Assembly (NCBI GenBank): GCA_041650495.1 | Contig: JBAZLB010000008.1 | Coordinates: forward strand, 4,218 to 68,217 | Reading direction: 5' to 3' | DNA from: Candidatus Omnitrophota bacterium | GTDB taxonomy: Bacteria; Omnitrophota; Gorgyraeia; Gygaellales; Profunditerraquicolaceae | DNA length: 64,000 bases | In this document: one piece after another, positions 1 to 64,000 of the stretch | Numbering within the stretch: the first letter of the stretch is position 1 | Layout: every line of letters begins with the position of its first letter | The notes under the pieces: model-generated | Told to the model about the DNA's origin: nothing | Database searches by the model: none | The model's input: the letters and a program-made list of their open reading frames with translations, nothing else | Made by a program: the position numbers and the translations under genes

Positions 1-75
1 CTGGAGGTAACTTTTCTTATCTGCCTGGGGGTTTTCTTTTATTCCTCCCGTTTTCATAAAACAGACAGCAGACTT

Positions 76-720
76 TTGGAAAGACCTGGCTTGATAAGCA
101 GCCAGCTGCGGCTGTTCGACCCGGAAATCGAAAGAGGGCTCATAGCCTATTTAATCAAGAGGCTCGATATACACGAAGGCATATTTGAGATCATAGATGT
201 GGTAAACATGGATACGCACGGGATATCGGGGGTTGACTATATATTAGTTACCCTCAAGGTGCCCGGAGGCAAGATCTGCCAGGTGACCATGTCAAAGAAA
301 TCTTCTCCTTGGGCAAGATGGGAGATAGACCAGTCAAGCTTCAGCGCTGTTGAACTTCCAAAACAAAATATTGTTTCTGCATCAGAAAAGGACAGTACAG
401 AATTGGTGTATGACATAGATGCCTCTCCCAAGCAATTACAGGAATATTACGCTACTCATCCTGATACGGTAGAAAAAGTAGGATTAGCCTTTTTTGACGA
501 AAAGACAGGTAAATACATCCTGTCTTTTGGCAGTGATGGGGCAGCGCCTAGAAGCGTAAACTTAAGCCTCGAACCCGGCAAAGGAAAGATAATCAAATTT
601 GTGCCCTATATGTCTTCTTCGACAGGGAGCGCTTCGTATTGGAAGGTGGATTATCCTTCTGAATATTCCGGGCCGGGTTACCGTTCTTATCTTTACCGCA
701 AGATAAAAGGCAGCGAATAG
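76..720 (+). CDS. Hypothetical protein, 214 aa in the ORF track from a TTG codon. The real start is uncertain and no recognisable domain is visible.
   Basis: The open frame runs uninterrupted with normal codon usage. It lies 25 nt upstream of the EF-G fusion gene and is co-oriented with it. Confidence 0.4.
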   Translation: MERPGLISSQLRLFDPEIERGLIAYLIKRLDIHEGIFEIIDVVNMDTHGISGVDYILVTLKVPGGKICQVTMSKKSSPWARWEIDQSSFSAVELPKQNIVSASEKDSTELVYDIDASPKQLQEYYATHPDTVEKVGLAFFDEKTGKYILSFGSDGAAPRSVNLSLEPGKGKIIKFVPYMSSSTGSASYWKVDYPSEYSGPGYRSYLYRKIKGSE

Positions 721-745
721 GAACAGATAAGCTATAGAGGATCAT

Positions 746-3700
746 ATGGAAATGTTATTTTGGGGGATCTTTGCCGGGGTAATAGGGCTGACTTTATACG
801 CCATTTCTATGTCAAAGGGCTCATCCGGCAGGCAGAAAAAGCCGAAGAAAGAATTTATTCCTCTCAAGGACCAGGCTGTTTCTTTTAAGGACCAGAAGAT
901 TCAGGATATGCATAAACAGATGGGTAGTTATCAGGAGGAGTTAAAAAGGATAAAAGCAGAATGCGCCGTCTTACAACAAGAGGCCCAGAGGTCCAAGAAA
1001 GAGGGCGCCTCCTTAAAAGAAGAGCTGGATAAGCGCCAGGAGTGGGTTGCTAAAAGCGATGAGGCCGTAAAGAGAATTAAAGAGCAGAACTTGGATTTCG
1101 AGAGGCGTTTGGCTAATAAAGAAAAAGAGATACAGCAGGAATTCTCTAAGAATGTAGATTTAAGCCGGCAGATAAGCGAATTAAACGACAAACTGCAGGG
1201 TATAGAGAATGAGGGTAAGCAGAAAACCGCGGATATTGAAATACTCAAACACCAGGTAGAGAGGAATTTAAAAGAAATCCAGGAGAAAACAAAAGAAGCA
1301 AATTCTTATGCCAAAGAAATTGCGGATATGAAACGAGAGCATGAGCAGAGCGAATGGGTCCCTAAGAAGGAATTTAATAAGCTCAATGAAGAATACAGTG
1401 AATTAGAGTCAGAATTAGAAGCAAGAGATGAGAAAATAAGGGTACTATTTGAAGAGTTGGCGCAGTTGCGCAGCCAACTTAAGCCTAAAGAAGCAGCGGG
1501 GCCTGAGAAGCCCGGGGAAGAGGCCCATCCCGTTGAGGAAATAAAGCAACCCGGTGATATGCAGCAGTCTCTTCCTGTGGAACCTGATAAGGCTATTGAG
1601 GAGCCAAAACCTATTGAGCAGGAAATCCATCCTGCGGAAATACAAGAGTCCCCTCCTACGGAAGCAGAGAAGCCTGTTTTAGAATCCCTTCCTTTAGAGG
1701 CGGAAACTCCTCCTGCCGATATCCGGCAGCTTCCTGTTGAAGAAAGCAAAGAGCCTGTTGAGGGACCTCATGATTCTCAAATAAAAGCACCTATGGCAGA
1801 AGAAGTCCCTGCTAGCCAGGTTAAAGACGAAGGCCAGATACAGGCCGAAGCGGCGGATAACAAGGTTTCAGAAGAAACAAAAGAACAGCAGGTCTCCGGG
1901 CAGCCGGTTGCCGATATCAACCTGGAAAAATCAAGGAATATCGGCATTATGGCGCATATTGATGCCGGAAAGACTACCACTACCGAAAGGATTCTTTTTT
2001 ATACCGGAAAGTCGCATAAGATAGGCGAGGTCCATGACGGCAAGGCCCAGATGGACTGGATGAAGCAGGAACAGGAAAGGGGCATTACTATTACCTCTGC
2101 GGCAACCACTTGTTATTGGAATGGGTATAAGATCAATATTATTGATACGCCTGGGCATGTGGATTTTACCGCAGAGGTAGAACGCAGCTTAAGGGTGCTC
2201 GATGGCGCAGTGGCTTTATTCTGTGCTGTAGGCGGGGTAGAACCTCAATCTGAAACGGTATGGCGCCAATCCAATAAATACAATGTCCCCAAGCTGGTCT
2301 TTGTTAATAAGATGGACCGTACAGGCGCGGATTTCTTTGCTGTAATAAAAGGCATACAGGAAGACCTGGAGGCAAATGTTATCCCCCTGGAAATCCCCAT
2401 TGGAAGCGAGGATAATTTTCGAGGGGTAATTGATCTTATTGAGATGAAGGCATATGTATACCTGGATGATACACAGGGCAAAGATTATAAGATAGAAGAT
2501 ATACCTGAGGAGCTCAAGAAAACATCCGAGGAATACCATCATATTATGGTTGAAAGGGCAGTAGCCTTTGATGATGAATTAATGAAAAAATACCTGGAAT
2601 CACCGGATTCTATTACAGTGGATGAATTAAAAGCGGTTATCCGCCGCGGTACCATCGCCAATAAAATGGTCCCTGTCTTATGCGGCGCTTCTTTTAAGAA
2701 TAAAGGCGTGCAGAAGCTATTGGATGCAATAATATTATATTTGCCTTCTCCTTTGGACCTTCCGCCTGTTGAGGGAAGCGATCCTGAGGATGCCGAAAAA
2801 ATTATACCCAGGAAAACCGATGCCAGCGAGCCGTTTTGCGGCCTGGCCTTTAAGGTCCAGAGTGACCCGCATATGGGAAAACTGGTGTATGTCAGGGTTT
2901 ATTCCGGAGTATTACAGACCGGGTCCTATGTGCTGAATACGCGTAAAAACAAGAAAGAAAGGATAGGAAGGATCCTGAGGATGCATGCCAACCAGAGGGA
3001 AAATATAGATAATGCCTTTGCCGGAGATATCGTGGCTTTAATAGGCATGAGCCATACTATTACCGGAGATACGCTTTGTGACCCTGAGCACCCGATATTG
3101 CTTGAGGCTATACAGTTTCCTACTCCGGTGGTTTCTTTAAGTGTGGCGCCTAAAAGCAGGGGGGATCAGGATAAGCTCGGCAAAGGTTTAGCCAAATTGG
3201 CAGAGGAGGACCCCACTTTCCTAGTGCAAACAGATGAGGAGACCAAGGAGACTATACTGACCGGGATGGGAGAGTTACACCTGGAAATCATCGTAGACAG
3301 GCTGAAGACGGAATTCGGGGTAGAGGCGATAGTGGGTAAGCCTAAGGTCGCTTATCGGGAGACTATAACGAAGTCGGCAAAGGCAGAAGGTAAATACATA
3401 AAGCAGTCAGGCGGCAGGGGCCAATATGGCCATGTAGTATTTGAGATCTCGCCGGCTGAGGCAGGCAAGGGCCTGGTATTTATAGACAGCATAAAAGGAG
3501 GGGCAATACCACGCTCCTTTATCCCCGCAGCAGAGAAGGGGGTCATTGAAGCAATGCAAAAGGGGGTTTATGCGGGTTATCCTATCGTAGACGTGCAGGT
3601 AGACCTCATAGACGGCTCTTATCATGAAGTTGATTCATCGGAATTGGCCTTTAAGATGGCTGCTATATTAGGTTTTAAAGATGGCTTCATGCAGGCAAAT

Positions 3701-3997
3701 CCCATACTCCTGGAGCCAACCATGTCTTTAGTGGCGATTACTCCCGAGGAATACGTAAACAGCGTTATCGGATATATCTGCTCCTGCCGGGGTAAGATTC
3801 TCAATATGGAGACGAAGGGAAAACAGAAGATAGTTTCTGCGGAAGCGCCTCTGGCTGAGATGTTTGGCTATGCTACAAATTTCCGTTCTTTAAGCAGCGG
3901 CAGGGCAAACGCCTCAATGGAATTCTCCAAATATACCCAGGTGCCTTCGGAGATCGTAGCAAAGGTTCAGGCGGAGAGAAGTCAGAAAGAAAGATAA
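746..3997 (+). CDS. Elongation factor G family translational GTPase with an N-terminal extension of about 390 aa. The extension carries a TM signal-anchor helix, a coiled coil and a Pro/Glu-rich linker.
   Basis: The EF-G part carries the G1 motif '[15 protein letters not shown]', G3 'DTPGHVDF' and G4 'NKMDR', plus domain IV '[10 protein letters not shown]'. Its C-terminus '[18 protein letters not shown]' is that of a complete EF-G spanning about aa 395-1083. The N-terminus reads '[22 protein letters not shown]' (hydrophobic helix), then about 200 aa of heptad-like E/K/Q-rich sequence, then a P/E-rich low-complexity stretch. There is no in-frame stop across the whole ORF and the SD 'AGAGGA' sits 6 nt before the ATG at 746. 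Confidence 0.8.
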
Positions 3998-4027
3998 CGC
4001 CTTATCCCTCAAGGCATCATCCTCGTT

Positions 4028-4315
4028 TTATTTCTTTTCTAATGTGGTAAAACGCCAGCCTAAAGAAAAATAACAGCAGAGTGTTGCCATAATGGTAAGG
4101 CTACCTATCAGGTTCGGCCGGAAATTGAAGTATTTTATCAGTATGATCCCACCGATAAATAACAATATAAAAAAGGAAAGGAACCACGCGTAGAAATCCC
4201 TGTCTTTGACCAGGAGTTTAGAATTGCATTGGGTGCATCTTATAAATGACCATCCGCCGTTACAGAAGAATTCGTAAGGTGAAATATCTTTCCTGCATTT
4301 AGGGCATTTAGCCAT
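4028..4315 (-). CDS. Small zinc-ribbon membrane protein (two CxxC pairs plus two predicted TM helices), hypothetical.
   Basis: The N-terminus 'CPKC...CTQC' is followed by hydrophobic segments 'FLSFFILLFIGGIILI' and 'LIGSLTIMATLCCYF'. It is convergent with the EF-G gene. Confidence 0.4.
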   Translation of the reverse strand: MAKCPKCRKDISPYEFFCNGGWSFIRCTQCNSKLLVKDRDFYAWFLSFFILLFIGGIILIKYFNFRPNLIGSLTIMATLCCYFSLGWRFTTLEKK

Positions 4316-4475
4316 GTATTCTCCTTATTTATGTTTTTTTTAATTGAGTGAAAGCATATCATATTATGGCTATTCCATCAAGAGAAAAATAAATAATTGA
4401 TGTTACTATTTTGAAATGTTAAGTTTTACGGCAGCTTCTTATAAGTAGGGATATACTTAGGCAGTAATATATGGC

Positions 4476-5558
4476 TTATATTTCCAGGAGCCTTGCGGAG
4501 TAGGCATTGAGCAGGTCTTTGTATTTTTTATTGATGCGGCAAGGAGCTAAAATAGCATATGATTTGCGCAACAATCTTTTTATCTCTGCCCGGGCATAAT
4601 CCAGCGCGCCGGAATCATCTACGATCTTACGCATCGCCAACAGGTCTTTTTTCTTGGTATCTTTCTTGGCAAATATTCTTTTTATTATTTTTCTGTCGCC
4701 AAGACAGGCTTTGCGGTAAGCCTGCCAAATCAGTATAGTCTTTTTGCCTTCTTTGAGGTCGGCGAGCATAGGTTTACCCGTTTCTTCTTCGTTGCTAAAC
4801 ATCCCTATGATATCGTCTTTTATCTGGAAGGCCCTGCCCAGGCACATGCCGTAGCGGGAAATCCTGTCTATATCTTCTCTGCCTGCCCCGGCAAGGATTG
4901 CTCCCGTGGCAAGGGGCGAGGCAAAGGTATAATGCGCTGTCTTAAGGTCATAGATTTTAACCAGGTCTTTTTTCTTTATATCTCTGATGTCTTTTGTGCT
5001 GTAAAGCAGGAGTTCAATGAATTCGCCGCTGCCCGTATAAACCGCCGCCCGGATAAAATTCTTCAAGGCCTCTTCTTTACGCTTTGCCTCTGTTTCTATT
5101 GATAAAAACGCTTCTATGGCCATAGCGTACATTACATCTCCGGCAGCGATAGCCAGGTCCTGGCCGTTAAATTTGATATTCTTATATCTTTTTAGGTAGT
5201 TATTAAGCATACGGTGCATCGACGGCTTGCCTCTCCTTAGTTCCGATTTATCTATAATGTCATCGTGGACGAGCATAAAATCATGCAGGAGCTCTAAGGA
5301 GATAGCGCTTTTAAATAAACCCCTGGCCGGATTCTTAGCAAAACCAAGGTATCCTATGATAAAAAGTATGGGCCTGACCCGCTTGCCTTTTCTAAGAATA
5401 AAATCTTTTATATGCAGGAACAGGACAGGGGATAGCCGGCTAAGGGAGTAGCTTTTATTGATATCGCCGACAAACTTGTGCAGTTCCTTATCCAGCTTAT
5501 TTTTGATTTTAGTAAACATAATTTTATGATAACATATAAAGAAGCCAAACACAAACAT
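4476..5558 (-). CDS. Polyprenyl diphosphate synthase (trans-isoprenyl diphosphate synthase family, ispB/hepT-like). The start may instead be the internal Met at 5519.
   Basis: The first aspartate-rich motif is 'LVHDDIIDKSELRRGKPS' and the second is 'FQIKDDIIG'. Confidence 0.8.
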   Translation of the reverse strand: MFVFGFFICYHKIMFTKIKNKLDKELHKFVGDINKSYSLSRLSPVLFLHIKDFILRKGKRVRPILFIIGYLGFAKNPARGLFKSAISLELLHDFMLVHDDIIDKSELRRGKPSMHRMLNNYLKRYKNIKFNGQDLAIAAGDVMYAMAIEAFLSIETEAKRKEEALKNFIRAAVYTGSGEFIELLLYSTKDIRDIKKKDLVKIYDLKTAHYTFASPLATGAILAGAGREDIDRISRYGMCLGRAFQIKDDIIGMFSNEEETGKPMLADLKEGKKTILIWQAYRKACLGDRKIIKRIFAKKDTKKKDLLAMRKIVDDSGALDYARAEIKRLLRKSYAILAPCRINKKYKDLLNAYSARLLEI

Positions 5559-5582
5559 AATAGAACTAAAGCAGGGGCAGTT

Positions 5583-6482
5583 ATGTTGTGTAAGAAAGGT
5601 TATCTTATCAGGGCATTAAGGCTGCCTTTTTTAAGTGTCAGCATCCTGCCTTTCATTTTTGGCTCTTTTCTGTGCGGGGATATTTTCCTTTTGCTGCCTT
5701 TTTTCTTAGGGATAATTTCCGTTATCTCGACACACCTGGCTGCTAACTTGTTGAACGATTACGCGGATTCTAAGAGCGGGGCAGACTGGCAGGACAATAA
5801 TTTCTATAGTTTCTTCGGCGGCTCGAAACTCATACAGGAAGGCGTATTCTCCGAGGGGTTCTATCTTAAGGCATCGCTTATTTTTTTTCTCATCGCTTTT
5901 TTATCGACCGTTTCCCTGGCAGCTGCCTTAGGCGAGCCTTCACTCCTGTTTTATTTCTCCGGCATAATCTTTCTGGGGTGGGCTTATTCTTGTTTGCCTT
6001 TTCGGCTATCCTACCGCCGGCTGGGTGAATTGGTAATCTTCTTGCTTTTTGGCCCGGCACTGGTTATGGGAGGGTATTTTATTCAAAACAAGATATTCCC
6101 GGATTTAAAGAGTTTTTTGCTTTCCCTGCCTTTCGGTTTCTTTACCACCGCCATATTATTTGCCAACGAAATCCCGGATTATCCCGATGATAGGAAAACA
6201 GGCAAGATGAACTGGGTCTCTGTTTTGGGGCCAAAGAATTCCTTTTTGCTGTATATAATCTTATTAGCCTTGGGGTATCTATCAATTATACTGGGGGTTG
6301 TTTTCGGGTACCTGGGTAACTTTGCACTTTTATCGCTGGTATTGGTTTTCCCGGGGATGAAGGCGGCGGGCATCCTCAGGGATCATGCAGGGGGTAAGAT
6401 CAGGTTCAGGGAATCCTCTAAACTTACTATATTGCTGCATACGATGGCGGGCATTATCTTAATCTTAAGCCTTTTTCTATGA
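5583..6482 (+). CDS. menA: UbiA-family prenyltransferase, MenA-like (1,4-dihydroxy-2-naphthoate polyprenyltransferase).
   Basis: The motif 'NLLNDYADSKSGADW' matches the UbiA/MenA NDxxDxxxD signature in a multi-TM protein. The track ORF at 5478 starts on GTG and overlaps the divergent gene, so the ATG at 5583 is preferred. Confidence 0.65.
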   Translation: MLCKKGYLIRALRLPFLSVSILPFIFGSFLCGDIFLLLPFFLGIISVISTHLAANLLNDYADSKSGADWQDNNFYSFFGGSKLIQEGVFSEGFYLKASLIFFLIAFLSTVSLAAALGEPSLLFYFSGIIFLGWAYSCLPFRLSYRRLGELVIFLLFGPALVMGGYFIQNKIFPDLKSFLLSLPFGFFTTAILFANEIPDYPDDRKTGKMNWVSVLGPKNSFLLYIILLALGYLSIILGVVFGYLGNFALLSLVLVFPGMKAAGILRDHAGGKIRFRESSKLTILLHTMAGIILILSLFL

Positions 6483-7609
6483 AAAAGATAATCATTATAG
6501 GCGCAGGTATAGCCGGTATTACTGCCCTGATGACACTGCGCAGGTTCCGCGGCGACTTAGACGTTACGTTAATAGATAGAAATACAGAATCCAGCTTTCT
6601 TCCTCTGCTTCCCGATGTTATCGGCAGGGGGATAAAGCCCTTATACCTTGATTGCGATTTTAGACAAATATGCCGGGAGGCGGGGTTTAAGTTCGTGCAT
6701 TCCGCCGTATCTTCGTTAAATTTAGATAAAAGAGAGGTCATTACCGATTCAGGTATTTTTACCTATGATTATGTTCTTATTGCCAGCGGCAGCGAAACTA
6801 ACTTTTACGGAAATGACCGGATAAAGGAGGCTTCTTTTAAGCTGGATGATAGTAGAGATGCCCGGGTAATATCTGAGGCCTTAGGGCGGGGGAATCTTGC
6901 TTGCTGTTTAGTTGTCGGGGGAGGATATACCGGCATTGAGACAGCTTCTAATCTTTACAGGTATTTTACGCGCAGGCAGGAAAAGATAAAGATATTTATT
7001 GTTGAGCGTGCCTCTTCTATTTTAGGGCCGCTGCCGGAATGGATGAAGGGTTATGTTTTGGCCAGCCTAAAAAATATGGGAATTGAGGTATTGACCGGGG
7101 CTACTATAGTAAAATTAGAGAAAGCAAGCGTATATCTTAGCAACGGCAGTATCTTTAGAAACGCTATGGTTATCTGGGCTGCGGGGGTAAAAACCTCCGG
7201 CTATCTTGACAGCTTAAAGGCGGAAAAGGGCCCCCAGGGCCGGATATTAGTGGATGAATACCTAAGGCTGGATCTCAGCTGTTTTGCCGCAGGGGATGCC
7301 GCTCTTTTTAAGTATAAAGACGGGTATCTGCGTATGGCTGTGCAGTTTGCTATTGCCCAGGGGTCCTCTGCCGCCTTAAACATTGTAAGAAGCATCCGTG
7401 GCAGGAGGATCATAAAATATAAGCCCAGGGATTTAGGGTATATCATTCCTATGGCCAATAACAGGGCTTGCGGCATAATTATGGGCATCGGAGTAAATGG
7501 GCGTTTTCCCCTTATATTACATTATGCTATGTGCCTTTACCGCTTGCGGGGCCTTTATAATAAATGGGGGGTCTTTAAGGACCTTATTTCAGGAGGTGTG
7601 CTATGTTGA
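6479..7609 (+). CDS. FAD/NAD(P)-binding pyridine-nucleotide-disulfide-family oxidoreductase, type II NADH:quinone oxidoreductase-like.
   Basis: Two Rossmann motifs are present, 'IIGAGIAGITA' and 'VVGGGYTGIE', and 'CFAAGDAA' resembles the NDH-2 signature. Its ATG overlaps the stop of the menA-like gene, consistent with translational coupling. Confidence 0.6.
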   Translation: MKKIIIIGAGIAGITALMTLRRFRGDLDVTLIDRNTESSFLPLLPDVIGRGIKPLYLDCDFRQICREAGFKFVHSAVSSLNLDKREVITDSGIFTYDYVLIASGSETNFYGNDRIKEASFKLDDSRDARVISEALGRGNLACCLVVGGGYTGIETASNLYRYFTRRQEKIKIFIVERASSILGPLPEWMKGYVLASLKNMGIEVLTGATIVKLEKASVYLSNGSIFRNAMVIWAAGVKTSGYLDSLKAEKGPQGRILVDEYLRLDLSCFAAGDAALFKYKDGYLRMAVQFAIAQGSSAALNIVRSIRGRRIIKYKPRDLGYIIPMANNRACGIIMGIGVNGRFPLILHYAMCLYRLRGLYNKWGVFKDLISGGVLC

Positions 7610-7998
7610 ATACTGGGCTTCTGGTTTTAAGGTTAGGGTTGGGGGCGATATTTATGGCCCACGGATTACAGAAAGCATTCGGAGTGTTTACCGGGACAGG
7701 CATAAGCGGTTTTTCCAAGATGCTTTCAGGGCTAGGCTTTTATCCTCCGGTGTTTTGGGCATATATCGCTGCTTATGTTGAATTATTAAGCGGTCTGTTT
7801 TTAATCTTTGGCATACTTACGCGCGTCTCCGCCTTTTTCCTGCTTGTACTTATGCTGGTAGCTACAATCAAGGTCCATCTTGCCAAGGGGTTCTTTTTGG
7901 CTAACGGAGGTTTTGAATATAACCTGCTTATTGCCTGCGCCTGCCTTGCCCTTTTGCTGATGGGCGGGGGTCAATTCAGCCTTTTTAAGAGTTTTTAA
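7603..7998 (+). CDS. DoxX-family membrane protein.
   Basis: The sequence 'LLVLRLGLGAIFMAHGLQKAFGVF' is a typical DoxX N-terminus, four TM segments are predicted, and the RBS is 'AGGAGGTG'. Confidence 0.7.
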   Translation: MLNTGLLVLRLGLGAIFMAHGLQKAFGVFTGTGISGFSKMLSGLGFYPPVFWAYIAAYVELLSGLFLIFGILTRVSAFFLLVLMLVATIKVHLAKGFFLANGGFEYNLLIACACLALLLMGGGQFSLFKSF

Positions 7999-10703
7999 TC
8001 CAGGGTAACCCGGATAAGGTTGTCTTTGGCGTTGGTGACAGAAAGGAGGTAACTGCGGGAGATGTGAAAGTTCTCTTTATGGATACCTTCGGCAACGGTT
8101 TTTCCGTTTATGGACACCTTGCATATCCGATACCTGCCGAAATCTTTTCTTCGGGGGTTGAAAAATTCTACCTTGATGGGCCTTTGGGCAAAAGATGCGG
8201 TTGTGGATAACCGATTACTGCTGTTTAATTGTTCAGCGGTGAGTTTAGGTTCGATTATCAAATCCCCGTATTCCCCCCTGATGCCGAATACCTGGGTAAG
8301 CAAGGTAAGCATAAACCAACTGGCGGAACCGGTCAGATAGCTATACATACCCTGTCCTTCGGCGTTGAAATATTCCGGCAGGCAGGGGTAGATCCTGCTT
8401 TTTTGCGTATCCAGCGCCATGCGGTATATAGACTTTATTACTGCGTATCCTTCTTTGACAAATCCTCTCAGGTAAAGGGCGTAGGCGAACATCACGCACA
8501 TATGATTAAAGAACGCGCCGTTTTCTTTGTTCCCGTAGGCGAAAGAAAATGCCCGGCCGAGGTTTAGCTGTTCTGCTTTAAAATCGGTATTCAGACGGAA
8601 GCCGCCTGTTTTCTTATCTTTCAGGTATTTTTGCGTGTTTAAAAATATGGTTTTAATCTGTTCAGTGGTTGCGATACCGCTCATGACAGGAAAGACTTGT
8701 CCTGCGAGGGTCATGCGCATTAAACCTCCGGTAGCGCCTTCAATCCGTTCCCCGTCATTATTATAATATCCGTTGAAAAATCCTTCCTTGAGCCATTCGG
8801 ATTTGCGTATATGCCCATACATCCAGTCTGCCTTTTCTTTGAGGGAAGAAATTAATTCTTCTTTAGGCAGGCTTATTCTTTTTTCAGTTACCCCATCTTC
8901 GGTTTCTCCCAGATACCTGTCTAATATTTCGCGTTTTAATTTTACATCCGAATAATTTGTATTTTCTCTGGTGGCAGAATTAAGAAGCGTAGTTAATTCC
9001 CGGAAGATGGGTATCTTTTCTGTATTAAGGCGCTCAAGCAGTCCGCAGATTGCTTTTAGGTTTTGCGCATACATTGCGCTGAAGGCAACGCTCTCTCCGC
9101 GCTGGGGAGCCATATCTAACCCGTCGTTCCAGTCTGAGCCTTCCAGGCGTATATGGTTATGGGGACCGACGTTAAAAAATTGCACCAGGTTTTCCACCAG
9201 TATATGCTCAAGCAGGCTTCCTTTATAAATCTTTCCTGACTTGGTTTGCAGGAAATTTCCTTCCTGCGGTTGCCATCGCGTATCTTTTTTCAGGCCCCTG
9301 TGCATCTGATAGTCGCGGAAGTAGGTGGTTTCTTCAAAGAGTATATCTATGTCGGAAGTCTGGTGAATATAAAACTGTATAGTGATTAACGGCCAGATGC
9401 CGTGGTCCATCCATACGCGGCTGATGTTGTTGCGGTCGGCGATAAATTCGCCTGTATTATTGCCGATAATGGTAGCATGGGAGCCGTCTATGCGCACGCC
9501 GGCAAGATTATTTACCAAAAGTGTCTTTACTTCTTTGGGGTTGTCCAATATAAGAGAAAGGCAGTCTTGCCATAGGTCGCGCCAGCCTCTGCCACCTTTG
9601 CCGTAGTCGAAGTCCGGAAGAAAAGAGCAGCCGAATATTCTTCTTAGAGCCGGCTGGATATTCACCCAGCGTATCCAGTTATCAAAAAGGGGATCATTCG
9701 TCTCAGCGGCAATCCGGGTGCTTTTTTCCTGCCAGTATCCCTGTGTATTTTTTAGGGAATCCCGGATTTTGGTTTCGGTATTAAAATTCTTTAGGATGGG
9801 GTTTATTTCTGATTTATCTTTTACAATACCCATGAGGATGATATAAGCGGTATTTTGTTTTTTCTTAAGCCGGATACTTTTAAATCTTAGCCCGGCCATA
9901 GCCTCTTTACCGTGGTTGTTTTTCTTCTTGGCAGGCGGATATCCGCGGAATATAGATTCCGGCGCTTCCAGGTCTGAGGCCTCGCCGGTAAATTGCTCCT
10001 GTGTCGGGTATATATATTGGGGTGAGCCGTTTTTTGTATCTATGCCTAAAACGAAATAAGAGGTAGTGTCTTTCTTGTGTCCTGCTTCGTCAAATAGCAA
10101 TGCGGGGGAGGTGATAACGCCGAATTTATTTTTATCTATGCGCTGCAGAAGCGAAGTTACCTGGCGGTGGTCATGCAGGTTATGAGCGGACCTGCCGAAG
10201 ATGGGGATAGCAGCTGTAGGGGTAAAATTAATAGTTTTAGAAGATACATTGGTAATACGTACAAACATTATTTCTACCGGCTCTCCTGAGGCCGGGACAA
10301 AAGAGGTAATTTCTGCCTTAAGGCCGATATTGCTGTTTTGACGGGTTAGCTTATGCCAGAGTAGTCCTGCCTGGAGATTAAATCTGTCTTTTTTAAGTTG
10401 CCTGGCATTTTTTGATACGCCCGTTGCCGACCATATTTTTTCAGGGGTCCTTTTTTGATTGCCGGTGTGCGTGTCTATCCAGAAATTACGGCTGGCCCTG
10501 GAATTGACAAGAGATTGGCGGGAAACAGGCTCTAATAAAAACGCATGAAAACCCGTTTTTATGTCTCCGTGTAAGTCAGGGGAAAGCGAGGACATCAGGG
10601 GATAAGAATTACAGATGGGGAAATAGAGCGTTTTTATCTTATCGGCTGTATCCGAGGAAAATGTGCCTTCTTTATCTATGAACTGCCAGAGCTTCTTTGC
10701 CAT
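7995..10703 (-). CDS. Large glycoside hydrolase/phosphorylase-like protein with an (alpha/alpha)6 barrel. It is GH94-like (cellobiose/chitobiose phosphorylase or cyclic glucan synthase family).
   Basis: The ORF is about 900 aa. 'EGSDWNDGLDM' resembles the GH94 catalytic Asp motif. The track ORF starts on TTG at 10775, so the ATG at 10703 ('MAKKLWQF') is preferred. Confidence 0.45.
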   Translation of the reverse strand: MAKKLWQFIDKEGTFSSDTADKIKTLYFPICNSYPLMSSLSPDLHGDIKTGFHAFLLEPVSRQSLVNSRASRNFWIDTHTGNQKRTPEKIWSATGVSKNARQLKKDRFNLQAGLLWHKLTRQNSNIGLKAEITSFVPASGEPVEIMFVRITNVSSKTINFTPTAAIPIFGRSAHNLHDHRQVTSLLQRIDKNKFGVITSPALLFDEAGHKKDTTSYFVLGIDTKNGSPQYIYPTQEQFTGEASDLEAPESIFRGYPPAKKKNNHGKEAMAGLRFKSIRLKKKQNTAYIILMGIVKDKSEINPILKNFNTETKIRDSLKNTQGYWQEKSTRIAAETNDPLFDNWIRWVNIQPALRRIFGCSFLPDFDYGKGGRGWRDLWQDCLSLILDNPKEVKTLLVNNLAGVRIDGSHATIIGNNTGEFIADRNNISRVWMDHGIWPLITIQFYIHQTSDIDILFEETTYFRDYQMHRGLKKDTRWQPQEGNFLQTKSGKIYKGSLLEHILVENLVQFFNVGPHNHIRLEGSDWNDGLDMAPQRGESVAFSAMYAQNLKAICGLLERLNTEKIPIFRELTTLLNSATRENTNYSDVKLKREILDRYLGETEDGVTEKRISLPKEELISSLKEKADWMYGHIRKSEWLKEGFFNGYYNNDGERIEGATGGLMRMTLAGQVFPVMSGIATTEQIKTIFLNTQKYLKDKKTGGFRLNTDFKAEQLNLGRAFSFAYGNKENGAFFNHMCVMFAYALYLRGFVKEGYAVIKSIYRMALDTQKSRIYPCLPEYFNAEGQGMYSYLTGSASWFMLTLLTQVFGIRGEYGDLIIEPKLTAEQLNSSNRLSTTASFAQRPIKVEFFNPRRKDFGRYRICKVSINGKTVAEGIHKENFHISRSYLLSVTNAKDNLIRVTLD

Positions 10704-11108
10704 GTTGACTGTCAATTTATCACAGCAAGTTTCTTTTTGCAATATCTTTCTCTCTTTTCTAATACCGTTTACCAATCCAAATATAATCTGTGGTAATCTT
10801 TCTCAAGAGCACAAGGGACAAGGTGATGGACGGAAACCGTCCCCTTTATTATGCGGGTCTGTCCCCGGCTGGGATTTACTTAGTTTTTTTGGGACTTTGC
10901 CCTCCGTAAGTTATGCGCTCATTAAGCTGTTTTTGTTGAAAAATCCTTAATAAGTGATAAAATATGAAGGCGTATCCGGAATGGGAAGATAAGGGCCCGC
11001 CTTAAGATTGAGCCGGGAAACAAGAAATGTCTGCCGCAGAGCATTTTTGTTATCTGCAGTATAAAATCTTTTTGAAATAATGAGTCCGATGAATAACAGG
11101 ATGGGTAT

Positions 11109-12137
11109 ATGCGCGTAGGCATGTATTATAACAATAATGATGTCCGGGTTGAGAAATTGCCCAGGCCTGCCGTGGGCAAGGGAGAAATCATTGTGCGCGT
11201 AGAGTCCGCGGGCATATGCGGCAGCGATGTAATGGAGTGGTATCGTATTAACCGCACGCCTTTGGTATTGGGCCATGAAATATCGGGTATTATTGAGGAG
11301 GTTGGCGAGGGGGTTGGAGATTTTCATCCGGGACAGAGGGTGGCTTGTGCACACCATGTCCCCTGCATGAGTTGCCGTTATTGCCTTGGGGGGCATGAAA
11401 CCGTCTGCGATACCTTGCGTCAAACTAACTTTTACCCCGGAGGATTCGCGGAATTTATCCGCCTTTCTACTATTAATGTAGAGAAGGGCGTCTATCTTCT
11501 GCCCGATTCCGTTTCTTTCGATGAAGCAACATTCGTAGAACCCCTGGCCTGCGTATTGCGCGGCCAGAGGCTTGCAGGTATAAAACCGGGGACGAATGTT
11601 TTGGTTTTAGGTAGCGGCATCGCCGGTCTAATGCATATTCAACTGGCAAAGATAAATAAGGCCGCTCGCGTGATTGCTACGGATTTATCGGATTACCGCT
11701 TATTGGCGGCAAAAAGGTTCGGGGCAGATATAGTAATAAATGCCAGGGAGTATTCGCTGGATTTGCTCAGGAGATTGAATGAAGGTCGCCTCGCGGACTT
11801 GGTCATAGTCTCAACCGGGGCAGTCCCCGCAATCTATCAGGCCATTGATTCTTTAGACAGGGGAGGGACGATCCTGTTTTTTGCTCCGGCAGAAAAAGGC
11901 GCTAAAATAATTTTTCCTTTCAATGAATTGTTCTGGCGTACGGAAAACAAGCTGGTCAGTTCTTATGCGGGCAGTCCTGCCGATTATCGGCAGGCCCTGG
12001 GCTTGATAGCCGGCGGGGAATTTAAAGTTAAGGATATGATAACCCATTGTTTCAAGTTAGAAGAGATCAAAAAGGGTTTCTATTTGGTTACGAAAGGCGC
12101 GAATTCAATTAAAATCATAATCCATCCGCAGGAATAG
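11109..12137 (+). CDS. Zinc-dependent medium-chain dehydrogenase/reductase (threonine/sorbitol dehydrogenase-like).
   Basis: The catalytic zinc motifs 'GICGSDVMEW' and 'GHEISGIIEEVGEGV' are present, the structural zinc site is 'CMSCRYCLGG', and the Rossmann motif is 'VLGSGIAGL'. Confidence 0.8.
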   Translation: MRVGMYYNNNDVRVEKLPRPAVGKGEIIVRVESAGICGSDVMEWYRINRTPLVLGHEISGIIEEVGEGVGDFHPGQRVACAHHVPCMSCRYCLGGHETVCDTLRQTNFYPGGFAEFIRLSTINVEKGVYLLPDSVSFDEATFVEPLACVLRGQRLAGIKPGTNVLVLGSGIAGLMHIQLAKINKAARVIATDLSDYRLLAAKRFGADIVINAREYSLDLLRRLNEGRLADLVIVSTGAVPAIYQAIDSLDRGGTILFFAPAEKGAKIIFPFNELFWRTENKLVSSYAGSPADYRQALGLIAGGEFKVKDMITHCFKLEEIKKGFYLVTKGANSIKIIIHPQE

Positions 12138-12147
12138 AGGAGGTAAT

Positions 12148-12942
12148 ATGGACTGGGGAATGAAAAACAGGATGCAGAGGATATTCAAAAAAGACGGTAA
12201 GGCGGTAATGTTGGCGGCAGATCATGGTTATTTCTTAGGTCCGGTAAGCAGGCTGGAAGAGCCGGCTGGTGTACTTGAGTCGCTTATTCCGTATACGGAC
12301 TCCCTAATGGTTACGCGCGGGCTTTTGCGTAATTGCATAAATCCGGGTTATGATGTTCCCGTTATATTAAGGGTTTCCGGAGGCAATAGCATATTGGAAG
12401 AGGATCTTTCTAATGAGGGGATTATTACCTCTATTCAGGATGCCATACGTTTAAATGCAGCATGTGTTGCTTTATCCATTTACGTAGGCTCACCACACCA
12501 GCATCAGACCCTCTTGAACCTGGCCAGGCTTATTAATGAAGGGCAGAATTGGGGTATGCCGGTTTTAGCGGTAACTGCGGTAGGCAAGGAACTAGAGAAG
12601 CGCGACGCCAAATATCTTGCCTTATCCTGCCGTATTGCCGCAGAGATAGGCGCACAGATAGTAAAAACATATTATTGCGAAGGGTTTGAAGAGGTGGTGC
12701 ATTCATGCCCTGTGCCGGTGGTAATCGCAGGCGGCCCTAAATTAAGAAATGAACAGGATGTCCTGGAGATGACTTACAATGCGATAAAAAAGGGGGCCAA
12801 AGGCGTAGATATGGGCAGAAATATCTGGCAGTCGCGCTGGCCAATAGCGATGATCTCGGCCATACGCAGTATTGTGCACGACAAGGCATCGGCTGAGCGG
12901 GCATTTGATTTATTCAATAAACTTAAGGAAGAAAAATCGTAA
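12148..12942 (+). CDS. DhnA-type class I aldolase (DeoC/LacD/FbaB family).
   Basis: The architecture resembles the PF01791 family and the motif 'QIVKTYY' carries the Schiff-base lysine. The RBS is 'GAGGAGG'. Confidence 0.6.
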   Translation: MDWGMKNRMQRIFKKDGKAVMLAADHGYFLGPVSRLEEPAGVLESLIPYTDSLMVTRGLLRNCINPGYDVPVILRVSGGNSILEEDLSNEGIITSIQDAIRLNAACVALSIYVGSPHQHQTLLNLARLINEGQNWGMPVLAVTAVGKELEKRDAKYLALSCRIAAEIGAQIVKTYYCEGFEEVVHSCPVPVVIAGGPKLRNEQDVLEMTYNAIKKGAKGVDMGRNIWQSRWPIAMISAIRSIVHDKASAERAFDLFNKLKEEKS

Positions 12943-12957
12943 CTTGCTAAGACGGGT

Positions 12958-14136
12958 ATGAAAAAGGCGGGGGTCTTAACCATTGTTTTTGTCTTTATTG
13001 CTTTCTGCTATGGTTTCAGTTATGGCCAGGAAGGCGAAAGCCCTGTGCAGGGACTTAAGGTTTTTTATTCCCAGAGCTGCCATAAATGCTTGAATATAAA
13101 CCATAAAATAATTCCGGCAATAGAAAGTGAATTTAAGGGCAGAATAACGGTTGACTACCTTGATATCTCGGATATCCAGAATTATAAGTTACTCCTTAGC
13201 CTTAAGGAGAAATACGGCATAAAACATGATACTCCCGTGCCGGTTTTGTATCTGCAGGGGCATTTTTTAAGCGGCGACATAAATAAGGAGGGCCTGAGAC
13301 AGTTTATTCTAAACGCCCTTAAGGGGCATGCGGATAGAAACGAAACTAAGGTTGCGCCGATAGACCCGGTAGCAAAATTCAGGAATATTGAAGCCATGGC
13401 TGTAGTCAGCGCAGGGCTGGTGGACGGGATAAATCCGTGCGCGTTTACGGTGATAGTATTTTTCGTTTCTTTCCTTGCCTTGCAGGGATACAGAAAGAGA
13501 GAGCTCCTTTTGATAGGGCTGTTGTTTATATTTGCGGTATTCTTGACATATATCCTTATCGGGGTAGGTATATTTGGGTTTCTTTACCGCTTGCGCTCTT
13601 TCTGGATGGTTTCGCGCGTAGTAAATATATCTGTAGGCGTCTTAAGTATAGCCTTAGGGTTTGCTGCACTCTACGATTATTTTAAATTCAAGAAAGACAA
13701 AAGCCCCGAAGGGTTGATTTTAAAGCTGCCTCAGGCGATAAAAAACAGGATACATACCTTAATCGGCAGCCATTACCGCAAGGGCCATAAAAATGAGGCA
13801 GGCAGAGAGAGGAAGGGCATCTTCGGGCTTATGATAGCCAGCCTTACAACAGGGTTTCTTGTTTCTTTGCTGGAATCGGTATGCACAGGGCAGGTGTATT
13901 TGCCGACGATAGTCTTTGTTTTAAAGGCCACCCCTTTAAAGATACAGGCCTTAGGCTATCTCTTGCTTTATAATCTCATGTTTATCGCACCCCTGGTTAT
14001 AATCTTTATCCTGGCCATGTTAGGAGTAACATCGCTTGAATTCTCAAGGCTCCTAAAAAGGCACCTTTCTAAGGTAAAGATAGCTATGGCATTTCTGTTT
14101 TTCGGCTTAGGGGTATTCTTATTATGGAAGACATGA
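12958..14136 (+). CDS. Fusion of a periplasmic thioredoxin/glutaredoxin-fold domain (CxxC) with a DsbD/CcdA-like transmembrane thiol-disulfide transporter domain.
   Basis: There is a signal peptide, and 'SCHKC' sits in an N-terminal domain of about 130 aa. The membrane domain carries the conserved Cys motifs 'GINPCAF' and 'SVCTGQ'. Confidence 0.5.
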   Translation: MKKAGVLTIVFVFIAFCYGFSYGQEGESPVQGLKVFYSQSCHKCLNINHKIIPAIESEFKGRITVDYLDISDIQNYKLLLSLKEKYGIKHDTPVPVLYLQGHFLSGDINKEGLRQFILNALKGHADRNETKVAPIDPVAKFRNIEAMAVVSAGLVDGINPCAFTVIVFFVSFLALQGYRKRELLLIGLLFIFAVFLTYILIGVGIFGFLYRLRSFWMVSRVVNISVGVLSIALGFAALYDYFKFKKDKSPEGLILKLPQAIKNRIHTLIGSHYRKGHKNEAGRERKGIFGLMIASLTTGFLVSLLESVCTGQVYLPTIVFVLKATPLKIQALGYLLLYNLMFIAPLVIIFILAMLGVTSLEFSRLLKRHLSKVKIAMAFLFFGLGVFLLWKT

Positions 14137-14528
14137 AGAAGCCTTTTTGTTGCATCTTTTTATTTTTTTTCCTGTTAACAGGCTGCCAGGCGCAAAATCC
14201 ATATCTGGATAAAACAAAGGAAGAAGCGGAGATATATTACTGGGACTTCGGGAAAGTAAAGACCGGGGTTATCCTGTCGCATGATTTCATCGTCAGGAAC
14301 AACTCGCAACACGTAATGCACATCAAGGAGATTACTACTTCCTGCGGTTGTGCTGTTCCTGAAATAGCCAAGAAGGTCCTTTCGCCAGGCGAAAGTACAT
14401 CTATGGCGGTGAATTTTAATACCGCAGGATATACCGGCGAGAGTAAACAGTACGTCTATGTGAACACCGACAGCCCGGATAATCCGATTTTACGTTTTAC
14501 AATCAGGGCAGAGATGTCGAAGGACTAA
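14133..14528 (+). CDS. DUF1573-family lipoprotein.
   Basis: The lipobox is 'LLTGC'. 'TSCGCAVPE' is the CGC motif typical of DUF1573. Its start overlaps the upstream gene. Confidence 0.6.
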   Translation: MKKPFCCIFLFFFLLTGCQAQNPYLDKTKEEAEIYYWDFGKVKTGVILSHDFIVRNNSQHVMHIKEITTSCGCAVPEIAKKVLSPGESTSMAVNFNTAGYTGESKQYVYVNTDSPDNPILRFTIRAEMSKD

Positions 14529-14544
14529 GGGCTAAGGGGACGTT

Positions 14545-14768
14545 CCCCGCGATTAGAACTCATTGTCAGAATTAAGTTTATGAGCGTGGCTTTATTTGTG
14601 TTCTTAGGGGCAAGTTTATCCCTCGCGTAAGCACTTGAAATTTCCTGGCGCAAGCGCCAGAAAATTTCTACGTACGCTTCAGGATAATTCGCAGACGCCC
14701 CTTTACAGGGGCTACAACTTACGTCGGAGATGGATAAAATAATCGCTCCGTAAGTTGTCTGCTCATTA
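14545..14768 (+). repeat. Structured intergenic repeat, copy A1. It is the longer, more diverged member of the five-copy dispersed family.
   Basis: It shares the 'CTTCAGGATAATTCGCAGACG' block and the hairpins 'GCCCCTTTACAGGGGC' and 'ACAACTTACGTCGGAG..CTCCGTAAGTTGT'. It has a 'CTGCTCATTA' end and an additional hairpin 'GAAATTTCCTGGCGCAAGCGCCAGAAAATTTC'. Confidence 0.7.
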
Positions 14769-14770
14769 AA

Positions 14771-14957
14771 TATACCCCGTTAGCTAAGCGCTGCGTGGAT
14801 CGTGTATCCCTTGCCTAAACGCTCGAAAATTACTTTCGCTATGCTCAGTAATTTTCTTCGCAGGCTTCGGGATAATTCGCAGACGCCCCTTTACAGGGGC
14901 TACAACTTACGTCGGAGATGGATAAAATAATCGCTCCGTAAGTTGTCTGCTCATTAC
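14771..14957 (+). repeat. Structured intergenic repeat, copy A2, lying in tandem with A1. It is the archetype of about 187 nt and ends 18 nt before the htpX ATG.
   Basis: Its last roughly 100 nt are identical to A1. It has three hairpins: 'GAAAATTACT..AGTAATTTTC', 'GCCCCTTTACAGGGGC' and 'ACAACTTACG..CGTAAGTTGT'. Confidence 0.8.
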
Positions 14958-14975
14958 ATTAAAGGAGGTAGAAGG

Positions 14976-15938
14976 ATGTTTTTTTTAAAACTGAGGATGT
15001 GGCTTTTGTTGGGGGCACTTTTTGGGATTATCTATGCCATAATGGTTATGGTCGGTTCTTACCTGGGGATTACGAATTTTTATTTCTACCTATTTTTATC
15101 TCTGGCCATGATTCTTGTCCAGTATCTTATCGGGCCTAAAATGGTAGAGTGGACCATGCGTGTCAGGTATGTGAGTAAACAGCAATACCCTCAACTGTTT
15201 AGCATGGTAGAAGAATTATCCGCTAAGGCAGGAATCCCTATGCCTAAAATAGGCATATCCGCTATTCAGTTGCCGAATGCCTTTGCTTTTGGCCGCACAC
15301 TTAAGGACGGACGGGTATGCGTTACCGAAGGGATACTGCGGTTATTAAACGAAGAAGAGCTAAGGGCGGTTTTGGGGCATGAGTTAAGCCATTTGAAGAA
15401 CCGGGATGTCCTGACTATAACCCTGCTTTCGGTCATACCCATGATTCTTTACCGCTTAGCCTGGCAGTTCTTATTTTACGGCCGCCGCAGGGATTCAGAA
15501 AGGGGAAATAATACCGCAATTATCGGCTTGCTGGCTTTTGTCTTCTATTTTATCACCAACCTGCTGGTCCTTTATGCCTCCCGGATACGGGAATATTTTG
15601 CCGATCGCGGCTCTGTACAGCTGGGGAATCATCCCTCCAGCCTTGCCTCCAGTTTATACAAACTGAGCCAGGCGTCAGCGCGGGTAACACCTGAGTCGTT
15701 AAAAGAGGTAGAGGGGGTAAAGGCGTTTTTTGTCAATAACCCTTCGCAGGCCCTGAATGAAATCAGGGAATTAAGGCAAATCGACCTGGATAAGAACGGC
15801 GTAATCGGAGCCTCGGAGTTGGAACGTCTAAAAAAAGGCAGGATAAAACTTAACTTAGGAGAAAGGTTGTTGGAACTTCTCAGCACTCATCCTAATATGC
15901 TTAAGCGCCTGATGCAGCTTTCCCAGTATCAAGACTGA
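14976..15938 (+). CDS. htpX: HtpX-type M48 zinc metalloprotease with a C-terminal EF-hand-like insertion.
   Basis: The active site is 'HELSHLKNRD' (HExxH), N-terminal TM helices are predicted, and the RBS is 'AAAGGAGGT'. The track ORF starts on TTG at 14943, inside the repeat. Confidence 0.8.
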   Translation: MFFLKLRMWLLLGALFGIIYAIMVMVGSYLGITNFYFYLFLSLAMILVQYLIGPKMVEWTMRVRYVSKQQYPQLFSMVEELSAKAGIPMPKIGISAIQLPNAFAFGRTLKDGRVCVTEGILRLLNEEELRAVLGHELSHLKNRDVLTITLLSVIPMILYRLAWQFLFYGRRRDSERGNNTAIIGLLAFVFYFITNLLVLYASRIREYFADRGSVQLGNHPSSLASSLYKLSQASARVTPESLKEVEGVKAFFVNNPSQALNEIRELRQIDLDKNGVIGASELERLKKGRIKLNLGERLLELLSTHPNMLKRLMQLSQYQD

Positions 15939-16059
15939 TAAAATCCCGCTTTCCTTGTTTAGTCTTTAATCTTATCTAGAGGATAGCCATTCTTTATATT
16001 TAAGTGTCTGTAAAAGCCAATTTATGCTCGCTTTCAGGCAGGATACAGGGCTGATTTTA

Positions 16060-16088
16060 TTGACAGGCGTCAAATTATACTATATAAT
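16060..16088 (+). promoter_or_regulatory. Consensus sigma70-type promoter of lysS (TTGACA-N17-TATAAT).
   Basis: The -35 'TTGACA' lies at 16060-16065 and the -10 'TATAAT' at 16083-16088, with an exact 17-nt spacer. The ATG at 16098 leaves a leader of only about 3 nt and no SD. Confidence 0.5.
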
Positions 16089-16097
16089 CATAAATCT

Positions 16098-17540
16098 ATG
16101 GAACTAAACGAGATTATCGCACAGAGAAGGGCGAAATTAGACGCCTTGAAAGCCAAGGGCATCCTTGTTTATCCCAAGGCCCTGGCCGGCCGTAAGGATA
16201 TAGGGCCTGCATTAAAGGACTTTCGGGAGGGGGAACGCTTTGTTTTTGCCGGCAGGATTATGGCCAGGCGTATGCACGGTAAGGTCGTCTTTATGGATTT
16301 ACGCGATGCCACCGGTAAGGTCCAGCTTTATATCAAAGAGGATATTGTCGGCAAGGATTATTTTTCCTTAATGGATAGCCTTGATATAGCTGATATTATT
16401 ACTGCGGAGGGCGAGCTTTTTAAGACGCATACAGGTGAGCCTTCGGTAAAAGTGGAAAAGATCACCCTTCTTTCTAAGGCGCTTCGGCCTTTGCCTGAGA
16501 AGTGGCACGGCCTTAAGGATGTAGAATTGCGTTACCGGCAGCGTTATCTGGATTTGCTGGCCAACGAAGAAGTCAGGCAGGTGTTTTTAGCGCGCTCCCG
16601 GGTTATCCGGGCAATCAGGAGTTTTCTTGAAGAAAGAGGGTTTCAGGAGGTGGAAACCCCGATGATGCATGACATTGCCGGAGGCGCCAGCGGCAGGCCT
16701 TTTTGCACCCATCATAATGAATATGATATGGGCCTGTATTTAAGGATTGCCCCCGAGCTTTATCTGAAACGCCTGCTCGTCGGCGGAATGGACAAGGTCT
16801 ATGAGATAAACCGCAGTTTCCGCAATGAAGGCGTATCCACCCGGCATAACCCGGAATTTACCATGCTGGAGGTGTACTCGGCTTATGCCGATTTTAAGGA
16901 TATGATGGAGTTGTGCCAGGATTTAATTATCTCGGTAAGCAGGGTAGTCAAGGGCGGGATGAACTTTTCTTATCAGGGCAAAGAAATAAACCTCAAGGCC
17001 CCCTGGCAGGTCTCTTCTTTTTCCGGTATGGTCAAGGAAAAGTTTGGCATTGAGCCGCAGGATGAGGTTGAAACAATGCTTAAGAAACTGCAGCATAAAG
17101 GTTACGCCCTGGATAAAAAAAGGCTAAGCCGCTCCCAGGTAAATAAGATCATAGAGGATGTGCTTGAGCAGGGTATGCAAATGGACCCGGTTTTTGTGGC
17201 TGATTATTTTACCAGCCTTTGCCCTTTGGCTAAAACCAGTCCTGATAATCCTTTGATCTCCGAACGTTTTGAACTGTATGTGGCAGGCCTGGAAGTAGGC
17301 AATGCCTACTCCGAGTTAAACGACCCCGCAGAACAGAGGCAGCGTTTTCAGGAGGAGATCAAGGAGCTGGATGCCGATGAAAAGAAGGCAGTCGATGAAG
17401 ATTATGTCCAGGCCCTGGAGCACGGGATGCCTCCGGCCGGGGGATTGGGTATAGGGATAGACAGGCTGGTGATGCTGCTTACAGACCAGCCTTCAATAAG
17501 GGATGTAATTCTTTTTCCGCTGCTTAGGCCGCAGAAATAA
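16098..17540 (+). CDS. lysS: Lysyl-tRNA synthetase (class II).
   Basis: A full-length class IIb aaRS, with the N-terminal OB fold and motifs 1-3 ('FRNEG', 'GGLGIGIDRLVMLL'). Confidence 0.95.
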   Translation: MELNEIIAQRRAKLDALKAKGILVYPKALAGRKDIGPALKDFREGERFVFAGRIMARRMHGKVVFMDLRDATGKVQLYIKEDIVGKDYFSLMDSLDIADIITAEGELFKTHTGEPSVKVEKITLLSKALRPLPEKWHGLKDVELRYRQRYLDLLANEEVRQVFLARSRVIRAIRSFLEERGFQEVETPMMHDIAGGASGRPFCTHHNEYDMGLYLRIAPELYLKRLLVGGMDKVYEINRSFRNEGVSTRHNPEFTMLEVYSAYADFKDMMELCQDLIISVSRVVKGGMNFSYQGKEINLKAPWQVSSFSGMVKEKFGIEPQDEVETMLKKLQHKGYALDKKRLSRSQVNKIIEDVLEQGMQMDPVFVADYFTSLCPLAKTSPDNPLISERFELYVAGLEVGNAYSELNDPAEQRQRFQEEIKELDADEKKAVDEDYVQALEHGMPPAGGLGIGIDRLVMLLTDQPSIRDVILFPLLRPQK

Positions 17541-18730
17541 TGGGTGTAGAGTTTTTTATCAGCCGGCGTTATTTATTCACCAAGAGGAAAGAAAAATTTA
17601 TTTCTCTTATTTCTGTTATTACCATCGCCGGGGTAGCTATAGGGGTGGCTGCCCTGATGGTAGTTATCGGCGTAATGAGCGGTTTTGATAAAGACCTGAA
17701 AGAAAAAATAGTAGGCAATTATTCCCATCTTACTGTTGCCAGCTATAAGGCTATAGAAGACAGCCGTTACCCTGAGCTGGCCGAGAAGATTTACGGCAAT
17801 AAACATGTGGTGGGGGTCAGTCCTTACCTGCAGGGCCAGGTGTTGGCAATGCAGGATAATAGATTTTTTGCCGTTTCCTTAAAAGGGATTTCCCCTAAGG
17901 AAGAGGTGCGGGTAAGCAAGATCAAGGAGTGCCTGACCAGGGGCAGTATTGAATCCCTGGATGCCTCAGCTATCATTATCGGCAAGGAATTAGCAGCGTA
18001 TCTGGGCCTTGATGTTGGTTCTTCCATGGCCGTATATTCGCCGCAGGGAAAACAGTTTGTTTTAAGGGTTGTCGGTATTTTTAACACCGGGATGTATGAA
18101 TATGATATGAACCTGGTATTTACCGGATTAAAGACCGCCCAGGATATCTTAGGCATGCCTGGACAAATAAGCTCTATAGGCATCAAACTGGATAATCTTG
18201 ATTCTGCGGACAGGGTAAGAGGGGAATTGGCTTCTGTCCTGGGAGTTGATTTTAGCCTGAAGACATGGTCAGAAATAAACCGGAATTTCTTTGCCGCATT
18301 GAAACTTGAAAAATTGACTATGTTTATTATCCTTACCCTGATTATACTGGTAGCTTCTTTTAATATTGCCAGCACCCTTATTGTTATGGTGGTAGAGAAG
18401 ACCAAGGATATAGGGATATTGAAGGCCATCGGCATGACTTGCGGGAGTATACGCCGTATTTTTATCTATGAAGGGCTGATTATAGGGGGGCTGGGGATCC
18501 TTCTTGGCGGCGCAGGCGGGGGACTGCTTTGTTTTCTGCTTAAGAAATACCAGTTTATAAAGCTGCCCCAGGATATATATTACATTGACCGTCTTCCCGT
18601 CTCCATTGTTTTATGGCCGGATATTGTTTTAATTCTTTTCTCTGCCCTTGTGGTTACCTTGATCTCAACCGTTTATCCTGCGATCAAGGCCGCCGGTTTA
18701 AAACCGGTAGAGGCGCTTAGGTATGAATAG
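17540..18730 (+). CDS. lolE: Lipoprotein-releasing ABC transporter permease (LolC/LolE, FtsX/MacB family).
   Basis: It has an N-terminal TM helix, a periplasmic domain and a C-terminal FtsX-like domain of three TM helices. It lies adjacent to the lolD ATPase. Confidence 0.75.
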   Translation: MGVEFFISRRYLFTKRKEKFISLISVITIAGVAIGVAALMVVIGVMSGFDKDLKEKIVGNYSHLTVASYKAIEDSRYPELAEKIYGNKHVVGVSPYLQGQVLAMQDNRFFAVSLKGISPKEEVRVSKIKECLTRGSIESLDASAIIIGKELAAYLGLDVGSSMAVYSPQGKQFVLRVVGIFNTGMYEYDMNLVFTGLKTAQDILGMPGQISSIGIKLDNLDSADRVRGELASVLGVDFSLKTWSEINRNFFAALKLEKLTMFIILTLIILVASFNIASTLIVMVVEKTKDIGILKAIGMTCGSIRRIFIYEGLIIGGLGILLGGAGGGLLCFLLKKYQFIKLPQDIYYIDRLPVSIVLWPDIVLILFSALVVTLISTVYPAIKAAGLKPVEALRYE

Positions 18731-18755
18731 CCTTGCTGTTAAATGAAAGTTGGGG

Positions 18756-19430
18756 ATGTTAGAAGCCCGGAATATACATAAGGTTTACTATAACGGCAAT
18801 AAGCAGCTTGAGGTATTAAAAGGTGTTAATTTAAAGATAGCCGAAGGAGAGCTTGTTGCGGTGGTAGGGCCTTCCGGAGCGGGTAAGTCCACGCTGCTGC
18901 ACATACTCGGCGGCCTGGATGAGCCGAGTGCAGGAGAGGTAGTCCTGGAAAGGGAAAATATTTATACCTTAAGCGATAACGGACTATCCGGGATACGTAG
19001 TAAAAAAGTCGGTTTTATTTTCCAGTCATATCATCTTTTAGCGGAATTTACCGTGCTTGAGAATGTAGTTATGCCTGCCCTGGTAAGATGCCCGGCAGCA
19101 GCTTCTTATTCTCAGATTGAAAAAGAGGGCAGGGGTCTTATTGCAAAGGTGGGGTTAACCGAGAGGATGGGGCATTTTCCTACGCAGCTTTCAGGGGGCG
19201 AGCAGCAGCGGGTGGCGATTGCGCGTGCCTTGATCAATAAGCCGAAGGTCCTTTTATGCGATGAGCCTACGGGTAACCTTGATTCTTACAACGGTAAAGA
19301 GGTGATTTCTCTGATTAAGAGGATAAGCTCAGAGAGCAATATGGCGGTGGTGCTGGTGACGCACAACCTGGAATTGGCTGGAGATTTCAAGCGTATATAT
19401 CATTTAAGCGACGGGGTATTTTGCTCCTAG
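18756..19430 (+). CDS. lolD: ABC transporter ATP-binding protein LolD.
   Basis: Walker A is 'GPSGAGKST', the signature is '[15 protein letters not shown]' and Walker B is '[11 protein letters not shown]'. Confidence 0.8.
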
Positions 19431-19478
19431 GATATCGGATAGTAAAAGGCATAATAATTATAAAATTTTAAGGAGGTC

Positions 19479-20357
19479 ATGATGAAAATATATATCAACG
19501 GTAAATTCTACGAAAAGGAAGAGGCTAAGATATCCGTTTTTGACCACGGACTTTTATACGGTGACGGGGTATTTGAGGGCATACGTTCTTATAGCTGCCT
19601 GGTTTTTAAACTCAAGGAGCATATTGAGCGTTTGTATGAATCCGCGCATTCGATCATGATAAATATCCCCTTGACCAAAGAGGAGATGACCAGGGCGGTC
19701 ATCCGCACGCTTAAAGAAAACAAGCTCAGGGACGCATATATCCGTTTAATAGTGACCCGCGGCGAGGGCGACCTGGGTCTTGACCCCCGTAGATGCGAAG
19801 GTAAGTCTACGGTTATTATCATCGCCGACCGCATATCACTTTATCCTGATAAATTCTACAAGAAAGGCCTTGAGATTATTACTGTGCCTACAGTCAGGAA
19901 TCTTCCTGAGGCGCTTAATCCTCAGATAAAGTCGTTGAACTACCTGAATAATATCCTGGCTAAGATTGAGGCGGTGAATTTAGGTTATGACGAGGCAATT
20001 ATGTTGGATTCCCTGGGTTATGTTGCGGAATGCACCGGGGACAATATTTTTATTGTCGAGCGCGCGGGGCTTTATACCCCTCCGCAGTGCATGGGGACAT
20101 TAAGGGGCATTACGCGCGATACGGTCCTTGAGATTGCGGCGAAAAACAAAATCGGTGTGCATGAGCATGTGCTTACCCGCCATGAACTTTACATTTCGGA
20201 TGAATGTTTTCTTACCGGGACAGCGGCAGAGATTATTCCTGTGGTGAAGGTTGACGGCAGGCTTATCGGCACAGGTAAACCCGGGAAGCTTACCCTTAGT
20301 TTGATGAAGAAATTTAAGGAACTCACCCGTAAAGAGGGCTCAAGGTATGCTTTGTAA
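19479..20357 (+). CDS. ilvE: Class IV aminotransferase (branched-chain amino acid / D-amino-acid aminotransferase family).
   Basis: A 292-aa fold-type IV PLP enzyme with 'FDHGLLYGDGVFEG'. The RBS is 'AAGGAGGT'. Confidence 0.7.
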   Translation: MMKIYINGKFYEKEEAKISVFDHGLLYGDGVFEGIRSYSCLVFKLKEHIERLYESAHSIMINIPLTKEEMTRAVIRTLKENKLRDAYIRLIVTRGEGDLGLDPRRCEGKSTVIIIADRISLYPDKFYKKGLEIITVPTVRNLPEALNPQIKSLNYLNNILAKIEAVNLGYDEAIMLDSLGYVAECTGDNIFIVERAGLYTPPQCMGTLRGITRDTVLEIAAKNKIGVHEHVLTRHELYISDECFLTGTAAEIIPVVKVDGRLIGTGKPGKLTLSLMKKFKELTRKEGSRYAL

Positions 20358-20895
20358 TATTTGCGGCAAAAAACCAGCGACAGTGCATCTTACTGAAATC
20401 GTGGATGACCAGATGACGGAATTGCACTTGTGCGAAGAGTGCGCGCATCAGAAGAGCGCTCAGATGGAGCAGCAGTTTGGGTTAAGCGACCTTTTGGCGG
20501 GTCTGGCTGAATTTGAAAAGCCCAAGAAAGAAGCGGAGTCTATCCTGCTTAAGTGCCCTAACTGCGGTTTTACCTATGCGGAATTCCAGAAGATAGGCAG
20601 GCTTGGCTGCAGCGAATGCTACGGGGCATTTAAAGGTTATCTCCTGCCGCTTTTAAAGCGTATCCACGGCTCGAATATGCATGTAGGTAAGATTCCGCTT
20701 TCATCCGGCAAGATGCCCAAGAGAGAAAAGGCCGCAGCCGTAACTTCCGATGAATTTGACCTGCAGGAAATGCGCCGCAGGCTTCAGGCGGCCATTAGTG
20801 CCGAGGCATTTGAGGAGGCGGCCAAGATACGCGACCAGATAAAAGAAATGGAAAAAGGGCAGACGCAAGGTAGAGATACCAAGGAGGGTAAATGA
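20347..20895 (+). CDS. mcsA: McsA-like protein arginine kinase activator (zinc fingers plus a UVR motif).
   Basis: It has CxxC pairs ('CNICGKK', 'CEEC', 'CPNCG', 'CSEC') and the UVR motif 'AISAEAFEEAAKIRDQIKEME'. It sits immediately upstream of mcsB-clpC. Confidence 0.7.
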   Translation: MLCNICGKKPATVHLTEIVDDQMTELHLCEECAHQKSAQMEQQFGLSDLLAGLAEFEKPKKEAESILLKCPNCGFTYAEFQKIGRLGCSECYGAFKGYLLPLLKRIHGSNMHVGKIPLSSGKMPKREKAAAVTSDEFDLQEMRRRLQAAISAEAFEEAAKIRDQIKEMEKGQTQGRDTKEGK

Positions 20896-21950
20896 AGCTA
20901 AACGACCTCCTGAAACATACAAGCGAATGGCTCAAAGGCACGGGCCCTAATTCCGATATCGTGATCTCCAGCCGCATCCGCCTGGCCAGGAATCTGGATA
21001 AGCTTCCCTTTCCGCACCTGGCTAATAAAAAGCAGGGTGAGAACGTATTGAATGCGGTATTGGAGGCGGCAGGTGGGGCGAGTTACTTAAAGAAGGCCAC
21101 GACCTTCAGGCTTATGGAATTGGACAATGTAGATAAGCAGTTTCTGGTCGAACGCCACCTGATGTCTTTAGAGCATGCCCAGCATCCGGAGAATAAGGCC
21201 TTGATCATCGATGACGAAGAGATCGTTTCCATTATGATCAATGAAGAGGACCATATACGCATGCAGGTAATGCAGTCGGGTTTTAACGTATTTGAGGCAT
21301 GGAATATCATTAATAATATAGACGATGCCCTGGCTAAAGAACTGCGTTTGGCCTTTCGTGCGGATTTAGGGTATCTTACCGCCTGTCCGACTAACGTAGG
21401 CACGGGCATGCGCGGTTCGGTGATGCTGCATCTTCCGGCACTGGTGATGGCCGGGCAGATTAACCGGGTATTGGCGGCAATCGCTAAATTGAGTTTTACT
21501 ACGCGCGGCCTCTGCGGTGAAGGAACACAGGCAAGCGGTAATTTCTTTCAGATATCCAACCAGGTTTCACTGGGAAACAGCGAGGAAGATATTATTGAAG
21601 GCATCAACGGCCTTATCCGGCAGATTATTGAACAGGAGAACCAGGCGCGCAAGGTACTTTTTTCTCAGAATAAGGCTATGCTGGAGGACAGGATTAACCG
21701 CAGTTTTGGCATCTTAAAGAGCGCGCGTATTATTTCCAGCCAAGAGACAATAGAGCTGTTATCTATGGTCAGGCTGGGGGTGGACCTGGGCGTGTTAAAT
21801 AACCTGGAGCGCAGCACCGTCAATGAACTCTTTATCATTACCCAGCCGGCCCATTTGCAGAAGATAAAGAAAGGCAGGCTCTCTTCTCAGGAAAGGGATA
21901 TTGAGAGGGCGCAGCTTATCAGGAATAAATTAATAAACAGTCAGAATTAA
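20892..21950 (+). CDS. mcsB: Protein arginine kinase McsB (ATP:guanido phosphotransferase family).
   Basis: It carries the phosphagen-kinase active-site motif '[18 protein letters not shown]'. Confidence 0.85.
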
Positions 21951-21964
21951 TTCAAGGAGGGACA

Positions 21965-24376
21965 ATGTTCAACCGGTTTACGGAGAGGGCAAGGAAGGTG
22001 ATTATACTGGCTAAAGAAGAGGCCAGGCGTTTTAATCATGATTATATTGGTACCGAACATATACTGCTGGGCTTAATCCGTGAAGGGGAAGGGGTGGCGG
22101 CTACTGTCTTGCAGAAGGTGGGGGTATCGTTAGAGAAGATACGCCTTGAGATCGAGAAATTAGTCCAGCCGGGACCGGCTACCCAGATTATCGGAGATAT
22201 ACCTTTTACCCCGCGGGCAAAAAAGGCCTTAGAGCTTGCTGCCGAAGAGGCCAGGTCTTTGGGTCATAACTACATCGGCACAGAGCACCTTTTATTGGGC
22301 CTTATCCGGGAAGGGGAAGGCATGGCTTCACAGGTCCTGTTGAATCTGGGGTTGGATTTGACTACGGTCAGGAATGAAGTGATGGAGTTGCTGGGTTCAG
22401 CACTTCCCGGATCAACCCAGTCTGTGGCAAAGACAAAGACCCCTGCGCTGGATGCCTTCGGCAGGGACCTGACTGCCTTAGCCAAGGAGAACAAACTTGA
22501 CCCGGTGATTAACCGGCGCAATGAGATTGACCGGGTGATACAGATATTAAGCCGCCGCACCAAAAATAACCCCGTTTTGCTGGGGGAGGCAGGCGTAGGA
22601 AAGACTGCTATAGTAGAAGGCCTGGCCCAGGCTATCGTAAACGGCAATGTCCCGGAAATACTGCGTAACCGCCGCATTATTGTTTTGGATTTAGCCTTGA
22701 TGGTTGCCGGCACAAAATACCGCGGTCAGTTTGAAGAGAGGATTAAGGCCATAATGGAGGAAATAAAGCGTTCGCAGGACGTCATTATTTTTATCGATGA
22801 ACTGCATACCCTGGTAGGGGCAGGCGCTGCAGAGGGGGCAATAGACGCCTCTAATATTTTAAAGCCCGCACTTTCCCGCGGTGAGATCCAGTGTATAGGC
22901 GCAACCACCCTGGATGAATACAGGAAACATGTTGAAAAGGACGCGGCCTTAGAACGCAGGTTCCAGACTATTATGGTCGAGCCACCTTCGGTGGAACAGG
23001 CAGTGGATATACTAAAAGGGCTGCGTGATAAATACGAGGCGCATCACCGCGTTACCTTTAAAGATGATGCCCTGCTCTCAGCGGTAAGATTATCAGACCG
23101 TTATATTTCAGGCAGATTCCTGCCGGATAAGGCCATTGACCTGATTGACGAGGCAGGCTCCCGCGCCAGGTTGAATGTGCTGGTAGTACCTGCGGATATA
23201 AAGAAACTGGAGGAGAAGGTAGAGTCTTTGAAGAAAGAGAAGGAGTCTTACATCAAAAGCCAGGATTTCGAGAAGGCGGCATCATTAAGGGACCAGGAGA
23301 GGCTGACCCGGCAGGAATTAGAGCGTTTAAATAAGGAATGGAGCCAGGCCAAGGATAAGATGCGGCCGGAGGTGGGCGAAGAAGAGATTGCCAATATAGT
23401 TTCGCAATGGACAGGTATACCTATTTTCAGGTTAGAGGAGAAGGAATCCGAAAAATTGATGAAGATAGAAGAAGAACTGCATAAGCGCGTGGTCGGCCAG
23501 GATGAGCCCATCTCTGCTATTGCCCATGCCGTCAGGCGTTCCCGCGCCGGCATTAAGGACCCGCGCCGGCCCATAGGTTCTTTTATTTTCTTAGGGCCTA
23601 CCGGCGTAGGTAAGACCCTGCTTGCCAGGGCGCTGGCAGAATTTATGTTCGGAGACGAAGATGCGCTTATACAGCTGGATATGTCGGAGTATATGGAGAA
23701 ATTCAATGTCTCCCGGCTTATCGGAGCTCCTCCCGGATACGTGGGTTATGAAGAGGGGGGCCAGCTTACCGAAAGAGTAAGGCGCAGGCCTTATGCGGTT
23801 ATACTCCTGGATGAAATAGAAAAGGCCCATCCTGATGTCTTTAATCTGCTCCTTCAGGTATTTGAAGAGGGGCACCTTACGGACAGTTTTGGCAGGAAAG
23901 TGGATTTCAGGAATACCGTGATGCTGATGACCTCTAATGTGGGGGCTGAGACTATCCGCAAGACCGGCTCCCTGGGTTTTAAAAGCGATAAGGAAGAGGT
24001 TACCTATCAGGGGATGAAAGAAAAACTCCTGGAGGAGGTAAAGCATACCTTTAAGCCCGAGTTTTTAAACCGCATAGACGATATTATTGTCTTCAGGTCA
24101 TTAAGCAGGGAAGACCTGCACCATATAATTGATATTGAGATAGGTTTTGTTGCTGCCAGGCTCAAAGAGCAGAATATAAGTCTTGAGGTAACCCCTGAGG
24201 CAAAAGAATTCCTGATTGAAAAGGGGTTTGACCCTGTCTTTGGCGCCAGGCCCTTAAAAAGGACCATACAGCGTTTTATGGAGGACCCTTTAGCCTCGAA
24301 TATTATCTCTAAAAAGTTTAAAGACGGTTCTGTTGTCAAGGTTGCCTGTAAAAATGCGGAACTGATTTTCGAATAA
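21965..24376 (+). CDS. clpC: ATP-dependent Clp protease ATP-binding subunit ClpC.
   Basis: It has duplicated Clp-N repeats and two AAA+ modules with Walker A motifs 'GEAGVGKT' and 'GPTGVGKT'. The middle domain holds the UVR motif. Confidence 0.9.
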
Positions 24377-25158
24377 TGGAAAAATTATTTATTATCTTAG
24401 GTAAAAAGGTAACATCCTTTCTGTATTTTTCCGGAGGCCTGGCTAACCTGGTCTCCCAGACTTTTTATTGGACGTTTACCGCGCCCATTAAAAAAGAGCG
24501 CGTTTTTATCCAGGCAAAGAAGGCAGGCGTGGATAGCCTGCCTATAGTCTCCCTGATTACCTTCTTTATCGGCGTAATCATGGCCTTTCAGACCGCCTAT
24601 CTGATGCAGCGTCTGGGTTCGGAGATGTATATCGCCAGTATTGTCGCTCTTTCCCTGGTCAGAGAATTAGGCCCGGTTATCACAGCCCTTGTAGTTGCCG
24701 GCCGTGTGGGCGCTGCTATTACCGCCGAAATAGGCTCTATGCAGGTTACCGAACAGGTAGATGCCCTGCAGACCCTGGCGACTAATCCCGTAAAATATTT
24801 AGTTGTCCCCAGGTTTATTGCCTTGAGCATAATGCTGCCCATTCTTACCCTCTACGGGGATATTATCGGTATATTCGGCGGATACCTTATATGCGTTTAT
24901 AAACTGGGCATTACCTCCAGTATGTACCTGCATATCGCCTTTGATGCCCTGTTATTCAAGGATGTATTTACCGGCCTGGCTAAGACCATATTCTTCGGGA
25001 TGATTATCTCTTTTGTGAGTTGTTATGAGGGTTTTAACGTAGAGGGCGGCGCAGAAGGTGTGGGTAAGGCTACTACCCGTTCTGTGGTGACCACCTTTAT
25101 CATGATCATCGCTGCAGACTGTTTCTTTACTGCCCTGTTTTATTTTATATTCCCTTAG
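24376..25158 (+). CDS. mlaE: Phospholipid ABC transporter permease MlaE.
   Basis: It belongs to the MlaE/TTG2B family and has five TM segments. Confidence 0.85.
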   Translation: MEKLFIILGKKVTSFLYFSGGLANLVSQTFYWTFTAPIKKERVFIQAKKAGVDSLPIVSLITFFIGVIMAFQTAYLMQRLGSEMYIASIVALSLVRELGPVITALVVAGRVGAAITAEIGSMQVTEQVDALQTLATNPVKYLVVPRFIALSIMLPILTLYGDIIGIFGGYLICVYKLGITSSMYLHIAFDALLFKDVFTGLAKTIFFGMIISFVSCYEGFNVEGGAEGVGKATTRSVVTTFIMIIAADCFFTALFYFIFP

Positions 25159-25186
25159 GGCTAAACGTATTTAAGATCCGGTCAAC

Positions 25187-25957
25187 ATGATAGAAATAAT
25201 AGGGTTAAATAAATCTTTTAACGAGAGAAAAGTCTTAAACAACCTCAGCCTGAAAGTCGATACAGGTTCGACCTGCGTCATTATCGGGCGTTCCGGATGC
25301 GGTAAAAGCGTTCTCTTAAAACATATCGTGGGTATATTAAGCCCGGATAGCGGCCAGGTTATCGTTGACGGCCAGGATGTCACGCAGTTAAAGGAAAGCG
25401 AAATGGATAAAGTAAGGATGAGGGTGGGTATGGTCTTTCAGGGCGGGGCCCTGTTTGATTCCATGAATGTCGGAGAGAATGTGGGTTTTGGCTTGATCGA
25501 GCATGACCATATAGAAAGGAAGCAATTACTGGAAAGGATAGAAGAGGCGCTTTGCATGGTAGGCCTTTGCGGGATAGAGAACCTTATGCCTTCGGAATTA
25601 AGCGGCGGCATGAAAAAACGCGTATCCCTTGCCAGAGCGATATGCATTAAGCCGGATATCATACTTTATGATGAGCCCACTACCGGAGTCGATCCCATTA
25701 CCGCAGACAGTATAAATGAACTTATCCGCAGCCTGCACGATAAAATAAAGGTCACCTCTATAGTAGTTACGCATGATATGAAGAGCGCTTATCGCGTGGC
25801 AGACCGGATTGCCATGCTTTACCAGGGCAGGATTATTGCAGAAGGCACAGCCGAGGAGATCCAGGCGACAGAGCATCCGGTGGTGCATCAGTTTATAAAC
25901 GGATTAGCCAAAGGTCCGATAACCGAAACAGTGGAACATCTGAAGAACAGGCAGTAG
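25187..25957 (+). CDS. mlaF: Phospholipid ABC transporter ATPase MlaF.
   Basis: Walker A is 'GRSGCGKS', the signature is 'LSGGMKKRVSLARA' and Walker B is 'ILYDEPTTGVD'. Confidence 0.85.
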   Translation: MIEIIGLNKSFNERKVLNNLSLKVDTGSTCVIIGRSGCGKSVLLKHIVGILSPDSGQVIVDGQDVTQLKESEMDKVRMRVGMVFQGGALFDSMNVGENVGFGLIEHDHIERKQLLERIEEALCMVGLCGIENLMPSELSGGMKKRVSLARAICIKPDIILYDEPTTGVDPITADSINELIRSLHDKIKVTSIVVTHDMKSAYRVADRIAMLYQGRIIAEGTAEEIQATEHPVVHQFINGLAKGPITETVEHLKNRQ

Positions 25958-25987
25958 TTGTTTACCTTCTAAATCAGGAGGCAGGAG

Positions 25988-26620
25988 ATGATATTCGGAA
26001 AATCAAGATTGGAATTCAAGGTGGGTATCTTTGTTTTTATCGGGTTGGTAATATTGATGACCTTTGTCCTGCTTATCGGAGATTTCAGGGTCTGGGCCTT
26101 AGGTTATCGGATGAATTTTTCATTTAATTTTGCCAACGGCGTCAAGGTAGGCGCTCCGGTAAGGTTTTGCGGGGTAGATGTGGGTGAAGTAAAAGGCATT
26201 GATTTTGTATATGTGCCGGAAGAATATAAGACCAAGGTTATTATAAGGGGATGGCTGAGAAAGGAAATAAAGATCCCCAGCGATTCCCGGATCTGGATAA
26301 ATACGCTGGGGCTTTTAGGTGAAAAATACGTAGAGATTATTCCCGGCAGCGATTACGCGCACTGCTTTGAGGCTAACCAGGTTATTGTCGGCAATGACCC
26401 GGTGGCCATGCATGAGGTTACCCGGCTGGCTAAAAATATTGCTGATAACCTTGACGCGATCATCACCAAAGTTAAAAATAAGGAAGGCACTATCGGTAAG
26501 CTTCTTTACGATGATGCGCTCTATAATGAATTGGAAGCATTTATTTCCGATATCAGGCGTAATCCATGGAAACTTTTCTTCAAGACCAAAGAGAAGAAGG
26601 CCCCTCCTAAGAAGCAATGA
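25988..26620 (+). CDS. mlaD: MCE-domain protein MlaD.
   Basis: It has an N-terminal TM anchor followed by an MCE domain, and it follows mlaEF. Confidence 0.8.
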   Translation: MIFGKSRLEFKVGIFVFIGLVILMTFVLLIGDFRVWALGYRMNFSFNFANGVKVGAPVRFCGVDVGEVKGIDFVYVPEEYKTKVIIRGWLRKEIKIPSDSRIWINTLGLLGEKYVEIIPGSDYAHCFEANQVIVGNDPVAMHEVTRLAKNIADNLDAIITKVKNKEGTIGKLLYDDALYNELEAFISDIRRNPWKLFFKTKEKKAPPKKQ

Positions 26621-28035
26621 AGACTAAGACAGTATTCAGCTGCCAGAATTGCGGGTACCAGTCTCCTAAGTGGCTGGGCAGATGCCCTGACTGCAACAGC
26701 TGGAATTCCTTTGTGGAAGAGGATTATGTAGCCCCTTCATCCAGGCCTAAAGAAAGGGCGGCCCTGTATAAAGAGGAGCCGGTCTTGCTCAGGGACGTAG
26801 CAGTAAAAGAAGACAGCCGGATTAAGACGCGCATCAAAGAATTAGACCGCGTCTTAGGCGGCGGCATAGTCAGGGGTTCAGTCGTCTTAATCGGAGGAGA
26901 CCCTGGGATAGGTAAATCTACCATATCGCTTCAGGTATCACATGAACTGACCCAGGCCGGCCACAGCGTCCTTTACGTAAGCGGAGAAGAGTCAGTGGCT
27001 CAGACAAAGCTTAGGGCCGCACGCCTTGAGGCAGGGAAAAAAGGCAATCTCTATATAGTTAATCAGACTGACCTTTCTCTTATAGCCGAATATATACGCA
27101 AACTTAAGCCGGAACTGGTCATTATTGATTCCATACAGGTCATCTTTGAGCCTTCTATCAGTTCTTCCCCCGGCAGCGTAAGCCAGGTGAGAGAGTGCGC
27201 AGGACTGCTGACACAGTTAGCCAAGACCAGCGGCACAGCCCTGTTTATCATCGGCCATGTCACCAAAGAAGGTTCATTAGCCGGGCCGCGGGTTTTAGAG
27301 CATATTGTTGATACTGTCCTTTATTTTGAAGGGGACAGGTTTTCATTATACCGGATACTGCGCGCCGTAAAGAACAGGTTTGGTTCTACCAACGAGATAG
27401 GCGTATTTGAGATGGGGACGGCGGGATTAAAAGAGGTGGCTAACCCCTCGGAAATATTCCTTTGCGAGAGGATGAAAGATATATCGGGTTCGGTGGTAGT
27501 TTCAGTGCTGGAAGGAAGCAGGCCCCTTCTGGTTGAAATCCAATCTTTGGTGAGCAGGGCAGGGTTTGGCTATGCGCGCCGACGGGCAGAGGGGTTTGAT
27601 TATAACCGCCTCAGTCTGTTAGTCGCGGTCCTTGAGAAAAGAATCGGCCTGCACCTTGAGGCGGAAGATATATTTGTCAATGTGGTCGGCGGTATAAAAG
27701 TGGAGGACCCGGCAGCTGATTTGGGGGTAGCCATCGCAGTTGCCTCGGCGTTCCGTGAACATAATGTCTCTTCGGACACGGCAATATTAGGAGAGGTGGG
27801 CCTGGGAGGGGAAATAAGAAGCATCTCGCAGGCGCTCATACGCATAAATGAAGCCGAGAGGCTGGGGTTTAAACGCTGTGTACTGCCCAGGAATAATTAC
27901 CGGAATTTAAACTATAAGAAAGGCGCGATAGAATTATTGCCGGTAGCCACATTAAAAGAGGCCATGGATATCCTGATGAGCGAACCGGTAAAGGCAGGGG
28001 TTACCAATAAGGCTTGTGCCGATACTAAGATTTAG
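26617..28035 (+). CDS. radA: DNA repair protein RadA/Sms.
   Basis: It has the zinc ribbon 'CQNCGYQSPKWLGRCPDCNSW', the RecA-like Walker A 'GGDPGIGKST', 'KNRFG', and a Lon-protease-like C-terminal domain. Confidence 0.95.
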   Translation: MKTKTVFSCQNCGYQSPKWLGRCPDCNSWNSFVEEDYVAPSSRPKERAALYKEEPVLLRDVAVKEDSRIKTRIKELDRVLGGGIVRGSVVLIGGDPGIGKSTISLQVSHELTQAGHSVLYVSGEESVAQTKLRAARLEAGKKGNLYIVNQTDLSLIAEYIRKLKPELVIIDSIQVIFEPSISSSPGSVSQVRECAGLLTQLAKTSGTALFIIGHVTKEGSLAGPRVLEHIVDTVLYFEGDRFSLYRILRAVKNRFGSTNEIGVFEMGTAGLKEVANPSEIFLCERMKDISGSVVVSVLEGSRPLLVEIQSLVSRAGFGYARRRAEGFDYNRLSLLVAVLEKRIGLHLEAEDIFVNVVGGIKVEDPAADLGVAIAVASAFREHNVSSDTAILGEVGLGGEIRSISQALIRINEAERLGFKRCVLPRNNYRNLNYKKGAIELLPVATLKEAMDILMSEPVKAGVTNKACADTKI

Positions 28036-28111
28036 TTAAGGTGCGTATTAAGTAGGGCCAGCTCAACCAGACCTGCATAATCGTCTTAATAGGAATGGAG
28101 GAAAGGGGAAA

Positions 28112-29089
28112 ATGAACTTATTATTATTACGTCTTCTTTTTGTATTGACCAGTTCCCTGATAGGCTATCAGGTAGCCAGCCAGCAGGGAGGGGGAATTTT
28201 AGGTATAATCATCGGTGCAGCGGGAGGCATTATTATCATTATTACCGAAGTCGCAATACGCCGGGTATCCATGCGCGGTCTTTCCAGTACCGTTTTTGGG
28301 CTCATCCTGGGGTTGATTATGGCTAAACTGGTCATTGATGCCTTTAGCCTTTTCCCGGTTGCGATAGTAAACATGCCGGTGATACGTTTTGCCTTGACCG
28401 TGCTTTTTTGTTATCTGGGGATGATTATGGCCCTGCGCGGAAAAGATGAATTCAACCTGATCATACCTTATGTCCGGCTGCGCAGGCAGGACCAGTCTGA
28501 GGTATTGACGCTTCTGGATACCAGCGTGATTATCGACGGCAGGATAGTGGATATATGTAAGACCCGCTTTGTTGAGAATAAGCTGGTTATCCCTAAATTT
28601 GTATTGCAGGAGCTGCAGCAGATCGCCGACTCAACCGATCCCATCAAGCGCCAGCGCGGCCGCAGGGGGCTTGAGATACTGCATACCCTGCAGAAGGATA
28701 TGGAGCAGAATATTATGCTTCATGAGGAGGAGCTTCCTGAGATAGCCGAGGTAGACGCTAAATTGGTAAAGCTGGCTAAGCTCCTGGAGGCTAAGATATT
28801 GACGGTAGATTTCAACCTTAACCGGGTGGCTACCCTGCAAGGCATCAAGGTCCTCAATATCAATGAACTGGCCAATGCCCTAAAGCCGGTGGTTTTCCCC
28901 GGAGAAGAGATGCAGATCAAATTGATCAAAGAGGGCAAAGAACATAACCAGGCGATAGGCTATCTTGATGACGGGACTATGGTGGTAGTGGAGGATGCGC
29001 GCAGGTCTATCGGCCATGAAGTCAGAGTGGTAGTGACGTCGGTCCTGCAGACCCAGGCCGGCAGGATGATCTTTACCAAGATTAAATAA
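28112..29089 (+). CDS. PIN/TRAM-domain membrane protein (YacL-like).
   Basis: It has N-terminal TM helices, a PIN domain and a C-terminal TRAM-like beta domain. Its position between radA and ispD matches the B. subtilis yacL synteny. Confidence 0.7.
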
Positions 29090-29100
29090 TCGCCGATACC

Positions 29101-29811
29101 ATGCCGCAGGTCTCCGTCTTAGTCCTTGCCGCAGGCAAGGGCCTAAGGTTAAAATCGAAGGTTTCCAAACCGCTCATCCGCTGCGGGGGGAGCCCTGTTT
29201 TGATATATTCTTTAAAGGTATTCGCAAGATACCCCAGGGTCAGGGAAATTGTGGTGGCGGTGAATAAAGGCAACGCAGAAGGTATCCGCAAGCTCATCAG
29301 GATATACCGGATAAAGAAGATTGCTGCCCTGGTTTTAGGAGGCAAGGAAAGGCAGGATTCGGTAGGCAACTGCCTTAAGGCCCTGGATAAAAGGGATGGC
29401 CTGGTTTTAATCCATGATGCGGCCCGGCCGTTTATAGATGAAGGGATAATTTCACGCGTAATAGCTGCGGCAGAGAAGTCCGGGGCGGCTGTGCCGGGTA
29501 TGCCGGTAAAGAATACTATTAAAGAGGTTTACCTCATCCCTAAGCACAATACCTTATCGGTAAAGAGGACGATCAAGAGAGACAACCTCTGGGAGATACA
29601 GACGCCGCAGGCATTCAGGCATGATTTAATCCGCAAGGCATACGCCAGGTTCGCTGACCTTGCCGTCACGGATGAGGCGATGCTTATCGAGCGGATGGGA
29701 AAAAAGGTGACGGTGGTTGAAGGGGGGGCCTATAATATAAAGATAACCACCCCGCAAGATTTGATTATCGCGCAGTCTTTATGCAGGCGTTTTGAAAGGC
29801 AGCCTATATAA
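29101..29811 (+). CDS. ispD: 2-C-methyl-D-erythritol 4-phosphate cytidylyltransferase.
   Basis: 'LAAGKGLR' is the nucleotide-binding motif of the IspD family. Confidence 0.9.
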   Translation: MPQVSVLVLAAGKGLRLKSKVSKPLIRCGGSPVLIYSLKVFARYPRVREIVVAVNKGNAEGIRKLIRIYRIKKIAALVLGGKERQDSVGNCLKALDKRDGLVLIHDAARPFIDEGIISRVIAAAEKSGAAVPGMPVKNTIKEVYLIPKHNTLSVKRTIKRDNLWEIQTPQAFRHDLIRKAYARFADLAVTDEAMLIERMGKKVTVVEGGAYNIKITTPQDLIIAQSLCRRFERQPI

Positions 29812-29829
29812 GACATATTAAATCAAAGC

Positions 29830-30312
29830 ATGAAATACAGGATAGGCATAGGTTATGATATACACCGTCTAGTTTCAGGCCGCAGGTTTTTATTAGGCGG
29901 GGTGGATATTCCTCATAGTAAGGGGCTGCTTGGCCATTCTGACGCAGATGCCCTGCTGCATGCCATATGTGACGCGTTATTGGGGGCGTTAGGTAAAGGC
30001 GATATAGGAGAATTATTCCCCGATACCGACCCGCGGTATAAAGACGCCTCAAGCAGTGGGTTGCTCAAAGAGGTAGCAGGGATCCTGCGCAGAAGAAACT
30101 TTGTCATTCGCAATATAGATACGGTGGTTATTGCCGAGGAGCCGAAGCTCACCCTGTATAAAGATAAGATAAGAAAGAATATCTGCGGTATTCTCAATAT
30201 AAAAGAGGGCTGCGTGAATATAAAGGCTAAAACCAATGAAGGGTTAGGTGAGGTAGGCAGGAAGAAGGCGGTTGCCTGCTGGGCAATTGCCGCTATCTCA
30301 ATCCGGCCTTGA
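29830..30312 (+). CDS. ispF: 2-C-methyl-D-erythritol 2,4-cyclodiphosphate synthase.
   Basis: The sequence begins 'RIGIGYDIHRL' and continues 'GHSDADALLHAICDALLGA'. Confidence 0.9.
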   Translation: MKYRIGIGYDIHRLVSGRRFLLGGVDIPHSKGLLGHSDADALLHAICDALLGALGKGDIGELFPDTDPRYKDASSSGLLKEVAGILRRRNFVIRNIDTVVIAEEPKLTLYKDKIRKNICGILNIKEGCVNIKAKTNEGLGEVGRKKAVACWAIAAISIRP

Positions 30313-30328
30313 GGAATAAGGAGAGAAA

Positions 30329-31015
30329 ATGGTGATTCTTTTAAAAGTGCTGGGCGTAATAATCGCCTTGTTTGTTTTAAAAATATCTTTAATTGCAGTC
30401 ATTTTCCGTAACGAGATAAATTCCGCGCGGGCTAAAGACCCGGCAGCCAAGAGTTTTCTGGAAGTGCTTTTACTTTACCAGGGGCTGCATGCGGTGATTA
30501 CCTACCGCATTGCGCATTCGCTATGCCGGATGCGTCTATTCTTTTTGGCAAGGATGCTCAGCCAGTTCTCCCGTTTTATCACCGGTATCGAGATACATCC
30601 AGGGGCAAAGATAGGAAAAGGCTTGTTTATTGACCACGGGATGGGGGTGGTGGTAGGTGAGACTGCTATTATCGGGGATAACGTGCTTTTGTATCAGGGG
30701 GTCACCCTCGGCGGGACCGGTATTGAAAAAGGCAAGCGGCATCCTACGATAGGCAATAACGTGGTTATCGGGGCAGGGGCCAAGGTCCTGGGGAATATTA
30801 CCGTCGGGGATAATTCCTATATCGGAGCAAACGCCGTGGTAGTTAAGGACGTGCCGCCTAATTCCACAGTGGTGGGGGTCCCGGGCAGGATCACTAAACA
30901 GGATGGCAGGAAGATCGACGTCAGCCTTGATCATATCCATATACTTGACCCCATCATGCAGAATATCGAGGAATTGGAAAAAAGGATAGAAAAGATAGAG
31001 AAGGATAAAGGCTAG
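30329..31015 (+). CDS. cysE: Serine O-acetyltransferase, with an unusually hydrophobic N-terminal 25 aa.
   Basis: It has '[29 protein letters not shown]' and hexapeptide repeats, and the RBS is 'AGGAGA'. The N-terminus '[24 protein letters not shown]' looks TM-like, so an alternative TTG start further in is possible. Confidence 0.85.
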
Positions 31016-31036
31016 AATCAAGGCCAGGTACATTTT

Positions 31037-32440
31037 ATGGCTATTTTTATATATAATTCCCTCACCAGGAAAAAAGAAGAACTCCTGCCCTTAAAGCCTT
31101 CGCAGGTCAATATGTATTCCTGCGGGGTGACCGTTTATGACGACTGCCATATAGGACATGCCCGCAGCCTTTATATCTTTGACGTCATCAAAAGGTACCT
31201 TAAATACCGCGGTTTTAAAGTAAATTTTGTGCGCAATATTACCGATATAGACGACAAGATTATAAACCGCGCCCGCGAGCTTAATATCAAGTGGGATGAC
31301 TTAGTAAAGATGTATATAGAAAAATATTATGAGGATATGGCCAGTTTGAATCTGGATAAGGCGGATAATGAGCCGCGGGCAACGGATAATATCCCGGATA
31401 TGATTTTTTATATACAGGGCCTTTTAGATAAAGGTTTTGCTTACCGCACGCAGAGCGGGGTGTATTTTAGCGTGCGTAAGTTCAGGGGTTACGGGCGATT
31501 ATCCGGCCAGGGCATAGACCGGATGGAAGAAGGCAGCCGCATTGAAGTCGATGAGAAGAAGCATGAGCAGCTGGATTTTGCTTTATGGAAGACCGCCAAA
31601 GAAGGCGAACCTTACTGGGAGAGCCCCTGGGGCAGAGGAAGGCCGGGCTGGCATATTGAATGTTCGGTAATGAGCACCAAATTCCTTAAGACGGATACCC
31701 TCGATATCCACGCCGGAGGCAGGGACCTTATCTTTCCTCATCATGAAAATGAGATCGCACAGAGTGAGTCTTTTACGGGCAAACCCTTTGCCAAATACTG
31801 GCTGCATCACGGCCTGCTTACCATTAACGGCCAGAAGATGTCCAAGTCCCTGGGTAATTTTGTGACCATCAAAGATTTTATGCTTAAGTACCGCAACGCG
31901 GATATACTGAAACTGTTCTTTTTATCCGCGCATTATTCGCATCCCATAGATTTTAACCTGGAAAGGATAGAAGAATCAAAAAGTGCGCTGGAGAGGATCT
32001 TGATCTTTCTGGATAAGGCAAGTAAAGAACCTCAAGGGATTGCGGCCAGAGAGGCTGAAAATAAGGATTATGCGCAGTTAGAAGAGGCCAGGAATAATTT
32101 TACTGCGGCGATGGATGACGATTTTAATATGCCCCAGGGCCTGGCGGTCCTGTTCGATCTGGTGAATATTGCCAATAAGAATATTAAGGACCATTCATTT
32201 ACCGTAAGCGCCAGGGGCCTGCTGCTTGAATTATCTTCTGTTTTTGGTTTAGGCTTAAAAGAAACAGGGGATTCTTTCGCTGGATTGTCCCCGCATATAC
32301 GGGAGCTGATAGATGCACGTAGCGCTGCCAAGAGAATAGGGGATTTTAAAGAGGCAGACAGGATAAGGAAAGAATTGGAAGGCCAGGGGGTAATCCTGGA
32401 GGATAGCAAAGAAGGCACCACCTGGCGCAGGAGATTATAA
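31037..32440 (+). CDS. cysS: Cysteinyl-tRNA synthetase.
   Basis: It carries the class I aaRS motifs 'HIGH' ('CHIGHARS') and 'KMSKS'. Confidence 0.95.
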   Translation: MAIFIYNSLTRKKEELLPLKPSQVNMYSCGVTVYDDCHIGHARSLYIFDVIKRYLKYRGFKVNFVRNITDIDDKIINRARELNIKWDDLVKMYIEKYYEDMASLNLDKADNEPRATDNIPDMIFYIQGLLDKGFAYRTQSGVYFSVRKFRGYGRLSGQGIDRMEEGSRIEVDEKKHEQLDFALWKTAKEGEPYWESPWGRGRPGWHIECSVMSTKFLKTDTLDIHAGGRDLIFPHHENEIAQSESFTGKPFAKYWLHHGLLTINGQKMSKSLGNFVTIKDFMLKYRNADILKLFFLSAHYSHPIDFNLERIEESKSALERILIFLDKASKEPQGIAAREAENKDYAQLEEARNNFTAAMDDDFNMPQGLAVLFDLVNIANKNIKDHSFTVSARGLLLELSSVFGLGLKETGDSFAGLSPHIRELIDARSAAKRIGDFKEADRIRKELEGQGVILEDSKEGTTWRRRL

Positions 32441-32441
32441 T

Positions 32442-33083
32442 ATGGCTCAGGAAGGGAGAACGCGGAAAGGAAAATTTATTACCTTTGAGGGCTCGGAAGG
32501 CTGCGGTAAGAGCACGCAGTCCCGGATGCTGTACCGATACCTGAAGAAAAAAGGGTATGACGTGGTATTTTTACGCGAGCCAGGAGGGGTAAAAATAAGC
32601 GAGAAGATCAGAGGTATCCTTTTAGATAACCGCAATAAGACCATGTCTTCCGCCTGCGAGACGCTTTTGTACATGGCTGCCCGGGCGGAGGTGGTGGAAA
32701 GACTTATCAGGCCTTCCCTGAAGGCAGGCAAGATTGTTGTCTGCGACAGGTTTATGGATTCTACCCTGGTATATCAGGGTTATGGCCTGGGTGTAAATAT
32801 GCATTATATCAAGGCTATAGGAGAATTTGTCAGCGCCGGGATAAAACCGGACTTGACTATACTGCTGGATTTAGCGGTAAAGAAAGGCTTAAAACACCGC
32901 CAGGCAGCAAAGGACCGCATAGAACAAAGGCCCCTGTCATACCATCTGTTGGTCAGAAGGGGTTATTTAAGCCTGGCGCGCCGGGAGCCTAAAAGGATAA
33001 AGACCGTGCGTGTACAGGAGCATAAGAGTTTGACTCAAGGAATAATAAGGGGATTAGTGGATAGCCTCTTAAGTATTACTTAA
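32442..33083 (+). CDS. tmk: Thymidylate kinase.
   Basis: It has the P-loop 'FEGSEGCGKST' and the DRF motif 'CDRF'. Confidence 0.9.
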   Translation: MAQEGRTRKGKFITFEGSEGCGKSTQSRMLYRYLKKKGYDVVFLREPGGVKISEKIRGILLDNRNKTMSSACETLLYMAARAEVVERLIRPSLKAGKIVVCDRFMDSTLVYQGYGLGVNMHYIKAIGEFVSAGIKPDLTILLDLAVKKGLKHRQAAKDRIEQRPLSYHLLVRRGYLSLARREPKRIKTVRVQEHKSLTQGIIRGLVDSLLSIT

Positions 33084-33118
33084 GCGCTAAACCGGTGTTT
33101 TTTTTAGAATAGGAAAAT

Positions 33119-34090
33119 ATGGCATTTAAAGATATAAAAGGACAGGATAGGCCTATTGATATACTCAAGGAGCAGTTTAAGAATGGCCGTATTGCCGGTG
33201 GGTATCTTTTTACCGGGCAAGAAGCTATAGGTAAGCGCATGGTGGCTACTGTTTTGGCTAAGGCTGTTAACTGTAGAGACCAAGGAGCAGGTTTTGATTC
33301 TTGCGATAAGTGCCCTGAGTGTATTAAGATTGCAGGTAATCAGCATCCTGACGTGCATATCCTGGATACGGCAGATTCCGGATCCATAAAAATAGAAGCC
33401 GTAAGGCAATTAAGAAAAGATGTATGCCTTAAGCCTTATGCAGGCAGGATGAAGTTTTTTATTATAAATAACGCCCATAATATGACTGATGATGCCTCTA
33501 ACGCGCTTTTAAAAATACTGGAAGAGCCGGCAGGGGAGACAGCTATCATTTTAATCAGCGCAAAGCCGCTTTTGCTGCTTCCTACTATTATCTCCCGCTG
33601 CAAGCGCCTGAAATTCTCCTCTTTGCCCAGGGAAGAACTCGCCTGCATCCTGCAAAAAGATTATCTCCTGGACAGCCAATATGCGCATTTCCTGGCTTAT
33701 TACGCAGAAGGCCGGATCGGTTATGCCTTAAGCCTGAAAGATTCCGAAATTCTTAAGGAGAAGAACCGGATTATTGACAGGTTTGTTTTTTCTTCCGATA
33801 CGAGCTTTGAAAACATCACCCTGCGGGAAAGAGGGGATATATCATCCAGCCTGAACATATTGGCCGGGTGGTTCAGGGATTTATACCTTTTAAAAGTAGG
33901 CGTACCTCATCACCAGCTCATTAATTATGACCGTAAGGAGGAATTATTGCGGATGATGGGCCGTTATACGCTGATGGATTTGGAAGGAGCGATATCCTCC
34001 GTTTCGGATGCCCTTTTCTACCTGGAGCACAACGTTAACATAAAATTGCTGCTGTCTAACCTTAAGGCCTGCATTAAGGTTGGCGGATAA
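33119..34090 (+). CDS. holB: DNA polymerase III delta-prime subunit.
   Basis: It is an AAA+ clamp-loader subunit with 'GQEAIGKRMVATVLAKAVNC' and a zinc module of Cys residues. Confidence 0.85.
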   Translation: MAFKDIKGQDRPIDILKEQFKNGRIAGGYLFTGQEAIGKRMVATVLAKAVNCRDQGAGFDSCDKCPECIKIAGNQHPDVHILDTADSGSIKIEAVRQLRKDVCLKPYAGRMKFFIINNAHNMTDDASNALLKILEEPAGETAIILISAKPLLLLPTIISRCKRLKFSSLPREELACILQKDYLLDSQYAHFLAYYAEGRIGYALSLKDSEILKEKNRIIDRFVFSSDTSFENITLRERGDISSSLNILAGWFRDLYLLKVGVPHHQLINYDRKEELLRMMGRYTLMDLEGAISSVSDALFYLEHNVNIKLLLSNLKACIKVGG

Positions 34091-34110
34091 GAATATATGG
34101 AGAAAAACTT

Positions 34111-34893
34111 ATGGATGGCATGGTTTTGATTCGACTGAGAGATTCCGGGCAGACATATTCCTATAAAATCGTTAACCTGGACGTCAAGGAAGGGGACTAC
34201 GTGATTATCGAGCATGACCGCGGGCTTGATTACGGCCAGATCATCCCTTCCCATGATGCGCTAGCGGACGCCAAATCCAAAGAGCAGTTGAAGCGGATAG
34301 TGCGGCTGGCTACGGAGGCGGACTTAAAGCAGGTTGAGGATAACAGGGCCCGGGCTAAGGAGGCATCTAGTACCTGCACGAAAAAGATAGCCGAGCATAA
34401 GCTGGATATGAAACTTGTGCAGGCAGAATATTCTTTTGACCGCAGCAAGATCGTATTCTATTTTACTGCGGGAGGCAGAGTGGATTTCCGTAACCTCGTC
34501 AAAGACCTGGCCAAGATATTCCGAGCCCGTATTGAATTGCGCCAGATAGGCGTCAGGGATGAAGCCAGGCTTTTCGGAGGGCTGGGTCACTGCGGCAGGG
34601 ACCTGTGCTGCTGTAAGTTCCTCAAAGACTTTGAGCCGGTTACCATCAAAATGGCCAAAGAAGAGGGCCTGCCTTTAAATCCGCCTAAAATATCCGGCCT
34701 TTGCGGAAGGCTGATGTGCTGCCTTTATTTTGAATACGAGAACTATAAGATTATGTCTAAGGGCCTGCCCAAGGAGGGTGAGAACGTGCATACCCAGGAA
34801 GGTAAGGGAAAGGTCATAAGCGTGAATGTATTCCGGCGCAAAGCCACAATCCTGCTTGAAGACGGAAAACAGATAGAGATAAAATACCCCTGA
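34111..34893 (+). CDS. ricT: PSP1/YaaT (RicT) family protein.
   Basis: It has a PSP1 C-terminal domain with a Cys cluster ('GHCGRDLCCCKF', 'CGRLMCCL'), and it follows holB as in Firmicutes. Confidence 0.8.
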   Translation: MDGMVLIRLRDSGQTYSYKIVNLDVKEGDYVIIEHDRGLDYGQIIPSHDALADAKSKEQLKRIVRLATEADLKQVEDNRARAKEASSTCTKKIAEHKLDMKLVQAEYSFDRSKIVFYFTAGGRVDFRNLVKDLAKIFRARIELRQIGVRDEARLFGGLGHCGRDLCCCKFLKDFEPVTIKMAKEEGLPLNPPKISGLCGRLMCCLYFEYENYKIMSKGLPKEGENVHTQEGKGKVISVNVFRRKATILLEDGKQIEIKYP

Positions 34894-34896
34894 ACA

Positions 34897-36447
34897 ATGG
34901 AAGAGAAATTCTATATCACAACACCTCTTTATTATGTAAATGCCTCTCCCCATATCGGGCATTCTTATACTAATATCGCCGCAGACTGCCTGGCGAGGTA
35001 TATGCGAAGGCGGATCGGCTACGATAAGGTATGGCTCCTGACCGGTACGGATGAGCACGGGCAGAAGATACAGAAGGCAGCCGCTGATTTGAAATTAAGA
35101 CCTGAGGAATTCGTGGATAAGATGGTCATACAATTTCAGGGGCTATGGAAGTCGCTGGGTATTACCCATAACGATTTTATCCGCACTAGCGAAAAAAGGC
35201 ATATTGAGACGGTAAACAGGGTTTTAGAGATACTGCATAAGAAGGGGGATATCTATGAGGACCGCTATGAGGGGCTTTATTGCACCCCCTGCGAGACCTT
35301 CTGGCTGGATTCCCAGGTGGACACAGGCAGTCTCTGCTCTGATTGTGCCAGGCCCCTTGAAAGGATATCCGAGGTCAATTATTTCTTCCGTCTTTCCAGG
35401 TATCAGGATTGGCTTATTGCCTATATCCAGGAACATCCCCTGTTTATCGGGCCAAAGATAAGGCGCAATGAAGTTTTAAGTTTTCTGACCATGAATAAAT
35501 TAAGCGACCTTTGTATTTCCCGGCCTAAAGAGAGGCTGGGCTGGGGTATCCCTCTTCCTTTTAGCCCAGACCATGTCACCTATGTCTGGTTTGATGCCTT
35601 GATAAATTATATCAGCGCCGTAGGTTCATTTGATAAAGAGGGCAGGTATAATTCTCCCTGGTGGCCCGCGGATTTGCATCTTATGGCCAAGGACATATTA
35701 AGGCAGCATGCGGTTTACTGGCCGATCATGCTTTATGCATTAGGTATACCTCTTCCGCGTACTATATTTGCCCATGGCTGGTGGATGATAGGGGAAAGCA
35801 AGATGTCTAAGTCGCGGGGGAATGTGGTTTCTCCTCTTGATATGATCAAGCGTTTCGGCATAGATACTTACCGTTATTTCCTTTTACGGGATATCTCTTT
35901 TGGCGCAGACGGTAATTTCTCGGAGGAGGCGATAGTCAAAAGATTTAACAGCGACCTGGCCAATGACCTGGGTAATCTTGTTTATCGCACCTTTACGATG
36001 GTAGAGAAATATTTTCAAGGGGATATACCCGTTAAGAAGGAGAGGGGTATTCTAGGAGACAACCAGGCAGAGGCGATAAAAGAAAAGATGGAGGCCTTAT
36101 CTTCTCAGATAGAAAGATATATGCGTCCAGAGGAAGATTTTAACTTTAGCCTGGCATTAGGAGAGATATGGTCGTTGATAGGCATGGCCAATAAATATAT
36201 CGAGGATATGAAGCCGTGGAATCTGTTAAAGGAGAATAAAATCAAGGAGCTTGAGGCTTTTATTCTTCTTTTGGTGGATGTGATCAGGAAGGTGGCGGAT
36301 GAGGCCTCCCCTTTTCTTCCGGAAACCTCGGTTTTGATACAACAACAGATAGGCGAAGGCAAGATCAACAAAGGCCGCCCTTTATTTCCCCGTATAGAGA
36401 CTGCTAAACCAGAAGGCAGACACCCGAAGGATAAAACCCGTAAATAA
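34897..36447 (+). CDS. metG: Methionyl-tRNA synthetase (short form without the C-terminal tRNA-binding domain).
   Basis: It has the HIGH motif 'PHIGHSYT', the zinc knuckle 'CTPCETF...CSDC' and 'KMSKS'. Confidence 0.95.
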   Translation: MEEKFYITTPLYYVNASPHIGHSYTNIAADCLARYMRRRIGYDKVWLLTGTDEHGQKIQKAAADLKLRPEEFVDKMVIQFQGLWKSLGITHNDFIRTSEKRHIETVNRVLEILHKKGDIYEDRYEGLYCTPCETFWLDSQVDTGSLCSDCARPLERISEVNYFFRLSRYQDWLIAYIQEHPLFIGPKIRRNEVLSFLTMNKLSDLCISRPKERLGWGIPLPFSPDHVTYVWFDALINYISAVGSFDKEGRYNSPWWPADLHLMAKDILRQHAVYWPIMLYALGIPLPRTIFAHGWWMIGESKMSKSRGNVVSPLDMIKRFGIDTYRYFLLRDISFGADGNFSEEAIVKRFNSDLANDLGNLVYRTFTMVEKYFQGDIPVKKERGILGDNQAEAIKEKMEALSSQIERYMRPEEDFNFSLALGEIWSLIGMANKYIEDMKPWNLLKENKIKELEAFILLLVDVIRKVADEASPFLPETSVLIQQQIGEGKINKGRPLFPRIETAKPEGRHPKDKTRK

Positions 36448-36451
36448 ACCT

Positions 36452-37243
36452 ATGTTTATCGATACCCATTGCCACCTGGACTTTCCGGATTTTGATCCGG
36501 ACAGAGAAGAGGTTATCAGGAAATCCCGGGCAGAAGGCATAGGTTATATCATTAACGTCAGTTCCAGTATTAAAGGCGCAAAGGATTCTTTAGAACTGTC
36601 TCATCGCCATGATTTTATCTATGCAGCAGTGGGGATACATCCTCATGAGGCAGACGCATGCTTACATCCTGACATAAGAGGAGAGATCAAAAAACTAGCC
36701 GGGAATAAAAAGGTAGTGGCTATCGGAGAAATAGGGCTGGATTATTACCGGCATTATTCTCTTCCTAAAAATCAGAAGGACCTGTTTGTTTCGTTATTGG
36801 CTCTGGCTTCTGAATTAAAGTTACCGGCGATTATACACAGCCGTCAGGCACAGGAAGATACCTTAAGGATATTAAAGGAAAACCCCGTAGAAAGAATAGT
36901 GCTGCATTGTTTTTCCGGGGATGAGGCCTTCCTGGCAGAGTGTTTAAGCCGCGGTTATTACCTTTCTTTTACCTGCAATATTACTTACAAGAAATCCGGT
37001 GATTTGCGCCGTATTGTCCTTAAGGCTCCGCTGGAGAGGATCTTTCTTGAGACGGATGCGCCTTTCTTACCTCCTGAGGGCGCAAGAGGAAAAAGAAATG
37101 ACCCTTGGCAGGTGAAGGCAGTGGCAGAAGAGATTGCCCGGTTAAAAGGATTAAGCACGGAGGAAGTTGCCAGGGTAACCACTGAGAATGCCTTAGCATT
37201 CTTTAGCCTGGAGGCAATAAAACCCCGGGTAGACCAAGGTTAA
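36452..37243 (+). CDS. tatD: TatD-family metal-dependent hydrolase.
   Basis: It begins 'FIDTHCHLDF' and has a TIM-barrel metal-binding His/Glu pattern. Confidence 0.9.
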   Translation: MFIDTHCHLDFPDFDPDREEVIRKSRAEGIGYIINVSSSIKGAKDSLELSHRHDFIYAAVGIHPHEADACLHPDIRGEIKKLAGNKKVVAIGEIGLDYYRHYSLPKNQKDLFVSLLALASELKLPAIIHSRQAQEDTLRILKENPVERIVLHCFSGDEAFLAECLSRGYYLSFTCNITYKKSGDLRRIVLKAPLERIFLETDAPFLPPEGARGKRNDPWQVKAVAEEIARLKGLSTEEVARVTTENALAFFSLEAIKPRVDQG

Positions 37244-37245
37244 TT

Positions 37246-38364
37246 ATGCCGGCAAAGGTTTCTTTATTAAAATGCGCAAGCTATGATCCGCAGGCAGTTT
37301 TTGATGCGGTTAAAAAGGCCGTAGGGCTCTTAGGCGGCATCTCTGCTTTTATAAAGCCGAAATCAAAAGTCCTGGTTAAGCCTAATCTTTTAATGGCCAA
37401 GGGCCCTGAGTCAGGCATAGTCACTCATCCTGAAGTAGTGCGGGCAGTGGTCAGGCTATTGAAGGAAAACGAATGCCGTATTTATTTGGGGGATGGACCC
37501 TGTGCTTCGGTGGAAGGGGCAGGAAAGGTCCAGGATGCATATTTAAATTCCGGGATGGCAGCAGTAGCCGGGGAAGAAGGGGTAGAATTGGTTTATTTTA
37601 ATAAAAGGCGTTGGCGGGGTAAGTTTCCCCTTACTACCTGGCTTGATGATTGTGATTATCTGGTCTCCGTGCCTAAATTTAAAACGCACGGGATGACCCT
37701 TTTGACCGGGGCAATTAAGAATTCTTACGGTTTGGTATCCGGCAGTTATAAGGCAGAATTGCATAAAAGATATTACCGCCTTCTGGATTTTGCTAAGATC
37801 GTTACGGATATTTATGCCGAAGTAAGGCCTAGCCTTACGGTTATAGACGGGATTGTAGCCATGGAAGGAGACGGACCGGCAACCAGCGGGAGCCTGCGCA
37901 ATACAGGTATATTGCTTGCCGGTTCAGATTGTGTGGCCTTGGATAGCGTATTGGCGAAGATTATGGGGATTGAGCCCGAAGACGTATTTACTACAAGGGA
38001 AGCGGCAAGAAGGGGCCTGGGTACTTCGGATATTCAGGCCATAGAGGTATGCGGGGAGAGGCTGGAGGACGTGCGGGGTGAACCTTTTAAATTACCCGCT
38101 ACTTCTTTGACTTATAAATTACCGGCACCTATAGTGGCATTTGCCTGGGGCTTGCTTAAACTTTACCCCCAACTGATACCCGAGAATTGCCTGCGCTGCG
38201 GGGACTGCGTCATCGCCTGCCCTAATAAGGTTATCTCTATGGGAGATAGAGGTATTGTCATTGATTACCGCGGCTGTATCTCCTGTTTTTGCTGTCAGGA
38301 GTCTTGTCCTGCTTCTGCCATAAGGGTGAAAAAAAGCATACTGGCAAAGGTTATGGGCCTGTAG
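37246..38364 (+). CDS. DUF362-domain protein with a C-terminal 2x[4Fe-4S] ferredoxin module.
   Basis: The N-terminus is DUF362-like, and it carries 'CLRCGDCVIACP' and 'CISCFCCQESCP'. Confidence 0.6.
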   Translation: MPAKVSLLKCASYDPQAVFDAVKKAVGLLGGISAFIKPKSKVLVKPNLLMAKGPESGIVTHPEVVRAVVRLLKENECRIYLGDGPCASVEGAGKVQDAYLNSGMAAVAGEEGVELVYFNKRRWRGKFPLTTWLDDCDYLVSVPKFKTHGMTLLTGAIKNSYGLVSGSYKAELHKRYYRLLDFAKIVTDIYAEVRPSLTVIDGIVAMEGDGPATSGSLRNTGILLAGSDCVALDSVLAKIMGIEPEDVFTTREAARRGLGTSDIQAIEVCGERLEDVRGEPFKLPATSLTYKLPAPIVAFAWGLLKLYPQLIPENCLRCGDCVIACPNKVISMGDRGIVIDYRGCISCFCCQESCPASAIRVKKSILAKVMGL

Positions 38365-38431
38365 TCCCTTGCGCATAAATTCCTGGCCTTTTAGGCTGCG
38401 GGGATTATTTTCCAGGGAGGATTGACTAGTA

Positions 38432-39043
38432 ATGGGTGACAGCGGGCTTCTTGGGTTAAGGCTTAAATTGGATGATGCAATTACCTATGGCACTTACCGG
38501 GAGTCTTTAGAGATTGCCCTGCAAGGCCTTAAGGAAGCCGAGGAGAAAGGCTATCCGGGAGAAGTAGAATATTTCAAAGGGCAACTGGATATCCTGCATG
38601 AAAAATATAACAGCGCCATTGAGCATTTTGATGCCGCCATAAAATATAACCCCGCAGACGGCGCCTCTTATAATGACCGGGCCTTGTGCATGATAGAATT
38701 AGGGATTATTGATAAGGCATTTTATTATTTTGATAAAGGCATTGAAGTAGAGCCTGATTATGCTACTATTTACCATAATAAAGGATGGCTCCTGAATAAT
38801 ATCGGCAGATATGAAGAGGCAATAGAATGTTTCCGCAAGGCCCTGGGCCTGCAGCCGATGAGGCCGGTAACGTATGACAATCTGGGGGATGCCTTGTTTA
38901 ATCTCGCGGATTATCAGGGTGCGCTGGCGGCTTATAAAAAGGTCCTGGAGTTATTAAAGCCGGATACCTGCCTTGAGATAAGAGAACAGGTGAAGGAAAG
39001 AATCAAGGAGATTAAAGAACAAAAAGGGGACGGTTCTATTTAA
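38432..39043 (+). CDS. Tetratricopeptide-repeat protein.
   Basis: It has multiple TPR units of 34 aa (W/LG/Y-A-F-A-P pattern). Confidence 0.6.
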   Translation: MGDSGLLGLRLKLDDAITYGTYRESLEIALQGLKEAEEKGYPGEVEYFKGQLDILHEKYNSAIEHFDAAIKYNPADGASYNDRALCMIELGIIDKAFYYFDKGIEVEPDYATIYHNKGWLLNNIGRYEEAIECFRKALGLQPMRPVTYDNLGDALFNLADYQGALAAYKKVLELLKPDTCLEIREQVKERIKEIKEQKGDGSI

Positions 39044-39190
39044 TCTATCCCCGTTAGCTAAGCGCTGCGTGGATCGTGTATCCCTTGTCTAAGCGCCTGG
39101 AGATTTCTTCGAAATCTTCATCGCAGGCTTCGGGATAATTCGCCCAGACAACTTATGTTCACTACCGTTCCATAAGTTGTGGGCTCGTTA
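39044..39190 (+). repeat. Structured intergenic repeat, copy C. It ends 12 nt before the mtnA ATG.
   Basis: It shares the 'CCCCGTTAGCTAAGCGCTGCGTGGATCGTGTATCCCTT' block (one mismatch to copy A2), the 'CGCAGGCTTCGGGATAATTCGC' core and a hairpin 'ACAACTTATG..CATAAGTTGT' with a compensatory change. Confidence 0.8.
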
Positions 39191-39202
39191 AAAGGAGCAA
39201 GG

Positions 39203-40252
39203 ATGAAAGAGATTACGACTATAAAATGGCAGAATAATGCTATCAGAATTATCGATCAGACAAAATTACCGGGTGAATTGCGTTATTTGTATATCAATAA
39301 CCTTAAAGACCTGTGGCAAGCGGTAAAGATAATGCAGGTAAGAGGTGCTCCGGCGTTAGGGGCTGCCGCAGCCTTGGGGGTATACTTAGGTATCAGGGGC
39401 TCGCGGGCAAATAACTTTCTCCAATTTAAGAGAGAGTTGGATAAGGTGATTAAGTATTTAGCCTCCAGTCGGCCCACGGCCAGAAATCTGTTTTGGGGCC
39501 TGGAGAGGATGAGGCGTTTGGCTGAAGAAAATAAGGCAAAACCGGTTGTGAAAATAAAAAAGGCTTTATGGCAGGAGGCAAATAATATAATTGAGGAAGA
39601 CAGGACTGTCTGCCGCAGGATCGGGTACTTCGGTGCAAAATTAATCCGGGACAATGATACGATATTGACTGTTTGTAATGCCGGGATACTAGCTACTATT
39701 GATTACGGTACTGCTTTAGGGGTGATTTATAAAGCAAAGCAGGAAGGTAAGCGTATAAAAGTATTTGCCTGCGAAACCAGGCCGATGCTGCAGGGCGCGC
39801 GTCTTACTTCCTGGGAGTTGCAGAAGAAAGGCATTGATGTTACTCTTATCTGCGATAATATGGCTGCCTGTTTGATGAAGCAGGGAAGGATTGATAAGGT
39901 CATTACCGGTGCTGACAGGATCGCCTTAAACGGCGATACTGCCAATAAGATCGGTACGTATAACCTAGCGGTATTAAGCCATTACCACAATATCCCCTTT
40001 TATATTGCAGCCCCCGTTTCTACCTTTGATTTTAGATTGGCTTGCGGCACTCATATTCCCATTGAAGAGCGCCCGGCAGAGGAACTTACCAGTTTATTTT
40101 TTCGCAAGCCTATCGCGGCTTCGGGGGTCAAGGTTTTTAACCCCTGTTTTGATGTTACTCCTTCTAAACTGATAAGTGCGATCATTACCGATAAGGGCAT
40201 TATCCGTCCGCCATACCGGAAAAATATCCTGAAATTAAAAAAAGCTCCATAA
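39203..40252 (+). CDS. mtnA: S-methyl-5-thioribose-1-phosphate isomerase (eIF-2B alpha/beta/delta family).
   Basis: It has 'IIDQTKLP', 'GAPALGAAAALG' and 'GADRIALNGDTANKIGTY'. The track ORF starts on GTG inside the repeat, so the ATG at 39203 with RBS 'AAGGAG' is preferred. Confidence 0.85.
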   Translation: MKEITTIKWQNNAIRIIDQTKLPGELRYLYINNLKDLWQAVKIMQVRGAPALGAAAALGVYLGIRGSRANNFLQFKRELDKVIKYLASSRPTARNLFWGLERMRRLAEENKAKPVVKIKKALWQEANNIIEEDRTVCRRIGYFGAKLIRDNDTILTVCNAGILATIDYGTALGVIYKAKQEGKRIKVFACETRPMLQGARLTSWELQKKGIDVTLICDNMAACLMKQGRIDKVITGADRIALNGDTANKIGTYNLAVLSHYHNIPFYIAAPVSTFDFRLACGTHIPIEERPAEELTSLFFRKPIAASGVKVFNPCFDVTPSKLISAIITDKGIIRPPYRKNILKLKKAP

Positions 40253-40267
40253 AATAGATAAGCGCAA

Positions 40268-41164
40268 ATGAAGATTACTGAATTAGGGGAATTCGGCCTG
40301 ATTGAACGGATAAAAAAATCCTTTAAGACAGGCAAGACAGTAGTGAAGGGGGTCGGAGATGACTGTGCGGTCCTGGAATTCGATAAGTCCAGGTATCAGC
40401 TTTTTACCTGCGATATGCTGGTGGAAGGGGTAGATTTTACCGCGCGGCAAAAGCCTTATTTGATAGGCAGGAAATCTCTGGCAGTATCCCTTAGCGATAT
40501 CGCCGCCTGTGCGGGGATTCCGCGTTATGCGGTTATCTCTTTGGGTATACCTGAGAAAACCACCGTGTCCTATCTTGATAAATTTATACAGGGGTTAAAA
40601 GATATTGCCCGGGAATTCAAGGTGGACATAGTAGGGGGGGATATAAGCCGCTCAGGCCGCCTTACTGTCGACCTTAGCCTCCTGGGCCTGGTAGAAAAGA
40701 AACGTCTGGTTTTACGCTGCGGGGCAAAGCCTGGGGATATAATCTTTGTCAGCGGCACGCTTGGCGGTTCTATAAATGGGAGGCATCTTAAATTCAGGCC
40801 GCGCATAAACGAGGCGCGGTATCTAGCGGAAAATTTCAAAATAAATTCTATGATAGATATCTCCGACGGTCTCGCCCAGGATTTAGGGCATATTCTCAAA
40901 GAAAGCCGGGCAGGGGCAGTAGTTTATAGCCGTCTGATACCGCAGGATAAATCCTGCCGGGGCATAGAGGATGCGCTTTATAGCGGGGAGGATTTTGAGC
41001 TGCTCTTTAGCCTTTCACCTAAGGAAGCAGGCAGGCTGCTTAATAAAAAGAGCCGCATTTTTTCCCCTATAGGATATATAACTGCTCAGTCTGAGAAGCT
41101 GGTGTTAGTTTGTAGAGGCGGCAGGGAGGAAGTTATAAAGCCGCATGGGTATTGTCATTTCTAA
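40268..41164 (+). CDS. thiL: Thiamine-monophosphate kinase.
   Basis: It has AIR-synthase-related folds and begins 'LGEFGLIERI...GDDCAV'. Confidence 0.8.
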   Translation: MKITELGEFGLIERIKKSFKTGKTVVKGVGDDCAVLEFDKSRYQLFTCDMLVEGVDFTARQKPYLIGRKSLAVSLSDIAACAGIPRYAVISLGIPEKTTVSYLDKFIQGLKDIAREFKVDIVGGDISRSGRLTVDLSLLGLVEKKRLVLRCGAKPGDIIFVSGTLGGSINGRHLKFRPRINEARYLAENFKINSMIDISDGLAQDLGHILKESRAGAVVYSRLIPQDKSCRGIEDALYSGEDFELLFSLSPKEAGRLLNKKSRIFSPIGYITAQSEKLVLVCRGGREEVIKPHGYCHF

Positions 41165-41636
41165 TATGCGCATACTTTCTAATTCAGTTGACCATACCAT
41201 AAAGATAGGCAGGCGATTAGCCGCGAGGTTAAAGAAGGGGGATATTGTTTGTCTTACCGGCCCGTTAGGTTCCGGCAAGACTGTCTTGGCTAAAGGTATT
41301 GCCGGGAGCCTGGGCATAAAACAAGGAGCAGTTATCAGCCCGACATTCGTTTTGATCAGGGAATATAAAGGCCGTAACATCCCCCTTTATCATTTTGACC
41401 TCTATCGCCTGGACTCTCCCCAAGATATACTCGCATTAGGCTACGAAGAGTATCTTTATGACGAAGGGATAACGGTCATTGAATGGCCGGAAAGATTAAG
41501 TTATCTTATGCCGGAGGAGTATCTTATGGTAAAATTAAGTATGCCATCCTTAAACCGGCGTTATCTTCAATTCAGCGCACAGGGTAACCGCTATAAAGGA
41601 CTCTTGAGGCAGATATATGAAGATATTCGGAATTGA
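41145..41636 (+). CDS. tsaE: tRNA threonylcarbamoyladenosine biosynthesis protein TsaE.
   Basis: It has the P-loop 'LTGPLGSGKT' and 'HFDLYRL'. Confidence 0.85.
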   Translation: MGIVISNMRILSNSVDHTIKIGRRLAARLKKGDIVCLTGPLGSGKTVLAKGIAGSLGIKQGAVISPTFVLIREYKGRNIPLYHFDLYRLDSPQDILALGYEEYLYDEGITVIEWPERLSYLMPEEYLMVKLSMPSLNRRYLQFSAQGNRYKGLLRQIYEDIRN

Positions 41637-42312
41637 TACTACCAGCAAATTTCTATGCGTGGGGGCTTATGATAACGGCAGGATTTATGATTATAACCTG
41701 CAGGCAGGGGTCCGGCATTCGTCTTTACTTGTACCGGCAATAAAAAGGATCACCGGGGCACTCGGCTGGGACCTGGATGATATTGATTATTTTGCCTGCG
41801 GAATCGGACCGGGTTCATTTACGGGGATACGCGTGGGCATGGCTACTATTAAGGCCTTGGCCTGGTCATTAAGAAAACCGCTGGTAGGCGTATCCAGCCT
41901 TGAGATAATAGCAAGGAATTTTAAGATTAAAGAAGGCACTATTATTCCCGTTATTGACGCTAAAAGAAACCTTGTTTACGCCAGCGCCTTCAGGATTAGG
42001 GGTGAGAGTTTGAGCAGGGTAATGCCTTATATGCTTTTGGGTGTCGGGGAATTATGTAAGAAATTTAAAGGCAATGTATTTGTCCTTGGTGATGCCTTAA
42101 CTAAATACCGGATGCAGATTACCCGGGATATGCCCAAGGCTGTTATATTAGATGCAGATTATTGGTATCCTCAAGGGCATAATATTATCCGCTCTGCGCT
42201 GAATAATATTAAGGATAGGAAGATAGATACTGCCTACAGTATAAAGCCCGTATATCTTTATCCGAAAGAATGCCAGATCAGAGAAAATATAAAGCCGAGG
42301 AGAAAGAGATGA
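41617..42312 (+). CDS. tsaB: tRNA threonylcarbamoyladenosine biosynthesis protein TsaB.
   Basis: It begins 'ILGIDTT' with a YeaZ-like ASKHA fold, and it follows tsaE. Confidence 0.85.
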   Translation: MKIFGIDTTSKFLCVGAYDNGRIYDYNLQAGVRHSSLLVPAIKRITGALGWDLDDIDYFACGIGPGSFTGIRVGMATIKALAWSLRKPLVGVSSLEIIARNFKIKEGTIIPVIDAKRNLVYASAFRIRGESLSRVMPYMLLGVGELCKKFKGNVFVLGDALTKYRMQITRDMPKAVILDADYWYPQGHNIIRSALNNIKDRKIDTAYSIKPVYLYPKECQIRENIKPRRKR

Positions 42313-43436
42313 AAGAAATATCCAAGGCTATTGGTTATCGTCCTACATGGGCGCAGGTGAATCTGGACAATATCGCCTATAACTTTGCACAGATAAGGAA
42401 TAAATTCTCACCCGGGCTTAAGATTATGTCCACGGTAAAAGCGGATGCCTATGGCCACGGGCTCATGCCGGTAGCTAAAAGGCTGGCAGCCTGCGGCACT
42501 GATTATTTCGGGGTGGCTTCCATCGATGAAGGTATCCAGTTAAGGAGAATAGGGATTAAAATCCCGATTTTGGTCCTGGGGTTGATACTAAAAGGTGATA
42601 TCGCCCCGCTTTTTAAGTATAACCTTATTCCTACCGTTTGCACGAAGGAGTTGGCCTCTGTTATAAATAAAATGGCTGCTCAGAAGGGCAGGCCTTTTAA
42701 GATCCATGTCAAGGTGGATACGGGCATGGGCAGGATAGGCGTATTGCAGGAAGATGCGGATAAACTTATTGAGGGTATACACCGTATGAAGTTTATAAAC
42801 ATAGAAGGCCTGTTTACGCATTTTGCCTTTGCGGACATGAATAAGAAGTTTACGCTCTATCAGATAGGGTTATTCAATAGATTGATAGCTAAGCTCAAGA
42901 AAAAAGGAATTCATATCCGGCTTATCCACGCCGCAAACAGCATGGGCATCCTGGGCTATAAAGAAAGCCATTTTAATATGGTCAGGCCCGGTCTGATTCT
43001 TTACGGCCTTTATCCGCGTCCGGGGCTGGGCGTTAAGTTAAGGCCGGCCTTAAGCCTGAAAAGCAGGGTGGTTTATTTAAAGAGGACGCCTAAAGGCTGC
43101 GGCATAAGTTACGGCCATATCTATATCACCAAGAAAGAAACTACCGTTGTGACCATCCCTATTGGTTACGGAGACGGTTATCCGCGTAATCTTTCTAATA
43201 AAGCCCCTGTCCTTATCCGCGGCAGGTCCTTTAATATAAGCGGGAGAATATGCATGGACCAGATAATGGTTGATGTGGGGAATATGCCTGTGAAATTAGG
43301 GGATGAGGTTGTGCTTATCGGGACTCAAAAGAAGAGAAGTGTCAGTGTAGAAAGATTAGCTTTTTTGTCCGGGACTATCCCCTATGAAATAGTCTGCGGC
43401 CTGGGAAGCCGTGTACCCCGTATCTACGAAGGCTGA
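42309..43436 (+). CDS. alr: Alanine racemase.
   Basis: The PLP-lysine motif is 'VKADAYGHG'. The track start at 42270 overlaps tsaB, so the ATG at 42309 is preferred. Confidence 0.9.
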   Translation: MKEISKAIGYRPTWAQVNLDNIAYNFAQIRNKFSPGLKIMSTVKADAYGHGLMPVAKRLAACGTDYFGVASIDEGIQLRRIGIKIPILVLGLILKGDIAPLFKYNLIPTVCTKELASVINKMAAQKGRPFKIHVKVDTGMGRIGVLQEDADKLIEGIHRMKFINIEGLFTHFAFADMNKKFTLYQIGLFNRLIAKLKKKGIHIRLIHAANSMGILGYKESHFNMVRPGLILYGLYPRPGLGVKLRPALSLKSRVVYLKRTPKGCGISYGHIYITKKETTVVTIPIGYGDGYPRNLSNKAPVLIRGRSFNISGRICMDQIMVDVGNMPVKLGDEVVLIGTQKKRSVSVERLAFLSGTIPYEIVCGLGSRVPRIYEG

Positions 43437-43444
43437 TAGAAACT

Positions 43445-44545
43445 CTACGGCAAGGTACGGATAAGATATAAGGCTGCAGTAAGGGCAATGCAGTGGCTCA
43501 GGGATGCGGCAAGAACAGGTGGCAGCAGGCCTGCTTTGCCCAAGGCAATACCAACCGCGTTTAATACATAATAGAGAAAACCCACCATAATCGATAACCC
43601 TACCGAAGAAAGCCCGGTGGCCCGTTTTTTCATCCGCAGGGAAAATGGTATCGCCAGCATCATCATCACCGCGCTGGTCAGGGGAAAAGTAAATCTTTGA
43701 TACAGGTCGACTTTTAAGTTGCGGATTACGGTAGTAGCCCCGCTTTTAGAAAGCCGCCACATATATTCGTCAATCTGGGCTATGTCCATTAAATCAGGGC
43801 GCAGCCTCTGATTCAGGAAGTCGGCAGGGGTTTCCGGGATGGTCATGGTTTCTTCTTCAAAATAGGTAGGTTCTTCTTTGATCTGGACATTCTCGTCAAA
43901 GTTATAAGTGATGCACTGATAGAATTTCCATACCCCTTCGTTGTGTACCCCTTTATTTGCCACTATCTTCCTGGTAATATTCTGTTGCTCATCGTGTTCC
44001 AGTATGGTTATGCCCTCCATGGTATTGGTATCGGGGTAAAACCTGTTGATGAAGAAAAGCCGGTTTTTTATTCCATAGATGGAAAGATTGGTGATGACCT
44101 GCCGTTCTTTTTTATGCGTCTTTTTGCTCTGGGTCTCCATCTGTTCCTTGAATTTCTGGTTGATGGCCATGGAACCGGGGACAAATTTATCATTTACCCA
44201 GAATACCAGCGAACTGACGATAATCCCGAATATGATTACGGATTTGGATATGTCGTATATGCTTAAGCCGGATGAGCGCATGGCGATGATTTCGTTGTTG
44301 CGGTTGAGCGCGCCGAAGGTATAGAGGGTGGCGATCAGGCAGGCGACAGGAGAGACCTGCACGAAGATAATCGGCATGTAAGATAAGTAATATTTCCCTA
44401 AAATATTCCAGTTGCTCAGTTGTTTTAATATGTCTTCTAAGTGGGAAAAGATGTCAATGATGACATAAAGGAAAAGGAAGGTCGTGAGACAGCCGAAAAA
44501 GACAGAAAATACCGATTTGGTGATATAGCGGTCTAGGATGCGCAT
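43445..44545 (-). CDS. lptG: LPS export ABC transporter permease LptG.
   Basis: It belongs to the YjgP/YjgQ family with six TM helices and a periplasmic beta-jellyroll. It is the second gene of the pair. Confidence 0.8.
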   Translation of the reverse strand: MRILDRYITKSVFSVFFGCLTTFLFLYVIIDIFSHLEDILKQLSNWNILGKYYLSYMPIIFVQVSPVACLIATLYTFGALNRNNEIIAMRSSGLSIYDISKSVIIFGIIVSSLVFWVNDKFVPGSMAINQKFKEQMETQSKKTHKKERQVITNLSIYGIKNRLFFINRFYPDTNTMEGITILEHDEQQNITRKIVANKGVHNEGVWKFYQCITYNFDENVQIKEEPTYFEEETMTIPETPADFLNQRLRPDLMDIAQIDEYMWRLSKSGATTVIRNLKVDLYQRFTFPLTSAVMMMLAIPFSLRMKKRATGLSSVGLSIMVGFLYYVLNAVGIALGKAGLLPPVLAASLSHCIALTAALYLIRTLP

Positions 44546-45630
44546 AGTCTATAGGTGAGGAATGAGCCGATGATCCCTAAGATGATATTGGGCAGCCACA
44601 TTGCGATAATCGGCTTAAGATAGCCCTGCAGGCTCAGGGCCTCTGAACCGATAAGCAGCAGGTAATATACGCCTACTATAAGGAAGGCTATCCCGAAATT
44701 AATGGATTTTTCGCGCCTTCGGGTGATTATAGCCATGGGCGCTCCCAGGAGTATAAAGACTACGCAGGAAAAAGCCAGTGATATCTTGGCGTGGATTTCT
44801 GTGATCATCGGGGTGGGGTCGATATTTTCTTTTTTGAGTTTGGCTATTTCTTTTTGCAGTTCCGCTATACTCATATCTTTGGGTTTCTTTTCTATCTTTC
44901 CCTTGTCCTGGTTCTGGTTCGGGTTAAGGGTCATGAAATAAGTCTTAAAGTTAAGTTTATAGAAATTAGAAGGATTCTGTGGGTCCGGTTCATCCGATGT
45001 GCCGTCCATAAGCTTGAGTTTTATCATATTTGTCCCGGGGACGGAAATGAATTCTCCTTTTCTGGCGATTATCGTGCGCGTGGGTTTATCTTCTCCCTGC
45101 GGTTCATATATGCGCACATTGATAAGTTTATTCTGTTCTATACGGTAGATAAACAAAACGTATTTTTCGAAAGAATTGATGAATACCCCCGGCTCAAGCA
45201 TGGCAGTAGGGTTTTTTATGCCTACCTCGATCAGGGTCTTTCTCGAGGCATAATGCGCGTAGGGTATGAATTTATCGTTGAATATTACAAGCAGCAGGCT
45301 GATGATTATGCCTACTATAAGCAGGGGCGCTACCAGGCTGAAGATATTTATACCGCTTGCCCTTATAGCCACGATTTCATTATCTCCGGAAAGCCTGCCC
45401 AGGGATAACAGGACCCCGGTAAGCGCTGCGATAGGCAGGGTATAGGTAAGAAGGTAGGGCACCATAAAGAGAAAGAGCTTTGATACGTTGATGAAATCTA
45501 CCCCTTTATTGATCACCAGGTCTGCGATTTTAATCAGGTTTCCTAAAAGCATGACAAAGGTCAATACCCCTAAGGCCAGGAAGAGCGGTCCGATGAATTC
45601 TTTCAGGAAATAAGTCCTTAGTATTCTCAT
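44533..45630 (-). CDS. lptF: LPS export ABC transporter permease LptF.
   Basis: It belongs to the YjgP/YjgQ family and is the first gene of the pair. Confidence 0.8.
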   Translation of the reverse strand: MRILRTYFLKEFIGPLFLALGVLTFVMLLGNLIKIADLVINKGVDFINVSKLFLFMVPYLLTYTLPIAALTGVLLSLGRLSGDNEIVAIRASGINIFSLVAPLLIVGIIISLLLVIFNDKFIPYAHYASRKTLIEVGIKNPTAMLEPGVFINSFEKYVLFIYRIEQNKLINVRIYEPQGEDKPTRTIIARKGEFISVPGTNMIKLKLMDGTSDEPDPQNPSNFYKLNFKTYFMTLNPNQNQDKGKIEKKPKDMSIAELQKEIAKLKKENIDPTPMITEIHAKISLAFSCVVFILLGAPMAIITRRREKSINFGIAFLIVGVYYLLLIGSEALSLQGYLKPIIAMWLPNIILGIIGSFLTYRLCAS

Positions 45631-45723
45631 TTTAGGCTTTTTGCGGCAGGGATTATACGCAAATGGCCTGCATGTTCTTGCTGCAGGCCAAAAGGTTATG
45701 CCGCATATTTTTGTTTTTTATGT

Positions 45724-46542
45724 TTAGTTAGCCAGGGTCAGGACAAAGACTATATTAGCTCCGGCATTCTTCAAGGCGTAAGCGGCCTCAGAAGAGGTGG
45801 CCCCTGTAGTTAGCACGTCATCAACCAGCAGTATGTTTCTGTGGCGTATTCCATCTTCATCTGTCACCGAGAAGCTGTCTTTGACGTTCATAAAGCGCTC
45901 CTGAGTTTCCAGCTCTGTCTGTGTCCTGGTGTAACGCGTGCGCACTAAGATATTATCCAGCACCTCTTTGTTGAATTCCCCGGCAATATGTTCGCTTAAT
46001 ACCTGGGCCTGATTGAATTCCCTTTCCCGCATCCTGGATCTATAGAGCGGCATAGGGATGATATAATCAAGGGGGTCCAGGGGTAAGTTATATTCTTTGA
46101 TGAATTCAATCATCAGTCTGCTCAAGGTCTGGCCGAGGTAATCTTTATTTTTATATTTAAAATCATGGATTAGGTCTTTGAGGACCCCATCGTATGCGCA
46201 AGGGCTGAAGGCGCGGTCGAAATACAAAGGCTGCCTGAGGCAGGTGAGGCATATATTTTTTATAAAATTATTCCTTTCCAGATGCCTGCCGCAGGAGTGG
46301 CAGAAGGGAGGTATGTTTTTCTTTATCTGTCCCCAGCACTGCGCACAGATAACTTCATCAAGAGATGCCGTATCCTTGAGGCTTTTTTTGCATATCGTGC
46401 AGATTCTGGGATAGACTATATCCTTGAGGCCGCTGAGGAGGTTATTAAAGATACCTTTTTGTCCCGGATTGATTCTATTATGGCCGGGGGCATTGACCCC
46501 CCCTGGAATCACTAAATTGTCCTTTTGGTCAAATTTAGCCAT
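45724..46542 (-). CDS. comF: ComF-family protein (double zinc ribbon plus phosphoribosyltransferase domain).
   Basis: It has N-terminal CxxC pairs and the C-terminal PRTase motif 'ILLVDDVLTTGAT'. Confidence 0.75.
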   Translation of the reverse strand: MAKFDQKDNLVIPGGVNAPGHNRINPGQKGIFNNLLSGLKDIVYPRICTICKKSLKDTASLDEVICAQCWGQIKKNIPPFCHSCGRHLERNNFIKNICLTCLRQPLYFDRAFSPCAYDGVLKDLIHDFKYKNKDYLGQTLSRLMIEFIKEYNLPLDPLDYIIPMPLYRSRMREREFNQAQVLSEHIAGEFNKEVLDNILVRTRYTRTQTELETQERFMNVKDSFSVTDEDGIRHRNILLVDDVLTTGATSSEAAYALKNAGANIVFVLTLAN

Positions 46543-46681
46543 TTTATCCTCCTTCGGGGGACTGCCTCTTCATTGAGGCCCCTCTGTTCTTAGAATAGAA
46601 GTTATCTTATCCTTACTCTTCATATCATAACAGTGAAATTATATTTTGTCAAATTATTACAATATATCATCTTGTTACTTT

Positions 46682-46728
46682 GTGTGTCTTGTGTCCTTGT
46701 GACCTTGTGTCCTGGTGACCTTACGTGG
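46682..46728 (+). repeat. Five to six tandem degenerate 8-bp units (CTTGTGNC) immediately upstream of the pyrE -35 element.
   Basis: The units are 'TGTGTCT TGTGTCC TTGTGACC TTGTGTCC TGGTGACC TTACGTGG'. Confidence 0.6.
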
Positions 46729-46737
46729 CGAATGTAT

Positions 46738-46766
46738 TTGACAGGTATATGCCAAGATAGTAAAAT
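46738..46766 (+). promoter_or_regulatory. Sigma70-type promoter of pyrE (TTGACA-N17-TAAAAT).
   Basis: The -35 'TTGACA' lies at 46738-46743 and the -10 'TAAAAT' at 46761-46766, with a 17-nt spacer. The ATG at 46776 makes the mRNA near-leaderless. Confidence 0.5.
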
Positions 46767-46775
46767 AATCATACT

Positions 46776-47336
46776 ATGCCAAAAGAAGAATTGAAGGAAC
46801 TGAAAATAAAGTTACTCGCCCTTTTAAAGAAAGATGCCCTGAAAAAAGGGGCATTCTTGTTATCTTCAGGAAAGATGAGCAATTACTATCTTGACGGCAG
46901 GATAATCACCCTTACCCCCGAGGGGGCATATCTAGTGGCCAGTATTATTCTGGAACTGGTTAAAGACGAGAAAATAGAGGCTATCGGGGGCCCTACCCTG
47001 GGCGCAGACCCTATAGTCGGTTCAGTCGCCGTATTAAGCCATATTAAGAATATTCCCCTTAAGACTTTCATCGTCCGTAAGGACGCCAAGGGGCATGGCA
47101 CTAAACAGCAGATTGAAGGCCCGCCTTTAGCCAGGGGCAGCAGGGTTTTCCTGGTGGATGATGTGGCTACTACCGGCAAGGCCCTGTTGGAGGCAAAGCA
47201 GGCATTAGATAATGCCGGTATAGCCGTAGAGAGGGCCATAGTGATTGTGGACAGAAAAGAAGGGGCAAGGGAAAATCTGTCTGCGGCAGGGCTTAGGCTG
47301 GAATCAATATTTGAAATAGAGGAACTGGGGGTTTAA
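46776..47336 (+). CDS. pyrE: Orotate phosphoribosyltransferase.
   Basis: It has the PRPP-binding motif 'VFLVDDVATTGKA'. Confidence 0.9.
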   Translation: MPKEELKELKIKLLALLKKDALKKGAFLLSSGKMSNYYLDGRIITLTPEGAYLVASIILELVKDEKIEAIGGPTLGADPIVGSVAVLSHIKNIPLKTFIVRKDAKGHGTKQQIEGPPLARGSRVFLVDDVATTGKALLEAKQALDNAGIAVERAIVIVDRKEGARENLSAAGLRLESIFEIEELGV

Positions 47337-47360
47337 AAAATAGAAAGGAAGGAACGGTTT

Positions 47361-47882
47361 ATGAGAAAGGTCATTCTCGCCTATGTTTTTCTGTTTTTGT
47401 GCGTATCGATAGCCGCGGCATCTACGGATGAGACCCGCAAGAAAATCGTTGAGCTAAAAAATCAGATCATTGATTTACAAAACCAGGGGGAATTAGGCAT
47501 TACAGACTTAGTAGCTTGTTCCAAGGTTTTGAATTTAGGCACCTATGTGCCTTTACCGGAAGCAAAGGTAAAAAAAGGGGGCACCTTCTATACCTATTTT
47601 GAGCCGCTTAATTTTTTCACTAATAAAAGAGAAGGGATGTATGAAATATGGCTTTCCGCGGATATGTTTATTTTGAACGAGGCCCAAGAGGTGCTCATGT
47701 CCAAGGAAAACGCCACAGATATGCACCTGAATACCTATTCTCCTGTTTTTGACCTTTATTTTAAATATACCCTGGATATGACGGATGCGCCTGTCGGTAA
47801 ATATGTATTAAAGGTGGTGATAAACGATAAGCTAAGAGAGACAAGCGCTGAGAAGACCCTTCCTTTTGAAGTTGTCGAATAA
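47361..47882 (+). CDS. Secreted hypothetical protein with a signal peptide.
   Basis: It begins 'MRKVILAYVFLFLCVSIAAAS' and the RBS is 'GGAAGGAA'. Confidence 0.5.
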   Translation: MRKVILAYVFLFLCVSIAAASTDETRKKIVELKNQIIDLQNQGELGITDLVACSKVLNLGTYVPLPEAKVKKGGTFYTYFEPLNFFTNKREGMYEIWLSADMFILNEAQEVLMSKENATDMHLNTYSPVFDLYFKYTLDMTDAPVGKYVLKVVINDKLRETSAEKTLPFEVVE

Positions 47883-47919
47883 AGGGCAGCTTGTTATAAA
47901 CATAACCTTCCGGGATTAA

Positions 47920-49164
47920 GTGGATATAAAAAAGATAGTAGTGGTGGGTGCCGGTCCTGCCGGGATGATGGCGGCCATCCGCTCGGGGGTCCTTGGACAG
48001 GAGGTAACCCTTATAGAGAAAAACAACCACCCCGGCCTTAAGCTTCTTTTAAGCGGGAAGGGCCGCTGCAATCTTACCAATGCCTGCGATTTAAACTCAT
48101 TCCTTTCGCATTTCGCCCATAACGGCCAATTCCTGCGCGATGCATTTAAAAAGTTCTTTAATTCCCAAATGATGCATTTTTTCCAGGAAAGGGGTCTGAA
48201 GCTGGAGGTGGAAAGGCAGATGAGGGTTTTCCCCTGCAGCAATAAGTCAGCCAGTATCCTGAAAATATTAGAAAATGAACTTAGGAAAAATAAGGTCAGG
48301 GTTCTTTACGGTATGCCCTTGGATAAAGTCTTGGCTCAGGAGGATAAAATAAAGGCGGTGCTGTCTAAGGGCGCGAAGGTGATTCCTGCTGATAGGGTTA
48401 TTTTGGCAACAGGAGGGCTGTCTTATCCTTCGACCGGCTCAACCGGGGAAGGGATCACTATAGCCGGAAAATTAGGCCATCGTATCGTCCCTTTGCTCCC
48501 CGGGCTTATCCCCCTGGTAACAAAGCAGAAATACGGCAGGATATTAAAAGGCCTGGTGTTAAAGAATATACGCCTTAATTTTTCGGATGGAGAGAGACGG
48601 ATAACTTCGGATGTAGGGGAGTTGTTATTTACGGATTTTGGTATTTCCGGCCCCCTGGTATTGTCTTTAAGCGCAAGGGTAGTGGATTGGCTAAAAGAGG
48701 GAAAGAGCGTTTACGCAGAGATAGACCTGAAGCCGGGTTTATCATTAGGGCAGCTGGAGGCCAGGATATTACGGGAGTTCAAGGAGAACCCGAAAAAGAA
48801 CTTAAAAAACACCCTAAAGAGTCTTCTGCCTTTAAGCATGGCGGGTGTCTTTTTGGAAGCAGCCGGAATCAATCCCTTTAAAAAGGTAAGCCATGTGGTT
48901 AAAGGAGAACGGCAGCGGATAGTCTGCTTATTGAAAAGGATGCGTTTGGATATAGAGGGCAGCCGTCCTATTGAGGAGGCTATGGTAAGCCGGGGCGGGG
49001 TTTCCTTGAAGGATATAAACCCGCGCACCATGGAGTCCCGTTTGATCAGGGGTCTGTATTTTGCCGGAGAGATGATAGATGTAGACGCGGATACCGGAGG
49101 TTTTAATCTCCAGGCGGCATTCTCTACCGGATATCTGGCAGGGGAAAGTGCTGCCTTAAGTTAA
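47920..49164 (+). CDS. HI0933/YhiN-family FAD-dependent flavoprotein (BaiN-like).
   Basis: It has 'IVVVGAGPAGMMAAI' and the HI0933 family architecture. It starts on GTG. Confidence 0.8.
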   Translation: MDIKKIVVVGAGPAGMMAAIRSGVLGQEVTLIEKNNHPGLKLLLSGKGRCNLTNACDLNSFLSHFAHNGQFLRDAFKKFFNSQMMHFFQERGLKLEVERQMRVFPCSNKSASILKILENELRKNKVRVLYGMPLDKVLAQEDKIKAVLSKGAKVIPADRVILATGGLSYPSTGSTGEGITIAGKLGHRIVPLLPGLIPLVTKQKYGRILKGLVLKNIRLNFSDGERRITSDVGELLFTDFGISGPLVLSLSARVVDWLKEGKSVYAEIDLKPGLSLGQLEARILREFKENPKKNLKNTLKSLLPLSMAGVFLEAAGINPFKKVSHVVKGERQRIVCLLKRMRLDIEGSRPIEEAMVSRGGVSLKDINPRTMESRLIRGLYFAGEMIDVDADTGGFNLQAAFSTGYLAGESAALS

Positions 49165-49183
49165 AAAACAACGGATCAGCAAA

Positions 49184-50533
49184 ATGAAGAAGGCAAAGAT
49201 ATATTTGGCGTCTTATTCTAAAGCGCGCAGGAAACTATTCAGCATCTTTGGCCTTAAATTCATAGTCCTGCCCAGCCGGATCCCTGAATTAGATAAGCCG
49301 ATCCAGCGGTCTTTTCCTGCGTTAGTCAAGGCAAATGCCCTGGCTAAGGCCAGGTGTGTTTCTGAGAGAGTAAAGGACGGGATAATCATTGCCGCGGATA
49401 CTATTACTGTGCAGGATAATAAGGTGTTCGGAAAGCCCGCTGATTTAAAGGAGGCTCACCGTATGCTTAAGGCCCTTTCGCGTAAACCTCAATGGCTCTA
49501 TACGGGTATAGCGGTTATCGATAAAAACAAAGGCAAAATAAAAGTCGGATTTGAGAAGACCAGGGTTTACATGGACAGGTTGACGGATAAGGAGATCAGG
49601 CAATACTTCTTGCGGGTTTCTCCGCTGGATAAGGCAGGGGGTTTTGATATCCAGGGCAAAGGCGCGTTCTTTATCCGCAGGGTCGAGGGGTGTTTTTATA
49701 ATGTCGTGGGTTTACCTTTAAGGAGGCTATATCGCATGCTTAAGGTATTAGGGGTTGAGGTCTTTGGCCTTGTTTTGTGTTTTTTTCTTGCGGGCTGCTC
49801 GACGGAATATAATCTGGCTACTAAGCAGGAGGAGGTATTTTATTATAATTACAGCACGGAAAAAGAAGTGCAGATGGGGCTTTCTATAGCCCGGCAGGTA
49901 GAAAAACAGTATAAACTGGTCAGTGACCCGCTTATCCAAAAACGCGTAGAAGATATAGGGGAAAAGATAGTAGCGGTATGCGACCGTAAAGATATAGATT
50001 ATTCCTTCAGGGTCCTGGATGACGATGAAGTAAATGCCGCGTCCCTGCCCGGAGGGATCATCTATGTTAATAAGGGGCTGATCGATAAAGTCGATAATGA
50101 TGATGAGCTGGCAGGGGTCTTAGCCCATGAAGTAGGGCATATAGTGGCGCGGCACAGTATAAAGAAGCTGCAGGCGGTTTCCGGCTACTCTATTCTCAGG
50201 ATACTGGTGGCCGCCGCTCCCCAGTCAGGGGAAGCAGGCGCTGCGGCAGACGCAGCCTTTACTGAAATAATCTTAGGTTATTCCCGCGAAGATGAGTTAC
50301 TGGCTGATCAGCTTTCTGCCAGGTATGCTAAGGCAGCCGGCTATAACCCCCAGGCCATGCTTACCTTTCTTAAAAAACTCCAGGATATTAACCGCCGTAA
50401 ACCCCTTGCCCCTAAATCCTATTACAAGACGCACCCCTATGTACCGGATAGGGTAAGGGTAGTAAAGCAGGAGTTGGGTCAAAAGATAGATTTTGACGAT
50501 TATATCAACACCCAGGATAAACCTCATGAATAA
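49184..50533 (+). CDS. maf: Maf nucleotide pyrophosphatase domain (aa 1 to about 190) fused in-frame to a lipobox-bearing M48 zinc metallopeptidase domain.
   Basis: The Maf part has 'IYLASYSKARRKLF', 'IIIAADTI' and 'NVVGLPL'. It continues without a stop into 'MLKVLGVEVFGLVLCFFLAGCS' (signal peptide with lipobox) and the M48 domain with 'LAHEVGHIVARH'. Confidence 0.6.
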   Translation: MKKAKIYLASYSKARRKLFSIFGLKFIVLPSRIPELDKPIQRSFPALVKANALAKARCVSERVKDGIIIAADTITVQDNKVFGKPADLKEAHRMLKALSRKPQWLYTGIAVIDKNKGKIKVGFEKTRVYMDRLTDKEIRQYFLRVSPLDKAGGFDIQGKGAFFIRRVEGCFYNVVGLPLRRLYRMLKVLGVEVFGLVLCFFLAGCSTEYNLATKQEEVFYYNYSTEKEVQMGLSIARQVEKQYKLVSDPLIQKRVEDIGEKIVAVCDRKDIDYSFRVLDDDEVNAASLPGGIIYVNKGLIDKVDNDDELAGVLAHEVGHIVARHSIKKLQAVSGYSILRILVAAAPQSGEAGAAADAAFTEIILGYSREDELLADQLSARYAKAAGYNPQAMLTFLKKLQDINRRKPLAPKSYYKTHPYVPDRVRVVKQELGQKIDFDDYINTQDKPHE

Positions 50534-51620
50534 AAGGCTGTATCTGTCGGCTGTTTTCATCCTGACAGGGCTTATTTATTCAACGGTATCAGCCGGTAAT
50601 GTTCTCACTGCAAATAAACAGATGAAGAAAGAGATGCCCGGACTTGAAGATAAAACTCAGAGCCGCTTTGGGGTCCTGGAATTCCTGCATTGGAACCATC
50701 CCTGGAATAATTATAAATACCCTTCCGAAGAATCCCTTGTTAAGGCCGTCACCTTAATGAAAGAGGCAGGGGTAGGCTGGGTGAGGATGGATTTTCTCTG
50801 GCAGGATATTGAGCCGGAAAAAGGAAAGTTCGTTTTTGACAGATACGATAAAATAGTGGATTTATTAAGCCGTTATAATATAAAGATACTCGGGTTGCTT
50901 AATTACAGCACGGATTGGGCAGCTTCAGATGGCAAATGGAATTCACCGCCCGAAGACAACAGCCTTTTTGTTAATTATGCCTCTTTAGTGATCAGCCGTT
51001 ATAAAGATAAGGTGAAATACTGGGAAGTGTGGAATGAACCGGATTCCGCCGTATATTGGGTGAGGCAGGATGGGCTTAAGAGCTATTGTGTCTTACTTAA
51101 AGAGGTGTATATTGCCGCTAAAAGAATAGACCCGGATTGTGCGGTCCTAAACGGAGGCCTGGCTAACGGTATTGCCAGCGTAAATAAACTTTATGATAAC
51201 GGTGCGCAGGAATATTTTGATATTCTAAATATCCACATATTTGAATCTCCGTTATCGCCCGGGGCGTTGGCGAGAGTGAAGGCTTATGCTAGACTTACCC
51301 GTAAAGTGATGTCGCGCAATAAAGATACTGACAAGAAGGTATGGATAACCGAGATAGGATGCCCGGGGATAAAGAAAGGCCTTTCGGCCAAGAACTGGTG
51401 GCTGGGAGATAATCCCGACGAAGAACAGCAGGCAAGATGGCTGGAGGAAGTATTCAAGGCATTATTAAAAGATAATGCAGCGGAGAAAGTCTTTTGGGCA
51501 TTTTTCAGGGATTGCCGGGGGCACTGGGATAACGGCATAGATTATTTCGGCCTGGTGCGCTGGGATTTCTCCAGGAAGCCGTCTTTTTTCACCTACCAAA
51601 CCTCCTCCCGTACTGAGTAA
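50526..51620 (+). CDS. Secreted clan GH-A glycoside hydrolase (GH5/GH39-like).
   Basis: It has a signal peptide. 'VWNEPD' supplies the acid/base Glu and 'WITEIG' the nucleophile Glu. Its start overlaps the previous stop as 'ATGAATAA'. Confidence 0.55.
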   Translation: MNKRLYLSAVFILTGLIYSTVSAGNVLTANKQMKKEMPGLEDKTQSRFGVLEFLHWNHPWNNYKYPSEESLVKAVTLMKEAGVGWVRMDFLWQDIEPEKGKFVFDRYDKIVDLLSRYNIKILGLLNYSTDWAASDGKWNSPPEDNSLFVNYASLVISRYKDKVKYWEVWNEPDSAVYWVRQDGLKSYCVLLKEVYIAAKRIDPDCAVLNGGLANGIASVNKLYDNGAQEYFDILNIHIFESPLSPGALARVKAYARLTRKVMSRNKDTDKKVWITEIGCPGIKKGLSAKNWWLGDNPDEEQQARWLEEVFKALLKDNAAEKVFWAFFRDCRGHWDNGIDYFGLVRWDFSRKPSFFTYQTSSRTE

Positions 51621-51669
51621 CATTTCTGACGGGAGGGTCGGGGTGGATAATATCCGTCAGTTTAAGAAG

Positions 51670-52677
51670 GAGGAAGCTATGCCTGAATTAAGGTATAACA
51701 TCATTGGCCGGGATTGGGTAATTGTTGCTACGGAGAGGGCAAAGCGCCCCAGGGATTTTATAAAGAAAAAGAAGGAAGAAGCAGTAGTGCCTGAATATAA
51801 AGACAACTGTCCCTTTTGTCCCGGAAATGAGAGTCAGACTCCGCAGGAGACATTCCGCTTGGGTGATAAGAATATATGGAAGGTGCGTTCAGTTTATAAT
51901 CTTTACGGGGCGCTTTCCGCGAATGAAAAGATGGCCCGGGATAACAATGGGATGTATATATCAATGAACGGATTCGGAAACCATGAGGTGATTATCGAGC
52001 ATCCCCGGCACAACATTTCCATAGCCTTGATGAGCGAAGAAGAAGTGGAAAATATTATAAGGGCATACAGGGATCGTTATCTGTCGATTCAGGATATTCA
52101 GGGAATTGAAGCTATTGTGATTTTTAAAAATCACGGCCCCAGCGCAGGCACTTCGCTGGAGCATCCTCATTCACAGCTTATTGCTACCCCTATCGTTCCT
52201 CCGCAGATAAGAGGCCGCATAGAACAGGCGGCAGGTTATTTTGACCTTACCGGCAACTGTGTCTTCTGTCAGACACTCAAGGAAGAACTTAAGGCAAAAC
52301 AGCGGATTGTCTTTGAAACGGATAAATTTGTTTCCTTTGTGCCTTACGCAGGGGTAGCTCCTTTTGTTACCTGGATTTTTCCCCGCAGGCATATGGCTTC
52401 TTTCGCCGAGATTAGCGACGGAGAAATAGGCGATTTAGCGGGCAACTTAAGGCGCACTCTTCAGAAATTATATTACGGCCTCCAAAACCCGGATTTTAAT
52501 TATACCATCCGTTCTATCCCGGTAAAAGAGAACGGCGCAGAGTATTTCCATTGGTACATAGGTATTATCCCGCGCTTAAGCCAGCCTGCCGGATTTGAAT
52601 TGGGCAGCGGGATGTTTATTAATACCTCTTTGGCTGAGGAGGCGGCAGAGTTTTTACGCCAGGTCCGGTGCCCGTAG
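51670..52677 (+). CDS. galT: Galactose-1-phosphate uridylyltransferase (HIT family).
   Basis: It has the zinc site 'CPFCPGNE' and the active site 'HPHSQ'. The RBS is 'AAGGAGGA'. Confidence 0.8.
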   Translation, partial: EEAMPELRYNIIGRDWVIVATERAKRPRDFIKKKKEEAVVPEYKDNCPFCPGNESQTPQETFRLGDKNIWKVRSVYNLYGALSANEKMARDNNGMYISMNGFGNHEVIIEHPRHNISIALMSEEEVENIIRAYRDRYLSIQDIQGIEAIVIFKNHGPSAGTSLEHPHSQLIATPIVPPQIRGRIEQAAGYFDLTGNCVFCQTLKEELKAKQRIVFETDKFVSFVPYAGVAPFVTWIFPRRHMASFAEISDGEIGDLAGNLRRTLQKLYYGLQNPDFNYTIRSIPVKENGAEYFHWYIGIIPRLSQPAGFELGSGMFINTSLAEEAAEFLRQVRCP

Positions 52678-52754
52678 GTATATAAGCGGGCGGCAGGTTA
52701 ATTATAGTTGCAAAAAATACCTCAGGTGCTATTATTTAGAAAAGGAGAAAGGGC

Positions 52755-53744
52755 ATGTCCATAAAAGAAGCTGAGAGATCAAGGTTATTACCCGCGTTAT
52801 TTTTATCTATCTTTTTGTCCCCCTTTGTTTTATCCAATGCCTATGCTGATGAGGCAAGGGCAGAGGCGCAGGAACAGGCGATTAAAGAGGCGGAGGAATC
52901 ATCAATTCCTACCGCAGAAGACTTCCGTCAGAGGTTAAGACGGACGGTAGTTATACAGGAAGAAGAGTTTGCTCAAGGGATAGATTCTTTTGTGCAGTAT
53001 ATGCCTTCCCGGGGAGTGGATGCGCAGTCAGGAAAGGTCGGGGTAATTCATTCAGCTGTTGAATACAGCTATCAAACCAAGGCCTTTGGTAAATTGCCGG
53101 TAGAATTTGCGGTAGGGGCTGATTATTTGGGAATAGATAATACTACTGTCGTAAAACTTCCGGCGCATTTGACCGGAGTAGCTTTCGGCGCGGAAACCAC
53201 ATTCCCTCTTTTTAATATTGATAAGACTTATTTGACTATAGGGCTTGCCCCGTCTTTATTGGGTGATGATTGGAATTTTGATTCCTCGCATTTTCGTATG
53301 CTGCAGCGTTATTTCCTAATCCATCAGCCGAATGAACAATGGACGTTTATTGCTGGCGTTGCAGTATTTCCGGACTATGATGACGATATTGTTCCAATTT
53401 TAGGTTTTATCTACAGGCCCAATGACCGGTTGACTTTTAATATCATTCCCAAGAGGCCGGAGATTTCCTATGCCTTAGATGATAAATTTACGGTCTTTGC
53501 TGAAGCAGATATGTCCTCAAGTGAGTTTGAGGTGGATAAAGACACGTTTAAGGATGTAATAATTGAGTATAATGAAATGCACGCAGGTCTGGGCCTCAAA
53601 TATAAACCGAATAAATATATTAATAGTTCTGTTTCTGTCGGAGGTATGTTTAATCGTTCCATAAAGTACCGCGACGACAACCTGGGTAAAGTTACGATTA
53701 AAGACGGCCTATATACCGAATTCCGGCTGGAATTGAGTTTCTGA
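52755..53744 (+). CDS. Predicted outer-membrane beta-barrel protein.
   Basis: It has a signal peptide, alternating-hydrophobic beta strands and a C-terminal Phe ('LELSF'). Confidence 0.5.
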   Translation: MSIKEAERSRLLPALFLSIFLSPFVLSNAYADEARAEAQEQAIKEAEESSIPTAEDFRQRLRRTVVIQEEEFAQGIDSFVQYMPSRGVDAQSGKVGVIHSAVEYSYQTKAFGKLPVEFAVGADYLGIDNTTVVKLPAHLTGVAFGAETTFPLFNIDKTYLTIGLAPSLLGDDWNFDSSHFRMLQRYFLIHQPNEQWTFIAGVAVFPDYDDDIVPILGFIYRPNDRLTFNIIPKRPEISYALDDKFTVFAEADMSSSEFEVDKDTFKDVIIEYNEMHAGLGLKYKPNKYINSSVSVGGMFNRSIKYRDDNLGKVTIKDGLYTEFRLELSF

Positions 53745-53885
53745 TTAATGACGACACAACTTACGGAGCGAAGCGAGCGTAAGTTGTTGTCGGAATTAAT
53801 CCCCGCTGCTACGAGTAGATTTCGAAGAAATCTACGACGTGCTTAGCTGCGGGGCTAGATGCTAGTTATTTGCGCGAATTATCCC
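53745..53885 (-). repeat. Structured intergenic repeat, copy D. It is in inverted orientation, lies between convergent genes and overlaps the stop codon of the OMP gene.
   Basis: Its reverse complement contains 'GGGATAATTCGCG', the hairpin 'GTAGATTTCTTCGAAATCTAC', 'ACAACTTACG..CGTAAGTTGT' and the end 'GTCGTCATTAA'. Confidence 0.75.
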
Positions 53886-53897
53886 TAAGCGTACGCA

Positions 53898-54410
53898 TTA
53901 CCTTTTCTCCGGATGAAAACCTATTGGGATTTTTTCTTTAACGGGAAGTGGTTCTAAAAGCTGTTTAATTGTTTTAAATACTATAGCAAACTGCTTATCG
54001 TATTTTCTCTCCATTTCTTCAATCTTACGTTTGAGATCTCTGTTAGTTAAAAGCATTCGTCTTAATTGGGCAAAAGCACGCATAATCTGAATATTTACCA
54101 TAATCGCCCGCTCACTGTTCAAGACACTTGAGAGCATAGCTACGCCTTCTTGCGTAAAAACATACGGCAGATATCTCCGACCGCCTCGGTTTGAGGTCGC
54201 AAAATGCGACCTCAAAAAATCACATTCTTCCTCGGTGAGTTGAAACATAAAATCTTCAGGGAATCTCTTTCTGTTTCTTGCCACTTGCTCATTGAGTCGT
54301 TTTGTCTTTACCTCATAGAGTATAGCTAAGTCGCTATCCAACAAAACCCTTTTACCTCGAACGATTAAAATTTTTGTGGCTATTGTTGCCGCAGGAATCA
54401 AATCAGACAT
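53898..54410 (-). CDS. ORF6N (KilA-N-like) DNA-binding domain protein, typical of phage/island remnants.
   Basis: The ORF6N-family N-terminal domain has 'LDSDLAILYEV', and it continues 'RFPEDFMFQLTEEE'. Confidence 0.7.
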   Translation of the reverse strand: MSDLIPAATIATKILIVRGKRVLLDSDLAILYEVKTKRLNEQVARNRKRFPEDFMFQLTEEECDFLRSHFATSNRGGRRYLPYVFTQEGVAMLSSVLNSERAIMVNIQIMRAFAQLRRMLLTNRDLKRKIEEMERKYDKQFAIVFKTIKQLLEPLPVKEKIPIGFHPEKR

Positions 54411-54513
54411 TTTGCCCCCCTCTTACTATTAATAGACGCAAAAGAAGGGAAAATCTAACATAATTTTTTGCTGGTTTTCTAGTCTTATTGGATTGGCAAA
54501 CAGTGCTGATTAA

Positions 54514-54594
54514 TGCGGGAGGAGGGAGTTGAACCCTCATGCCTTGCGGCACTGGCTTCTGAGACCAGCGCGTCTGCCATTCCGCCACCCCCGC
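54514..54594 (-). tRNA. tRNA-Leu(CAG).
   Basis: The 81-nt cloverleaf has the acceptor GCGGGGG/CTCCCGC, a 3-bp D stem and the anticodon loop CTCAGAA. The variable arm is 13 nt (TGCC-GCAA-GGCA). The T arm is GAGGG-TTCAACT-CCCTC. Discriminator is A and CCA is not encoded. Confidence 0.85.
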
Positions 54595-54606
54595 GAGATA
54601 ACCCTA

Positions 54607-54635
54607 AGTATAACTTAGAGTTTTTATTCTGTCAA
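54607..54635 (-). promoter_or_regulatory. Sigma70-type promoter of tRNA-Leu (TTGACA-N17-TATACT on the - strand).
   Basis: The reverse complement of 54607-54635 reads 'TTGACAGAATAAAAACTCTAAGTTATACT', which ends about 12 nt before the tRNA 5' end. Confidence 0.5.
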
Positions 54636-54675
54636 TTCTTCTATAAAGCCTGGCCGATGCCCATCAGATAAAGAA

Positions 54676-54704
54676 TTGCGGTTGTTTTTATTTGCTGTTA
54701 TAAT
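54676..54704 (+). promoter_or_regulatory. Sigma70-type promoter of the AEC transporter gene (TTGCGG-N17-TATAAT).
   Basis: The -35 lies at 54676-54681 and the -10 'TATAAT' at 54699-54704. The SD 'TAGGAGGAGG' and the ATG at 54730 follow. Confidence 0.45.
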
Positions 54705-54729
54705 ATAACACCTCTAGGAGGAGGCCTTT

Positions 54730-55686
54730 ATGTTTCTGGAATATTTTAAGACCGCAGGCCTTGCGGTTGTGCAGATTTTTGTGCTGGGCGCATTAGGATA
54801 TATATTAATGCGCAAGAATATCTTAGGCGAGGCAGGGCTGGATATTTTAAGCCGCCTGGTGGTTGAGGTTACCCTGCCGGTGATGATATTCTGCCAGTTG
54901 ATCAGGGATTTCCGTTTTAATATTTATCCACAGTGGTGGATTTTTCCTCTCATAAGCCTGGTTGTGACTGTTCTCGGCCTGGCTGTGGGTTATATCTTAT
55001 CCGTCTTTATTAAAGGGGGCGAACACAAAGCGCAGTTTCTGAGCTTAGTCACTTTCCAGAATTCCGGTTATCTGCCCCTGGCCTTGATTGCGGCATTATT
55101 GCCCGGGAGTCAGAAGGATACCATGTTTATTTATATATTCTTGTTTCTTCTGGGGTTTAACCTGGTCATGTGGTCTTTTGGCGTCTATATGCTTTCATTC
55201 CATAAGAGCAGGAAATTTGAGTTAGGCAGCCTTTTTAGCCCTGCGGTTATCGCTATTATCTTAAGCCTGGTGATTGTTTTCTTGGGCCTGAACAGTTTCA
55301 TACCGTCGGCACTTCTTAAGCCCATGAGCATGGTAGGGGATTGCACCCTGCCTTTGGCTATGATGGTGGTAGGAGGCAGCCTCTCGTTGTTACGCATCAG
55401 GCATACAGATAATAAGGCGATGCTGTTACTGGTCCTGGCAAAACTTCTTATACTGCCGGCTTTAGGCCTGTGGTTTTTATCCCGGGTAAGCCTGCCGCCG
55501 TTGATAGGCCTGTTGATTATCATGCAGCTGGCAGTGCCTCCGGCGACATCGCTTTCTGTGATTGTCCGCCACTATAAGAAAGAAGACCTGCTTATCAGCC
55601 AGGGCATATTCTTCGGCCATATTATAGGGTTAGTCAGCCTGCCATTATTTTTGAGTTTGTATTTTATGCTGGCCGTGATAAAATAA
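54730..55686 (+). CDS. AEC-family (auxin efflux carrier / malate permease-like) transporter.
   Basis: It has ten TM helices and the typical AEC N-terminus 'AGLAVVQIFVLGALGYIL'. Confidence 0.8.
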   Translation: MFLEYFKTAGLAVVQIFVLGALGYILMRKNILGEAGLDILSRLVVEVTLPVMIFCQLIRDFRFNIYPQWWIFPLISLVVTVLGLAVGYILSVFIKGGEHKAQFLSLVTFQNSGYLPLALIAALLPGSQKDTMFIYIFLFLLGFNLVMWSFGVYMLSFHKSRKFELGSLFSPAVIAIILSLVIVFLGLNSFIPSALLKPMSMVGDCTLPLAMMVVGGSLSLLRIRHTDNKAMLLLVLAKLLILPALGLWFLSRVSLPPLIGLLIIMQLAVPPATSLSVIVRHYKKEDLLISQGIFFGHIIGLVSLPLFLSLYFMLAVIK

Positions 55687-55778
55687 ATGCGGCATGAGTT
55701 GTGGTAGTTGTTCCGCCTCATAAACCACGCTAAGATTCTGTTTCCCGGGAAATGCGAAGCATTTCCGGGATTAAATCC

Positions 55779-55912
55779 CCGAAATCGCCTAGCGATTTCA
55801 GGGGACCATAATTTTAGCGTATTCGGCGGGATAATTCGCAGACGGCCTTACGGCCTACGACTTATGTCGTAGTGGATATAAAACTGATACTCCATAAGTC
55901 GTCTGCTCATTA
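55779..55912 (+). repeat. Structured intergenic repeat, copy E. It ends 16 nt before the smpB ATG.
   Basis: It has 'GAAATCGCCTAGCGATTTC', 'GGCGGGATAATTCGCAGACGGCCTTACGGCC', 'ACGACTTATG..CATAAGTCGT' and 'CTGCTCATTA'. Confidence 0.8.
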
Positions 55913-55928
55913 AAGTTGCGTGCTCATT

Positions 55929-56390
55929 ATGAGTAAGATTATCGCTACCAACCATAAGGCCTTAAGGGATTATGCGGTTATAGAGGCAATTGAGTGCGGC
56001 ATAGAATTAAAGGGCAGTGAAGTTAAATCCTTGCGTGAAGGCCAGGTCAATCTGAATGAAAGTTTTGCCCGGATAGAGGACGGAGAAATAATATTATATA
56101 ATGCCCACATCAGCCCTTATGCGCAGGCAAGCTATCTTAATGTTGATCCGGTCAGAGAGAGGAGGCTGCTTTTACATAAGAAGCAGATAAACAGGCTCGC
56201 TGCTCAGATAGCCCAGAAAGGTTTTGCCCTGATTCCGCTTAAGGCCTATTTTAACGAGCGGGGTTTTGCAAAAATAGAACTTGCCATGTCCAGAGGCAAG
56301 AAGTCATACGATAAAAGAGAAGATATTAAACGCCGCGAGAGCGATCTGACCATGCGCCGTATTCTTAAGGCCAGGGCCAGGAATAAGTAA
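55929..56390 (+). CDS. smpB: SsrA-binding protein SmpB.
   Basis: It has 'GIELKGSEVKSLREGQVNL' and 'LLLHKKQI', and it is followed by tmRNA. The track ORF starts on GTG inside the repeat. Confidence 0.95.
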   Translation: MSKIIATNHKALRDYAVIEAIECGIELKGSEVKSLREGQVNLNESFARIEDGEIILYNAHISPYAQASYLNVDPVRERRLLLHKKQINRLAAQIAQKGFALIPLKAYFNERGFAKIELAMSRGKKSYDKREDIKRRESDLTMRRILKARARNK

Positions 56391-56408
56391 GATAAGATAC
56401 AGGATTTA

Positions 56409-56815
56409 GGGGGTGAAAGGGCTCGACTTGGGTAAGCCGGGTAAGAGCAGCATGCCGCGGATGCGAGGTGAGCCGCGTTAACAATCCTTGCAAAATACAA
56501 ATGCCAACTACGAAACAGTAGGGCTGAGACCGGTGTCGACAGTAATGCCGACATTTGTCCCGGCTGGCGTGCAAGTCCCAGTCCTTAATTAAGGGTTGGG
56601 CCTCTCTTAACCCTTGCCTGGGGGTTAGGTAGGGCGATTTCTAGGCTGGTTGCGCGTTTTGCCTTTGGGCGCGTGACGAGAGCGGTTTTAAGGCTGCGTC
56701 TTTTCCGGATCCCGCCTGACGGAGCCGGATGAGACAAAGAATAAAAGACAGGCTAAGCATGTAGCGGCTTTTATTTGGTTACTTAAGGACGGCGGTTCAA
56801 TTCCGCCCACCTCCA
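56409..56815 (+). ncRNA. ssrA: Transfer-messenger RNA (ssrA/tmRNA).
   Basis: The 5' end 'GGGGGTG' pairs with the 3' 'CACCTCC' and has a G3-U wobble like tRNA-Ala. The T arm is 'GGCGGTTCAATTCCGCC' and the discriminator is A. The internal tag ORF begins 'GCCAACTACGAA' (ANYE...) and ends at a TAA followed by the helix 'AGGGTT..AACCCT'. The gene is about 407 nt and lies directly downstream of smpB. Confidence 0.85.
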
Positions 56816-57041
56816 CTTTCTAAGGTAAGACTAAAAAAGGGGGAAAATCATTAGTTTAATACAAAGGAAGGAAGAAAAAAGGCAGCCTGGCACTCCAGGG
56901 CCGGGTAATCTTATTAAGGGGATTATCCTGGGGGTATGTCTCCTGGTTTTAGCCGGCTGCGCTACCGTTTCAGTCCGCGATAACTTCCCCACTTACAATA
57001 TAGGCGGCCTCACTTATATACCCGCGGTATCTCTTTGCCGT

Positions 57042-57971
57042 TTGCGTTCAGTAGATTGGGATTACGACAGCTTTACGCGTAAACTTACGCTCACTAAAGA
57101 TGCGCACAAAGTAATCCTGATGGCAGGGGAAAAGATGGTAATGGCTGATAACCGTTCTTATTATCTGAAACACCCGGTAGTTATCCATCAAGGCGCGATA
57201 GCTGTCCCTTATAAATTCAAAGAGCAGATATTTGATGTTATTTTTAAAGCGCCTTCTCCTGCCGCTGCCAGGGCGCCTGTTATCCCGGCGTGGATAAAAA
57301 CAGTGGTTATTGACCCCGGCCACGGCGGGAATGACCCGGGGGCCATAGGCAAGAGAGCCCTGAAGGAAAAAGATATTAATCTGGATATCGCCAAGAGGGT
57401 GGCGACTCTTTTACGTGCTTCCGGGGTGAGCGTTATCATGACCCGCTCAAGCGATAATTTTGTTTCTCTTTCCCGGAGAGTGGCCATATCCAACAGGGCG
57501 CATCCTGATCTTTTTGTCAGTATCCATTCCAATGCCAACCGTGTGCGCAGCCTCAACGGCCTTGAGGTGTATTATATATCTCCTAAGGTCAACGACAGCA
57601 AGCGGGCGGCATCTGCTGCCCAGAACGGTATGCCGGATGTAGGCGTTTGTTCCGTAATAAGCAACCCCTCTTATAATTTAAAGGCCATACTCTGGGATAT
57701 GGTTTATACCGCAAACCGCGCCGAGTCCATAAGATTGGCGCGCGCTATTTGCCGCAGCACAGGCCGGAACATGGATACAAGGATCATAGGGGTAAAGGGA
57801 GCGCCTTTTTACGTATTAAAGGGAGTTTCCGCCCCGGCTATTTTAATAGAGACGGGGTTTGTATCCAATCCCGCAGAGGAGAAACTGCTTAGAAACAGTT
57901 ATTACCGTCAGCAGATAGCCGAGTCAATAGTAGAAGGCATAAGAGATTACGGCAACGATTCCTTATCTTAA
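57042..57971 (+). CDS. amiC: N-acetylmuramoyl-L-alanine amidase (Amidase_3, AmiC-like). The true start is probably upstream, near 56913.
   Basis: It has 'VVIDPGHGGNDPGAIG' and 'HSNA', with an upstream AMIN-like segment. The in-frame region 56835-57041 encodes 'KGIILGVCLLVLAGCATVS', a lipoprotein signal peptide, yet contains no ATG, GTG or TTG codon. Confidence 0.8.
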   Translation: MRSVDWDYDSFTRKLTLTKDAHKVILMAGEKMVMADNRSYYLKHPVVIHQGAIAVPYKFKEQIFDVIFKAPSPAAARAPVIPAWIKTVVIDPGHGGNDPGAIGKRALKEKDINLDIAKRVATLLRASGVSVIMTRSSDNFVSLSRRVAISNRAHPDLFVSIHSNANRVRSLNGLEVYYISPKVNDSKRAASAAQNGMPDVGVCSVISNPSYNLKAILWDMVYTANRAESIRLARAICRSTGRNMDTRIIGVKGAPFYVLKGVSAPAILIETGFVSNPAEEKLLRNSYYRQQIAESIVEGIRDYGNDSLS

Positions 57972-57986
57972 GGAGGTTATTTAATA

Positions 57987-58778
57987 ATGAGGCCTATAGG
58001 CGTATTTGATTCGGGGGTAGGCGGGCTTACCGTGGTCAAGGAGCTTGCGCGTCAGCTGCCCAAAGAAGATATTGTTTATTTCGGAGATACCGCGCGCGTG
58101 CCGTACGGCATAAAATCACGCGAGACAGTGATACGTTTTTCCATTGAAAATATATTATTCCTTTTAAAGCACCGTGTTAAGCTTATCTGTGTCGCCTGTA
58201 ATACCGTATCCAGCGTTGCCCTTCCGGTCATCAAGAGCCACTTTCGGGTACCCATAGTCGGCGTCATCGGCCCGGGGGCAAGAGAGGCGGTTTACGCTAC
58301 TCAAAACAAGCGCATAGGCGTCATCGGCACCAGCGGCACCATAAAAAGCAGGGCCTACGAACAGGAGATAAAACAGCTGGCCCCTGATGCCCGGGTTTTA
58401 TCCAGGGCCTGCCCTTTATTTGTGCCGTTCGTAGAAGAGGGCTGGCTGTCCACAGACGTGGTCTTAAAAGTAGCAAAAGAATATCTTAAGCCTTTTAAGC
58501 AGGCAGGGGTGGATACGCTTATCTTAGGCTGTACTCATTATCCATTGCTTAAACCGGTGATAAAAGAGGTCATGGGCAATAAGGTTAATTTGATAGATTC
58601 TGCCAAGCAGGTAGCCATAGAGGTAAAGAAGATATTGGCGCAGGAGGGCTCACTCAGTAATGGCCGTAAAGGAAGGCATGCCTTTTATGTCAGCGATAAC
58701 CCAGAATGGTTCCGTGGGCTGGCTAAGAGTTTTCTGGGTAATCCCGTGCTAAATGTCAGGAAGGCAGGGGCAGTTTAA
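57987..58778 (+). CDS. murI: Glutamate racemase.
   Basis: It has 'IGVFDSGVGGLTV', 'CNT' and 'GCTHYP'. Confidence 0.9.
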   Translation: MRPIGVFDSGVGGLTVVKELARQLPKEDIVYFGDTARVPYGIKSRETVIRFSIENILFLLKHRVKLICVACNTVSSVALPVIKSHFRVPIVGVIGPGAREAVYATQNKRIGVIGTSGTIKSRAYEQEIKQLAPDARVLSRACPLFVPFVEEGWLSTDVVLKVAKEYLKPFKQAGVDTLILGCTHYPLLKPVIKEVMGNKVNLIDSAKQVAIEVKKILAQEGSLSNGRKGRHAFYVSDNPEWFRGLAKSFLGNPVLNVRKAGAV

Positions 58779-58816
58779 AGGCATTGATCAAACCGCGGTA
58801 TTTCCGGGGGTGAAGG

Positions 58817-59173
58817 ATGTATACCATAAAGATCGAGGCAGTTTTTAGTTCCGCGCATAACCTCAGGGGTTATAAAGGTAAATGCGAAGAGTTGCACGGC
58901 CATAACTGGAAGGTAGAGGCATCGCTTTGCGCAGAGAGATTAGATAAGAACGGCCTGCTCATGGATTTTAAGGAATTGAAGGATAAGCTTAATGAGGTCC
59001 TTGAGAGATTAGACCACAAATACCTCAACGATATCCCGTATTTTAAAAAAGTTAATCCTACCTCGGAGAATATCGCCAGGTATATATATGAGGCCTTAAA
59101 GGCAAGCACGCCTGATCTTAACTCTATTACGGTCTGGGAAAACTCTGCCAGCGCCGCTACCTATCAGGAATGA
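58817..59173 (+). CDS. queD: 6-carboxy-5,6,7,8-tetrahydropterin synthase.
   Basis: It has the PTPS zinc ligands 'CEELHGHNW'. Confidence 0.85.
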   Translation: MYTIKIEAVFSSAHNLRGYKGKCEELHGHNWKVEASLCAERLDKNGLLMDFKELKDKLNEVLERLDHKYLNDIPYFKKVNPTSENIARYIYEALKASTPDLNSITVWENSASAATYQE

Positions 59174-59829
59174 AAAAGGCGATAGTACTTTTATCCGGAG
59201 GCCTGGATTCAGCCGCGGTTTTATACCTGGCTAAAAAGGAAGGCTTTAGTTGTTCCTGTCTTATCTTTGATTATGGCCAGCGGCACAAGAGAGAGATCGA
59301 GTCAGCCAGACGCATAGCCGCCTCAGCCGGCTGCCGTGCAAAGGTGCTGAAAATACCCTTTCCCCGGGAAGGCTCAAGCCTCCTGGGTAAGCAGCGAGAG
59401 GTGCCTTTAACCAGGAAAGGCAAGGGGGATATTCCCTCGACGTATGTGCCGGCAAGGAATATTATATTTTTAAGTCTTGCCTTGTCCTATGCCGAGGCAA
59501 GCGGCGCAGGCACAATATTTATCGGAGCGCATAGCCAGGATTACAGCGGTTACCCTGATTGCCGGCCGCAGTTTTACCGTATTTTTCAGCGTTTAGCTGC
59601 CTGCGGGACAAAATCCGGAGTAGAAGGCAGGGGCGTCAAAATCAGGGCCCCCTTCTTGAATAGAGGTAAAGCCTCGATTATTCGTACAGGTATCAGCTTA
59701 GGCGTTCCTTTTCACCTGAGCTGGTCATGCTATAAGGGAGGGCTGAGGCCTTGCGGTAAATGTGAGAGCTGCTATTTCCGGGCCAAGGGTTTTAAGGAAG
59801 CAGGGGTAAAAGACCCTTTAGATCTGTAG
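59170..59829 (+). CDS. queC: 7-cyano-7-deazaguanine synthase.
   Basis: It has the PP-loop 'LLSGGLDSA' and the C-terminal zinc Cys cluster 'CGKCESC'. Confidence 0.9.
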   Translation: MKKAIVLLSGGLDSAAVLYLAKKEGFSCSCLIFDYGQRHKREIESARRIAASAGCRAKVLKIPFPREGSSLLGKQREVPLTRKGKGDIPSTYVPARNIIFLSLALSYAEASGAGTIFIGAHSQDYSGYPDCRPQFYRIFQRLAACGTKSGVEGRGVKIRAPFLNRGKASIIRTGISLGVPFHLSWSCYKGGLRPCGKCESCYFRAKGFKEAGVKDPLDL

Positions 59830-59838
59830 GTAAAAAAT

Positions 59839-60510
59839 ATGATTAAAGGAAGGATAAACGAAATATTCGAGAGCCTGCAGGGAGAAGGCATTTACCTGGG
59901 GGAAAAACAGATCTTTGTGCGTTTCTTCGGGTGCAACTTAGGCTGTAAATTTTGCGATACGCGCCTGAGTTCTTTCAAGGAAATGACTCCTAAAGAATTA
60001 ATCTTTGAGATAAAGAAATACAGCGGGCCGCATCATTCCATTTCTTTTACCGGAGGAGAGCCGCTCCTGCAGAAGGATTTTCTAAAAGAGGTCCTGCCCT
60101 TGACTTATAAGGAGGGGTATAAAAATTACCTTGAGACTAACGGCACCCTGCCTGATGAGCTGGCTGAGGTCATTGATTACATAGATATCGTGGCTATGGA
60201 TTTAAAATTACCTTCCTCGACCGGTTTATACGGTTTCTGGAAACAGCACCGCAAGTTCCTTGAAATCGCCTCCCGTAAAGAAGTTTTTTTAAAGGCAGTC
60301 ATCTGTCATGATACCTGCAGCATAGATCTAGTGGAAGGCCTGAAGTTGATCAAAGAGGTAAACGAGTATGCGCTCTTAGTCCTTCAGCCGGATAGCGAAG
60401 AAGATGAGGCCCTTAAGCAGAAGCTGGAATATTGTAAGGAGATTTGCGATAAGCACGGGATAACCGCCTGCATCATACCGCAGATCCATAGAAAGGTAGG
60501 GATTAAATAG
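59839..60510 (+). CDS. queE: 7-carboxy-7-deazaguanine synthase (radical SAM).
   Basis: It has the atypical radical-SAM motif 'CNLGCKFCDT'. Confidence 0.9.
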   Translation: MIKGRINEIFESLQGEGIYLGEKQIFVRFFGCNLGCKFCDTRLSSFKEMTPKELIFEIKKYSGPHHSISFTGGEPLLQKDFLKEVLPLTYKEGYKNYLETNGTLPDELAEVIDYIDIVAMDLKLPSSTGLYGFWKQHRKFLEIASRKEVFLKAVICHDTCSIDLVEGLKLIKEVNEYALLVLQPDSEEDEALKQKLEYCKEICDKHGITACIIPQIHRKVGIK

Positions 60511-60912
60511 ATGCCGGTTGAAAAAAGTAATTATGAAGGCCGCCAGGGGCACATACGCAGATTGCGCCTGCCGAAGATAGAATCCTGGAAGAATCAGTAC
60601 CCGGATAAAAGGTACACTATTTCTCTTGAAGTCCCGGAGTTTACCTGCCTCTGCCCCAAGACCGGGCTTGCGGACTTTGCGCTTATTAAGATTGAATATT
60701 CACCGGATAAATACTGCATTGAACTTAAGTCATTTAAACTCTACATCATTGCCTACCGTAACGTCGGAATATTCCATGAGCACGCGGTAAACAGGATCCT
60801 GGATGATTTCATCTCAGCCTGCAAGCCGCGCTGGGCTAAGGTAATGGGTGAATTTAATCCCCGCGGCGGTATAAAGACCACGGTAACCAGGGAATTCAAA
60901 AGGGGTAAATAA
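60511..60912 (+). CDS. queF: NADPH-dependent 7-cyano-7-deazaguanine reductase (type I).
   Basis: It has 'EFTCLCPKTGLADFA' with the catalytic Cys, and the QueF motif 'IELKSFKLYI'. Confidence 0.85.
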   Translation: MPVEKSNYEGRQGHIRRLRLPKIESWKNQYPDKRYTISLEVPEFTCLCPKTGLADFALIKIEYSPDKYCIELKSFKLYIIAYRNVGIFHEHAVNRILDDFISACKPRWAKVMGEFNPRGGIKTTVTREFKRGK

Positions 60913-60926
60913 AAGTCAGGGTAGAA

Positions 60927-61769
60927 ATGAGAAGATTAGAGGCAAAAACAATCAGGCAGGCGGTTGAGGATTTATGCATAAAGGCTAATACCATCTTAAG
61001 GAAGGATGTTTTAAAAGCCCTTAAGTTATCTTTAAAAAAAGAAAGCAGCGCAGGGGCCAGGAATATTTTAGAGGCGATTATTCAGAACGCCTCCATAGCC
61101 AAAAAAGAAAAACTGGCGATTTGTCAGGATACCGGTATGCCGATAGTCTTCCTGGAGGTCGGCCAGCAGGTAAATATCAGGGGAGATGTCAATCAGGCAG
61201 TAACTAAAGGTATAGAAGACGGCTATAAAAAAGGGTATTTCCGGCCTTCCGTCATCAGGGACCCTTTATCAAGGGGCAGGCCGCAGTATTCACCCGTGCT
61301 TATCCACGCGGATATTGTCCGGGGAGATAAAATGAAGATTACCGTTTTGCCTAAGGGCTTTGGCTGCGAAAATAAATCCAGGCTGTGTATGTTTAAGCCG
61401 ACCGCAGGTTTTCTTGAAATAAAGAGATTTATTCTTGAGACGGTAAAAGATGCGGGCCCGGATGCCTGTCCTCCCTATGTGGTGGGGGTGGGTATAGGCG
61501 GCAGCGCAGAATACGCTTCTCTGCTGGCTAAAAAGGCCCTGCTTAAAGATATTACCTGTGGCAAGACGAAGAATTCCGGCCGGAACGCAAAGTTAGAGGA
61601 TGAATTATTGAAGGAGATAAACAGCTTAGGTATCGGGCCGATGGGCTTAGGCGGTAAGACCACGGCATTAGGCGTAAAGATACTGACTTATCCTACCCAT
61701 ATTGCCGGGCTGCCGGTAGCGGTAAATATCAGCTGTCACGCCCTGCGCAGTGCCGGCACAATATTGTAA
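60927..61769 (+). CDS. fumA: Class I (Fe-S) fumarate hydratase, alpha subunit (N-terminal domain).
   Basis: It has 'ICQDTGMPIVFLEVGQ'. Confidence 0.85.
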   Translation: MRRLEAKTIRQAVEDLCIKANTILRKDVLKALKLSLKKESSAGARNILEAIIQNASIAKKEKLAICQDTGMPIVFLEVGQQVNIRGDVNQAVTKGIEDGYKKGYFRPSVIRDPLSRGRPQYSPVLIHADIVRGDKMKITVLPKGFGCENKSRLCMFKPTAGFLEIKRFILETVKDAGPDACPPYVVGVGIGGSAEYASLLAKKALLKDITCGKTKNSGRNAKLEDELLKEINSLGIGPMGLGGKTTALGVKILTYPTHIAGLPVAVNISCHALRSAGTIL

Positions 61770-61771
61770 GA

Positions 61772-62299
61772 ATGAAAAGATTAGTTACCCCCCTAAAGAA
61801 AAGAGATGTATCCTCTTTAAAGGCAGGAGAGGCGGTTTTATTAAGCGGGACTATTTATACCGCGCGCGACCAGGCGCATAAGCGCCTTTTTGAGGCCATT
61901 CTTAAAAAGCAGAGGCTTCCCTTTAACCTGCGTAATGAGATTATTTATTACTGCGGCCCCGCGAAAACGCCCAGAGGCAAAGTCATCGGTTCCTGCGGCC
62001 CGACTACCAGCTCCCGTATGGATAAATTTACCCCTTTATTATTGAAGAAAGGGCTTTTGGCTATGATCGGCAAAGGCAGGCGTTCTCAGGAGGTAATTAA
62101 GGCAACAGGAAAGCATAAGGCAGTATATTTTCTTACTTATGCCGGATGCGCAGCGCTTCTGGCTAAACAGGTAAAAAAGGCAGGTGTCTTTGCCTTCGCG
62201 GATTTAGGGCCGGAGGCAATTTATAAGTTAGAGGTAAAGGATTTTCCTTTGATTGTCGGCATAGACACAAAAGGCAGGAATATTTATCAGGCGGTATAA
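61772..62299 (+). CDS. fumB: Class I fumarate hydratase, beta subunit (C-terminal domain).
   Basis: It has '[14 protein letters not shown]' and '[10 protein letters not shown]'. Confidence 0.85.
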
Positions 62300-62322
62300 C
62301 CTTAAAGAAAGCGAGGCATGGT

Positions 62323-63036
62323 ATGCAGCGTTTGGATGGCAGGGGTTCAGATAAAATAAGAAGGGTAGGGATTACCCGGGGTTATATAATCCATGCCGAA
62401 GGCTCCTGTCTGATTGAGCTGGGTAATACCCGTATTGTCTGCACTGCCTCGGTAGAGGAATCCGTCCCGCCTTTCTTGAAAGGAAGCGGCAGCGGCTGGA
62501 TAACCGCCGAATACGGCATGCTTCCCCGTTCCTGCTTGAGCCGTATCCCGCGGGGGAAGGATTCCGGCCGCACCTATGAGATACAGCGTCTCATCGGCAG
62601 GTCCCTTAGGGCGGTAGTAAATATGAAGAAAATGGGGGAACGCACTATTTGGATGGACTGCGATGTCATTCAGGCAGACGGAGGCACGCGCACTGCCTCC
62701 ATAACCGCCAGCTTCATCGCCCTGGTTGATGCCTTTCATAAACTAAAAAAAGACGGCCTGATTTCAGCAATCCCCATAAAAGACTTTGTGGCTGCCACCA
62801 GCGTCGGGGTGCTTGGAGGCCAGCTGCTTCTGGATCTAAGTTACGCCGAAGACTCCCGGGTAGAAGTGGATATGAATGTGGTTATGACCGGGGCAGGGAG
62901 GTTTATTGAGATACAGGGGACAGGGGAGCGCGATACTTTTGATAACAGCCAGATGGATAAGATGCTCACCCTGGCTAAAAAAGGCATCGGAGAATTGATC
63001 GATATCCAGCGGAATATTTTTAAAGGTGTTTTATAA
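62323..63036 (+). CDS. rph: Ribonuclease PH.
   Basis: It begins '[13 protein letters not shown]' and continues '[16 protein letters not shown]'. Confidence 0.95.
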
Positions 63037-63047
63037 AATCCTGATAG

Positions 63048-63647
63048 ATGAAACAAGAGTTGGTCGTAGCCACAAAGAATCAAAAGAAACTTAAAGAGAT
63101 AAAAGACCTTCTGGCCGGGATGGATTTTAAGGTCACTTCTCTGGATGATTATCCCCGCGCGCCGAAGATAATAGAGAATGGAAGGACCTTTGCTGAGAAT
63201 GCCGCAAAAAAGGCGCGGGTTATTGCCGGCTATACCGGGAAACTTACCCTGGGAGAAGACTCCGGTCTTTGCGTGCGTGCCTTAGGAGGCAGGCCGGGGG
63301 TTTATTCCTCGCGTTTTTCAGGCAAAGATAAAGATGACTTAAAGAATAACCTGAAGCTTTTAAAGGTACTTAAGGGGTTGCCGCTTTCCGGGCGCAAGGC
63401 TTATTATGTCTGTGCCATAGCTATGGCGGATAAGGATGGTTCCTTGAGGCAGGTTGAGGGCAGGTGCCCGGGGGTTATCGGCTTTGCTATGCGCGGAAAA
63501 TCCGGATTCGGCTATGACCCGTTGTTTATTATCCCGCGTTACAAAAAGACCTTTGCCCAGCTTGGCCTTAAGTTAAAACACAAGATGAGCCACCGCTTCC
63601 GCGCCCTGGAGAAAGCAAAGAAGGTCCTGGCTACTTACTTGAAATAA
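63048..63647 (+). CDS. rdgB: Non-canonical purine NTP pyrophosphatase (RdgB/Ham1).
   Basis: It has 'VVATKNQKKLKEI', 'GFGYDPLF' and 'SHR', and it follows rph. Confidence 0.9.
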   Translation: MKQELVVATKNQKKLKEIKDLLAGMDFKVTSLDDYPRAPKIIENGRTFAENAAKKARVIAGYTGKLTLGEDSGLCVRALGGRPGVYSSRFSGKDKDDLKNNLKLLKVLKGLPLSGRKAYYVCAIAMADKDGSLRQVEGRCPGVIGFAMRGKSGFGYDPLFIIPRYKKTFAQLGLKLKHKMSHRFRALEKAKKVLATYLK

Positions 63648-64000
63648 AATCCTTTATACTTTTGATGATGTCCATTGCTACCGGTATGACCTTGTAGCTG
63701 GGTTTCTGGATTGTCCCGGTAATACGTATGGTGAGGGCGCTGCCTAATTGGCCTAATACTGCGGTGGCAAATTTTCTCATATCGGATGAATCGCGGATCA
63801 ATTCTTTATTCACCTGGGTATAAACCGTAAAGTCCAGCTCGCCATTAAACCCCAATTTACCCTTACAGTCTAAGGCCATCATGTCGCTGGTTAACTTCAG
63901 GTTATCCGTTTGAATAAAGTTGTCCTGAATATCAAAATCTGCCGTTGCCTGGCTGAAGACGATCTTTTCGTATACCGGAAGGAATAATAATTCGCCTATG
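63631..64000 (-). CDS. C-terminal part of an AsmA-family outer-membrane assembly protein. The gene continues beyond the window end.
   Basis: The - strand frame stays open to position 64000. The C-terminus 'TIRITGTIQKPSYKV' is AsmA-like. It overlaps the end of rdgB convergently. Confidence 0.45.
   Translation of the reverse strand, partial: IGELLFLPVYEKIVFSQATADFDIQDNFIQTDNLKLTSDMMALDCKGKLGFNGELDFTVYTQVNKELIRDSSDMRKFATAVLGQLGSALTIRITGTIQKPSYKVIPVAMDIIKSIKDFISSK

Follow-up and report, generated by a model that had tools for sequence, protein, structure and literature searches.

Does a single uninterrupted reading frame that joins a Maf nucleotide pyrophosphatase to an M48 metalloprotease represent one gene, and if so, what becomes of the two enzymes that it encodes? 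The question is raised by an ORF in a 64-kb stretch of DNA of Candidatus Omnitrophota (hereafter the window). The 449 aa translation of this ORF is stop-free throughout. It comprises a full Maf domain (residues 5-187), a short hydrophobic stretch with the lipobox L-A-G-C205 at its end, and an M48 zinc protease domain (residues 252-429). The three peptides quoted in the first-pass annotation (NVVGLPLRRLYRML, MLKVLGVEVFGLVLCFFLAGCS, LAHEVGHIVARH) were all found in the ORF, whose features are:

49184..50533, + strand: Maf::M48 precursor gene, a single open ORF of 449 codons plus TAA, with no internal stop
49184..49768, + strand: Maf nucleotide pyrophosphatase domain, residues 1-195, including its natural C-terminal helix and tail (...RRLYRMLKVLGVEVF); identified by PF02545, TIGR00172 and the signature residues
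49721..49744, + strand: basic end of the Maf C-terminal helix (R180 R181 L Y R184 M185 L K187), the putative n-region of the internal signal; from the sequence and a model helix at residues 179-188
49763..49795, + strand: putative h-region and c-region of the internal signal, V194-G204 (VFGLVLCFFLAG); an uncharged run of low conservation
49787..49798, + strand: lipobox L202-A203-G204-C205, with the predicted Lgt site at Cys205 (49796-49798) and the predicted LspA cut at G204/C205
49796..50530, + strand: predicted mature M48 zinc-metalloprotease lipoprotein, C205-E449; PF01435, HEVGH at 50126-50140, E371, the H417-P418 plug and R423

An independent 90-kb contig record in ENA encodes the identical protein (P0001), with its start annotated as the TTG at 49205. 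The ATG at 49184 fits better, because the TTG would truncate the conserved KIYLAS strand, of which L8, A9 and S10 are at least 90% conserved. We gathered 247 distinct fused homologues, all from Candidatus Omnitrophota, with 39-73% identity per domain and with Maf and M48 on one chain of ~435-470 aa. The best 120 database matches were all fused. The same fused frame occurs in hundreds of independent assemblies (NCBI, JGI, ENA, Logan), including contigs larger than 1 Mb. A contig scan with the single protein as query gave 20 loci, from close relatives only. Maf::M48 is a real gene that has been conserved throughout the uncultured phylum Omnitrophota, and the fusion is old, with family identity down to 39-42%; mean identity to the query across the family is 63% for Maf, 66% for M48 and 38% for the h-region. 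The suggestion of the first-pass annotation that a cytoplasmic Maf, a membrane segment and a periplasmic M48 are genuinely fused is supported by the 120 best matches and the 247 distinct proteins, which have both domains, with the two halves equally conserved and the catalytic residues kept in each. Some of these homologues are already named "Maf and M48 domain-containing protein" by NCBI.

Both domains are intact. The Maf domain matches PF02545 at residues 5-187 (E 7e-49, 166.5 bits, cutoff 27) over positions 1-185 of the 187 of the profile, and scores 146 bits with TIGR00172, above the cutoff of 117.15. The Maf signature S-R-E-K-D-K, which in YhdE corresponds to S10, R13, E33, K52, D70 and K82 (PMC3899018), is found in the query as S12, R15, E35, K55, D72 and K84. 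Among 69 fused sequences the last three of these residues are invariant and the first three are at least 90% conserved. The motif that separates the subfamilies is R-T-Q in YhdE and W-Q-E in YceF (PMC3899018). The query has A14-T73-Q157 at these positions: the T and Q are of the YhdE type, whereas A14 is neither the Arg of YhdE nor an aromatic residue as in YceF. The Maf half is predicted to be a catalytically intact, YhdE-like nucleotide pyrophosphatase. It resembles Bacillus subtilis Maf (1EX2) and Escherichia coli YhdE (4P0E) in its full-length fold, signature and T/Q residues, and is modelled by AF2 with pLDDT 80-96. Human ASMTL, a fusion of Maf with a methyltransferase, shows that a partner at the C-terminus is tolerated by Maf. 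In ASMTL the partner is a second cytoplasmic domain, whereas here it would be exported and is reached via a signal sequence.

The M48 domain matches PF01435 at residues 252-429 (E 3e-32, 112.3 bits, cutoff 20.3). Its H315, E316, H319, E371, H417, P418 and R423, which include the Zn ligands and the His-Pro plug as defined in PMC7950410, are all invariant. The best solved structures for this half are 3C37 (E 2e-39) and then the protease domain of BepA (6AIT/6SAR, 2e-24). In the AF2 model the strands at residues 205-210 and 215-220 belong to the protease fold. Residues 205-449 are an M48 zinc protease of the YcaL/LoiP/3C37 type. They share with E. coli YcaL and LoiP (YggG), which are outer-membrane lipoproteins, and with the stand-alone 3C37 a single M48 domain of ~245 aa with no TPR, a lipobox Cys ahead of the domain, the HEXXH motif, the Glu ligand and the His-Pro plug. 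The role in envelope protein quality control is likely to be the same as that of YcaL and LoiP, but here a cytoplasmic enzyme comes first, and the lipobox Cys is reached only at residue 205. The protein is not assigned to LoiP itself, since NCBIfam NF052399 gives 66.5 bits, far under its cutoff of 365. Of the characterised M48 relatives, the one that scores best with the protease domain is BepA (YfgC), a periplasmic protease/chaperone of the BAM/LptD pathway. The score with the BepA equivalog NF052400 (125.8 bits, E 2e-36, model positions 42-251 of 483) is again under the cutoff (570), and BepA differs in being soluble, not a lipoprotein, and in having TPR, which are absent here.

The sequence between the two domains had been called a textbook lipoprotein signal peptide. 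This is not quite so: the supposed n-region RRLYRMLK and the LGVEVF after it form the C-terminal helix and tail that Maf has by nature. Where Maf stands alone, it ends in ...MLKKFGVEVL and a stop codon, and in Omnitrophota at the equivalent of F195. The basic residues ahead of the lipobox (R180, R181, R184 and K187) are part of the Maf helix. The alignment with stand-alone M48 relatives (40-53% identity) begins at about query residue 190-200, and the N-terminal lipoprotein signal peptides of these relatives end in the same GC(A/S/T)TEYN motif as is found at the junction. The junction is homologous to a lipoprotein signal peptide, and appears to be the former signal peptide of the M48 protease. 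Ahead of Cys205 there are 12 uncharged residues (VFGLVLCFFLAG), within a family range of 10-23 (median 16). The Cys is invariant in all 247 sequences and is preceded by Gly in 244 of them and by Ser in three, while the h-region varies in sequence and length. The residue at +2 of the lipobox Cys is Ser.

We compared the junction with the core of the lipobox pattern (PROSITE PS51257-type), {DERK}(6)-[LIVMFWSTAG](2)-[LIVMFYSTAGCQ]-[AGS]-C. The query fits it with GLVLCF-FL-A-G-C205, as do 219 of the 247 family members at the junction and nowhere else in these proteins. The position rule of PS51257 asks for a Cys within roughly the first 15-35 residues and a K/R near the N-terminus, and here the Cys is residue 205. 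By the standard rule the protein is not a canonical lipoprotein precursor, yet it may well be processed like one. In the AF2 model both domains are confident and independent of each other, and the helix that links them is short and of low confidence (residues 192-202, 11 residues, pLDDT about 59); the model is uninformative on cleavage.

The first-pass annotation had considered that orthologues might uniformly encode separate proteins. We found the opposite: fused forms are the majority, and split forms of maf and M48 are a minority, with overlapping stop and start codons. In the split locus L030, maf, M48 and DUF192 are separate genes, and the M48 ATG overlaps the maf stop. These two genes overlap by 8 nt and are read in different frames, and the M48 protein made there carries an n-region of its own. 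Locus L026 has the same gene order, but maf and M48 are fused. In a sister family, Maf–DUF192, locus L022 has two separate genes that overlap by ATGA, whereas the syntenic locus L024 has them fused, and the fused Maf–DUF192 proteins retain an Ala-X-Ala SPase-I motif. As in a polyprotein, an internal hydrophobic segment and a conserved signal-peptidase motif lie between modules that are also found as separate genes (split in L030 and L022, fused in L026 and L024). The two closest stand-alone M48 lipoproteins (P0128 and P0127) are not adjacent to maf, and the context of a third (P0130) is the split locus L030. Loci L017 and L028 share 94-96% identity, but L028 is fused and L017 has maf deleted. 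The same h-region and lipobox as in L028 have in L017 become an ordinary N-terminal lipoprotein signal peptide, and the pair makes a natural control for the signal nature of the junction.

A neighbour-joining tree of Maf domains suggests interleaving (the tree is crude, with short branches and no support values). Fusion and fission may have been recurrent, rather than there having been one ancient fusion. The two states seem to toggle easily, as would be expected if cleavage gave nearly the same mature products from both. The best reading of the origin of the gene is an in-frame fusion of two neighbours, maf and a lipoprotein M48 gene, whose stop and start overlapped and which were probably translationally coupled.

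The surroundings of the fusion gene in the window are:

46776..47336, + strand: pyrE (TIGR00336, 152.6 bits, cutoff 106.8)
47361..47882, + strand: hypothetical exported protein gene, between pyrE and the flavoprotein gene
47920..49164, + strand: HI0933-like flavoprotein gene (HI0933_like, E 2e-83)
50526..51620, + strand: downstream glycoside-hydrolase-like gene, whose ATG overlaps the fusion stop (8 nt, ATGAATAA); gene call in L021, weak Pfam GH42/GH1/GH10

The upstream genes (46776..49164, + strand) are probably in the same operon as the fusion gene, and a PRTase gene is also found directly upstream of maf in L022, L024 and L026. The only strong promoter-like pair is at 46624-46766. No internal promoter or terminator signal was found at the junction, as promoter- and terminator-like counts equalled the shuffle expectation. 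There were no Rfam matches to structured RNA in 46500-53000, and the minus-strand ORFs inside the gene have at most 87 aa, none with support. The genes lptF and lptG are near the fusion gene. The window also encodes another classic lipoprotein precursor and LolCE/LolD-like genes, the latter with scores under the NCBIfam equivalog cutoffs; lgt and lspA were not seen within these 64 kb. The lipoprotein pathway is probably in use in this genome, for which the lipoprotein and the Lol-like genes of the window are indirect support.

The reading that we favour, with a probability of roughly 0.6, is that the gene encodes a fused precursor with an internal lipoprotein signal, of which Maf would be cytoplasmic, M48 would be exported and lipidated, and LspA would probably separate the two. 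We infer the topology, lipidation and cleavage of this precursor, and the fate of its Maf, as follows. Maf (residues 1-195) has no signal of its own and would stay in the cytoplasm, while its basic C-terminal helix would stand in for the n-region of the former signal peptide of the protease. The h-region and lipobox (VFGLVLCFFLAG-C205) would have been kept, now 200 residues from the N-terminus. This internal signal would insert through Sec with a cytoplasmic N-terminus and an external C-terminus, and the M48 domain would be translocated. Lgt would lipidate Cys205 and LspA would cut at G204/C205. The mature product would be an M48 lipoprotein of the ordinary kind that serves envelope protein quality control, with the Ser at +2 and LolCD-like genes encoded in the window. 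Maf might, speculatively, keep a hydrophobic tail of 10-23 residues and remain on the inner side of the membrane. Nothing indicates a functional link of the two enzymes beyond co-expression, and the fusion alone reveals none between nucleotide house-cleaning and envelope proteolysis.

The precursor could instead remain uncleaved, as a bitopic (type II) inner-membrane protein with Maf in the cytoplasm, the hydrophobic stretch as a permanent anchor and M48 tethered in the periplasm. The lipobox would then be vestigial, or lipidated without cleavage, and both enzymes would be coupled at one membrane site. Topology and domain order would be identical to those of the cleaved precursor. The h-region is slightly longer in fused proteins (median 16) than in stand-alone M48 lipoproteins (median 13), and 33 out of 241 fused ones reach at least 20 residues, which could be an adaptation toward a permanent anchor. 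In the searched literature we found no precedent for Lgt and LspA accepting a lipobox behind a folded domain of 190 aa, nor for LspA acting 200 residues from an N-terminus. Yet a mere anchor would not require that Gly/Ser-Cys stay invariant in 247 sequences, whose identity has fallen to about 40% and whose h-regions vary freely. The 12-residue h-region of the window, like those of 35 other members, is below the typical length of a bilayer-spanning helix. Moreover, the sister Maf–DUF192 fusions also keep an AXA cleavage motif, and easy toggling between split and fused states speaks against an obligatory physical coupling. We consider a permanent anchor unlikely. The membrane segment of the first-pass annotation does lie between Maf and M48, but looks more like a cleavable lipoprotein signal sequence than a permanent transmembrane anchor.

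The protease might also be made separately, by ribosomes that start at the in-frame ATG at 49736-49738, giving a normal M48 lipoprotein precursor with the long form as a by-product. The AGGAGG that had been suggested as an internal RBS for this start is present at 49721-49726, 9 nt upstream. Roughly half of this genome's real gene starts have an SD motif, and MLKVLGVEVFGLVLCFFLAGC could act as a signal peptide. However, this Met is a residue of the C-terminal Maf helix. Stand-alone Mafs, which lack any domain after the Maf, conserve it too, and Ile or Val replaces it in 8 of 121 fused proteins. There is no usable ATG, GTG or TTG at 4 of 19 DNA junctions (L002, L006/L015, L012 and L019), while L020 has a usable TTG. 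Any SD core of at least 4 nt occurs at only 4 of the 19, the full AGGAGG is unique to the window, and upstream synonymous codons vary freely. The motif consists here of two Arg codons, AGG being the commonest Arg codon of the genome, and occurs 48 times on the + strand of the window. Since there is no stop codon, the full-length protein would be made regardless, and internal initiation could at most be a local supplement, not the mechanism of the family. We regard it as improbable, and the idea of a separate protease from this ATG behind a lost maf stop is rejected, given the age of the fusion and the place of the Met in the Maf helix. A minor extra product from ATG 49736 may be made in this one genome. 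A conserved internal RBS and start was ruled out by the codon-level comparison of the 19 junctions and by the Met of stand-alone Mafs.

Finally, the notion that two genes only seem fused because a sequencing or assembly error, or a very recent mutation, removed the maf stop draws on the a-priori rarity of such fusions and on the split forms of some relatives (L030), but can be set aside almost entirely, as the frame is fused in hundreds of independent assemblies at 39-73% identity and the split genes, with their different frames, 8-nt overlap and own M48 n-region, are unlike the window.

The cleaved precursor that we favour has partial parallels. Enterococcal sex-pheromone peptides derive from lipoprotein signal peptides, as octapeptides released outside the cell. 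There, too, the signal-peptide side of an LspA cleavage has its own biological life, but here it would be a whole enzyme of 200 aa that would stay on the cytoplasmic side. The cytochrome b/c1 precursor FbcH of Bradyrhizobium japonicum is a polyprotein that signal peptidase cuts at a signal sequence inside the chain. Maf::M48 shares with FbcH and with flavivirus polyproteins (e.g., PMC6756788) an internal hydrophobic segment followed by a signal-peptidase motif between two proteins. Those precursors use type I signal peptidase and their partners are membrane or secreted proteins, whereas the upstream partner here is a soluble cytoplasmic enzyme and the motif a lipobox, with presumed cleavage by SPase II (AXA and SPase I in the sister Maf–DUF192). 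In the searched literature we found nothing relevant on a Maf/M48/Omnitrophota fusion, on internal lipoboxes or lipoprotein signals, or on bacterial polyproteins cut by signal peptidases, and Maf is absent from the Omnitrophota reference paper (the string occurs only within MAFFT).

More tentatively, and at slightly less than even odds, Omnitrophota may use signal peptidases as polyprotein processors, with Maf as a giant N-terminal extension of a cleavable signal (type II for M48, type I for DUF192). If so, each Maf molecule would be targeted to the Sec translocon and stay behind at the membrane, carrying a hydrophobic tail, and the partner would be released outside. Bacterial lipoprotein and secretory signals would then work about 200 residues from the N-terminus, which the rules of standard predictors exclude, and fused and split gene states would be functionally interchangeable. 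The membrane tethering of Maf beside envelope biogenesis (pyrE-maf-M48-DUF192 near lptFG) might even be a selected trait. For annotation, the M48 half is better treated as an exported lipoprotein protease than as part of a cytoplasmic Maf. Such proteins would be systematically mis-annotated ("septum formation protein Maf"), because predictors and the PROSITE rule require a Cys near the N-terminus. The family is also a clean, sequence-documented case of overlapping neighbour genes that fuse and split again, two states that a signal peptidase would render nearly equivalent. If the processing proposed here is right, it would be a natural, phylum-wide demonstration of signal sequences that function behind a folded enzyme.

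The fusion gene is one uninterrupted open reading frame of 449 codons (49184..50533, +) in the ORF analysis of the window. All of the peptides cited in the first-pass annotation, which had proposed either a true fusion or two genes sharing a frame after loss of the maf stop codon, were found in it. The continuous frame and the fused homologues across many assemblies argue for a genuine fusion (probability about 0.95). Two Pfam domains were matched in the protein:

residues 5-187, +: Maf domain, complete (E 7e-49, profile positions 1-185 of 187)
residues 252-429, +: Peptidase_M48 domain (E 3e-32)

Both halves look like live enzymes, judging from their conserved residues. The Maf signature S-R-E-K-D-K (PMC3899018) has its counterparts in S12, R15, E35, K55, D72 and K84, each invariant or at least 90% conserved. 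The match to TIGR00172 (maf) exceeded the NCBIfam cutoff, and two of the three subfamily positions (A14, T73, Q157) are as in YhdE (R-T-Q); this half is a bona fide Maf whose YhdE-type motif is a variant one. The zinc ligands, His-Pro plug and conserved Arg defined for M48 (PMC7950410) correspond to H315, H319, E371, H417-P418 and R423, all invariant. The M48 half would work like YcaL and LoiP, lipoprotein proteases of quality control, but its NCBIfam matches to BepA (closest, in the catalytic part) and LoiP (weaker) were both far below the equivalog cutoffs. Fused homologues share on average 63% identity with the query in Maf and 66% in M48. Among solved structures, 3C37 (a stand-alone M48, E 2e-39), the protease domain of BepA, and B. 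subtilis Maf / YhdE come closest. The sole long stretch with pLDDT below 50 in the M48 model (50186..50260, residues 335-359) is a poorly conserved Ala/Gly-rich loop (AAAPQSGEAGAAADAAF) that connects two helices.

The C-terminus of stand-alone Omnitrophota Mafs (~192 aa) reads ...NVVGLPxAKLxxMLKKFGVxxL*, and because of this likeness RRLYRMLKVLGVEVF (to F195) can be assigned to the Maf C-terminal helix and tail. A run of just 12 uncharged residues (VFGLVLCFFLAG) precedes Cys205. Stand-alone M48 relatives (40-53% identity, 250-270 aa), whose alignment begins at query residue ~190-200, have ordinary N-terminal lipoprotein signal peptides with the same end motif, e.g., MQRLFILVALGFFLCGC-ATEYNLATG. 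These alignments indicate that a natural Maf C-terminus was joined to the h-region and lipobox of an M48 signal peptide; on the sequence comparison, the basic Maf helix replaces its n-region. Cys205 was invariant in all 247 distinct fused proteins gathered in total, preceded by Gly (244) or Ser (3), and the PROSITE lipobox core was satisfied at the junction in 219 of them, with no second site in those proteins. The hydrophobic stretch of the family is free to vary both in sequence (mean identity 38%) and in length, spanning 10-23 residues (median 16). In the AlphaFold model of the query both domains are confident and the pTM of 0.56 would fit the absence of a fixed orientation between them; the Maf helix (179-188) is followed by a break and a low-confidence helix of 11 residues (192-202), and the β-strands starting at Cys205 are part of the M48 fold.

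Export of the M48 half through this internal signal is highly probable, and cleavage of the precursor is somewhat favoured. The hydrophobic stretch is preceded by positive charges and followed by residues of net negative charge. The internal signal would insert N-in/C-out through Sec, M48 would be translocated, Cys205 would be lipidated by Lgt, and LspA would cut between G204 and C205. This would release a normal mature lipoprotein protease, possibly Lol-sorted because of its Ser at +2, and leave Maf at the membrane, carrying a short hydrophobic tail. The main rival reading is a type-II membrane protein that stays uncleaved; it accounts poorly for the invariant Gly-Cys, for the shortness of the h-regions, and for the Ala-X-Ala motif retained in the sister family Maf::DUF192.

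An additional M48 product initiated within the gene is possible in the genome of the window, though not needed. The ATG at 49736 pointed out in the first-pass annotation is indeed in frame, with AGGAGG at 49721-49726, but its role as a general start is contradicted by the relatives. Met185 is a residue of the Maf helix, equally conserved in stand-alone Mafs with nothing downstream, and 8 of 121 fused proteins have Ile or Val in its place. Four of the 19 distinct DNA junctions (loci L002, L006/L015, L012 and L019) lack any in-frame ATG, GTG or TTG able to give a signal peptide, which leaves the full-length chain as the sole predicted route of the protease to the periplasm in at least these lineages. 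An SD core of 4 nt or more was found in only four junctions, and the complete AGGAGG in the window alone, where it is encoded within TTA AGG AGG (Leu-Arg-Arg). AGG is the commonest Arg codon of this genome (33%), and the + strand of the window contains AGGAGG 48 times.

An assembly error or lost stop codon is very hard to reconcile with the homologue search (5.8 billion proteins, 1853 matches), in which every one of the best 120 matches had both Pfam domains (437-471 aa, 67-100% identity), in NCBI, JGI, ENA and Logan assemblies with some contigs of hundreds of kb. An ENA contig record of 90 kb, which includes this region of the window, encodes an identical protein. An exhaustive scan of 1.84 billion representatives at 50% identity found the full-length architecture in two clusters only, P0121 and the deeper P0124 (41% identity), whose relatives are again all fused and all from Omnitrophota. 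Close relatives are present in 20 species-level GTDB genomes. Fused proteins also occur in records labelled "uncultured Planctomycetales" (L003, L005, L007-L009) and in a 3.4-kb contig labelled Candidatus Pacebacteria (L015, PFLP01000026.1). The latter label is suspect because L015 and the Omnitrophica locus L006 have identical junctions; mislabelling, mis-binning or default labelling looks likelier in these records than a true presence beyond the phylum.

Split, fused and deleted states were found among the relatives:

L030, split: separate genes for maf (193 aa), M48 lipoprotein (272 aa) and DUF192 (149 aa)
L022 5001-6043: split maf and DUF192
L024 5001-5987 and L025 892-1878 (P0287): fused Maf::DUF192
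L017 5919-6726 (JAGUUJ010000002.1, Omnitrophota DeMMO5_9): maf deleted, compared with fused L028 3001-4341

In L030 the maf stop and the M48 ATG overlap (ATA TAT GAA TAA / ATG AAT AAA) and the M48 protein has an n-region of its own (MNKDTTKQTRQASLRSEF...); L026 shares this gene order, but with maf and M48 fused. Maf::DUF192 is a second Omnitrophota fusion family of at least 19 clusters (P0171, P0271-P0287, P0301; ~325-336 aa). In L022/L023 maf and DUF192 are separate genes that overlap at ATGA, and DUF192 has a normal SPase-I signal peptide (...FARAQA/APPQVC), whereas the syntenic L024/L025 encode a fusion of 328 aa. The split DUF192, whose ATG overlaps the maf stop, had been called as a shortened gene of 117 aa that misses the signal peptide. 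Nearly all fused members retain a small-X-Ala (Ala-X-Ala-type SPase-I) motif past the hydrophobic stretch; in P0171 and P0271 a lipobox-like SGC takes its place. A crude, weakly supported NJ tree that mixes fused with stand-alone Mafs suggests repeated events. L017 is 94-96% identical to L028, but has ~40 nt in place of ~570 nt of maf, which leaves MGLPL-LKFTILLFCLLLFGC; the L028-type h-region and lipobox are now the ordinary N-terminal signal peptide of a stand-alone M48 lipoprotein (MGLPLLKFTILLFCLLLFGC...), directly 3' of a HI0933-like gene. This deletion, known from a single 7-kb MAG contig, may reflect variation within the population or a fault of assembly. In the window, the ATG of the downstream GH-like gene overlaps the fusion stop by 8 nt (50526..50533, ATGAATAA), the same string as at the split maf/M48 junction of L030. 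The next in-frame fusion could arise from this sort of junction.

The gene is probably part of an operon ordered pyrE, hypothetical exported protein, HI0933-like flavoprotein, Maf::M48, GH-like gene and GalT-like gene, which diverges from ComF-like, lptG and lptF. Neither Rfam families nor promoter or terminator signals above chance were found inside the fusion gene. Other genes of the window include:

14124..14528, +: DUF1573 protein with a classic N-terminal lipobox (MEDMKKPFCCIFLFFFLLTGC), just 5' of the next gene
14943..15938, +: separate second M48 peptidase, HtpX-type, 331 aa
16098..17540: class II aminoacyl-tRNA synthetase (Pfam tRNA-synt_2), adjoining the next genes
17540..19430, +: LolCE-like permease (TIGR02212, 325 bits vs cutoff 362) and LolD-like ATPase (262 vs 308)
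46776..47336, +: pyrE, orotate phosphoribosyltransferase, above the NCBIfam cutoff

A PRTase gene lies immediately 5' of maf in L022 and L024 (both 4447-5004, overlapping by 4 nt) and in L026 (4405-4989); in the window two genes are inserted between pyrE and maf. That the window PRTase is pyrE fits the pyrimidine substrates of Maf (PMC3899018), and a link to pyrimidine metabolism is possible. The sub-cutoff LolCE/LolD-like genes suggest Lol-type lipoprotein release with one permease gene; with MlaDEF and the other lipoprotein precursor, they make a diderm envelope with lipoprotein trafficking plausible. The stretches 20347..24376 (+) and 24376..26620 (+) begin with McsA/McsB-like genes (UVR motif protein and ATP:guanido phosphotransferase) and then ClpC, which make up a module for protein quality control by arginine phosphorylation that is better known from Firmicutes; after this module come MlaE, an ABC ATPase and MlaD. 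An ORF of 1083 aa (746..3997, +) has EF-G domains only from near residue 395, after ~390 aa with weak coiled-coil / SMC-like matches (E 7e-10), and is either an EF-G with an extended N-terminus or a mis-joined upstream ORF.

At the level of sequence, comparison establishes a conserved fusion of two intact enzymes, a lipoprotein-signal-like junction with an invariant Cys, ancestor-like split forms with overlapping genes, and a parallel SPase-I family. We found no paper describing the Maf::M48 architecture or its internal lipobox, although the architecture is already catalogued in NCBI automatic naming, where several fused matches are called "Maf and M48 domain-containing protein". The B. japonicum FbcH polyprotein is divided at an internal signal sequence. 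The logic of Maf::M48 would resemble that of FbcH and of flavivirus polyproteins, but Maf::M48 differs in having a soluble cytoplasmic enzyme as its upstream module and a lipobox as the presumed cleavage site. The family would be a tidy natural case against the rule, built into predictors, that signal peptides are N-terminal.
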